A DNA stretch of 32,000 bases from Erysipelotrichaceae bacterium. GTDB taxonomy: Bacteria > Bacillota_I > Bacilli_A > Erysipelotrichales > Erysipelotrichaceae. Below, one piece after another: positions 1-32,000 of this stretch (position 1 is the first letter of the stretch; every line of letters begins with the position of its first letter). The DNA is taken from assembly GCA_963663995.1 (NCBI GenBank), contig OY760660.1, forward strand, positions 1,770,001-1,802,000, read 5' to 3'. Both the position numbers and the translations under genes were made by a program. A model generated the notes under the pieces. It was not told the DNA's origin, ran no database searches, and saw nothing but the letters and a program-made list of their open reading frames with translations.

Positions 1-67
1 ATTACTAATGAAGGTATTAAATTTATAACGACTTTATATTTAGTTTAAAATCATCTATCATAAAGAT

Positions 68-685
68 ATGAATTTTAAGCATATAAAAATATTAAAAAAG
101 CTAATGGGTAAAACTGGAGATTTTCAATCCTTTTTTAAAGAACTCATTGAGCTAGAACAAAAACAAGCTCAGATAAAGAAACAGCTTTCGATGTTTAATA
201 GACCTTCTAAAATAAAGAAAAAGGAAGACGGATTATCACCGATTAATTTTGTATTAGAGAATAATGGATTATCAAAATTAAGGAATAATGAAATTAAGGA
301 ACAACTAGATTTATTAGTTGATAAATTTATTGAAAATGATCAGTATTATGATCAAAATCGAGATCGTATTTTAGCGGCGTTTAATTCAATTGTTAATGAA
401 ATTAAAACGAGTTTTTTTATGACTGAAGAAACACGTGAATTACTTCAATATAAATTTAATAAGATTAGTGAAGAGTATACAAAAATGAGAGACATCTGTT
501 TATTTAATATGGCAGTCTTTTCAGCATTTATTTACTTCTATGAGAGTAAAGAAGTCATGATTTCCGAAATAAAAAATTACTTAGATAAAACAGATCTTAC
601 GTATAAACTTGTCCCAAGTTACGAAAACACCTATAAATACGAATATGAATATGAGAAGTTTGGCTTCTTTTTTACACAAAAATAA
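68..685 (+). CDS. hypothetical protein, 205 aa, Lys/Glu-rich
   Basis: Long ORF co-directional with its neighbours. No family motif recognised and only a weak SD. Confidence 0.45.
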   Translation: MNFKHIKILKKLMGKTGDFQSFFKELIELEQKQAQIKKQLSMFNRPSKIKKKEDGLSPINFVLENNGLSKLRNNEIKEQLDLLVDKFIENDQYYDQNRDRILAAFNSIVNEIKTSFFMTEETRELLQYKFNKISEEYTKMRDICLFNMAVFSAFIYFYESKEVMISEIKNYLDKTDLTYKLVPSYENTYKYEYEYEKFGFFFTQK

Positions 686-695
686 GTGAGGATTT

Positions 696-1037
696 ATGTC
701 GAAAATTAAAGTAATATTCCATATAGACGAAATGTCTAAATGGCCATTGGTGCTTGCGAATACTCGTAATTTAATCAATGAAATGCAAGATGTCTTAAGT
801 GAAGTTGAAGTATTAGCTAATTCTGAAGCTGTTTTATTTTTTAAGAATGATAATAGTGATTTAAAAGAACAAGTTTTGGCTTTATCTAATAAAGTTAAGT
901 TTTGTGTATGCAGAAACTCAATGAAATCACTAAAAATTGAAGCAAAAGAAATTGATGACTATATCTCAATTGTAAGTTCAGGTGTAGCTTATCTTGCTTA
1001 TCAACAAAATGATGGTTTTGCTTATATCAAACCTTGA
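696..1037 (+). CDS. DsrE/DsrF-like small protein (COG1416-type)
   Basis: 113 aa. The N-terminus MSKIKVIFHIDE..KW..VLANTRNL resembles DsrE-fold small proteins. SD gtgagga lies just upstream of the ATG. Assignment is from memory of the family pattern only. Confidence 0.5.
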   Translation: MSKIKVIFHIDEMSKWPLVLANTRNLINEMQDVLSEVEVLANSEAVLFFKNDNSDLKEQVLALSNKVKFCVCRNSMKSLKIEAKEIDDYISIVSSGVAYLAYQQNDGFAYIKP

Positions 1038-1110
1038 TTAGCACTAAAGTCTAATTGTTTGTATAGGTTTATGATGTTAACTTTAAGATAATAAAATTGA
1101 GGAGATCACA

Positions 1111-1719
1111 ATGAAAAAATTCACAAAGATTTTTTTGATCAGTTTATTATTTATAACAATTCTTGGTGCTTGTACAAGTGCTAAACCTGAAGATACTGTA
1201 ACTGAATTTTTAGATACGATTAAAAATACAGATGATGGATTGTTTGATGAGTCGTTGAAAGATTATTGGGTAAGTGATAGTTCAAACATGGATACTGTTG
1301 AAGAACTAAATTCTGATGATGATGCATATACAGAACTCTATCTACAATATATGCAAGATTTTGACTATACAATTTTAGATAGTACTGTTACTGATGATTT
1401 AGCTGTGGTAAGTGTTGAGTTTACGACTTACCCAATTGCTGAAATGTTTATGGCATGGATGATGCAAATGTTTACTAATTTATTTGATCCTACAATAAGT
1501 GGTTTAAGTGAAGAAGAACTCAATCAAAAATACATAGAGTGGTTTAATGAAGTTGCGCAAAACTATAGTAAAAATCGAGTGAGTACAGCTGATATCCATT
1601 TAATAAAAATTGAAGGTGACTGGAAGTTCTCTGCAGATGATGAAAATATCGATTTTGTTGATGCATTATTTGGAGGATTACTCTCAGGATTCGATGGAGA
1701 TCTTATCGAAGAATCATAG
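1111..1719 (+). CDS. putative lipoprotein, acidic, unknown function
   Basis: Signal peptide ending in lipobox ILGAC (Cys21). SD gaggag upstream. No catalytic motif. Confidence 0.7.
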   Translation: MKKFTKIFLISLLFITILGACTSAKPEDTVTEFLDTIKNTDDGLFDESLKDYWVSDSSNMDTVEELNSDDDAYTELYLQYMQDFDYTILDSTVTDDLAVVSVEFTTYPIAEMFMAWMMQMFTNLFDPTISGLSEEELNQKYIEWFNEVAQNYSKNRVSTADIHLIKIEGDWKFSADDENIDFVDALFGGLLSGFDGDLIEES

Positions 1720-1799
1720 ATTTTTTAAAAGTTTAAATGGATTTTCAATTAAATTAATTGAAGCTTTACGCTATAATTAAAACACGAGGTATTTACTAC

Positions 1800-2711
1800 A
1801 TGAATAATCCAAGTTTAGTAATCTTAGCTGCCGGAATGGGTAGTCGTTATGGCGGTTTAAAACAAATTGATACACTGGGAAATAATGGTGAATCAATTAT
1901 TGATTTCTCTATTTATGATGCGATCAAAGCTGGCTTTAAGAAAGTTTATTTAATCATTCGAAAAGAACATCAAGAAGCCTTTGAAAATTCATTAGGCAAG
2001 AAGATCAGACCATTTATTGAGGTTGAATATGTCTTTCAGGATCTAAGTGATTTACCACTTAGTTTTAGTGTTCCTGAAGGAAGAGAAAAACCATGGGGAA
2101 CAACCCATGCGATGTGGGCATGTCGAAATCAAGTCAAAGAACCATTTATGATTTGTAATGCAGATGACTATTATGGGGTAGATGCCTTTAAAACAATGTA
2201 TGACTTTTTAGTCAATGATGTCAGTGATACAAACTATTCACTTATTGGCTATCGTTTAGTCAATACACTCTCTGATTCTGGTTCAGTGACACGTGGGGTT
2301 TGTGCAGTAAAAGATGGATGTCTTGTTGATGTGGTTGAACGCAAAGAGATCAAGAAAGACAGTGGTAAAGTTATTACCAGTGAAAATGGAGTAGATTGGT
2401 CAGAACTTGATCCACAAGGTTTAGTCTCCATGAACTTCTGGGGTTTCACACCTAAAGTCTTTGAACTTGCAGAGAAACAATTCATTGCATTTCTAAAACG
2501 TGATTTAGAAGCTAACCCCATGAAGTGTGAACATGTTATCCCAACGATGATTGGTGAAACATTAAATAAAGATTTATATAAGATGAATGCACTCACATCT
2601 GAGAATACTTGGTATGGAGTCACTTATAAAGAAGATAAACCGGGTGTGGTTGAAACCTTTAAACGTTTAAAAGATGAAAAAGTATATCCCTTTGATTTAT
2701 GGGCAAAATAA
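1800..2711 (+). CDS. sugar-phosphate nucleotidyltransferase family protein
   Basis: N-terminal LAAGMGSRYGGLKQ matches the GXGXR nucleotidyltransferase loop. I prefer ATG 1800 (gaggt SD 9 nt upstream) over the ORF-track TTG 1758, because a tataat hexamer (1772-1777) lies inside the longer version. Confidence 0.7.
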   Translation: MNNPSLVILAAGMGSRYGGLKQIDTLGNNGESIIDFSIYDAIKAGFKKVYLIIRKEHQEAFENSLGKKIRPFIEVEYVFQDLSDLPLSFSVPEGREKPWGTTHAMWACRNQVKEPFMICNADDYYGVDAFKTMYDFLVNDVSDTNYSLIGYRLVNTLSDSGSVTRGVCAVKDGCLVDVVERKEIKKDSGKVITSENGVDWSELDPQGLVSMNFWGFTPKVFELAEKQFIAFLKRDLEANPMKCEHVIPTMIGETLNKDLYKMNALTSENTWYGVTYKEDKPGVVETFKRLKDEKVYPFDLWAK

Positions 2712-2731
2712 AACGGAAGCAATTCCGTTTT
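2710..2731. terminator. bidirectional rho-independent terminator between convergent genes
   Basis: aaaacggaa-gcaa-ttccgtttt forms a 9-bp stem flanked by an A-run and a T-run. It sits between the stop at 2711 (+) and the stop at 2732 (-). Confidence 0.7.
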
Positions 2732-3877
2732 TTAGTTAAATAAGTTTTTAATTAAATCAAATGAGTAGAAGATTGTTCCAAAACTAGTAAATAAGTTTGC
2801 GAATACAACAACGAGTAATATTCGAGCAACTCTGTTTTTCCAATAACCTTTTAGATGTAATACGTCATCTGATAAATTCATGAAGTCTTCTACTTTTGGT
2901 TTATGGACCCAAGCTTCAACGAGTCCTGCAAACCAACCAGTAGCTAAGAAAGGACTTAAGATTCCAATGGGTGCCATAAAGAATGCTGTAATAATGCTTA
3001 AGGGATGACCTAATGCTAGTGCAGTTCCAAGCGCAGCGAGTGATCCATTAATCACTAAGAATTTTAGAATGGTTGATAGGGCAACTTCAGGTGATTTAAA
3101 AATAGTTATGCCAATTAATCCTAAGATGAGTAGTGGGACAATCCATTGTGTTAGTTTTGATGTTTTTTTGGCTTGAGGTTTCTTTAATAAAGCGGAAATA
3201 CTGTGGGGTTGTTCAATGTATTTTAAGATTCCCGGAACATGAGCAGCACCAACGACAGCAACAATATTTTCGCCTTTAGCACGTCTCATTTTTTCAGCTA
3301 AAATACGATCTCTTTCATCAATCAGTGTTGTCGTTATTTGTGGGAAGGTTTGTTCAACTTCTTTTAAGGCAGATTGGAGAAGATCTTGTTCTTTTAGTTT
3401 TTCGATATCTTCTTCTTTTATATCGTTTTCGAAGAATGATCCAAACATTTCTGTCATCAGTTTTGATTTCTCAATAAAACCTAATGAATGCCAGATTCTT
3501 AGCAAAGTAATTTGAATCGAGCGGTCAATTTTTTCTAAATGGATATTATGTGTTAAAGCAAAATCAACAGCAGCTTTTATTTCATCACCTGGTTTAACAT
3601 CAAATTTATTGGCAATCTTTTTTTGATAAGAGGACAAGATCATTTGAGAAAGTAGGAAAGCGACCTTCTTTTCTTTGATAATTTTTACAATATCAGTGTT
3701 TTCCCATTTCTTTGTATTGACCATGGATTGGTAACGTTCTTCATCTAGTTCAATACATATGCAGTCAGGTTGAAGTCCTTGGCATACTGATTTTACTTCA
3801 TCAATTGAGGCTTGGGAAACATGAGCAGTTCCCACAATTGTAATTTTCTTGTTTTTTAATTGTATTTCGGTTTTCAT
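2732..3877 (-). CDS. TraB/PrgY/GumN family protein with C-terminal transmembrane segments
   Basis: N-terminal KKITIVGTAHVSQASIDEV matches the TraB-family GTAHVS signature. A second AHVPG motif is present and the C-terminal third is hydrophobic. Confidence 0.75.
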   Translation of the reverse strand: MKTEIQLKNKKITIVGTAHVSQASIDEVKSVCQGLQPDCICIELDEERYQSMVNTKKWENTDIVKIIKEKKVAFLLSQMILSSYQKKIANKFDVKPGDEIKAAVDFALTHNIHLEKIDRSIQITLLRIWHSLGFIEKSKLMTEMFGSFFENDIKEEDIEKLKEQDLLQSALKEVEQTFPQITTTLIDERDRILAEKMRRAKGENIVAVVGAAHVPGILKYIEQPHSISALLKKPQAKKTSKLTQWIVPLLILGLIGITIFKSPEVALSTILKFLVINGSLAALGTALALGHPLSIITAFFMAPIGILSPFLATGWFAGLVEAWVHKPKVEDFMNLSDDVLHLKGYWKNRVARILLVVVFANLFTSFGTIFYSFDLIKNLFN

Positions 3878-3932
3878 AGGACCTGTACATCATAGCATCT
3901 TTTCCCTTGAAATGAACTTGTTCTATCAAATA

Positions 3933-3957
3933 ATCACATAAGATTATGTGATATAAT
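3933..3957 (+). promoter_or_regulatory. candidate cdaA promoter (extended -10) overlapped by a 20-bp perfect palindrome
   Basis: TGaTATAAT at 3949-3957. ATCACATA-agat-TATGTGAT at 3933-3952. No good -35 hexamer was seen. Confidence 0.45.
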
Positions 3958-3980
3958 AAGTGGGCTTAGGAGGATGTTTC

Positions 3981-5627
3981 ATGCTCAATTATTCAACACT
4001 CCAAACGCTCATTCAGTTGGTGCGGATGGTAGCCGATATTGGCATCCTTTGGATCTTGTTGTTCTACACAATAAAAATCGTTAGAAATAATACTAGAACA
4101 GCTCAAATTTTCAAAGGAATCATACTTATTTTAATCATTAGAGCAATCGCAAACTACTTTGGTTTCAAAGCAGTTGATTGGCTCGCAGGTGTCTTGGTAA
4201 CCTATGGTTTCTTAGCCATCATTATTATTTTCCAACCAGAAATTAGGACTATACTTGAAAGATTAGGTAAGAATACCTTCTTTTCACGTTTATCAACCTT
4301 ATCTGGAACAGAGCGTGAACGTCTAGTTGATGAACTAGTTTCAGCAACCATGAATTTATCTGCCAATCGTGTCGGTGCATTAATCACCATTGAACAAGGT
4401 GTTTCACTGAGCGATTTTATCAAAACAGGAACGCCGATTAACTCCTTAGTTAATGCGGAGTTGCTGAATACCATCTTTTTACCTAATACACCAATTCATG
4501 ATGGTGCAGTCATTATTCAAGGGGATCGCATTGCCTGTGCATCTGCCTATTTCCCACCAACCAATATGGTTGTCCCAACCCGATTTGGCGCACGTCATAG
4601 AGCAGCGATTGGGATCAGTGAAATCACTGACTCATTTACAATTGTTGTATCCGAAAAGAGTGGTCGTGTTTCAATTGCAGAAGAAGGAAAACTTGTTCCA
4701 GTCAATCAAACAGAATTACGCAATTTCTTAAAACAAATTATTCTCCATGGCGAAGAAGAAGTAACAGCTGAGTCAACCAAGAAAATTATCCCAGCAGCAC
4801 CAGATAATTCACCTGAAGTGTTTCATGAGGATTCAATGGTTGAAAACCGTGGATTTTTCAAACGCCTATTCTCTCCAAACCCAAGTATTAAACCTAGTCC
4901 AGAAGTGATTGAGGCCGATGCGAAAAAACTTGCTGACGAAAAAGCTAAAAAAGAAGCTGAAAAGAAAGCTAAAGAAGATGCTATAAAAGCAGAAGCTGAA
5001 GCAAAGATAAAAGCCGAAGAAGAAGCTAAACGCTTGGCTGAAGAAAAAGAAAAGGCAGAAGCTGAAGCTAAAGAACAAGCTGAAGCAGAGGCAAAACGAT
5101 TAGCCGAAGAAAAAGCTAAAGCGGATGAAGAAGCAAGAATAAAAGCTGAAGAGCAGGCGAAAGAAGAAGCAGAAGCTAAAGTACTAGCGGATACTCAAAA
5201 AGAAGCTGAAGATAAAGCACAAAAAGAAGCTGATGAAAAGGCGAGAGTTGAACAAGAAGTAGCATTAAAAGCTACAGTTGATGCTAAGGCGGAAACCCCT
5301 GGTTTCTTTGAACGTTTATTTGGTAAAAAAGCAGAAGTTAAAGTTGAAGAACCTGTGGTTGTCGAAGAAGTTGAAGAAAAGATAGATGACAATACTACAA
5401 GTACAAAGAAGAAAAGTACAAGCACTCGAAAAAAATCTTCAACGACTAAGAAAACTACAACTAAAAAGAAAACAACCAAAAAGGTTGAAGAAGATAAAGA
5501 AGAACTTAATGTGGATGATATTGAACCAATTAAAGATACGCCACATGTTAATTTAGAATACAGTGTCTCCGATGAATCATTATTGGATGATGACGATTTT
5601 TCTGATGAATCGAAAGGAGGCAAATAA
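3981..5627 (+). CDS. cdaA: diadenylate cyclase CdaA with a ~290-aa low-complexity C-terminal extension
   Basis: Three N-terminal TM helices followed by DAC-domain motifs DGAVII, GARHRAA and VVSEKSGRVS. SD aggagga lies 6 nt before ATG 3981; the ORF-track GTG 3960 is rejected. The tail from about nt 4746 is E/A/K-rich, then T/K-rich, then acidic. Confidence 0.9.
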   Translation: MLNYSTLQTLIQLVRMVADIGILWILLFYTIKIVRNNTRTAQIFKGIILILIIRAIANYFGFKAVDWLAGVLVTYGFLAIIIIFQPEIRTILERLGKNTFFSRLSTLSGTERERLVDELVSATMNLSANRVGALITIEQGVSLSDFIKTGTPINSLVNAELLNTIFLPNTPIHDGAVIIQGDRIACASAYFPPTNMVVPTRFGARHRAAIGISEITDSFTIVVSEKSGRVSIAEEGKLVPVNQTELRNFLKQIILHGEEEVTAESTKKIIPAAPDNSPEVFHEDSMVENRGFFKRLFSPNPSIKPSPEVIEADAKKLADEKAKKEAEKKAKEDAIKAEAEAKIKAEEEAKRLAEEKEKAEAEAKEQAEAEAKRLAEEKAKADEEARIKAEEQAKEEAEAKVLADTQKEAEDKAQKEADEKARVEQEVALKATVDAKAETPGFFERLFGKKAEVKVEEPVVVEEVEEKIDDNTTSTKKKSTSTRKKSSTTKKTTTKKKTTKKVEEDKEELNVDDIEPIKDTPHVNLEYSVSDESLLDDDDFSDESKGGK

Positions 5628-5629
5628 TC

Positions 5630-7000
5630 ATGACTGCACCTCGAAAAGATGATGAACACAAACAAAATCCTGAGAAATTAGAATTAGCAAAAGCAATTGC
5701 TGAACAAAGTCAAAAAGTTATTAAAACTTATACAAGCATTGAGTCTATGTTTTTAAGATTTGGGAAGTTCTTTAGTTCATGGTTTGACCGTATCCTTTTC
5801 AATCAACGAAATGGTAAAGTTATCTCCTTGATTCTAGCGATTATTTTATATGTTGCGATTAACTTTAATATAGGTGAAGTTATCTTTGAATCCCCGATTA
5901 CTTCAGGGGTAACCATCGATAATATTCCTGTTACGGTTATTTCTAACCAAGAAGTTTACGAAGTCAGCGGATTGCCAGATGAAGTTACTGCTTATGTCGT
6001 TGGTGATTTATCTGATATTACTTTAATTCGTACACAAAAGGCATATTCTGTTGTGGCTGATCTTTCAGGTCTGCTTGAAGGTGTGCACGAAGTTGATTTA
6101 AGCCCAAAAGATTTCTCATCTCGAGTAGATGTCGCACTACAACCATCAACAGCTGTTGTGACGATTAAAAAGAAGATCTCACAACATTTCGATTTAGAGT
6201 ATGACTTTATTAATACAGATAAGATGTCTCAAGAATATGTTTTATCTGAACCAGTATTTGGTGATAGTGAAATTATTATTCGTGCTTCTCAAGATACATT
6301 GGACCAAATTGGGATTGTTAAGGCTTTAATAGATGCGAGTGGTGTAACAGTTGACTTTAGTCAAAATGCACCAATTGTTGCCTATGATCAAAATGGTAAT
6401 CGTATGAATGTCGATATTATGCCGGCTTCAGTAAACGTATCAGTAGGTGTTACATCACCAAATAAGACAGTTAATATTTCTGTTTTACCTCAAGGTGAAA
6501 TTCCTAACAATCAAGCAATTGAAAGCATTGTTCTAGACCAACAAACCGTCACCATTTATGGTCGTGAAACCGTCTTGAACTCCATTGATTCTCTTCAAGT
6601 ACCAATTGATGCGACACAGTTAAGTAGTGATACTTCACTAGTTGCGGATGTACCTTTACCAACGGGTATACGTCTATCGAGTGTTTCGCGTGTAAATATG
6701 CAAATTACATTAGGTGAAGGCATTGATTCGGTTGTTGAAAACGTCTTTATCCAATACGTAAACAATGTTAAAGGATATCGATTTACATTAGTTAACCCTG
6801 AAGATACACAAACATCGATCGATGTCTTTGGGACACAAACAAACTTAGACTTGCTCTCTACAGATGATTTCTATGTTTACTTTGATATGACTAACATTGA
6901 ATTAGGTGAACAAGAAGTACAACTTTATATGCGATCATATAAACCTTTAGTTAAAGCAAGTCTACAAAAACAAACAATAATGATTAACGTGGTGGAATAA
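5630..7000 (+). CDS. cdaR: CdaA regulatory protein CdaR (YbbR-domain protein)
   Basis: Single N-terminal TM helix, then repeated YbbR-like beta-rich modules. It occupies the conserved position between cdaA and glmM, 2 nt after the cdaA stop. Confidence 0.85.
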   Translation: MTAPRKDDEHKQNPEKLELAKAIAEQSQKVIKTYTSIESMFLRFGKFFSSWFDRILFNQRNGKVISLILAIILYVAINFNIGEVIFESPITSGVTIDNIPVTVISNQEVYEVSGLPDEVTAYVVGDLSDITLIRTQKAYSVVADLSGLLEGVHEVDLSPKDFSSRVDVALQPSTAVVTIKKKISQHFDLEYDFINTDKMSQEYVLSEPVFGDSEIIIRASQDTLDQIGIVKALIDASGVTVDFSQNAPIVAYDQNGNRMNVDIMPASVNVSVGVTSPNKTVNISVLPQGEIPNNQAIESIVLDQQTVTIYGRETVLNSIDSLQVPIDATQLSSDTSLVADVPLPTGIRLSSVSRVNMQITLGEGIDSVVENVFIQYVNNVKGYRFTLVNPEDTQTSIDVFGTQTNLDLLSTDDFYVYFDMTNIELGEQEVQLYMRSYKPLVKASLQKQTIMINVVE

Positions 7001-8323
7001 ATGGGAAAATACTTTGGAACAGATGGTGTTCGCGGAAAAGCGAATACAGAATTAACAGGTGATATAGCATTTAAAATTGGATTAGCTCTTGGTGAGCGCT
7101 ATATTGGCAAACGAATTAGCGTTGGGATGGATACTCGATTATCTTCGAGTATGCTTAAAAACGCAATTTCAGCTGGTGTATGTGCTGCTGGCGCAAATAT
7201 CTATGATTGTGGGGTAGTACCAACGCCATGTATTGCCTATATCACATCACATGAAGATTTTGTCGCTGGTGTAATGATTTCAGCTTCTCATAATCCTTAC
7301 TATGATAATGGGATAAAAATCTTTAACCATGATGGTGTAAAGATTGATGAAAATACAGAAAGTTTCATAGAAGAAGTTATTGATGGACGTCAAGTTCATT
7401 TGGTTTCTGATGAAAAAATTGGAACGGTGCATGTCTATTCAGATGCATTAATTCGCTATAAACAATATTTGAAAGATATCGTTAATCTAGACCTAAAAGG
7501 TGTGAAGATTGCGATTGATAGTGCGAATGGTTCAGCATCTGTGACAGCCGCATCTATTCTATCTGATCTAGGGGCAGAACTTTTTGCCTTAAATCAAGAA
7601 CCAAATGGAATTAATATTAATACAAATTGTGGGTCAACGCATCCTGAAGAACTACAGAGTTTTACCACTCGCCACAATTGCGCTGTTGGTTTTGCCTTTG
7701 ATGGTGATGCGGATCGTTTAATTGCGGTCGATGAGAATGGTGAATTATTTGATGGGGATAAAACGCTATATGTTTGTGGAATTCACATGAATGAAAAAGG
7801 TGAATTAAAAGAACATACGTTAGTGACTACTGTGATGGCTAACTTAGGTCTGCATAAAGCACTCAATCATAAGAATATTAAAACTGAGCAAACACAAGTT
7901 GGTGATAAATACGTTTATGATCGTATGATTTCCAATGATTTTAGTATTGGTGGAGAACAATCAGGTCATATCATTTTTAAAGAACATATGACCACAGGTG
8001 ATGGGGTTCTTACAGCACTTAAATTATTGGAAGTTATGCAAGATAAGCAACAATCATTAGCTCAACTTTCTAAAGACTTAGTTATTTATCCTCAAGTATT
8101 AAAGAATGTTAGAGTGAATGATAAGAAAAAAGCACTTGAAAACAGTGAGTTAAAAGCACTGATTAATGAAAAAGAAGCAAGTTTAAAAGGTGATGGTAGA
8201 ATCCTAGTTCGTCCAAGTGGAACTGAACCTTTAGTTCGGGTCATGGTTGAAGCAGCTAGTGATGATATTTGTCATCAACTTGTTGATGAAGTTGTAGAGA
8301 AAATACAAGGATTGGGGCTATGA
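7001..8323 (+). CDS. glmM: phosphoglucosamine mutase
   Basis: MGKYFGTDGVRG N-terminus, active-site GVMISASHNPYYDNGIK, DGDADR metal loop and GEQSGH. The start abuts the cdaR stop. Confidence 0.95.
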   Translation: MGKYFGTDGVRGKANTELTGDIAFKIGLALGERYIGKRISVGMDTRLSSSMLKNAISAGVCAAGANIYDCGVVPTPCIAYITSHEDFVAGVMISASHNPYYDNGIKIFNHDGVKIDENTESFIEEVIDGRQVHLVSDEKIGTVHVYSDALIRYKQYLKDIVNLDLKGVKIAIDSANGSASVTAASILSDLGAELFALNQEPNGININTNCGSTHPEELQSFTTRHNCAVGFAFDGDADRLIAVDENGELFDGDKTLYVCGIHMNEKGELKEHTLVTTVMANLGLHKALNHKNIKTEQTQVGDKYVYDRMISNDFSIGGEQSGHIIFKEHMTTGDGVLTALKLLEVMQDKQQSLAQLSKDLVIYPQVLKNVRVNDKKKALENSELKALINEKEASLKGDGRILVRPSGTEPLVRVMVEAASDDICHQLVDEVVEKIQGLGL

Positions 8324-8982
8324 TGATTAAACGTGTTATCAGTGTGGTTGAAGACGAAAAAGACTTAAACGAACTGGTTAAACGTTACCTTGAAAAAGAA
8401 GGCTATGAGGTTCGTTCGTATTTAACTTATGAAGAAGCAAGTATGCATGCATCTGATGATGATGTGCATTTATGGGTCTTAGACATCATGTTAGATGATA
8501 AGAGTGGTTTTGATTTGATTGAAGAAATTAAAATGCAATCAAATAACATTCCAGTTATTTTCATGAGTGCTCGAGATAAAGAATTTGATCGAATTATTGG
8601 TTTAGAAAAAGGTAGTGATGATTATATTACTAAACCTTTCTCACCAAAAGAACTTGTTTTAAGAGTCAATAATATTTTACGACGTGTTTATAAAGATGAT
8701 AATCGTTTAGAAGTAGACGGCTATGAAATTGATTTAGATCAACGTAAAGTTTATCGTGATTCTCAAGAAATTGATTTGACCACAAAAGAGTTTGATTTAC
8801 TGATGTTGTTTGTTAGAAATAAACAAACAGCTTTTTCCCGTGAACAAATATTAGATCGTGTATGGGAAACAAATTACTTCGGTAGTGATCGTGTTGTTGA
8901 TGATACCTTACGTCGTTTACGTAAAAAATTATCTAATTTAAACATTCATACGATCTATGGGTTTGGATACCGTTTAGGTTAA
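8320..8982 (+). CDS. OmpR-family response regulator
   Basis: Receiver domain (VEDE, LDIMLDD, KP motifs) plus a winged-helix C-terminus (...RRLRKKL...IHTIYGFGYRL). ATGA overlap with the glmM stop. Confidence 0.9.
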   Translation: MMIKRVISVVEDEKDLNELVKRYLEKEGYEVRSYLTYEEASMHASDDDVHLWVLDIMLDDKSGFDLIEEIKMQSNNIPVIFMSARDKEFDRIIGLEKGSDDYITKPFSPKELVLRVNNILRRVYKDDNRLEVDGYEIDLDQRKVYRDSQEIDLTTKEFDLLMLFVRNKQTAFSREQILDRVWETNYFGSDRVVDDTLRRLRKKLSNLNIHTIYGFGYRLG

Positions 8983-8985
8983 TTT

Positions 8986-10347
8986 ATGAAGCGGATAGGT
9001 TCCATCCTCAAAAAGATGACCTTAACTCAGCAACTGATGACCGTTACTTTGGTCTCGTTGTCGTTTTTTATTGTCTTTGTCTTTGTATTCATCTTTGGAA
9101 ATATTAATACCTTGGTTAAAGAACAACTTGTTAAGAGTATTCATGATGATCAATCAATGATTATCAAGAATTACCAAGAACAGTTTGATAACTTAATTTT
9201 TAGAGGTGCAGATCCTAATATTGTTCATATTATCTATGATCTAAATGATCCAAGTAAGATAAAAACAAATGCGACGACAACCATCGATCTTTTATTGCGT
9301 GAAGAATTTGATTTGATGATTAAAGAACAAATTGAACCAGTCATGGATTATGAAACAGATTCAAGTGGGAATGAAATTCTCTACTCTGTTCAATATTTCA
9401 ATGAACATAATGTCATTGTTTCGTTTGTGATTGCCAGTGCAATGAATCAGTTTAGATTGTCACTTGTAAATGGTGTTGTTAATATTCTCTTAATCATTGT
9501 GGGAATTCTTTTCTTACTCTTAATGATGTGGGTGGGATATCTCATTCATAGTCTAAAGCAAATAGAAAATTATATTGAAGCTTATCGTAAAGGTGAAAAT
9601 CCTGAACTTAAAATTGATCGACATGATGAAGTGGGAGAACTCGCTTCAGCTATTGTCTCCATGAATAATGAAATTAAGCGCCAAGAAATGTTGAAAGAAG
9701 AAATGGTTCAAAACATTTCACATGATTTAAAAACACCGATTGCAACGATTAAATCCTATGGTGAAAGTATAAAGGATGGTGTTTATCCATATGAAACACT
9801 TGAGAAAAGTGTTGATGTCATTATTGAACATGCCAATCGTTTAGAGAAGAAAGTACATTCACTTTTACTTTTAAATCGTATGGGTTATTTAGTTTCTGAA
9901 GATTTAGGCGAAAACAGAGTAGAAATGAAAGAGTTAGTTGAAAAAGTTATTCTTTCCTTAAAAGTTTTCAAACCCAAAATTCATCTTAAAACAAACTTAG
10001 TTGCATGCAGCTTCGTTGGGTCTGAAGAACCATGGCGAGTCGTTGTCGAGAATTTACTTGATAATGCTTTACGTTATGCCAAGTCAGAGATTGTGATTGA
10101 TCTAAGCGCAACAAGTCTAAAAATCTATAATGATGGAGATCCTATTCCTGAAGATAAATTAAAACAACTCTTTAATCCTTATGAAACAGGTAAGGGTGGA
10201 CAGTTTGGTTTAGGCTTAGCGATTGTCAAACGTGTATTAGATGCTTACTGTTTTAACATTCATGCGATTAATCTAGATAAAGGCGTTCAGTTTATTATTG
10301 ATGAGCGCTTAGTTGTCGCAACCGCTATTAAGGAGGATTTTCTCTAA
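8986..10347 (+). CDS. sensor histidine kinase (2 TM, HAMP, HisKA, HATPase_c)
   Basis: H-box SHDLKTPIATIKSY, N-box LLDNALRYA and G-boxes DGDPIP and GGQFGLGLAIVK. Two hydrophobic segments flank a ~130-aa extracytoplasmic loop. Confidence 0.9.
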   Translation: MKRIGSILKKMTLTQQLMTVTLVSLSFFIVFVFVFIFGNINTLVKEQLVKSIHDDQSMIIKNYQEQFDNLIFRGADPNIVHIIYDLNDPSKIKTNATTTIDLLLREEFDLMIKEQIEPVMDYETDSSGNEILYSVQYFNEHNVIVSFVIASAMNQFRLSLVNGVVNILLIIVGILFLLLMMWVGYLIHSLKQIENYIEAYRKGENPELKIDRHDEVGELASAIVSMNNEIKRQEMLKEEMVQNISHDLKTPIATIKSYGESIKDGVYPYETLEKSVDVIIEHANRLEKKVHSLLLLNRMGYLVSEDLGENRVEMKELVEKVILSLKVFKPKIHLKTNLVACSFVGSEEPWRVVVENLLDNALRYAKSEIVIDLSATSLKIYNDGDPIPEDKLKQLFNPYETGKGGQFGLGLAIVKRVLDAYCFNIHAINLDKGVQFIIDERLVVATAIKEDFL

Positions 10348-11105
10348 TGAGTATGGTTCAACTTAATGGTATTAATACCTATTATATTCAAGAAGGAACA
10401 GGCAAGGATGTTATCTGTTTATTAGGATGGGGACAGGATGTTCGCATGTTTGAACCGACCTTAAAACACCTTTCAGATCGGTTTAGAGTTTCAGTTCTAG
10501 ATTTACCTGGCTTTGGTCAATCGAGTATGATGAGTAATGCTTGGTCCGTTGACGATTATGTTAACTGGTTGAAAGCTTTTATTGAAGATCAAAAAATCGA
10601 AAACCCTATTTTAATTGCTCATTCTTTTGGTGGACGGGTCTCTATAAAATATGCGAGTGAGTATCCAGTAAGAAAAATGGTATTAACAGGCGCAGCTGGT
10701 TTAAAACCAAAACATGGCTTGGATTACTATGCAAAAGTGTATAGTTTCAAAGCGGCTAAGCAAGTATTTAAATTACCACTTATTAAAAACTATAAAGATC
10801 AAGTATTAAAGAACTTTGGTTCAAGTGACTACAAAGCCATTTCTGGGCCACTTAAAGAAAGCTTTGTAAGAATTGTAAATGAAGATTTAAGAGAATATCT
10901 AACAAAGATTAAAGCATCTACTCTACTGATTTGGGGAGAAAAAGATGATGCGACACCTTTGTGGATGGGTCAAGTAATGGAAAAAGAAATGAGAGATGCA
11001 GGTTTAGTGGTCTTTAAGAATGAAGGTCACTATGCTTATTGGAATCAAATAGATCGATTCCATAAAATTGTTGATACATTTTTAAAGGAGGATGCTCATG
11101 GATAA
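10347..11105 (+). CDS. alpha/beta-fold hydrolase
   Basis: Nucleophile elbow AHSFGG. LLGWG and LPGFGQS motifs. C-terminal GHYAYWNQ supplies the catalytic His region. 1-nt overlap with the kinase stop. Confidence 0.8.
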   Translation: MSMVQLNGINTYYIQEGTGKDVICLLGWGQDVRMFEPTLKHLSDRFRVSVLDLPGFGQSSMMSNAWSVDDYVNWLKAFIEDQKIENPILIAHSFGGRVSIKYASEYPVRKMVLTGAAGLKPKHGLDYYAKVYSFKAAKQVFKLPLIKNYKDQVLKNFGSSDYKAISGPLKESFVRIVNEDLREYLTKIKASTLLIWGEKDDATPLWMGQVMEKEMRDAGLVVFKNEGHYAYWNQIDRFHKIVDTFLKEDAHG

Positions 11106-12696
11106 ATATATTCAAACTTTTGCGAGTTTTTTAATGATACTTTCACTCTATGCTCTTCTTTTAACACCAACTAAAAATACACTTCATATGTTTCAACAAA
11201 ATCGCTATGAGCTAAGAAGATATTTCCCATGGTTATTTGGTGAAATTAAATATCAAATTAAGCATAATAAACTTTGGATAGTCATTGTCGGAATCTATGG
11301 TGTTTTGGCTTTAATTGCACATTTTTCAAGCATCTTAGCACCAGCAATGGCCATTGGCGTTAATTTAGCCCTCGCCTTATATTTACATTATCAAGATCGT
11401 TCAAAAGTAAAAATTAAACCATTAGTTTTTACAGATCGTGTTAAAAGACAAAGTGTTGTGATGTTTATCCTTTCAAGTTTATTAATCATGTTGATTTGGT
11501 CGTATAGTTGGAATATTAGAATTATTTTTTCTCCACTATTGATGTTGAGTACATGGTTATTATTGGGTTTAACCGCAATCATCACAGCTCCATTTGAAGC
11601 GATGGTTAAACGTTCATACATTCAACAAGCAAGAAATATCCTAAAGGGACAAGTGAACCTTATTAAAATTGGGGTGACGGGATCTTATGGGAAAACATCA
11701 ACCAAAAACATCTTAAATGAAGTTTTATCGGAGAGCTTCTATACCCTAGCATCACCAGCTAGTTTTAATACGCCAATGGGTTTAACCATTACCATACGTG
11801 AACACTTAAAATCTGTTCATCAAGTATTTATTGCTGAAATGGGTGCAGATAAAGTGGGTGAGATTGAATTCTTAAGTAAATTTATTCAACCCAAAATTGG
11901 GATTATTACATCTATTGGTCCTCAACATCTCAACACCTTTAAAAACATTGAAAATATTATTAAAGAAAAAATGCGTCTAGCTGAAAATCTTCCAGAAGAT
12001 GGCTTAGCTGTTTTAAATATGGATAATGAATATATTCGAAACTACCAACTAAAAAATAATTGTCAGGTAATTAGCTATGCCATTGATCATGAAGCTGATT
12101 TAATGGCTAAAGACATTCAATATAGTCCAAATGGCTCTCAGTTTAATGTGTGTTATAAAGATCAAGTCGTGCCATTTAAGACAAGACTATTAGGAAAACA
12201 CAATATTGCGAACATTTTATCTGCGATATCAGTGGGTTTATATTTAGGTATTAACTTTGAACAACTTCAACATGCAGTAACTCAAGTGAACTATATAGAA
12301 CACCGTTTACAATTAAAAACGATTAATGGTTTTCAATATATAGACAATGCCTTTAATTCAAATCCTGAAGGTTCTAAAATGAGTTTAGATGTCTTAGAAT
12401 TAATGCCAGGGCATCGAACAATAATTACGCCTGGCATGATTGATTTAGGACATAAACAAGATGAATACAATAAAGCTTTTGGTCAATATATGTTAGGTAA
12501 AACAGATACCGTTTTACTGATTGGACAAACGCAAACAGCCGCCATCTTTGAAGGTTTAAAAGAAAGTGGTTTTAATATGGATAATGTCAAAGTCTTTGAT
12601 CGAGTTCGACAAGCTTTTGATTATATAGAAAGAAATGCATCTAGAACCGATATCACACTCTTAGAGAATGATTTGCCTGATGCCTTTAATCGCTAA
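11098..12696 (+). CDS. murF: MurF-like Mur ligase (UDP-MurNAc-tripeptide--D-Ala-D-Ala ligase family) with N-terminal multi-TM domain
   Basis: P-loop GVTGSYGKTSTKN, AEMGA, and central and C-terminal Mur-ligase domain patterns (HNIANILSA, DNAFNSNPEG). About 190 N-terminal residues are hydrophobic, with roughly 5 TM helices. Start moved to ATG 11098, 6 nt after SD aaaggagg. Confidence 0.75.
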   Translation: MDKYIQTFASFLMILSLYALLLTPTKNTLHMFQQNRYELRRYFPWLFGEIKYQIKHNKLWIVIVGIYGVLALIAHFSSILAPAMAIGVNLALALYLHYQDRSKVKIKPLVFTDRVKRQSVVMFILSSLLIMLIWSYSWNIRIIFSPLLMLSTWLLLGLTAIITAPFEAMVKRSYIQQARNILKGQVNLIKIGVTGSYGKTSTKNILNEVLSESFYTLASPASFNTPMGLTITIREHLKSVHQVFIAEMGADKVGEIEFLSKFIQPKIGIITSIGPQHLNTFKNIENIIKEKMRLAENLPEDGLAVLNMDNEYIRNYQLKNNCQVISYAIDHEADLMAKDIQYSPNGSQFNVCYKDQVVPFKTRLLGKHNIANILSAISVGLYLGINFEQLQHAVTQVNYIEHRLQLKTINGFQYIDNAFNSNPEGSKMSLDVLELMPGHRTIITPGMIDLGHKQDEYNKAFGQYMLGKTDTVLLIGQTQTAAIFEGLKESGFNMDNVKVFDRVRQAFDYIERNASRTDITLLENDLPDAFNR

Positions 12697-12707
12697 GGAG
12701 CACGCTT

Positions 12708-13307
12708 GTGGAATGGAATCAATTTGTTAGTAAAATACTTGCTTTTTCAAAAACGGGGATTAAGTATAGCCAAGACCCGTATGCATTAGAAAACTATAAA
12801 GAGTTATATGAACTTGCTTCACTTCAAATCTCTGAAGAAAGATTAATTGGTGAAACAACAACACTTTATCCTAAAGATGCTTATCCAACTCCAAATGTAT
12901 CGGTAAGAGTTATTATCTTTAATGAAAAGGGACAGTTACTTATGGTTCAAGAGGCTCAAGACCATAAATTCGCTCCTCCTGGGGGATGGTGTGATGTCTT
13001 TGAGTCACCTAAAGAAAATGCTTTAAAAGAAGTGAAACAAGAAACCGGTTTAGATGCACGTATTGATCGATTATTAGGTGTGTTTATGCGTGATAACTAT
13101 AAAGATAGACCAACCATGATTTCCGAGTATTGTATGTATTTTCTAGCGACTGCAACGGGTGGGAAACTTGAGCATAATCATGAACTAATTGGAATTGGTT
13201 ATTATGATTTAGATGATTTACCAATATTGTCAGGTAAAACAAGTGAATTTGAGCTACATACTGCATTAAGTGTTGCGTTGAATCATTCAGAAATCTATAT
13301 TGATTAA
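12708..13307 (+). CDS. NUDIX hydrolase with N-terminal Nudix_N-type helical domain
   Basis: Nudix box GGWCDVFESPKENALKEVKQETGL. GTG start 7 nt after SD aggag. Confidence 0.8.
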   Translation: MEWNQFVSKILAFSKTGIKYSQDPYALENYKELYELASLQISEERLIGETTTLYPKDAYPTPNVSVRVIIFNEKGQLLMVQEAQDHKFAPPGGWCDVFESPKENALKEVKQETGLDARIDRLLGVFMRDNYKDRPTMISEYCMYFLATATGGKLEHNHELIGIGYYDLDDLPILSGKTSEFELHTALSVALNHSEIYID

Positions 13308-13319
13308 GAGGAGTAAACT

Positions 13320-14492
13320 ATGAAATTAAATGTTGTCGTCCTATTTGGTGGGGTATCTGTTGAGCATGAAGTAAGTATTATTTCAGCTTTACAAGCTATG
13401 GCTGCCATTGATGAAAGTAAATATGAAGTTATACCAGTTTATCAATCTAAGCAATCTATTTTTTATTCAGGAGAGCTTTTAAAATCAATCGAGAACTTTA
13501 AAAATCTTGATGATCTATTAAAGAAAACACCACAAGTGTCTTTTGTGAAAGAAAAACAAAAACACTATTTAATTGAACTGAAGGGGATTAGAAATAAACG
13601 TATTCCTATAGATTTGGTTATCCCGGTTGTTCATGGTCGATTAGTTGAAGATGGTAGTATCCAAGGTTTCTTAGAAAGCATTGGTATACCCTATGCTGGT
13701 AGTGATGTCATGGCATCAGCGATTGGCCAAGATAAAGTATTTATGAAACTAGCTTTTGAGACAGCAAAAATACCAACAGTTAAATGGGTTTCCTTTACTC
13801 AAAGTGAATATTTGAAAAACAAAGAAAACTGTATTTCAATATCTGAGACTTTAAAATACCCTGTTATTTTAAAACCTGCTTCATTAGGTTCTTCAGTCGG
13901 AATTAGTTATGTGAAAGATCGTGAAACACTTGTAAAAGCACTTCAAACAGCTTTTAGTTTTGATGCAAAAGTGATTGTTGAAAAAGCAGTAGAAAACTTA
14001 AGAGAAATTAATTGTTCGATTCTAAGTGATGGTAAACATACACTAGCTTCAGCTTTAGAAGAAGTTTATATGAAAGATGCAATTTTATCTTATAGCGATA
14101 AATATTTAGGAAATTCTGGTAAAAGTAAAGGGATGGCAAGTACTAGTCGCGAATGTCCTGCTAAACTTGATGAAAAGCTTACAAAAGAAATTCAAGATCT
14201 TGCGATTGCATGTTTTAAATCACTAGGGTGCAATGGTGTTGCGCGAATGGATTTTTTAATGGACTCAAAAACAGGAAAAATCTATGCGAATGAAATCAAT
14301 ACGATTCCAGGATCATTGTCTTTCTATTTATGGGAAGCGAGTGGTAAATCATTTACGACTTTAATGGATACACTTATTCAACAAGCCATCCGTTCACACT
14401 CACAAAAAGAAAAACGAATCACCTCAATTGATACTAATTTACTCGCTAATTTTTCCAGCACTTCGAGTAAGGGAAAACACAGTAAACTTTAA
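13320..14492 (+). CDS. ddl: D-alanine--D-alanine ligase
   Basis: VLFGGVSVEHEVSI N-terminus, ATP-grasp core, SDKY in the omega-loop region, and ARMDFL...ANEINTIPG. Confidence 0.9.
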   Translation: MKLNVVVLFGGVSVEHEVSIISALQAMAAIDESKYEVIPVYQSKQSIFYSGELLKSIENFKNLDDLLKKTPQVSFVKEKQKHYLIELKGIRNKRIPIDLVIPVVHGRLVEDGSIQGFLESIGIPYAGSDVMASAIGQDKVFMKLAFETAKIPTVKWVSFTQSEYLKNKENCISISETLKYPVILKPASLGSSVGISYVKDRETLVKALQTAFSFDAKVIVEKAVENLREINCSILSDGKHTLASALEEVYMKDAILSYSDKYLGNSGKSKGMASTSRECPAKLDEKLTKEIQDLAIACFKSLGCNGVARMDFLMDSKTGKIYANEINTIPGSLSFYLWEASGKSFTTLMDTLIQQAIRSHSQKEKRITSIDTNLLANFSSTSSKGKHSKL

Positions 14493-14534
14493 GCATTGTG
14501 TTAAAATATAAAAAGACATAAGGAGAAATATAAT

Positions 14535-15245
14535 ATGCCTACACCTCATAATACCGCTAAAAAAGGCGAAATCGCAAAAGTTGTTTTAATGCCGGGAGAT
14601 CCACTTCGTGCAAAAATGATTGCAGATACTTATTTAGAAAATGTTAAACAATTTAACAGTGTTCGAAATATGTTTGGTTTTACAGGAACATACAAAGGAA
14701 AAGAAATTTCAGTTATGGGTTCAGGAATGGGGATGCCAAGTATCGGTATCTATTCATTCGAATTATTTGATCAATATGATGTTGAAACAATCGTTCGTAT
14801 TGGCTCATGTGGTTCTTATAAAGCTGAAGCTAAACTATATGATGTCATTCTCGCAAGTGAAGCATACAGTGAATCTAGCTATGCAAAGAACTCATTTAAT
14901 TATCCAGAAGATGTTCAAAAACCATCAAGTGAACTTAATACTGAACTTTTAGATATTGCCAAAGGATTAAACATTCCAGTTCATCAAGGACGAATCCACT
15001 CTAGTGATTCTTTCTATTCTGGAAAAGATGCGACAACTTGGCAAGAAAAGAGTGAAAAACACAATTTACTTGCGGTTGAAATGGAATCATTTGCTTTATT
15101 CGCAAATGCTCGTTATCTAGGTAAGAAAGCCGCATGTTTATTAACGGTTTCAGATTCACTTGTTACACATGAAGAAACAACAGCAGAAGAAAGACAAAAT
15201 GCATTTACCAACATGATGGAAATTGCATTAGGACTTGCAAAATAA
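14535..15245 (+). CDS. deoD: purine nucleoside phosphorylase, DeoD type
   Basis: MPTPH...GDPLRAK...MGSGMGMPS...VEMES pattern typical of hexameric PNP. Confidence 0.9.
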   Translation: MPTPHNTAKKGEIAKVVLMPGDPLRAKMIADTYLENVKQFNSVRNMFGFTGTYKGKEISVMGSGMGMPSIGIYSFELFDQYDVETIVRIGSCGSYKAEAKLYDVILASEAYSESSYAKNSFNYPEDVQKPSSELNTELLDIAKGLNIPVHQGRIHSSDSFYSGKDATTWQEKSEKHNLLAVEMESFALFANARYLGKKAACLLTVSDSLVTHEETTAEERQNAFTNMMEIALGLAK

Positions 15246-15246
15246 T

Positions 15247-15438
15247 ATGCAAACCATTTTATTTATTAAGCAAAAACTTGAAGACAAGGATATTAGCATC
15301 ATTGAAGATGCTTTAAACGACACACGCGTTGATTATAAGATCAAACAAGCTGATAATATGGTCATTGTTGATGGTCGAAATGATATCGTTCATGCGGCTA
15401 AAATAGCCTTAAGAGAAGCTGGTTATAGCGTCGAATAA
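15247..15438 (+). CDS. small HMA-fold-like protein lacking the CxxC metal site
   Basis: 63 aa from ATG 15247. The pattern ILFIK...IEDAL...V.V.G...AAKIALREAGYSVE resembles a heavy-metal-associated ferredoxin-like fold, but the protein contains no cysteine at all. Confidence 0.45.
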   Translation: MQTILFIKQKLEDKDISIIEDALNDTRVDYKIKQADNMVIVDGRNDIVHAAKIALREAGYSVE

Positions 15439-15449
15439 ATAAAAATGTT

Positions 15450-15482
15450 TTAACACAAAGCACAAATTGTGCTTTGTGTTAA
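15450..15482. terminator. hairpin terminator after the deoD/small-ORF unit
   Basis: aacacaaagcaca-aat-tgtgctttgtgtt forms a 13-bp perfect stem (15452-15480), extendable by 2 A/T pairs. There is no long T-tract. Confidence 0.55.
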
Positions 15483-15489
15483 AATCTAC

Positions 15490-15519
15490 TTGCATAGAGT
15501 ATTATTTCTATGCTAGTAT
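15490..15519 (+). promoter_or_regulatory. candidate promoter of the tRNA cluster
   Basis: TTGCAT (15490-15495), an 18-nt spacer, then TGcTAGTAT extended -10 (15511-15519), about 30 nt upstream of tRNA-Ser. Confidence 0.4.
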
Positions 15520-15547
15520 AGTAAGGCACTAATAAAAATGATGCCCT

Positions 15548-15638
15548 GGGGAAGTACTCAAGTGGTTGAAGAGGTGCCCCTGCTAAGGGTATAGGTCGGG
15601 AAACCGGCGCGAGGGTTCAAATCCCTCCTTCCCCGCCA
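15548..15638 (+). tRNA. tRNA-Ser (anticodon GCU), CCA-encoded
   Basis: Folded by hand. Acceptor ggggaag/cttcccc, anticodon loop ctGCTaa, long variable arm, T-arm gaggg-ttcaaat-ccctc, 3' gcca. Confidence 0.9.
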
Positions 15639-15653
15639 GAAATTTTAGCAAAT

Positions 15654-15729
15654 GGTCCAGTGGTGTAGCGGTTAACATGCCTCCCTGTCACGGAGGAGAT
15701 CGCGGGTTCGATTCCCGTCTGGACCGCCA
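15654..15729 (+). tRNA. tRNA-Asp (anticodon GUC), CCA-encoded
   Basis: Acceptor ggtccag/ctggacc, anticodon stem cctcc/ggagg with loop ctGTCac, T-loop ttcgatt. Confidence 0.9.
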
Positions 15730-15732
15730 GTT

Positions 15733-15806
15733 GCAGATGTAGTTCAATGGTAGAACGCGACCTTGCCAAGGTCGACACGGGGGTTCGATTCCCCTCATCC
15801 GCTCCA
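15733..15806 (+). tRNA. tRNA-Gly (anticodon GCC), CCA-encoded
   Basis: Anticodon stem cgacc/ggtcg with loop ttGCCaa, T-loop ttcgatt. Acceptor gcagatg/catccgc carries one A3:C70 mismatch. Confidence 0.85.
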
Positions 15807-15972
15807 TAACAACGCAAGTCCTTTATTTAAGGGCTTTTTAATGGTTTAGCAACGAGTTGGGAAAAAATGGGGAAAACATAATAGAATATATCGATAAATA
15901 TCTGAAAAATAATTAAGTAATAGGTTAAAACTTGATATCAAAATATCTGATTTACGTACTATTAATAACTAA
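15794..15972 (+). repeat. direct repeat copy A (tRNA-Gly 3' end plus ~165 bp downstream)
   Basis: ctcatccgctccataacaacgcaagtcctttattt...atatatcgataaatatc...cgtactattaataactaa aligns by eye with 22768-22948. The ends are near-identical and the middle ~40 bp is diverged. Confidence 0.85.
15816..15840 (+). terminator. rho-independent terminator of the tRNA cluster
   Basis: aagtcctt-tattt-aagggctt stem (one G.U pair) followed by tttt. The same hairpin recurs in the second repeat copy near 22791-22816. Confidence 0.6.
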
Positions 15973-16128
15973 TTAAAATGGAAAAAATGATAAAAATATG
16001 TTAACTATTTCATCGATAGTTAGTTCAATTGTTATAATTACCCTAGAAATTAGATTTGATTTTTAATTTCATATAATTATGTGAAAATTGATATATTTTT
16101 TTTAACAAGTATCCCTTATAATTAACCC

Positions 16129-17298
16129 ATGAAAAAAAATCTTAAGCTAACATTAATCAAAACGAAGAAATCGCATCTATTGTTTAGTATTTTCTTTATA
16201 ATATTCGTGTTGATGTTGATTCCATCACAAGGAATACAACCAAGATCACTTATCTTAAATCCTGCCTACCAATTTGTTGTTGATGATGAAATCTTATTTA
16301 CCTTTCAAAATGTAGAGGAAGTTCAAGAAGTCATTGATGAATATAAAATGAGTTATTTATCTTTAGTGGATGAAAATGCAACTATAATTTCTATGGAATT
16401 CTTACAAAAAATAGAAATTAGAGAAACCAAGATTGATGGAAATAGTTATGATAATTTAGATTTACTCAGAAGTTATTTAGCACAAACAACAACTGCTGCA
16501 GATATCGTCATCATTCAAGAAGGTGATAATGTTTGGAAAATTGCCGAAAACTATCAAGTCTCTATCGACAGCATTATTCTTCTTAACCCTTCACTTGATC
16601 CCGAACTAATTCATCCTGGAGATGAAATCTTAATTGAAGCTGCAGATCCTTTAATTGATGTAAAAATTGTTTTTGAAAACACCGTTGAAGAAACTATTCC
16701 TTATGATGTTGAAACGATTAAAGACAGCTCACTATATGCCGATGAGCGTGTTGTTATTGAAGAAGGTGTTGAAGGATTAAAGACTGTAACGTATAACATC
16801 ACTTTAATGAATAGCGTTGCTGAAGATACCCAAATTCTAAATGAAGTTATTCTGTCAGAAGCCAGTAAAAGGGTTGTAAAAGTTGGCACAAAAGCAACTG
16901 TAATGCGTAATACGGGTGGACGCTTTGGCGTAACTAACGGTAACTTCCAAAGCTATTTTGGATATCGCACGCATCCAATTACAGGTGTTAAAACCTTCCA
17001 TAACGGTATTGATATTTCAAACTCAAAAAACACAGCTATCTATGCTTATGCAGCAGGAACGGTTACGCAAGTGGGATGGGATGGACAATTAGGTAATCGC
17101 ATTATCATTGATCATGGAAATGGTTTAGTAACGCGCTATGCTCATCTTAATGCCATGTATGTATCCGTTGGTGACAGCGTCAGTGCTGGTGATAATATTG
17201 CCGGCATGGGTAAAACAGGTTATGTGACCGGAACAAATTTACATTTCGAAGTAATCAAAAATGGTGCTTTTCAAAACCCACTCAATTACTTAAATTAA
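16129..17298 (+). CDS. M23 family metallopeptidase with LysM and G5-like domains (cell-wall hydrolase)
   Basis: N-terminal signal anchor. LysM (VWKIAENYQVSIDSIILLNP...PGDEILI). G5-like segment (...VIEEGVEGLKTVTY...VVKVGTK). M23 motifs HNGIDI and TGTNLHFEV. Confidence 0.85.
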   Translation: MKKNLKLTLIKTKKSHLLFSIFFIIFVLMLIPSQGIQPRSLILNPAYQFVVDDEILFTFQNVEEVQEVIDEYKMSYLSLVDENATIISMEFLQKIEIRETKIDGNSYDNLDLLRSYLAQTTTAADIVIIQEGDNVWKIAENYQVSIDSIILLNPSLDPELIHPGDEILIEAADPLIDVKIVFENTVEETIPYDVETIKDSSLYADERVVIEEGVEGLKTVTYNITLMNSVAEDTQILNEVILSEASKRVVKVGTKATVMRNTGGRFGVTNGNFQSYFGYRTHPITGVKTFHNGIDISNSKNTAIYAYAAGTVTQVGWDGQLGNRIIIDHGNGLVTRYAHLNAMYVSVGDSVSAGDNIAGMGKTGYVTGTNLHFEVIKNGAFQNPLNYLN

Positions 17299-17330
17299 TT
17301 CAAAACCCCCAATAATTTGGTGGTTTTGAA
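17299..17330 (+). terminator. terminator-like hairpin after the M23 peptidase gene
   Basis: ttcaaaaccccc-aataattt-ggtggttttgaa forms a 12-bp stem with one mismatch. No T-tract follows. Confidence 0.45.
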
Positions 17331-17473
17331 CGATAAATTGACTAATAGAGAACAAACAGGATAGATGAATTAATTATAAACTTAGAAATAGTACGGATTA
17401 TTAAGAATATTCATGTTTCATTTTGACTTTATTATTAATTATTCAGTATTTCATAATTATTTTTTCCTAAATT

Positions 17474-17637
17474 GATAGAGGCTATATAATTGTGCAAAAT
17501 AGAAAGGCCATAGTGGTCTTTTATTATGTTAGTTACTACACTTCAAAAGGAAGAACTCTATGGCCCAAATCAATCTGAATTTAAATACTGAACAGATTCA
17601 AGATATCATTTCGAATAGACCGAATTATTATACTTGA
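17474..17637 (+). mobile_element. truncated left end of an IS256-family element (IRL plus first ~20 codons of the transposase)
   Basis: gatagaggctatataattgtgcaaaa...aaaggccata closely resembles the IS256 left inverted repeat as I recall it (GATAAAGTCCGTATAATTGTGTAAAAGTAAAAAGGCCATA). The following ATG (17560) encodes MAQINLNLNTEQIQDIIS, similar to the IS256 transposase N-terminus MTQVHFTLKSEEIQSIIE. The frame then stops after 25 codons. Confidence 0.6.
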
Positions 17638-17679
17638 AAAATCACTTAAAAAGATTTATTATATGAATAGATGTTCAAT
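17634..17679 (+). promoter_or_regulatory. candidate cadC-cadA promoter plus ArsR/CadC-type operator
   Basis: TTGAAA (17634-17639), 17 nt, TATTAT (17657-17662). This is followed directly by ATGAATAGATGTTCAAT (17663-17679), which contains the imperfect inverted repeat TGAA-N6-TTCA. Confidence 0.5.
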
Positions 17680-17700
17680 CGTTCATCTAAGGGGATTAAA

Positions 17701-18066
17701 ATGAAAAATTCAGAAACAGTATCTAAATGTGATTGTACGATTATTCATGAAGATGTTGTAAATAATGTTAAGAGCAAAATGCCAGAAGAAGAATCACTGA
17801 TTGATTTAGCTGAGTTGTTTAAAATTTTTGGTGATTCAACACGTGTGAGAATTTTATGGGCTCTAAATGAGTCAGAAATGTGTGTTTGTGATATTTCAGC
17901 TTTATTAAATATGACCCAATCAGCTATTTCTCATCAATTAAGATTGTTAAAACAATCGAATCTTGTGAAGAATAGGAAAGATGGAAAAGTTGTTTATTAT
18001 TCAATCAAAGACAAGCATGTAAAAGATATATTTAGTCAAGGATTCTTGCATATTAGAGAAAAATAA
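17701..18066 (+). CDS. cadC: ArsR/SmtB-family metalloregulator, CadC-like
   Basis: HTH region DSTRVRILWAL...CVCDISALLNMTQSAISHQLRLLK. N-terminal CDC (C10, C12) together with CVC (C61, C63) mimics the CadC four-Cys Cd/Pb/Zn site. Start set at ATG 17701 after SD aagggga; the ORF-track start 17671 is rejected. Confidence 0.85.
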   Translation: MKNSETVSKCDCTIIHEDVVNNVKSKMPEEESLIDLAELFKIFGDSTRVRILWALNESEMCVCDISALLNMTQSAISHQLRLLKQSNLVKNRKDGKVVYYSIKDKHVKDIFSQGFLHIREK

Positions 18067-18079
18067 TGGAGAAAATAAA

Positions 18080-20464
18080 ATGAAAAATAGTAAAGTACTT
18101 CTTGAAGGATTAGATTGCGTGAATTGCGCCAGTAAAATAGAAATATATGTTCAAAAAATTTCAGGACTATCGAATGTTAGTGTTGATTTCGTGAATAGAA
18201 AACTTTCATTTGATTATGATGTGGATGTAAATCTAGTTAGTACAATGGAAAATATTAAAAGATATATTAAATCAATTGAACCTCAAATTAATGTTGTGGA
18301 AATGAAAAGTAATGATGTAATTAGACAAGAAGTTAAACTTGAAGGACTATCATGTGCTAATTGTGCGATCAAAATAGAGAAGAAAATCACGCAGATTGAA
18401 GGTGTAAAATATGCGTCTGTTAATTTTGCGAATCAAAATATAATTGTTGAAATTGACAAAAATATAAATATACATCAATTGAATGAGAAGCTGTTTAGGA
18501 CTTCAAAAACAATTGAGCCAGATATTCGAATGAAATTTCCAAATAACAAAGAGAATACTTTATTAGCGGAAGATGTTAAAAATGATGATTTTGAAAGTGA
18601 TGAAGAAAATGATTTTTCATTAAATAAACAAATATTTAAATTGATTTTTGGTGGAGGATTATTTGCAATAGGATTGATTTTTAAGTTTGAATCAAATATT
18701 GAATTAGCTATATTTCTAATAAGTTATATTATTATTGGTGGCGATATCGTTTTAAAGGCATTAAAAGGTATTCGAAGTGGGCAAGTCTTTAGTGAAAATT
18801 TTTTGATGAGTATTGCAACAATTGGAGCATTCTTCATCGGTGAATATCCAGAAGGTGTTGCAGTTATGTTATTCTACTTGGTTGGTGAATTATTTCAAGA
18901 TATAGCGGTTGATAATTCAAGAAGATCAATAAGAAAGATGATGGATATACGACCTGATTACGCTAACATTAGAATAAACAATGAAATAGTTAAAGTTAAG
19001 CCAGAAAGCGTTAAAATTGGAGATGTTATCATTGTAAATCCTGGTGAAAAAGTACCGCTGGATGGGGTTGTTATTGAAGGCTCATCAATGGTTGATACTG
19101 CTGCATTAACAGGTGAATCGGTACCAAGAGAATTGTTTGTTGATGATCAAGCTATAAGTGGTTTTATAAATCTCAATGGACTTATATTAATCAAAGTAAC
19201 TAAATCTTTTGAAGATTCAACAGTGTCGAAAATACTTGAATTGGTTGAAAATGCGAGCAGTAGAAAAGCGCCAACCGAGAAGTTTATATCAAAGTTTGCA
19301 GCTGTGTATACTCCTATTGTTGTTTTTCTAGCATTAGCATTAGCAATTCTTCCACCATTATTAATACCAAATCAAAGTTTCAGTGAATGGATTTATAGAG
19401 CATTAGTATTTTTAGTTATTTCTTGTCCTTGTGCATTAGTTATATCGATACCACTCGGTTTCTTTGGGGGTATTGGAGGAGCCTCAAGACATGGAATACT
19501 TATTAAAGGTAGTAATTATCTTGAAGCATTAAATAATATTGAGATGGTTATTTTTGATAAAACAGGCACTTTAACCAAAGGCATATTTACTGTTACAAAT
19601 ATTAATTCGGAAGAAGGATTTAACACAGAGAATGTATTAGAACTTGCGGCATATGCGGAAAATCACTCTAATCATCCAATAGCTAAAGCTATTCTGAATA
19701 AATATTCTAAGACAATAGATTTAGATAGAATTAGTGACTATAAAGAAATTTCAGGGTATGGAATAAATTTAAAAATTGATAATATAAATGTTTTTGTTGG
19801 GAATTCGAAATTAATGATAAAAGAGAATATTCCTTTCGAAGAAATTAGTGCGAATGGAAGTATCGTATATGTAGCTAGTGATTCAAAATATATTGGCTAT
19901 ATCGTTGTATCAGATGAAGTCAAAGCAGATTCTAAACAGACAATTGCAGATTTAAAGAAATTAGGGATTATGAGAACCATAATGCTTACTGGCGATAGAA
20001 AAGTAGTTGGCGAAGAAATTGGTAATTATCTTGGCATGGATGAGGTTTATTCTGAGTTGTTGCCGACGGACAAAATTACTAAATTCGAAGAAATCGAAAA
20101 ACAGAAAACAACAAAGGGCAATATTATCTTTGTAGGAGATGGGATTAATGATGCACCAGTACTAGCTCGAGCAAACATTGGTATTGCAATGGGTGGACTT
20201 GGATCTGATGCAGCAATAGAGGCGGCAGATGTTGTAATAATGACAGACGAAACATCTAAAATTATTACAGCGATTAGAGTTGCTAAGAAAACAAGAAAAA
20301 TTGTATTTCAGAATATTGCATTAGCTATGATTGTAAAAGGTATATTTTTAGTATTAGGTTCGTTTGGACTAGCTACCATGTGGGAAGCGGTATTTGCTGA
20401 TACAGGTGTTGCGTTGTTAGCTGTATTCAATGCTTTAAGAGTTATGAATACGCGTGATTTGTAA
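18080..20464 (+). CDS. cadA: Cd/Zn/Pb-type P1B ATPase (CPC motif) with two N-terminal HMA domains
   Basis: Two HMA domains (GLDCVNCASKIE, GLSCANCAIKIE). TM CPC motif (VISCPCALVISIPL), DKTGTLT, HP, GDGINDAP. Lies directly downstream of cadC. Confidence 0.9.
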   Translation: MKNSKVLLEGLDCVNCASKIEIYVQKISGLSNVSVDFVNRKLSFDYDVDVNLVSTMENIKRYIKSIEPQINVVEMKSNDVIRQEVKLEGLSCANCAIKIEKKITQIEGVKYASVNFANQNIIVEIDKNINIHQLNEKLFRTSKTIEPDIRMKFPNNKENTLLAEDVKNDDFESDEENDFSLNKQIFKLIFGGGLFAIGLIFKFESNIELAIFLISYIIIGGDIVLKALKGIRSGQVFSENFLMSIATIGAFFIGEYPEGVAVMLFYLVGELFQDIAVDNSRRSIRKMMDIRPDYANIRINNEIVKVKPESVKIGDVIIVNPGEKVPLDGVVIEGSSMVDTAALTGESVPRELFVDDQAISGFINLNGLILIKVTKSFEDSTVSKILELVENASSRKAPTEKFISKFAAVYTPIVVFLALALAILPPLLIPNQSFSEWIYRALVFLVISCPCALVISIPLGFFGGIGGASRHGILIKGSNYLEALNNIEMVIFDKTGTLTKGIFTVTNINSEEGFNTENVLELAAYAENHSNHPIAKAILNKYSKTIDLDRISDYKEISGYGINLKIDNINVFVGNSKLMIKENIPFEEISANGSIVYVASDSKYIGYIVVSDEVKADSKQTIADLKKLGIMRTIMLTGDRKVVGEEIGNYLGMDEVYSELLPTDKITKFEEIEKQKTTKGNIIFVGDGINDAPVLARANIGIAMGGLGSDAAIEAADVVIMTDETSKIITAIRVAKKTRKIVFQNIALAMIVKGIFLVLGSFGLATMWEAVFADTGVALLAVFNALRVMNTRDL

Positions 20465-20656
20465 GTCATACCAATCTATTGAGTAATAATAGATAGAGTG
20501 TATTAAGAGTCTAGTTGAGTTTAAACATCTGTTTCCTTTTAGTTGAATGATTAAATCTTAAATGCACATACAATGGATTAATTTTCAAAAATGCTTAATT
20601 TGATTATAAATACACAAAATTTTGATATAGTTCATGAATGTGTGCGTATCCTTATA

Positions 20657-20698
20657 AAAACGGAATTATAAATCTAATTGATTTTATAATTCCGTTTT
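20657..20698. terminator. strong bidirectional terminator between cadA and the convergent thioredoxin-like gene
   Basis: aaaacggaattataaa-tctaattgat-tttataattccgtttt forms a 16-bp perfect stem with A/T runs on both sides. Confidence 0.75.
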
Positions 20699-20726
20699 AT
20701 TTACTTAATAATCCAAATAAATGTTC

Positions 20727-21155
20727 TTATTCAAAAATACCAGAATTATTAATTCTTTTAATAAATTTGTCTTCAGTATCTGCTTGTTGAAGGGAAAACT
20801 GATCAAGAATTACTCCGTCTTTTATTACAAATAGTATTGGAAATGAATAAGGAAAAGTTTCATTTTGTTCTAGAAAACTTGTTATAGTTGTCGTTAGAAG
20901 CTCTTGATCTTTTTCTGGGACTTTATCAAATTCTAAATAAAATACATCAAAGTTCTCCTTTTCAATAGAACTCTTAACTACAGAGCGGAATATTTTGCAC
21001 GCTGAACAATACGATAATCCCATATATAGTATAAAGGTATCACTATTTTCCAATTTGTCGTTAACTGTTTTCGTATCTACTTCGATAAATCCAGATGACT
21101 TACAACCTGCAAAAAATAATAAAATACTAAGCATTATAACTATCAATTTTTTCAT
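20727..21155 (-). CDS. thioredoxin-fold lipoprotein (CxxC)
   Basis: Lipobox FFAGC (Cys18). YMGLSYCSACKIF active-site-like CSAC. Size and pattern match exported thioredoxin-like or Bta-like lipoproteins. SD agagga. Confidence 0.7.
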   Translation of the reverse strand: MKKLIVIMLSILLFFAGCKSSGFIEVDTKTVNDKLENSDTFILYMGLSYCSACKIFRSVVKSSIEKENFDVFYLEFDKVPEKDQELLTTTITSFLEQNETFPYSFPILFVIKDGVILDQFSLQQADTEDKFIKRINNSGIFE

Positions 21156-21182
21156 ATTTTCCTCTTTTCTTACTTATATTTA

Positions 21183-21238
21183 TTGACTATAAGTATCATG
21201 TAGAATACTATATTAGTATACATGAATATTTGTTCAAT
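21183..21238. promoter_or_regulatory. divergent promoter region with 28-bp imperfect palindrome and second copy of the cadC-type operator motif
   Basis: Plus strand: TTGACT (21183-21188), 17 nt, TACTAT (21206-21211). Minus strand: TTGAAC (complement of 21232-21237), 16 nt, TAATAT (complement of 21210-21215). Palindrome catgtagaatactatattagtatacatg at 21197-21224. ATGAATATTTGTTCAAT at 21222-21238. Confidence 0.45.
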
Positions 21239-21297
21239 TAAACATATATTATCAAAAATTTAGATTGAAAATAAATAATTAGAAAAGGAAATACATA

Positions 21298-22485
21298 ATG
21301 CGCTTCAAATTCACGATTATTGTTAGTCTATTATTAATTCTATTTGGGTTTACCAATGTGTCAGCCAGTGATAAACAAGTCAACTTATATTACTTCCATG
21401 CGGAAGGATGTCCAACATGTGCACTTGAAACGACATATCTCGAAGAACTTACTTCGAAGGATACGAATCTCGTACTACATAAGTATGAAATCGCATTTGA
21501 TAAAGAAAATCAAAAGCTAAGTAAAGATGTAGGTGAACTCTTAAACCAACCGATTAACTCAACTCCAACCTTAATTATTGGTAGAGAAGTAATAGTAGGA
21601 TTTAAAGAAGGTTCAACTGAAAAGACCATTGAAGAAGCAATCACTTTCGTAAGAGATAACAACGTTCGTGATGTTGTAGGTGAAATGTTAGGCATTGTAG
21701 AACCTGGACAAGGCGTAGATATTATTAATGAAGGATCTAAAGTCAATTTACCATTTTTTGGAGAAGTTGACGCTAAGAGTGTATCATTACCGATATTAGC
21801 AATTGTATTAGGTGGATTAGATGGCTTTAATCCATGTGCAATGTGGGTATTACTCCTCTTAATCAGTATGTTATTCCATCTTGAAGAACAATGGAAAAAA
21901 TGGTTCTTAGGTGGATTATTCCTCCTAACAAGCGCGATTATGTATTTCTTCTTTATGTTGAGTTGGTTAAATATAACGATTCTATTCGGCACATTAGTTT
22001 ATATCCGATGGTTAATTGGAGGTCTGAGTATTGGTGGGGGAATATTTAATATTCGTCGTTATACCCAAATGGAACCAGGATGTGAAATCGTTGATGAATC
22101 GAAACGATTAAAGATTAGAGATCGTTTGAGAGCCATCTATTCACAACCGGTATTCGCGCTTGCGGCTGTTGGGATTGTCGTGCTTGCGGTTTCTGTAAAC
22201 TTAGTTGAATTAATTTGTTCCGCTGGATTACCGGTATTATTTACACAAATCTTAACGTTAAATGATCTTAGTAGTTTTGAATATATGATGTATTTATTCC
22301 TTTATTTAGCGATGTTTATGCTGGACGATATTATCGTGTTTGTGATAGCTATGAAAACTGCAGAACTTACCGGCATCTCTACGAAATACGCACGCAATGC
22401 ACATCTTATTGGGGGGATACTAATGATTCTACTTGGAATCTTTATGATTCTAAAACCCGCTTGGTTGTTGTTAAACTTTCGATAG
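21298..22485 (+). CDS. exported thioredoxin/glutaredoxin-fold domain (CPTC) fused to a DsbD/CcdA-like 6-TM thiol-disulfide transporter core
   Basis: Signal peptide (..TNVSA/SD). YYFHAEGCPTCA plus a cis-Pro-like STPTLIIG. Six predicted TM helices follow, with Cys in TM1 (GFNPCAMW) and TM4 (ELICSAGLP), as in DsbD-superfamily cores. Confidence 0.55.
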   Translation: MRFKFTIIVSLLLILFGFTNVSASDKQVNLYYFHAEGCPTCALETTYLEELTSKDTNLVLHKYEIAFDKENQKLSKDVGELLNQPINSTPTLIIGREVIVGFKEGSTEKTIEEAITFVRDNNVRDVVGEMLGIVEPGQGVDIINEGSKVNLPFFGEVDAKSVSLPILAIVLGGLDGFNPCAMWVLLLLISMLFHLEEQWKKWFLGGLFLLTSAIMYFFFMLSWLNITILFGTLVYIRWLIGGLSIGGGIFNIRRYTQMEPGCEIVDESKRLKIRDRLRAIYSQPVFALAAVGIVVLAVSVNLVELICSAGLPVLFTQILTLNDLSSFEYMMYLFLYLAMFMLDDIIVFVIAMKTAELTGISTKYARNAHLIGGILMILLGIFMILKPAWLLLNFR

Positions 22486-22767
22486 AACATTATAAATCAT
22501 TAATTTAAGTTTTGTAAGTTGCGATGAGTATTATCTACTTCAATGATATTGGTTAAGTATTACTAATTATTTTACCAAGTGATAAACGTAGTACGCATCA
22601 CTGAGTTGAACTACTTTCAAAATACTTACTGGGTCACAGCTGGGTCGCGGATGTCAGTTAATAGTGGTTAATAGTTGTTTTACTTGGGATATTTTCTAAG
22701 ATTTTATGGGATTTTAGTTAGTTTTACTGCGTTATATGAAGTTTCTGAGTTTAATTCTTAAACTCCA

Positions 22768-22948
22768 CTCATCCGCTCCATAACAACGCAAGTCCTTTAT
22801 TTTAGGGCTTTTTTAATGGTTGAACAACGAGCGGGGAAAAATTGGGAAAAAACAAAGGAGAATATATCGATAAATATCAGAAAATTATTTCAGTTAACGG
22901 TAGAAATTTAATAATATAGCAAATGATTTTCGTACTATTAATAACTAA
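22768..22948 (+). repeat. direct repeat copy B (orphan tRNA-Gly 3' end plus ~165 bp)
   Basis: ctcatccgctccataacaacgcaagtcctttatttt...atatatcgataaatatc...cgtactattaataactaa, in the same orientation as 15794-15972. The rest of the tRNA body is absent. Confidence 0.85.
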
Positions 22949-23077
22949 GAAAACCACTAAGAAAAAATATAATTGATGAGAATGAGTTTGGTTCTTTATA
23001 ATAATAATTCTTCTTACTTAAGCGTCATAACTTGTTGTATTTACTTTGACGAGTAACAAACTATGTATAATCCTCAT

Positions 23078-23338
23078 TTACTGTCGCCAACGATAATATT
23101 CGTCATCATTATCTAGACTCATTTCTTCTACTTTTTTCTTAGTATGGATCAAGAAAAACTCAAATTGATAAAGGATCAAAAAATTTTCAACACTCATATG
23201 AAATCTAGTTTGTTCACTATATACCCAGATTTTTTCATCGATAAGAACAAAAAATGATAATGGGGTGGAGATTGTTTTTAAAACTTGACCTTGTTTTAAA
23301 TATTCTATTGAATCATTTATGTTAAATTTGTTTTGCAT
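23078..23338 (-). CDS. hypothetical protein, 86 aa
   Basis: Isolated ORF with no recognisable motif. Coding status is uncertain. Confidence 0.35.
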   Translation of the reverse strand: MQNKFNINDSIEYLKQGQVLKTISTPLSFFVLIDEKIWVYSEQTRFHMSVENFLILYQFEFFLIHTKKKVEEMSLDNDDEYYRWRQ

Positions 23339-23541
23339 ATATTGGTTATATCATAAACTCAGATTATGGACTTGATATAAAAACTGGCATATACTTGAAA
23401 TATACAATTAGTAAAGAGTTAGTTTTATATTTTTAAATTCTTCATCATTTTCATGTAATAATTTGCCAAATTATGTATTAGCGATTAATCATTAAAAGTA
23501 TTAGAACTCACATACTATTAATTTACCTAGGAGTAATCAAT

Positions 23542-25719
23542 ATGAATAAAGATAATAATAACAAATCTAGCAAAATGGATCACAGCGAAATGGATCATAG
23601 TAAGATGGATCACAGCGAAATGGACCATAGTCAAATGGATCATAGCGAAATGGACCACAGTCAAATGGATCATAGTAAGATGGATCACAGTCAAATGGAT
23701 CATAGTAAGATGGATCACAGCGAAATGGACCATAGTCAAATGGATCACGGAACCGAAGGACATGAAGGTCATCATGATCATCACATGATGATGGTGAAAG
23801 ATTTCAAAAGACGATTCTTTGTATCGCTTTTCCTTACTGCTCCGATATTACTTTTGTCGCCCATGATTCAGATGTTTATGGGTGTGGAATGGCGATTTAC
23901 TGGAGATAGTTACTTGCTTTTCATTTTATCAACGATACTTTTTATCTATGGTGGTAAACCATTCTTAACTGGAGCTGTTGATGAATTGAAGAAGAAATCA
24001 CCAGCCATGATGACATTGATTGCTTTGGCGATTAGTGTTGCTTATATTTATAGTTCACTTACAGTTTTTGTATTAAAAGGGAGCGACTTCTTTTGGGAAT
24101 TAGCGACTCTAATTACAATTATGTTGTTGGGACATTGGATTGAAATGAAGTCTATTATGGGCGCATCGAAAGCATTAGAAGAACTTGTTAAGTTAATGCC
24201 AGTTATTGCTCATATGATTCATGATAATGGGGATGTTATGGATCATCCTGTTGATTATTTTAAAGAAGGATTCAATGTACTCGTAAAGCCGGGCGAAAAA
24301 ATACCGCTTGATGGTATTATTTATGAAGGGATTTCATCTGTTAATGAATCCATGATGACAGGCGAATCTGTACCCGTTGAAAAAAATCCTGGTGATGAAA
24401 TTATTGGTGGGTCAATCAATGGGGAAGGTGTTCTTAAATTTACAGTTTCAAGAGTAGGTGAAGCAACATTTTTATCTCAAGTTATTAAATTAGTACGAGA
24501 AGCGCAGGCTTCTCGATCCAACACACAACGCCTTGCTGATATCGCAGCCAAGTGGCTGTTCTATATTGCTGTTATTAGTGGAATAACCACATTTACAGTA
24601 TGGATTTTATTAGGCCAAGATTTAAGCTTTGCCATCGAACGCGCGGTTACAGTTGTTATTATTTCCTGTCCGCATGCTTTAGGACTAGCAACACCATTAG
24701 TAACAGCTGTTTCTACGAGCATTGGTGCTAAAAAAGGATTATTGATTAGAAATCGATCAGCATTTGAAGAGGCGCGAAAGCTAAATGCCATTGTTTTTGA
24801 TAAAACTGGAACCTTAACTGAAGGTCAATTTGGGATTACTGATATTGTCTCGACTGGATTAAATGAAAATGAGTTATTATCACTTATTTATTCTGTAGAA
24901 TCAAACTCAGAACATCCTATTGCAAAGGGTTTAGTGAAAGAGGGTAAAAAGCGCGATCTTAAGCTTCAAGATGTAAAGGATTATCAAGCGTTACCTGGAA
25001 AAGGACTTGTTGCAAACGTAGAAGGTCGAGAGATTAGAATTGTTAGCCCAGGTTACATGATCTTGGAAAAAATTGCTTTTGATACGATCAACTATGAAAA
25101 ACTTGCTGCTCAAGGGAAGACAGTTATCTTTGTGCTTGAAGAGAGTAAATTAATTGGGTATGTAGCACTTTCTGATATTATAAGAGACTCGGCTATAGAA
25201 ACAGTAGCTACTTTAAAAACAATGCATATTGAATCCATCATGCTTACTGGAGATAATACAAAAGTTGCGAACTATGTTGGTCAGAAGATTGGTATTGATC
25301 AGATTATTGCTGAAGTACTCCCTCAAGATAAGGCTATGAAGATTAAAGAATTAATTAAATCGGGCAAAAAAGTTGCCATGACAGGTGATGGAATCAACGA
25401 TGCTCCTTCCTTAGCGTTAGCACATCTTGGTATTGCGATTGGTGCTGGTACAGATGTCGCCATTGAAACAGCTGATGTTATTTTAGTTAAAAGCAATCCG
25501 CTAGATGTAGTCAATATTCTTAAACTATCCAAAGCGACATATCGCAAAATGATTCAAAACCTTATTTGGGCAACTGGTTACAATGTCATTGCGCTTCCTT
25601 TGGCCGCTGGTGTCTTGATTAATCAAGGTATCGTAATAAGTCCCGCTATGGGTGCTGTATTTATGTCATTGAGTACAATTATCGTCTCCATAAATGCTCG
25701 ATTACTAAAAATTGATTAG
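23542..25719 (+). CDS. copB: CopB-type copper P1B ATPase (CPH motif) with His-rich repetitive N-terminus
   Basis: N-terminal (MDHSx)x11 followed by HEGHHDHH. TM CPH motif (IISCPHALGLATP), DKTGTLT, SEHP, GDGINDAP. Resembles Enterococcus hirae CopB architecture as I recall it. SD aggag 8 nt upstream. Confidence 0.9.
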   Translation: MNKDNNNKSSKMDHSEMDHSKMDHSEMDHSQMDHSEMDHSQMDHSKMDHSQMDHSKMDHSEMDHSQMDHGTEGHEGHHDHHMMMVKDFKRRFFVSLFLTAPILLLSPMIQMFMGVEWRFTGDSYLLFILSTILFIYGGKPFLTGAVDELKKKSPAMMTLIALAISVAYIYSSLTVFVLKGSDFFWELATLITIMLLGHWIEMKSIMGASKALEELVKLMPVIAHMIHDNGDVMDHPVDYFKEGFNVLVKPGEKIPLDGIIYEGISSVNESMMTGESVPVEKNPGDEIIGGSINGEGVLKFTVSRVGEATFLSQVIKLVREAQASRSNTQRLADIAAKWLFYIAVISGITTFTVWILLGQDLSFAIERAVTVVIISCPHALGLATPLVTAVSTSIGAKKGLLIRNRSAFEEARKLNAIVFDKTGTLTEGQFGITDIVSTGLNENELLSLIYSVESNSEHPIAKGLVKEGKKRDLKLQDVKDYQALPGKGLVANVEGREIRIVSPGYMILEKIAFDTINYEKLAAQGKTVIFVLEESKLIGYVALSDIIRDSAIETVATLKTMHIESIMLTGDNTKVANYVGQKIGIDQIIAEVLPQDKAMKIKELIKSGKKVAMTGDGINDAPSLALAHLGIAIGAGTDVAIETADVILVKSNPLDVVNILKLSKATYRKMIQNLIWATGYNVIALPLAAGVLINQGIVISPAMGAVFMSLSTIIVSINARLLKID
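23575..23751 (+). repeat. 15-bp in-frame tandem repeat, about 11.8 copies (atggatca[ct]ag[ct]nan), encoding MDHS[EKQ]
   Basis: Read directly from the sequence: atggatcacagcgaa atggatcatagtaag atggatcacagcgaa atggaccatagtcaa and so on. Differences between units are mostly synonymous or at the fifth codon. Confidence 0.95.
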
Positions 25720-25742
25720 ATCATAAAAATTAAAAGTAACTG

Positions 25743-25774
25743 AAGGAAATCCGAAGCCATGGATTTCCTTTTAA
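25743..25774 (+). terminator. rho-independent terminator of copB
   Basis: aaggaaatcc-gaagccat-ggatttcctt forms a 10-bp stem followed by tt, 24 nt after the stop codon. Confidence 0.7.
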
Positions 25775-26169
25775 TTTGTTAAAAAAAATTGGAATTGACA
25801 AATTAAAGTAGTTATTTCTGCATGGTCACTATGAAAACGGAGGTTAGAAGAAGATTGATGTTTTTTTGTCGATTGAATTATTAAAATAATGTTTTTGGTA
25901 GAACTAAATGTGCAAGCACTATTAGAAGATGTAGGCAAAAATTCACAGAAAACTGAAATAGAAATACAACAAATCGATAACTCTTTAAAAAACCATATAG
26001 AGTTTTTTTTGGTTATAACCATTAATTTTCAATAATAAAAGCATGATATTAATCATTAAACATATAATACATAGCAGTAACAATATGTTTTAACTACCTG
26101 TTTTAACTAGGTTAGTATTTAAACTTAACGCAATAAAAATAGAAGAATAGTTAATTTCGTTAAAAAATG

Positions 26170-26200
26170 AGTGATATTCAGTCTTGGATATCACTTTTTG
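26170..26200. terminator. orphan bidirectional terminator hairpin
   Basis: agtgatat-tcagtcttgg-atatcact forms an 8-bp stem, preceded by aaaaaa and followed by ttttg. On the minus strand it lies downstream of the IS30 transposase gene. Confidence 0.5.
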
Positions 26201-26297
26201 TTTGAAAAGATTATAATAAAGGTACTTATTAAGGTCTTTTGACCGCACTAAAAGGAACTTGAAATTGTGGTTATTTCAAGTTAAACGCAATGTGGGC

Positions 26298-27534
26298 CGT
26301 TAAGATCTTAAAGGCAGCTGAAGATTATTTCTTTAGTTTAATCTTTGAAGGTTGTACTTCAAAGACTTGAATGAATTCACTAGGTTGAAAGTGAAATCGT
26401 TCAGTGAATGCCTGAAAAGGCGTTTTCCCAGCCAAGCTTTTACGCTTCTGGGAGTTGATGTGGGAGAATAGCTGATTGATCTCGTCTTGTGAAACAAAAT
26501 CAAAGCTTTCTCCTTTTTTAATGACATAACGAATAAGTGAATGATTACGTTCACACCCACCTTTCTGAAATGAAGAATAGGGATCACAGTAGAAGATGCG
26601 TGTCAGTATTTCTCCTTCATCAGTCATCTCTAATTGAGGTAGTGATTGAAACTCTCCACCATTATCTGAGAGTATACAATCGAAGAATAAATGGTTTGAT
26701 GTGTAAAGCGTTTGAATCAAATCAGCCAAGGCATTATTGACTGAGGTCGCTGATTTATAGACAATGTATCCCCATTGAAATCTCGAGAGTGGCTCGAAAC
26801 AAGTCAGTAAACACTTCTTATCCGTTTTCTTACCAATGACGGTATCGACTTGTAGAGTGACTCTTGAGCTTGAATGATTATAATCCCTAAAGTCCTGATA
26901 GGTACGATTCACTAGAAACTCAACATTAATGCGGTGTCTAGAGACTCTAGTCGATGTTTTAGAGTTAGGAAAGCGTACTGTTCGTGGTAAATCAATGTTT
27001 CGACACTGAAGATATTGTTTATCAATATAGCGTCTAAGTGTTGATTCAGAAACACTAATTCTTTCATCACTTTGAAGGATATGAAAGAGTGATTGATGAT
27101 TCATGACTCTATCACTCACTAAGTCATCCAGTTCTTTGAGTTTCTTCGTTGTGATTTGTGGATGACTTCTTGAATCCTTCATTAAATAGAACGCTTTCTT
27201 ATCCGCTTCATAAGCATCGTATTCAAAGATATCTTTACTGCAGCGTGATTTATGTGTGCATACATTACAGACATAAGGAAATCTTTGAAGTTTAGGACAA
27301 GGTTCTGGTTGTCCCTTCATAAATCTTCGCTGTTTAGAACCTCGATTAATCACGTTTCTTTTTAACTCTCTATACACAGTTGATTCACTACAATTCAAAT
27401 CTAAAGCTAATGATTTAAGACTGGTATCACGATTATGTTCAATCTGATAATGAATGATAACTCGATCTCGTGTGGTTAAATGTTTTCCCATAAGAAAACA
27501 ACTCCTTTCTCTTCAAAACCTCAAGATCTTAACG
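26298..27534 (-). mobile_element. IS30-family insertion sequence (about 1.24 kb by the inner inverted repeats)
   Basis: Left end cgttaagatcttaaaggcagctgaag versus the complement of the right end cgttaagatcttgaggttttgaag. The first 12 nt are identical and about 20 of 26-28 match overall. They enclose a 388-aa DDE transposase gene. No 2-3 bp target duplication is seen at these ends. A wider 14-bp direct repeat exists (see findings). Confidence 0.65.
26325..27491 (-). CDS. IS30-family DDE transposase
   Basis: N-terminal HTH (TRDRVIIHY...STVYRELKRN). Catalytic D (LQVDTVIGK), D (ILSDNGGEF) and E (GGCERNHSLIRY) with IS30-like spacing. Confidence 0.9.
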   Translation of the reverse strand: MGKHLTTRDRVIIHYQIEHNRDTSLKSLALDLNCSESTVYRELKRNVINRGSKQRRFMKGQPEPCPKLQRFPYVCNVCTHKSRCSKDIFEYDAYEADKKAFYLMKDSRSHPQITTKKLKELDDLVSDRVMNHQSLFHILQSDERISVSESTLRRYIDKQYLQCRNIDLPRTVRFPNSKTSTRVSRHRINVEFLVNRTYQDFRDYNHSSSRVTLQVDTVIGKKTDKKCLLTCFEPLSRFQWGYIVYKSATSVNNALADLIQTLYTSNHLFFDCILSDNGGEFQSLPQLEMTDEGEILTRIFYCDPYSSFQKGGCERNHSLIRYVIKKGESFDFVSQDEINQLFSHINSQKRKSLAGKTPFQAFTERFHFQPSEFIQVFEVQPSKIKLKK

Positions 27535-27617
27535 TATTTTTATTATAATTTTCTTTTTCTAGGTAAACGCAATAAGTTATTGCGTTTAAAATGACGTGTT
27601 ACAACCTGTTTTAACTA

Positions 27618-27646
27618 TTGACGCTAATTGAATCAAAATGTATTAT
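27618..27646 (+). promoter_or_regulatory. candidate promoter of the T-box-controlled operon
   Basis: TTGACG (27618-27623), 17 nt, TATTAT (27641-27646) with TG directly upstream. Lies about 15 nt before the start of the T-box leader. Confidence 0.55.
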
Positions 27647-27662
27647 AGATTTAATAAATAAA

Positions 27663-27907
27663 TGCGTTGAAAAGAAATAGTAGTAATATTGAATCCATAA
27701 GAGAGAGATCCAAAAGCTGAAAGTGATCTTTGGAGAATGTAGTATGAATGCGTCTTAGAGCAGCAGTTTCGAAAATGTAGAGACTGACAGGTACGCCTGT
27801 TAAAGCGTTAGGATATGTTTGTATCCGATAGAGATGAACTAATAATATTAGTTTAACAAGAGTGGAACCGCGAAAGACTATCGCCTCTTAGAGGAGAGTC
27901 TTTTTTT
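27663..27907 (+). ncRNA. T-box leader (tRNA-sensing riboswitch), probably Cys-specific, with intrinsic terminator
   Basis: T-box sequence AACAAGAGTGGAACCGCG (27855-27872; consensus AAnnnGGGTGGTACCGCG). Stem III aactaat-aat-attagtt just upstream. AGAGA box at 27700-27704. K-turn-like GCGTTGAAAAG ... TCTTAGAGCA. GAA-UGC-G (27746-27752) sits in the specifier position. Terminator agactatcgcct...aggagagtct plus t7 (27875-27907). Confidence 0.8.
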
Positions 27908-27924
27908 GTTAATGCGGAGGAACC

Positions 27925-28557
27925 ATGAATTCACAAAATTATTTTGATCGTATTGCCCCACAATGGAATACGATGAGACAACAATATTTTAATCAAGATA
28001 TAAGACCAATTATATTTTCAAGAATCGATTTTAGAAATACTTCCATTGCGGACTTAGGGGCTGGTACGGGATATTTAGCGTTAGAGTTGGCTAAGCATGC
28101 GAAAATAGTGTTCGCAATTGATCAGTCTCAAAACATGTTAGATCAAATCAAGGAAAAAGCTCATAATCAGAAGATTGATAATATTTATACATTGGCATCA
28201 GATATTCAATCAATTCCATTCCAATCAAATCAAATTGATATCGTGACAATGAATATGGCACTACATCACATGTTAGAACCAAATTTAATTATCAAAGAAA
28301 TGTATCGATTATTAAATGATGAAGGCATAGTTATAATCAGTGACGTAATGAGCCATAACGGTAAATGGGCAATTGAAGAAATGCATGATGTTTGGCTTGG
28401 GTTTAATAGAGATCAAGTAGAATACTGGCTGAGTGAAAATGGATTTATCGATATCGAATTTATCGAAACTAATTTTCAAGCAATCGCATCTAGTCAAAAT
28501 GGTGAAATTATTAATCCAAATATATTCATTGTGATCGCAAAGAAGGTTAAAAAATGA
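27925..28557 (+). CDS. class I SAM-dependent methyltransferase (UbiG/YrrT-like first gene of the sulfur operon)
   Basis: Motif I IADLGAGTGYLALELA and post-I/II motifs (VFAIDQS, DIVTMNMALHH). SD ggagg. Confidence 0.8.
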   Translation: MNSQNYFDRIAPQWNTMRQQYFNQDIRPIIFSRIDFRNTSIADLGAGTGYLALELAKHAKIVFAIDQSQNMLDQIKEKAHNQKIDNIYTLASDIQSIPFQSNQIDIVTMNMALHHMLEPNLIIKEMYRLLNDEGIVIISDVMSHNGKWAIEEMHDVWLGFNRDQVEYWLSENGFIDIEFIETNFQAIASSQNGEIINPNIFIVIAKKVKK

Positions 28558-29699
28558 AGATTGAAACATTATTAATACACGGTGGTTCAACAGAGGACAC
28601 ACTAACGGGATCTGTGAATGTGCCTATCTATCAAACATCCACATTCAAACAAGAAGGATTAGGACAGAATAGAGGATTTGAATATGCACGTACAAAAAAC
28701 CCAACACGTAGCGCGTTAGAAAGATTAATCGCACAACTTGAAGAAGGGGATGAAGGATTTGCGTTTAGTTCAGGAATGGCCGCAATAACAACTGTTTTAT
28801 CGCTTTTGAGTCACGGTGATAAAATTCTAATTTCTGATAATTTATACGGAGGTTCATATCGAGTTCTAGATAAAGTGTTTAAACGATTTGGAATTATGTA
28901 TTCAATGGTAGACACAACAAATCTAGAATTGTTTAAGAAAGAAATGAACAATACATATCAAGCAGTTCTAATTGAAACGCCTACTAATCCTCTTTTAGGT
29001 ATTAGTGATATAGAAGAAATAAGTAAAATTGTTCATGAGCATAACGCAATTGTAATTGTAGATAATACATTTATGTCGCCTTATATACAAAAACCAATAC
29101 AACTTGGCGCAGATATCGTAATTCACAGTGGTACAAAGTATCTTGGCGGACATAGTGATTTAATTGCCGGATTAGTTATCACCAAATCACCTGAATTGAG
29201 TCAGAGAATCGGTTTTCTTCAAAATGCAATGGGAGCGATACTTGGACCTCAAGATTCATTTTTGTTGATTCGAGGAATAAAGACGCTCGCATTACGTATG
29301 GATCGTCATATTGAAAACGCGCAAGAAGTACTAAAATTTTTAGTTAATCATAAATATGTTATAAAAGTGTTTCATCCTAATTTGACAAGTCATCAAAATC
29401 ACGAAATTTCACGCAAACAAGCAAAGAGTGGAGGTGCGATGGTGTCATTCGAATTGAACCAATTATTAGATGTGAATATTTTCTTATCATCACTTCGTGT
29501 GATTACACTCGCAGAAAGTTTAGGAGGAGTGGAATCCTTAATATCTCATCCAGCCACTATGACACATGCAAGTTATCCCAAAGAACATCGCGAATTGATC
29601 GGGATACGTGATAATCTAGTGCGCCTATCCATTGGGATTGAACATTATCAAGATTTAATTGACGACTTAAACGACGCATTTGAAAAGGCGATACGATAA
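28554..29699 (+). CDS. mccB: Cys/Met-metabolism PLP enzyme (cystathionine gamma-lyase/beta-lyase family; MccB-like by context)
   Basis: PLP-Lys motif HSGTKYLGGHSDLIAG, DNTFMSPY, ESLGGVESLISHPATMTH. ATGA overlap with the methyltransferase gene. Symbol assigned by gene order only. Confidence 0.75.
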   Translation: MKIETLLIHGGSTEDTLTGSVNVPIYQTSTFKQEGLGQNRGFEYARTKNPTRSALERLIAQLEEGDEGFAFSSGMAAITTVLSLLSHGDKILISDNLYGGSYRVLDKVFKRFGIMYSMVDTTNLELFKKEMNNTYQAVLIETPTNPLLGISDIEEISKIVHEHNAIVIVDNTFMSPYIQKPIQLGADIVIHSGTKYLGGHSDLIAGLVITKSPELSQRIGFLQNAMGAILGPQDSFLLIRGIKTLALRMDRHIENAQEVLKFLVNHKYVIKVFHPNLTSHQNHEISRKQAKSGGAMVSFELNQLLDVNIFLSSLRVITLAESLGGVESLISHPATMTHASYPKEHRELIGIRDNLVRLSIGIEHYQDLIDDLNDAFEKAIR

Positions 29700-30616
29700 T
29701 GGCTATTTATCATGATTCTAAAGATCTTGTGAAGGATACACCACTCTTATTGCTTAATGGATTTCATAATAATGAAAATGTGAAAATATATGCTAAGTTA
29801 GAGTGTCAAAATCCGGCTGGCGGAATAAAGGATAGAATTGGTATTCATATCGTAGATCATTTATTTAAAGACGGTAAATTAAAAAAAGGTATGACAGTTA
29901 TTGAAGCAACGGCGGGGAATACAGGACTTGGGTTAGCTTTTGCGCTAGTTAATTCGGGTGTAAATTTAATATTTGTTATTCCTTATAAATTTTCTATTGA
30001 AAAACAGCAGTTACTAAGCGCACTTGGTGCAACTATTGTGAATACAGAAGCACTTAAAGGAATGGAAGGTGCGATAGAAGAAGCTAATCGTCTTAGAGAA
30101 TTAATTCCAAATAGTTTAAGTATTAATCAATTCAGTAATCCCGAAAACCCTAAAGCACACTATCTAACAACAAGTCCAGAGATATTTAAAGATTTAGATG
30201 GAAATATTAACTATTTTGTGTCAGGGGCTGGATCAGGCGGAACATTTAGTGGAATAATGCGATATTTTAAAGAACGAAATTCTAGAATAAAAGGAATTCT
30301 CGCGGACCCATTAGGTTCAATCATCGGCGGTGGCGAACATTCTGATTATCGAATCGAGGGAATTGGAAATGGGTTCATACCAGATACAATGAATGTAGAT
30401 TATATAGATGAAGTTATAAAAGTTACAGATGATCAAGCATATAGTATGGTTAAAGACATCGCATTAAAAACTGGTTTATTTGTTGGGAGCTCATCAGGCG
30501 CAAATCTTGTGGCAGCGATTCAGTTAGCAAATAATATAGAATCAGGAAATATCGTAACCGTTTTCTTTGATCGAGGTGAACGCTACTTATCTCAAAATAT
30601 TTATACTAAGGAGTAA
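29699..30616 (+). CDS. mccA: cysteine synthase / cystathionine beta-synthase family PLP enzyme (MccA-like by context)
   Basis: LECQNPAGGIKDR (PLP Lys), EATAGNTGLGLA, GAGSGGTFSG, GSSSGAN. 1-nt overlap with the upstream stop. Symbol assigned by gene order only. Confidence 0.75.
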   Translation: MAIYHDSKDLVKDTPLLLLNGFHNNENVKIYAKLECQNPAGGIKDRIGIHIVDHLFKDGKLKKGMTVIEATAGNTGLGLAFALVNSGVNLIFVIPYKFSIEKQQLLSALGATIVNTEALKGMEGAIEEANRLRELIPNSLSINQFSNPENPKAHYLTTSPEIFKDLDGNINYFVSGAGSGGTFSGIMRYFKERNSRIKGILADPLGSIIGGGEHSDYRIEGIGNGFIPDTMNVDYIDEVIKVTDDQAYSMVKDIALKTGLFVGSSSGANLVAAIQLANNIESGNIVTVFFDRGERYLSQNIYTKE

Positions 30617-30623
30617 AGGAAAT

Positions 30624-31103
30624 ATGGAAAAAATAGATAGTTTTAAAGTTAATCATCTTAATTTATTGCCAGGAATTTATATATCAAGAACTGATAGAGT
30701 TGCGGATCAGGTTTTAATAACCTATGACATACGTGTGACGCAACCTAATGATCAACCCGTTTTAAATACAGCAGAAATTCATACAATTGAACATCTGGCC
30801 GCAACTTTTTTAAGAAATCATTTATCATTCAAAGAAAGAGTTATCTATTTTGGACCAATGGGTTGTCGAACAGGGTTTTATCTTATTTTGAAGGGTGAAG
30901 ATAACTATCTTGTTATAAAAAATCTTATTATTGAAATGTTTGAGTTTATATCAAATTTCGAAGATGAAATACCTGGCGCAACAGCTCATAATTGCGGAAA
31001 TTATCTTGATCATAACTTGCCTTTGGCAAAATATGTGTCTAAAGAATACAGAAATTATTTAAATGCACAATTAAAAGATACATTTGAATATCATTATAAT
31101 TAA
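30624..31103 (+). CDS. luxS: S-ribosylhomocysteine lyase
   Basis: HTIEHL metal motif and GPMGCRTGFY. Start at ATG 30624 after SD aaagga; the ORF-track start 30567 overlaps mccA and is rejected. Confidence 0.9.
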   Translation: MEKIDSFKVNHLNLLPGIYISRTDRVADQVLITYDIRVTQPNDQPVLNTAEIHTIEHLAATFLRNHLSFKERVIYFGPMGCRTGFYLILKGEDNYLVIKNLIIEMFEFISNFEDEIPGATAHNCGNYLDHNLPLAKYVSKEYRNYLNAQLKDTFEYHYN

Positions 31104-31144
31104 GAAAATAAAATTCAGCTTTAAATTCTAAATATGGAGGTTTT

Positions 31145-31342
31145 ATGGAAGATAATAAACACTCTATGCATAACCACATGGAAGATCATGATCATGCAAA
31201 AATGAATCACTCGATGCATGATCATGCGGAGGGTGTTTTATACAATCAAGGTATATTAATTTCGCCAGCTTTAGGAGCAGTATTCATGTCTTTATGCACA
31301 ATTATCGTTGCGATAAACGCAAGAATGTTAAAAATAGACTAA
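31145..31342 (+). pseudogene. in-frame remnant of a second copB-type ATPase (His-rich N-terminus fused to the last TM helix)
   Basis: MEDNKHSMHNHMEDHDHAKMNHSMHDHAEG is joined to VLYNQGILISPALGAVFMSLCTIIVAINARMLKID. The latter aligns with the last 35 residues of the full-length CopB (VLINQGIVISPAMGAVFMSLSTIIVSINARLLKID). About 650 codons of ATPase core are missing. It has its own SD ggagg. Confidence 0.7.
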
Positions 31343-31541
31343 TATATAATTCTAATACACGCAAAAATAAGCTAGTTAGAGTATTTTTTTATGAAATATT
31401 AATTATTCATCAAAATGATGAGCAAAAGACATACTTTTGTAACATTTAGATGTCATGATACCAATGTCAGAACAAATGACAGAAAGTATAAATATAATAA
31501 GAAATAAATTTAATTGTTATTTCTTAATAAGAGGAATCGTT

Positions 31542-31811
31542 ATGATGGGAGGATTTGGTGGGTTTAATGGTTATCAAACATTAGGTGGTTATGGAATGAT
31601 GGGTAGCTTTGGTTGGTTTGGAATTTGTGTAATGATATTAATTGGTATATTAGTAATTATTGGAATCGTATTTCTTATCAGAAGTTTAGTTAATCATTCG
31701 AATAGAGTAAATTTTTCAAGTTCAGATAGAAGTATTGAAATACTTAAAGAAAGACTTGCTAAAGGCGAAATTACTAAAGAAGAATACGAAACAATAAAGA
31801 AAAGTTTATAA
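31542..31811 (+). CDS. SHOCT-domain membrane protein
   Basis: Gly/Met-rich N-terminus (MMGGFGGFNGY..), one TM helix, and C-terminal LKERLAKGEITKEEYETIKKSL, a typical SHOCT motif. Start at ATG 31542 after SD agagga; the ORF-track start 31455 is rejected. Confidence 0.75.
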   Translation: MMGGFGGFNGYQTLGGYGMMGSFGWFGICVMILIGILVIIGIVFLIRSLVNHSNRVNFSSSDRSIEILKERLAKGEITKEEYETIKKSL

Positions 31812-31826
31812 ACATAAAGGCGAACA

Positions 31827-32000
31827 ATGAAAAAAATATTAACATCAGTATTCGTATTTCTATTTATTATGACAACAGTTATTGGAGTTAATGCTCAAGA
31901 AGTTGAGATGCGCTCTATTGATAGCATCGTAAGTGAAATTAGAACGAATCTTCAGTTAGATTCAAATGCATCGGTTGATCCAAGTCTAGTAAAAGTTGAA
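31827..32000 (+). CDS. secreted protein, N-terminal part only (runs off the window)
   Basis: ATG 31827 after aaagg. Signal peptide MKKILTSVFVFLFIMTTVIGVNA/QE. The ORF is still open at 32000. Confidence 0.5.
   Translation, partial: MKKILTSVFVFLFIMTTVIGVNAQEVEMRSIDSIVSEIRTNLQLDSNASVDPSLVKVE

Follow-up and report, generated by a model that had tools for sequence, protein, structure and literature searches.

The tRNA-Gly(GCC) gene of this Erysipelotrichaceae bacterium is followed by a 7-kb cad block, which most likely represents the first member of a tandem pair of degraded, integrase-less integrative islands inserted at the same tRNA. Among the readings considered for the window, that is, the whole 32-kb stretch of DNA that was analysed, the best supported is the one put forward in the preliminary description, namely tandem accretion of two related elements, each adding a conserved arm. 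Judging from the sequence, these were probably integrative elements that accumulated at the 3' end of the tRNA and have since degenerated to a CIME-like state.

The locus opens with three tRNA genes, detected by both ARAGORN and Rfam:

15548-15638, plus strand: tRNA-Ser(GCT)
15654-15729, plus strand: tRNA-Asp(GTC)
15733-15806, plus strand: tRNA-Gly(GCC), chimeric, with C70 in its 3' end

The first two genes (15548-15729) form a chromosomal cluster that precedes the integration site and is conserved; the order deoD, small ORF, tRNA-Ser, tRNA-Asp and tRNA-Gly is kept in the related loci L001, L002, L003, L019, L022, L027, L081, L083, L084, and L086. A direct repeat starts within the last of these genes and its two copies share the same layout:

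15790-15977, plus strand: left repeat copy, with a 17-nt tRNA-end core (15790-15806, TCCCCTCATCCGCTCCA), an intrinsic-terminator hairpin at about 15816-15840 and the rest of a ~170-nt arm
22764-22953, plus strand: right repeat copy, with the core (22764-22780, TCCACTCATCCGCTCCA), an intrinsic-terminator hairpin at 22790-22810 and the arm

Alignment confirmed the ~180-bp direct repeat starting in tRNA-Gly that had been described earlier: 156 of 190 positions are identical (82.1%), two 1-nt indels shift the offset from 6974 to 6976, and the local alignment score is 238 against 27.7 ± 4.7 in shuffled sequences (z about 45). The left edge lies inside tRNA-Gly as first reported, but its true position is 4 nt further left, at TCC[C/A]CTCATCCGCTCCA. 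The homology begins abruptly at position 60 of the tRNA, and outside the repeat the 150 nt on either side of the copies show no relatedness (z 1.1 upstream and 0.4 downstream); together, these observations exclude a uniformly decayed old duplication. The identity amounts to 96% in the first ~50 nt, and perfect or near-perfect blocks, which may have functioned as arm sites, are found at GAATATATCGATAAATATC and CGTACTATTAATAACTAA. At 15908-15950 the identity is only 55-65%; these central ~40 bp are indeed diverged, but the copies are separated there by substitutions and not by the small indels initially proposed. Within the 32-kb window the tRNA 3' end is found only twice, and no third copy of the core is present.

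The relatives used for comparison are other species, the closest being L081 and L083 at 81-85% nucleotide identity; the contig of a near-conspecific (L082, 95% nucleotide identity) ends within tRNA-Asp. The alignment of relatives with 70-95% nucleotide identity breaks off at window position 15806/15807, or where their own contig ends; in particular, the alignments of L081, L083, L084, and L086 end at 15806-15809. In L081 and L083 the tRNA-Gly gene ends with ...CATCTGCTCCA and is followed by TGTATGTCAATTTGAAGAG, whereas the window has TAACAACGCAAG... in its place. None of the native downstream genes of the relatives (CIRCE-hsp20, ybaK-like, BcrAD and others) lies in the 16 kb that follow in the window. 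No arm-like sequence follows tRNA-Gly in any relative read, which disfavours the capture of native flank considered as the other option in the preliminary description. The content of the site varies within the genus, with no insert in L086, a 7.2-kb sugar island in L084 and a DUF8412 gene in L083.

The foreign origin of the 3' end and of the flank that follows it is also visible in the tRNA itself. An A3-U70 pair was found in the tRNA-Gly(GCC) of nine out of nine relatives read, with 3' ends of the form ...CAYCTGCTCCA; C70 is present in both repeat copies of the window, and the acceptor stem of its tRNA-Gly(GCC) consequently contains an A3·C70 mismatch. The tRNA-Gly of L081 and L083, which equals that of the window apart from T70, has an Rfam tRNA score of 70.2 bits versus 65.1 bits for the window gene, a drop of ~5 bits. 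The 3' end with C70 would be element-borne and at odds with the A3 of the host 5' half. A U70 tRNA and a single integration cannot yield C70 at both ends, therefore at least two events are needed. The end of homology at the tRNA end and the C70 of both copies support the earlier suggestion that the tRNA-Gly 3' end bears the footprint of site-specific integration. Regarding the features by which tRNA-integrated genomic islands are recognised, the break at the tRNA 3' end and the distal repeat were found in the window and an integrase was not.

The edge of the window repeat coincides with the tRNA position used by an independent three-copy array in the distant relative L002, in which three perfect copies of the tRNA-Gly 17-mer have the same tRNA start position. 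Ahead of copies 2 and 3 of this array lies a conserved arm of ~110 nt that contains a tandem 11-mer, and the units of the array, of 1.3 and 0.84 kb, are devoid of integrase. Since the spacer before the right core of the window has no significant similarity to these arms (a shared 8-mer, TTAATAGT, is not significant alone in AT-rich DNA), L002 parallels the window in architecture but does not belong to the same family.

According to the tandem accretion reading, the 3' end of tRNA-Gly(GCC) would have served as an attachment site for integrative elements, most likely by the action of a tyrosine recombinase, and at least two related elements would have integrated one after the other, each of them supplying a tRNA end of ~17 nt, a terminator in place of the original one and an arm (P') of ~170 nt. 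In this scheme, the left copy would correspond to tRNA::core-P'1, an attL of the form B-O-P'1, and the right copy to the internal junction P1-core-P'2, a chimeric internal site of the form P1-O-P'2; the ~190-bp repeat would thus be composed of the common core and two homologous P' arms that are 82% identical. The crossover may have taken place within CTCATC, the 6-nt stretch that separates the polymorphic positions 63 and 70. Unit 1, the DNA between the two repeat copies, would have been remodelled and now contains a peptidase gene, a possible IS256 end and a cadCA/thioredoxin-like module of horizontal origin.

A single island could also be envisaged, in which a circular DNA endowed with a tRNA-end fragment and a homeologous flank of ~170 bp entered a native tRNA flank, through either Campbell-type homologous recombination or an integrase, and thereby duplicated this flank; the DNA to the right of 22953, with copB, IS30 and the sulfur operon, would be native chromosome. 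Long direct repeats are expected from a single crossover with a circular molecule, and the first 50 nt, where identity is highest, would be the favoured spot for it; moreover, the methyltransferase of the sulfur operon located on that side shares a 90% cluster with Erysipelotrichaceae MAG proteins, hence the operon may be native to the lineage, and composition gives no foreign mark to this second unit. Nevertheless, such an origin is unlikely, since the native flank of every relative read is unlike the arm and their downstream genes are missing, a single crossover with a native U70 cannot give C70 in both copies, and the incoming DNA would already have to carry a tRNA fragment truncated at position 60, an attP-like site produced by earlier site-specific recombination.

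Quite unlikely is also a history devoid of mobile elements, with the right copy as the 3' stump of a second tRNA-Gly of the CCC type (G3-C70) and its flank, the 5' part of which was destroyed by insertions, and with a left tRNA that received its 3' end and flank from the CCC type, the two genes, 94% identical, having exchanged sequence through recombination or gene conversion. Both occurrences of C70 would be explained in this way without any integrase, and comparable gene pairs exist: in L084 and L086 (84% PNP identity) a tRNA-Gly(CCC) ending with ...CACCCGCTCCA and having C70 is located 62 nt after tRNA-Gly(GCC), and L003 contains two tRNA-Gly genes 1.2 kb apart, each followed by a similar ~30-nt terminator. 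However, two separate CCC-type ends, each with a homologous flank of 170 nt, would be necessary, neither L084 nor L086 has an arm-like flank at its tRNA-Gly(CCC), this gene is missing from the locus in the closest relatives L081 and L083, and the edge of the stump would fall at the very tRNA position where the L002 repeats begin, which is improbable for an arbitrary deletion end. As for a generic intergenic repeat, that is, a terminator-containing REP- or MITE-like unit placed by chance after the tRNA and again 7 kb on, the first ~45 nt after the tRNA end do hold the terminator hairpin, but both copies contain 17 nt of the tRNA itself, the two copies are the only ones in 32 kb, none occurs in the 101 related loci and no exact match was found in JGI metagenomes or IMG/VR; this origin is therefore highly improbable.

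In the tandem accretion reading, unit 1 extends up to the right core and contains the following features:

16046-17327, plus strand: M23/G5/LysM peptidase gene module (CDS 16129-17298, Pfam)
17478-17622, plus strand: putative left end of an IS256-family element, from reading of the sequence
17623-22602, plus strand: 5-kb metal-resistance module, probably mobile, matching L092-L101
17671-18066, plus strand: cadC, ArsR-type
18080-20464, plus strand: cadA, CadA-type P1B ATPase
20727-21155, minus strand: PedC-like CxxC lipoprotein
21298-22485, plus strand: 395-aa CxxC membrane protein
22534-22602, plus strand: partial copy of the boundary repeat R
22603-22763, plus strand: non-coding spacer, candidate P arm of unit 1

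The content of unit 1 is mosaic. Family matches recovered the M23/LysM peptidase and cadC-cadA announced by the preliminary description, whereas its thioredoxin-fold pair, the two CxxC proteins, gave only weak thioredoxin-like or PedC-like matches. The M23 module possesses its own promoter-like site and terminator and shares 88.6% nucleotide identity with the congener L091, where it is located between two mgtE genes and flavodoxin/ABC genes with no tRNA nearby; this chromosomal position in a congener argues for a rearrangement inside unit 1. The segment at 17478-17622, presumably an IS256 left end because of its resemblance, includes a terminal repeat-like TATAATTGTGCAAAA and the first ~21 codons, MAQINLNLNTEQIQDIISNRPN, and it adjoins and truncates the cad module; its IS256-like identity received no confirmation from any tool tried. 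The cad module is 95-96% identical at the nucleotide level to L092-L101, with sharp ends and differing flanks, and in L092-L096 it is bounded by R repeats of ~130 bp. The 90% clusters include 129 members for CadA and 56 for CadC and include Acholeplasma sp. MAGs, a name that is the source annotation of CadC proteins in the cluster of the window CadC. The module thus appears to be an independently mobile 5-kb block, and unit 1 is best described as a mosaic rather than a coherent island. The spacer at 22603-22763 carries a tandem GTTAATAGT in two copies (22657-22676) and has no significant similarity to any fetched locus.

The DNA read earlier as a second unit, with copB, IS30 and the sulfur operon, reaches the window edge:

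22954-32000, no strand assigned: second unit, running off the window
23078-23338, minus strand: 86-aa ORF
23542-25719: copB, His-rich
26325-27491, minus strand: IS30-family transposase
27658-27891: T-box leader
27925-31103: methyltransferase, Cys/Met PLP enzyme, PALP enzyme and luxS
31145-31342: 65-aa ORF with a C-terminal part that matches the C terminus of a copper ATPase
after the 65-aa ORF: SHOCT protein

No tyrosine or serine recombinase family matched the ORFs scanned in the 32-kb window, in agreement with the earlier statement that the enclosed DNA has no recombinase gene, and no obvious recombinase remnants were seen by eye in the intergenic six-frame fragments of the window; unit 2 has only an IS30 DDE transposase. 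Neither conjugation nor recombinase genes were found between 15807 and 22763, and codon usage and GC content marked no segment of the window as foreign. Homologues of the arms and of the spacer were absent from the 101 fetched loci, JGI metagenome contigs, IMG/VR, plasmids and phages, therefore the arms were never seen beside an integrase. The two units, which account for 16 kb in the window, are CIME-like because no recombination gene remains there; they keep att-like ends and, as far as the window shows, could move only with an integrase acting in trans.

Classical tRNA-linked islands and prophages, such as those with P4-like integrases, integrate in the 3' part of a tRNA gene, whose end is rebuilt by element DNA and repeated directly at the far junction. 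In contrast to them, the window has no integrase gene beside the tRNA, its regenerated tRNA end is imperfect (A3·C70) and the repeat reaches far past the tRNA. CIMEs and tandem accretion at tRNA 3' ends with chimeric internal att sites have been described (PMC5704250), including the ICESt1/ICESt3-related CIMEs of Streptococcus thermophilus and the tRNA-Lys composite of S. agalactiae (PMC5704250, citing Pavlovic 2004, Bellanger 2011). The window resembles these systems in that the 3' end of a target gene is the site of a tandem pair of units with adaptive cargo, delimited by att-like direct repeats and with a chimeric internal site; as in CIMEs, attL- and attR-like sites are kept while genes for integration and transfer are absent. 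Unlike CIMEs, the window units have no known cognate functional ICE/IME with related att sites, their arms are unusually well kept over ~170 nt and the host belongs to an uncultured-type Erysipelotrichaceae-like lineage. This type of scar is already known and no new system is involved; current concepts are left unchanged.

SCC composite islands likewise include recombinase-less pseudo-SCC units, e.g., PsiSCCcop/ars beside SCCmec (bioRxiv 10.1101/336396), and share with the window tandem units at one chromosomal site with direct repeats, some without a recombinase, copper, arsenic or cadmium resistance cargo and an IS-shaped mosaic. SCC elements are characterised by Ccr serine recombinases, the rlmH target and short integration-site sequences, whereas the window shows a tRNA-Gly 3' end and a 190-bp repeat and has no known recombinase; an SCC or pseudo-SCC composite island was rejected given the tRNA-Gly target and the lack of ccr, and the likeness is one of analogy only. 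An integron-like cassette array was also rejected, as no intI-like gene was found in the window and the repeats carry a tRNA end rather than attC-type imperfect palindromes.

These units illustrate a possible acquisition route in which cadmium/zinc and copper efflux genes are stacked at one tRNA in a small-genome (about 1.95 Mb) Bacillota lineage. The A3·C70 mismatch would be a cost of integration borne by a possibly sole tRNA-Gly(GCC), and such a cost is rarely documented; the 170-nt arms offer a test case for which att parts selection keeps once the integrase is lost. It is very doubtful that the tRNA-Gly(GCC) 3' end is a standing gene-capture platform in an Erysipelotrichaceae-like clade, with integrase-less units that have conserved arms and are stacked and exchanged by an integrase encoded elsewhere in the genome; if true, an integron-like logic would operate on a tRNA att site, the units measuring 7 kb or more in the window and about 1 kb in L002. 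On that view, cassettes might also be exchanged at a second level, at the R repeats on either side of the cad module in L092-L096.

The 3' end of the tRNA-Gly(GCC) gene is the starting point of a direct repeat whose two copies, in the same orientation, enclose a block of about 7 kb (unit 1), while a second unit begins at 22954 and runs off the window:

15548-15806, tRNA-Ser(GCT)/Asp(GTC)/Gly(GCC) cluster
15790-15977, left repeat copy: the last 17 nt of tRNA-Gly (the core) and the arm (P') of about 170 nt that follows
22764-22953, right repeat copy, with the same composition

Aligned over 190 columns, the copies agree in 156 (82.1%) and differ by two indels of one base each; their local alignment score of 238, against 27.7 ± 4.7 for shuffles, bears out the tRNA-linked repeat of the preliminary description, its true start being 4 nt further to the left than proposed there. 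The central divergence also claimed there is real (55–65% identity across 15908-15950) but consists of substitutions and not of small indels. The first 50 nt, which span the tRNA end and an intrinsic-terminator hairpin, are 96% identical; the blocks GAATATATCGATAAATATC and CGTACTATTAATAACTAA are perfect or almost perfect between the copies, and the conserved blocks of the arm include GAATATATCGATAAATATC and CGTACTATTAATAAC. Over 150 nt on either side, the copies have unrelated flanks (z of 1.1 on the left and 0.4 on the right), so that the boundary of the repeat at tRNA position 60 is sharp; a uniformly decayed segmental duplication was rejected because identity leaps at this position from background to 96%. 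No further copy of the tRNA end or core is found in the 32-kb window, and it is very improbable that the sequence of about 190 bp is a generic dispersed repeat.

The deoD/PNP gene upstream of the tRNAs has its nearest species-level relatives in Erysipelotrichaceae, 'Bacillota' and Izemoplasma-type MAGs, at no more than 76%, and closer ones in metagenome assemblies (99, 95, 90, and 84% protein identity). All these closer relatives share in synteny the block cdaA-ybbR-glmM-two-component system-hydrolase-Mur ligase-Nudix-ddl-deoD-small ORF-tRNA Ser/Asp/Gly, and the nucleotide alignment to the window ends at 15806-15809 in every relative whose contig spans the end of tRNA-Gly; the contigs L082, L085, L088, L089, and L090 end before this gene and L081 about 140 nt past it. 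The DNA 3' of the tRNA varies among genomes, as in the following relatives:

L086: tRNA-Gly(CCC), then CIRCE-hsp20, a ybaK-like gene and BcrAD
L084: as L086, with a 7.2-kb sugar-utilisation insert before hsp20
L083: a DUF8412 gene, then hsp20

The window lacks all of these native downstream genes, hence at least the 16 kb after the tRNA are not ancestral flank. No integrase adjoins tRNA-Gly in the six relatives checked. The 7.2-kb block, present between tRNA-Gly(CCC) and CIRCE-hsp20 in L084 (11410-18586) but not in L086 (10978-11029), encodes an alpha-amylase-family enzyme, ABC permeases, and a GH32 enzyme and is not flanked by a repeat of the core or tRNA end, which makes the locus a hotspot also for another kind of insertion. 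In L081 and L083, both with 95% PNP identity to the window, the sequences that follow tRNA-Gly agree with each other for 19 nt only (TGTATGTCAATTTGAAGAG) and have nothing in common beyond them (11284-11422 and 1529-1650, respectively), which suggests another insertion point 19 nt downstream of the gene. Within the syntenic block, the cdaA-like ORF (3960-5627) includes, at 4914-5247, a long region of imperfect repeats rich in Ala, Glu, and Lys, with a periodicity of 18–24 nt, which is unusual for CdaA; the homologues annotated in L081 and L089 are of similar length (541 and 558 residues).

The end of the tRNA gene is itself foreign. In 9 of 9 relatives read, including L081 and L083 as the nearest two with data, tRNA-Gly(GCC) has an A3-U70 pair (...CAYCTGCTCCA), whereas that of the window (15733-15806) ends in ...CATCCGCTCCA, giving an A3·C70 mismatch in the acceptor stem; the Rfam tRNA score is 65.1 bits, 5 bits lower than the 70.2 of the L081/L083 tRNA, which is otherwise equal but for T70. 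After CCA, the window continues with TAACAACGCAAGTCC..., unlike the TGTATGTCAATTTGAAGAG of relatives. C70 is also present in the right repeat copy, so that both copies differ from the relatives at position 70, while at position 63 they differ from each other, with the C needed by the T-stem on the left and A on the right. Since a single element entering a U70 tRNA puts C70 at one junction only, its presence at both requires at least two events, or else a native C70, which is seen in no relative. Provided that the crossover region was shared by both events, the exchange would have fallen within the six bases CTCATC between positions 63 and 70; a length of six bases is typical of the overlap regions of tyrosine recombinases.

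The best-supported explanation, and a probable one, is tandem accretion of two related integrative elements at the 3' end of tRNA-Gly, the confidence placed in it reflecting that integrase, far junction, and relatives of the arms are all absent from the evidence. The two elements would have integrated at this end, their recombination genes being later lost or never contained in this stretch; in att-site notation, the left copy would be B-O-P'1 and the right copy a chimeric internal site, P1-O-P'2. The long repeat would thus be made of the core and two homologous P' arms, each bringing a replacement tRNA end and terminator. It is unlikely that one island only was integrated, through a homeologous flank and next to a native unit 2, as this is contradicted both by C70 in the two copies and by the flanks of the relatives. 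Distinctly unlikely is also a right copy representing the stump of a second, CCC-type tRNA-Gly gene with its flank, modified by gene conversion: the neighbouring tRNA-Gly(CCC) genes of L084 and L086 do carry C70, which gives this reading its appeal, but two arm-bearing copies would be required and the boundary at position 60 would be a coincidence. Tandem accretion fits the published description of cis-mobilizable elements (CIMEs) and accretion (PMC5704250), and the units of the window resemble the recombinase-less, metal-resistance pseudo-SCC units of staphylococcal composite islands (bioRxiv 10.1101/336396). A slim chance is left to a tRNA-based platform for cassette capture served by an unlinked integrase.

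The preliminary description named no recombinase gene in the enclosed DNA, and no ORF scanned across the whole window matches a tyrosine or serine recombinase family; no recombinase remnant is obvious by eye among intergenic six-frame fragments. The island and its junction have no match in plasmid and phage collections by near and distant BLAST, and the arms and spacer, used as exact and gapped DNA patterns, retrieved nothing from IMG/VR or JGI metagenomes.

A comparable arrangement occurs in L002, a Bacillota MAG with 71% PNP identity, in which three perfect copies of its own tRNA-Gly 3' 17-mer, TCCCCTCACCTGCTCCA, lie within 11209-13600. The first is the tRNA end and the other two, located 1.3 and 2.2 kb downstream, are not part of a tRNA according to ARAGORN; identity to the tRNA starts at the tRNA position where it also starts in the window, and copies 2 and 3 are each preceded by a conserved arm of about 110 nt with a tandem TGACTATACAA repeat. 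The units (1.3 and 0.84 kb) lack an integrase and hold one gene each, one of unknown type and one DMP19-like (a DNA-mimic family). This array is the architecture expected of tandem, att-flanked, integrase-less units. The similarity of the 22603-22763 spacer of the window to the L002 arms is not above chance, hence L002 offers a parallel without showing that the elements belong to one family; homology of this spacer to the repeat R flanks (see below) was dropped for the same reason.

Decayed islands that stand in tandem at a tRNA gene and carry metal-resistance genes are well known, and the array of the window would be a further case in a poorly studied lineage. It is mildly unusual that the arms are so long and so patchily conserved, that the chimeric tRNA is mismatched, and that arrays without an integrase recur at this tRNA position in a relative as distant as L002.

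Unit 1 is a mosaic of the following segments:

16046-17327, M23/G5/LysM peptidase gene with promoter-like site and terminator, 88.6% identical to the congener contig L091
about 17478-17622, possible left end of an IS256-family element, cutting off the left part of the cad module
17623-22602, mobile cad module: cadC, cadA, a PedC-like CxxC lipoprotein and a 395-aa CxxC membrane protein
22603-22763, non-coding DNA without detectable relatives, containing tandem GTTAATAGT

In L091, the M23 copy (5812-7094) has two mgtE genes on one side and flavodoxin/ABC-transporter genes on the other, no tRNA being close by, and homology extends past the gene by only some 83 nt upstream and 29 nt downstream; the gene thus occupies different chromosomal positions in two congeners, as if it moved as a module, and its location beside the left arm shows that unit 1 was reshuffled with chromosomal DNA. 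The 17478-17622 segment presumably resembles an IS256 left end, for which NCBIfam, tblastn, and blastn gave no support. At least ten contigs with different flanks, two of them with an IS1595 transposase upstream, match the cad module at 95–96% identity and with sharply defined ends; these matches, together with the 90% identity clusters of CadA (129 members) and CadC (56), which include proteins annotated from Acholeplasma sp. MAGs, indicate that the block was recently mobile in its own right. The two genes previously described as thioredoxin-fold do contain CxxC motifs, the fold assignment resting on these and on weak matches. GC, GC3, and codon usage of the island genes fall inside the spread of core genes. 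An 8-mer of the tandem GTTAATAGT recurs inverted inside a conserved block of both arms; this shared TTAATAGT is a candidate arm-type binding site and only a lead, several shared 8-mers being expected by chance, by estimate, in such AT-rich DNA.

In several metagenome contigs, the cad module and a neighbouring two-gene unit (DUF2599 and a 73-aa ORF) are bounded by a repeat of about 130 bp, here called R:

L092 (a metagenome contig) 872-980, 5940-6075 and 7198-7325, copies of R, present also in L093-L096
22534-22602 of the window, partial copy of R

R includes an invariant CAAGTGATAA, the 13-nt palindrome CACCAATTTGGTG, and a terminator; its copies vary in their left halves and are conserved in their right halves, as at the recombination sites of a cassette array. 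Neither Rfam nor IMG/VR yielded a match to R.

Unit 2, whose far end is beyond the window, has the following genes past the right repeat copy: an 86-aa ORF, a His-rich copB, and an IS30-family transposase (103.9 bits, cut-off 80), followed by a T-box-controlled operon for a methyltransferase, a Cys-Met PLP enzyme, a PALP enzyme, and luxS, and then by a 65-aa ORF and a SHOCT protein. The T-box leader upstream of the operon is located at 27658-27891 (116.9 bits). The N-terminus of CopB is encoded by twelve tandem 15-nt units (23538-23777) specifying a His-rich (M/S)DHS(E/K/Q) repeat. The 65-aa ORF (31145-31342), which together with copB brackets IS30 and the sulfur operon, combines a His-rich N-terminal stretch with the last ~36 residues of a copper P-type ATPase; over the 110 nt at its 3' end, it is 71% identical in nucleotides to the 3' end of copB (25609-25718), and it has the appearance of a second copB-like gene with an internal deletion.

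Follow-up and report, generated by a model that had tools for sequence, protein, structure and literature searches.

Does the cadC-like regulator encoded in this 32-kb window (the whole stretch of DNA that was analysed) control only its own efflux pump, or also a nearby divergent pair of genes for exported CxxC proteins? An earlier note had predicted the latter from a 17-bp motif present in two copies. Both copies were found with exactly the sequences and coordinates it reported: ATGAATAGATGTTCAAT at 17663-17679 (site 1) and ATGAATATTTGTTCAAT at 21222-21238 (site 2), identical at 15/17 positions. The core TGAAYA-N2-TRTTCA (TGAATA-N2-TGTTCA) occurs in the window at these two places only, and even the looser TGAA-N6-TTCA is confined to them. 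A first-order Markov model predicts 0.04 exact cores per 32 kb, and the empirical expectation, from two matches over 974 kb of background or unrelated loci, is 0.07-0.10; from these rates, the Poisson probability of at least two matches is ~0.002. Further matches of at least 14/17 to the site 1 17-mer were absent from the window and from 60 Markov simulations. The scan covered 32 kb of the 1.95-Mb genome.

Upstream of cadC, a predicted promoter (TTGAAA-17-TATTAT, 17634-17662, plus strand; 10/12 consensus match, conserved in the related locus L081 and partly in L086) is directly followed by the motif, which starts at 17663 and abuts the -10, as had been claimed. The site extends to a 12-2-12 palindrome, operator 1 (ATTATATGAATA-GA-TGTTCAATCGTT, 17658-17683, unstranded; core 17664-17677), and the extended feature (17658-17685) includes an extra conserved TTCA half-site at 17682-17685. 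L081, L086, L095, L005 and L118 all keep the pattern TGAAnn-NN-TGyTCA-N4-TTCA upstream of cadC. Operator 2 (TATACATGAATA-TT-TGTTCAATTAAA, 21217-21242, unstranded; core 21223-21236) occupies part of the 142 bp that separate the divergent pedC-like lipoprotein gene and grxTM. It follows the predicted grxTM promoter (TTGACT-17-TACTAT, 21183-21211, plus strand), a consensus match. The window and L086 have both hexamers in common, although the intergenic sequence around them has diverged. The core of operator 2 holds the -35 of a candidate pedC-like promoter (TGAACA-18-TATAGT, 21207-21236, minus strand), a weaker call with a 19-nt spacer in L086. The position downstream of the plus-strand -10 and the overlap with the minus-strand -35, both part of the original prediction, are thus borne out for promoters that are all consensus matches only, from a scan that found no more sites than in shuffled sequence. 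Over the full 12-2-12, operator 2 is imperfect (8/12, the right outer arm being degenerate in the window), and the outer arms of the two sites differ.

The assignment of the core to the ArsR/SmtB type agrees with the documented 12-2-12 operators of α3N/α5 repressors (PMC8790569, Table 2). The Anabaena aztA operator, bound by the α3N repressor AztR, reads TACAATTGAATA-GT-TGTTCAATTGTT, with the core TGAATA-GT-TGTTCAAT, and the EMSA-verified nmtA operator of AzuR reads AATACCTGAACA-GA-TGTTCAAGTATT (PMC8790569). That one regulator can serve more than one promoter is likewise documented, SmtB/AzuR acting on a metallothionein gene and AztR on an ATPase gene (PMC8790569).

The regulator itself (121 aa; 17701-18066, plus strand; PF01022, 4e-18; NF033788, 4e-30) has Listeria Lmo1102, SmtB, CzrA and pI258 CadC as its best PDB relatives. 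Its ligands C10/C12, C61-V-C63, D104-x-H106 and H117-x2-E120 are invariant in five lineages sharing 64-87% identity, as is the helix TQSAISHQLR, in which SAISHQLR corresponds to SAVSHQLR of SmtB. By sequence, it is a CadC-type ArsR/SmtB protein, as the earlier note had supposed, and it has complete α3N and α5 ligands and an SmtB-like recognition helix. The adjacent cadA (18080-20464, plus strand) encodes a P1B ATPase of the Zn/Cd/Pb type, which has two HMA domains at its N-terminus (TIGR01512, 1e-155, above cut-off; PF00403 twice, PF00122 and PF00702), and a CPC motif was seen in the translation. Between the convergent cadA and pedC-like genes lies a bidirectional intrinsic terminator (20657-20698), a perfect 16-nt inverted repeat with T-runs on both strands and an RNA fold of -18 kcal/mol (z = -6.1). 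It would block read-through from cadA, so the pedC-like gene needs a controlled promoter of its own.

The two exported proteins had been described as a thioredoxin pair. Both do carry an exported CxxC, and they are better described as a PedC-like lipoprotein and a thioredoxin-fold domain fused to six transmembrane (TM) segments. The lipoprotein (142 aa; 20727-21155, minus strand) has a thioredoxin fold, the lipobox FAGC and an active site CSAC, invariant in alignment A5. It matches the PedC/BrcD model TIGR01295 at 6e-9 (35.9 bits, far under the 120-bit cut-off), and its homologues carry a precomputed assignment to PF20207 (PedC-like). GrxTM (21298-22485, plus strand) comprises a signal peptide, an extracytoplasmic thioredoxin-fold domain (CPTC) and a 6-TM domain with invariant cysteines within the motifs FNPCAMW and ICSAGLP. 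Residues C38, C41, C180, C262 and C307 are invariant in a 60-sequence alignment, and in the AF2 model (pLDDT 79) the N-terminal domain matches thioredoxins. A DsbD/CcdA-like assignment of the TM part gained no statistical support: no Pfam model fits it, the PDB profile match to CcdA had an E-value of 5.8, hhalign was non-significant, and Foldseek matches came from the thioredoxin domain alone.

An extracytoplasmic thiol pathway is the most likely role of the pair, and this pathway is probably reductive and DsbD/CcdA-like. This direction is suggested by a leaderless mini-thioredoxin gene (~86-90 aa) directly 5' of grxTM in 54/75 genomes, across phyla; the window cassette itself carries no such gene. 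An unlikely, though not negligible, alternative is that CadC control is real and that the pair handles metal instead of catalysing redox reactions. Cd/Zn expelled by CadA might bind to the CPTC domain and to the CxxC lipoprotein at the surface, which would act as a sink or chaperone, or the 6-TM domain might move metal in the manner of CadD and other LysE-superfamily carriers. This would fit the neighbourhoods of grxTM homologues, where other metal systems occur (a CopA-type ATPase in L077, a CDF transporter in L061, ArsR-Trx_3-ArsP clusters in L014, L016, L042 and L060), as well as the L086-88 cassettes, where an HMA metallochaperone gene is added directly after grxTM. One member of the GrxTM family also has a precomputed match to PF11139, which we take to be a LysE-superfamily-related family of membrane proteins. 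The thioredoxin-fold protein ScsC is reported to have a subpicomolar affinity for Cu(I) (PMC8900818). Against metal handling, both the mini-thioredoxin coupling and the invariant cysteines in the broken TM helices 1 and 4 suggest a role in electron transfer and not in ion transport, and the housekeeping grxTM copies follow a cysteine desulfurase gene and have no metal context.

We then compared the locus with its relatives. Together, cadC, cadA, the pedC-like gene and grxTM form a block of ~5 kb (17623-22600, unstranded) common to relatives with different flanks. The window shares 95% nucleotide identity with L081 and L083 over exactly this interval, with no homology in the flanks, and L086 is homologous over 17632-22478 (about 75% nucleotide identity), with rve transposase genes on either side. 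These comparisons identify the four genes as a metal-resistance cassette that is self-contained and moves horizontally, which makes the putative regulon internal to the cassette and not a link to the host's housekeeping redox genes. In the divergent region, the window and L086 are nearly invariant only at the -35, the -10 and TAGTATACATGAATATTTGTTCAAnTAAACATA, and operator 2 falls within the most conserved block. L081-84 and L101-104 carry it unchanged, and in L086-88, L098, L100 and L105 it is conserved. In L095-97, where grxTM diverges from pedC-cadC-cadA, operator 2 becomes an 11/12 12-2-12 palindrome (TATACATGAACA-TT-TGCTCATGTATA), still in the divergent region, and cadC has its own site. 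The palindrome is thus kept in all cad-linked divergent pairs, over three sequence lineages and two gene orders; these lineages are fairly closely related and the cassette is transferred as a unit, so that the conservation is partly due to shared ancestry and not to independent retention. A fourth, more distant lineage with a third gene order has the pair fused behind cadA: in L005 and the viral contig L118, cadC-cadA-grxTM-pedC lie on one strand behind a consensus promoter, which is followed by the only operator. Within the L005 operon, a search of the plus strand revealed neither a terminator nor a further promoter. The exact motif and cadCA are both absent from the housekeeping grxTM loci (L001, L085, L089-94) and from the stand-alone PedC paralogues (L106-117, 41-49% identity). 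At the level of sequence comparison, the prediction of co-regulation is thus supported.

The same comparison bears on whether operator 2 is bound mainly by another factor, such as another ArsR-family protein or a regulator of thiol or redox stress whose gene lies elsewhere, with the pair answering a signal other than Cd/Zn. The limited extent of the scan, the dissimilar outer arms and the similarity that operators of paralogous ArsR-family proteins can show (AztR and AzuR share sites; PMC8790569) leave some room for this. We consider it improbable, as the cassette travels with one regulator gene only and keeps both sites, the pair sits inside the cadC operon in L005 and L118, and the motif is missing from the housekeeping paralogues, the expected targets of a host redox regulator. 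That site 2 is a chance AT-rich likeness or mere promoter sequence (-35 TTGAAC) without repressor binding is very improbable: the 33% G+C of the genome, the shortness of the motif, the imperfection of operator 2 and our estimate of about one loose match per 32 kb from base composition would speak for it, but two exact cores are rarely expected, the core is conserved between diverged flanks, the rearranged L095 lineage has a better palindrome at the same place, and cad-linked and unlinked paralogues split cleanly.

We therefore favour, with a probability of roughly 0.75, control by one CadC repressor of both the pump and the exported pair, a likely thiol pathway, through two 12-2-12 operators. 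Without metal, CadC dimers would occupy operator 1, abutting the -10 of the cadCA promoter, and operator 2, which spans ~+1 to +25 of the grxTM promoter and the -35/spacer of the opposing pedC-like promoter, so that all three transcription units would be repressed. Binding of Cd(II), Zn(II) or Pb(II) at the α3N Cys4 and/or α5 sites would release CadC, and the efflux ATPase would be induced jointly with both exported CxxC proteins; metal stress would thus probably switch on the cad operon and the divergent thiol-redox genes together. Electrons would probably pass from cytoplasmic thioredoxin to the membrane Cys pair of GrxTM, then to its thioredoxin-fold domain and on to the PedC-like lipoprotein, which would protect or repair cysteines of exported proteins, the presumed substrates, against thiophilic metal. 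Transient metal binding by the pair may also occur.

Links between metals and thiol redox have precedents in the Cu-induced Scs system and a Cd-induced TDOR-CcdA pair of Bacillus. Mutants of E. coli in dsbA/dsbB are sensitive to Cd/Zn because the metals bind free thiols (PMC7598926). In Bacillus vietnamensis 151-6, Cd induces TDOR-CcdA (orf4108-4109) 130-370-fold; these are the most strongly Cd-induced genes of an island that also carries cadA, cadC and cadD (PMC6975044). Overexpression of the pair did not raise the Cd MIC (PMC6975044), which counts against the present reading. As here, a Firmicute encodes an extracytoplasmic oxidoreductase and a membrane electron transporter close to cad genes. 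In the Bacillus pair, the membrane partner is a canonical CcdA of the DsbD family and the TDOR is ResA-like; here, the membrane partner is thioredoxin-fused and Pfam-less. There, neither regulator nor operator was identified and the genes belong to no defined cassette, whereas here the operator is explicit. The proteobacterial Scs system (ScsB/ScsC(/ScsD)) is likewise a metal-induced envelope thiol-oxidoreductase module that aids metal tolerance, and in it, as proposed here, a DsbD-class membrane protein passes electrons to a thioredoxin-fold partner, which is soluble or anchored (PMC10907172, PMC3322552). Unlike the present pair, Scs is Gram-negative, copper-responsive, under envelope-stress or Cu regulators instead of an ArsR/SmtB repressor, and located outside efflux-pump cassettes, and ScsB is a bona fide DsbD homologue. 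Etrx1/2-CcdA1/2 of S. pneumoniae (PMC3914529) also combine an outer-face CxxC thioredoxin-fold lipoprotein with an integral-membrane redox partner, and the lipoprotein here matches models of the PedC/BrcD bacteriocin-maturation oxidoreductases (PMC4919988). The Etrx/CcdA proteins serve MsrAB and the defence against oxidative stress, and PedC acts in forming bacteriocin disulfides, in both cases, unlike here, without metal regulation or a link to cadCA.

Among repressors, the regulator resembles pI258 and Listeria CadC, SmtB, CzrA, AztR and AzuR in its winged-helix HTH_5 fold, and the known α3N/α5 proteins in its N-terminal Cys pair, CVC and C-terminal DxH...Hx2E. The predicted autoregulation of the cadC-cadA operon is shared with known systems, as is an imperfect 12-2-12 with a TGAAyA-NN-TrTTCA core over the promoter or transcription start site. 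Its sensor ligands resemble those of CadC. Its recognition helix and the operator core are instead of the SmtB/CzrA/AztR kind, and the core differs from the cad operator of pI258, which is of the TCAAAT type. The second target proposed here encodes neither a transporter nor a metallothionein but two divergently transcribed exported proteins with a thioredoxin fold.

Both copies of the 17-bp motif were found exactly at the positions and with the sequences that the earlier note had claimed: ATGAATAGATGTTCAAT at 17663-17679, at the cadC promoter (site 1, or operator 1), and ATGAATATTTGTTCAAT at 21222-21238, in the intergenic region (IGR) between the divergent pedC-like and grxTM genes (site 2, or operator 2). 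Within the 32-kb window, the TGAAYA-N2-TRTTCA core occupies only these two positions, as does the looser TGAA-N6-TTCA pattern, and no further match to the site 1 17-mer at 14 or more of its 17 positions was found in the window or in 60 simulated windows; the motif scan covered these 32 kb out of the 1.95-Mb genome. The analytic expectation for the exact core under a first-order Markov model of the window is 0.04 per 32 kb, and unrelated or background loci totalling 974 kb yielded two occurrences (0.07-0.10 per 32 kb).

Both sites fit an imperfect 12-2-12 inverted repeat with a TGAAxA-NN-TxTTCA core, site 1 reading ATTATATGAATA-GA-TGTTCAATCGTT (symmetry 6/12) and site 2 TATACATGAATA-TT-TGTTCAATTAAA (8/12 in the window). 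Among the published 12-2-12 repeats of the α3N/α5 groups (PMC8790569 Table 2) are that of aztA, the target of the α3N sensor AztR (TACAATTGAATA-GT-TGTTCAATTGTT), and that preceding nmtA, to which AzuR binds in EMSA (AATACCTGAACA-GA-TGTTCAAGTATT). The window sites share the core of these two operators, which bears out the proposed ArsR/SmtB-type operator core. A third motif-like site, ATGAATAATCGTACAAT, with two mismatches, lies on the minus strand within the cadC coding region (17732-17748), ~70 nt downstream of operator 1, and recurs in the homologous loci L005, L081 and L095. It coincides with conserved CDCT(I/V)IHE codons and may be explained by coding constraint; it may also be an auxiliary operator.

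The predicted cadC promoter (TTGAAA-17-TATTAT, 17634-17662, plus strand) ends directly before site 1. The predicted grxTM promoter (TTGACT-17-TACTAT, 21183-21211, plus strand) is followed 11 nt later by the core of site 2, and a candidate pedC-like promoter on the minus strand (TGAACA-18-TATAGT, 21236..21207) has its -35 inside site 2. These promoters are consensus pattern matches, in which the region is no richer than shuffled sequence; the two sites overlap or abut the best -10/-35 candidates, and those hexamers are conserved. In an alignment of the divergent IGR with that of the related locus L086, the two ends have diverged, and the near-invariant block is made up of the -35, the -10 and TAGTATACATGAATATTTGTTCAAnTAAACATA. 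A predicted bidirectional terminator (20657-20698; a perfect 16-nt inverted repeat, -18 kcal/mol, z = -6.1, with T-runs on either strand) stands between the convergent cadA and pedC-like genes, and because it separates them the pedC-like gene would need a promoter of its own.

The regulator is encoded at 17701-18066 on the plus strand. Its HTH_5 winged helix matches PF01022 (4.1e-18; 65 bits against a cut-off of 22), the protein also matches NF033788 (3.8e-30; 103 bits against 55), and the closest solved structures are Listeria Lmo1102, SmtB, CzrA and pI258 CadC. The α3N thiolate site is complete, with an N-terminal C10-D-C12 pair and C61-V-C63 in helix α3, which align with the cysteines in Listeria Lmo1102 and in the pI258 CadC region. 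The α5 site, sought as D-x-H-x10-H-x2-E at the C-terminal dimer interface, is complete as well (D104-K-H106...H117-I-R-E120) and aligns with the SmtB DHH...H..E region, while the recognition helix, SAISHQLR, is near-identical to SAVSHQLR of SmtB. The ligands of both sites and the recognition helix are invariant across five lineages at 64-87% identity. These features point to a CadC-type (α3N + α5) ArsR/SmtB protein, whose predicted DNA binding would be reversed by metal (Cd/Pb/Zn). The adjoining cadA (18080-20464, plus strand) encodes a Zn/Cd/Pb-type P1B ATPase of the P1B-2 CadA/ZntA kind, with a TIGR01512 score of 519 bits against a cut-off of 313, two HMA domains, and a CPC transmembrane motif seen in translation as SCPCALV.

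In this Erysipelotrichaceae clade, grxTM occurs in two kinds of context, housekeeping and cad-linked. The housekeeping order is QueT-ThiF-NYN-MurB-HflX-YbjQ-cysteine desulfurase-mini-thioredoxin-GrxTM, with GrxTM 95% (L001), 90% (L085), 75% (L089-91) or ~68% (L092-93) identical in amino acids to the window protein; these loci (L001, L085, L089-93) contain neither cadCA nor the exact motif. A one-mismatch version, TGAATAGTAATTCA, lies at the ybjQ/cysteine-desulfurase junction (L089:4605-4618, also L090 and L091), upstream of the desulfurase-mini-thioredoxin-grxTM genes; it is missing from L001, L085 and L092 and is probably a chance occurrence.

The motif is present in all cad-linked pairs (L081-84, L086-88, L095-98, L100-105). 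Lineage 1 (the window, L081-84 and L101-104; 96-99% identity) has cadC-cadA followed by the divergent pedC-like and grxTM genes and keeps both sites. Lineage 2 (L086-88, L098-100 and L105; PedC 76-84%) has the same order, with both sites exact where covered. The genes are rearranged in lineage 3 (L095-97; PedC 62%, CadA 61%), where grxTM diverges from a pedC-cadC-cadA run; its divergent IGR contains TATACATGAACA-TT-TGCTCATGTATA, an 11/12 palindrome, and the region upstream of its cadC reads TGAATG-AT-TGCTCA-ATCG-TTCA. Lineage 4 (L005 and the viral contig L118; GrxTM 51-53%) carries cadC-cadA-grxTM-pedC on one strand with a single operator after a consensus promoter (TGAAAG-GA-TGTTCA-TATA-TTCA in L005, TGAACA-CT-TGTTCA-ATCG-TTCA in L118), and a search within the L005 operon detected neither a terminator nor a promoter on the plus strand. 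An unbiased metagenome scan by PedC-like alignment gave a clean split between orthologues of at least 62% identity and more distant paralogues. All the orthologues are cad-linked, divergent to grxTM and accompanied by the motif; the paralogues (L106-117, 41-49% identity) have none of the cassette genes adjoining and no motif nearby.

The prediction that CadC controls the pump together with both exported CxxC proteins is thus supported, at the level of sequence, by the rarity, operator identity and position of the motif, by comparative footprinting, by its retention despite rearrangement, by operon fusion and by its absence at unlinked paralogues. Shared descent accounts for part of the operator conservation, given the relatedness of lineages 1-3 and the transfer of the cassette as a single block. 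Origin of site 2 by simple duplication of the cadC promoter is rejected, because identity stops beyond ~20 nt and the operator-to-(-10) distance differs. Rex boxes (TGTGAA-N4-TTCACA) and CRP/FNR-type boxes were set aside on half-site spacing. By our estimate, the chance of operator 2 being a working CadC site is roughly three in four.

Nucleotide homology between the window and L081 (95%) starts exactly at 17623, a short way upstream of the cadC -35, and stops exactly at 22600, with unrelated sequence on either side. The four genes therefore make up a mobile cassette, inside which lies a predicted two-operator regulon. In L086, two 205-aa rve-family transposase genes that share one orientation (L086:1205-1822 and 7482-8099) enclose the cassette, an arrangement that resembles a composite transposon, and an additional 71-aa HMA metallochaperone gene follows grxTM immediately. 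The one-operon form lies in a predicted viral contig (L118:3947-8489; IMG/VR UViG_3300033565_000056) and in a related prophage-like region (L005:3095-7584), which suggests phage-borne Cd/Zn resistance cargo. Judging from their translations, genes in the L005 flanks appear to encode a ParB-like methyltransferase, a terminase small subunit and an HNH protein. At the right end of the cassette, the final ~90 bp (22515-22602) have a second, 74%-identical copy ~1.2 kb downstream in L081/L083 (L081:7188-7284), which could be an insertion-boundary or repeat remnant.

The cassette GrxTM is 92-97% identical to the housekeeping gene product of the L001-like lineage. Window grxTM (21298-22485) and L001:6001-7188 share 95% of amino acids and 84% of nucleotides, with homology extending from 21 bp before the start to the stop codon, while the cassette PedC-like gene shares only about 48-50% identity with the paralogues that stand alone. 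The host grxTM may thus have been captured recently, or may have undergone conversion with the cassette copy. Among the best 120 matches, none was a second grxTM on the contig of the window, and tblastn of plasmids found no plasmid-borne GrxTM. A PedC paralogue (P0134) is encoded on the same 1.95-Mb contig as the window.

Several other features were observed around the cassette. A tRNA-Ser/Asp/Gly cluster (15548-15806, plus strand) lies ~1.8 kb upstream of its left end, and a T-box leader (117 bits; 27658-27891, plus strand) precedes an ORF at 27925. A second P1B ATPase, of CopA type and without an HMA domain (23542-25719, plus strand), has a His-rich N-terminus of ~12 MDHS[E/K/Q] units, for which an array of 15-nt tandem repeats (23572-23748) codes; no regulator is evident for it, and no CadC-type site was found upstream. 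An 86-aa ORF at 23078-23338 (minus strand) has no Pfam match.

The PedC-like protein (20727-21155, minus strand; 142 aa) has a predicted lipoprotein export signal, LLFFAGC, and a thioredoxin fold, and its CxxC active site, C50-S-A-C53, is invariant in 23 homologues. It scores 35.9 bits (E 6e-9) against TIGR01295, a PedC/BrcD-type oxidoreductase model with a curated cut-off of 120, a Pfam scan of it at E≤0.001 gave no match, and precomputed PF20207 annotations on its homologues are marked weak. Because the TIGR01295 score falls below the cut-off and PF20207 is weak and confined to homologues, we call the protein PedC-like rather than a PedC equivalog.

GrxTM (21298-22485, plus strand; 395 aa) comprises a signal peptide, a thioredoxin-fold domain (CPTC) and six long helices, with invariant cysteine motifs FNPC180AMW, GC262 and IC307SAGLP. 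Over 4,700 homologues were scored; the family is frequent in CPR/Patescibacteria, gut Bacilli and Erysipelotrichaceae, and its six-helix membrane domain has no Pfam model. An AlphaFold (AF2) model from a 60-sequence alignment reached a pLDDT of 79, replacing one from 13 sequences whose TM domain was below 50, and its N-terminal domain matches thioredoxins. All Foldseek matches to the PDB were thioredoxin domains or Trx-fusion GPCR constructs and are uninformative on the TM domain. In our reading of the model, helix breaks at 176-179 and 308-310 hold FNPC180AMW and IC307SAGLP; Cys180 and Cys307 at breaks in the first and fourth long helices would be consistent with the DsbD/CcdA architecture, taken as two essential cysteines in Pro-containing motifs mid-TM1 and mid-TM4 of a 3+3 helix bundle. 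Sequence searches gave no match to the Pfam DsbD, DsbD_2 and CcdA models even at E≤10, a non-significant E of 5.8 for CcdA (5vkv) in a profile search of the PDB, an hhalign probability of 0.4% against a neighbouring DsbD_2 protein, and no DsbD/CcdA link when an HMM of the TM part was run against 1469 neighbourhood ORFs.

A leaderless thioredoxin gene of ~86-90 aa (MKxxKxxAxWCxxC; PF00085) lies immediately upstream of grxTM, often overlapping it, at 54 of 75 loci (for example L001:5751-6011 and L042:5709-5978) that span Erysipelotrichaceae, other Bacilli and many CPR phyla. Because of this gene neighbourhood, the membrane domain would exchange electrons with cytoplasmic thioredoxin, as DsbD and CcdA do, and the conserved gene pair resembles a transmembrane thiol-electron pathway that has yet to be described. 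Our claim is that GrxTM works like DsbD/CcdA; we do not claim membership in that family, since the sequence, profile and fold tests were negative or uninformative. Some CPR members of 520-570 aa, including P0164, carry a tandem thioredoxin-fold duplication, with two CxxC domains before the TM domain. The idea that these are Rosetta-stone GrxTM-PedC fusions was rejected, as P0164 has a duplicated N-terminal thioredoxin-fold domain instead.

Descriptions of CadC, CzrA and SmtB regulons usually comprise a pump, to which a metallothionein or a CDF transporter may be added. What is new here, and supported by the comparisons, is a predicted CadC regulon that, inside a mobile cassette, also takes in a putative extracytoplasmic thiol-redox pair whose membrane protein belongs to an uncharacterised family. 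Most likely, apo-CadC would repress P-cadCA at operator 1 and both divergent promoters at operator 2, and binding of Cd, Zn or Pb would release it, co-inducing three transcription units. The PedC-like lipoprotein would then act as the terminal surface oxidoreductase of the GrxTM pathway; the rationale is that free thiols of exported proteins are attacked by thiophilic metals. A live alternative is that the CxxC domains serve as a metal sink or chaperone: homologues of grxTM also neighbour a gene for a CopA-type ATPase in L077, one for a CDF transporter in L061, and ArsR-Trx_3-ArsP clusters in L014, L016, L042 and L060.

Tentatively, as possible rather than probable, we propose that the cassette encodes a metal-inducible envelope-protection pathway not described before. 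GrxTM would be an uncharacterised Trx-fused electron-transporter family, normally fed by a dedicated mini-thioredoxin and serving Erysipelotrichaceae, gut Bacilli and many CPR bacteria as their chief replacement for DsbD/CcdA. A copy, with the PedC-like lipoprotein, would have been captured by a transposon- and phage-borne cadCA element and put under direct CadC control, coupling Cd/Zn efflux to extracytoplasmic thiol protection or metal sequestration.

Through the predicted operators, the cytoplasmic sensor of Cd/Zn would be tied directly to extracytoplasmic thiol chemistry, in a cassette transferred among genomes and on phage-like DNA. Many of the GrxTM homologues scored are in CPR bacteria with no known Dsb systems, and metal or cadC deletion would offer a simple inducible handle on this widespread membrane thiol-redox family. 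If the pathway adds to resistance, such cad cassettes would be a distinct resistance genotype of gut and anaerobic-digester Erysipelotrichaceae.

Known systems offer several points of comparison. A passage of PMC7598926, citing Rensing 1997 and Stafford 1999, describes E. coli dsbA and dsbB mutants as Cd/Zn-sensitive. A TDOR + CcdA pair of Bacillus vietnamensis 151-6 is induced 130-370-fold by Cd; it belongs to a gene island that also contains cadA/cadC/cadD, no regulator was identified in that study, and overexpression of the pair gave no rise in MIC (PMC6975044). The cassette suggests a candidate type of regulator for this unexplained induction of more than 100-fold. The PedC-like lipoprotein and GrxTM are comparable to the Etrx/CcdA pairs of streptococci (PMC3914529), and copper-induced ScsB/ScsC is the Gram-negative analogue (PMC10907172, PMC3322552).
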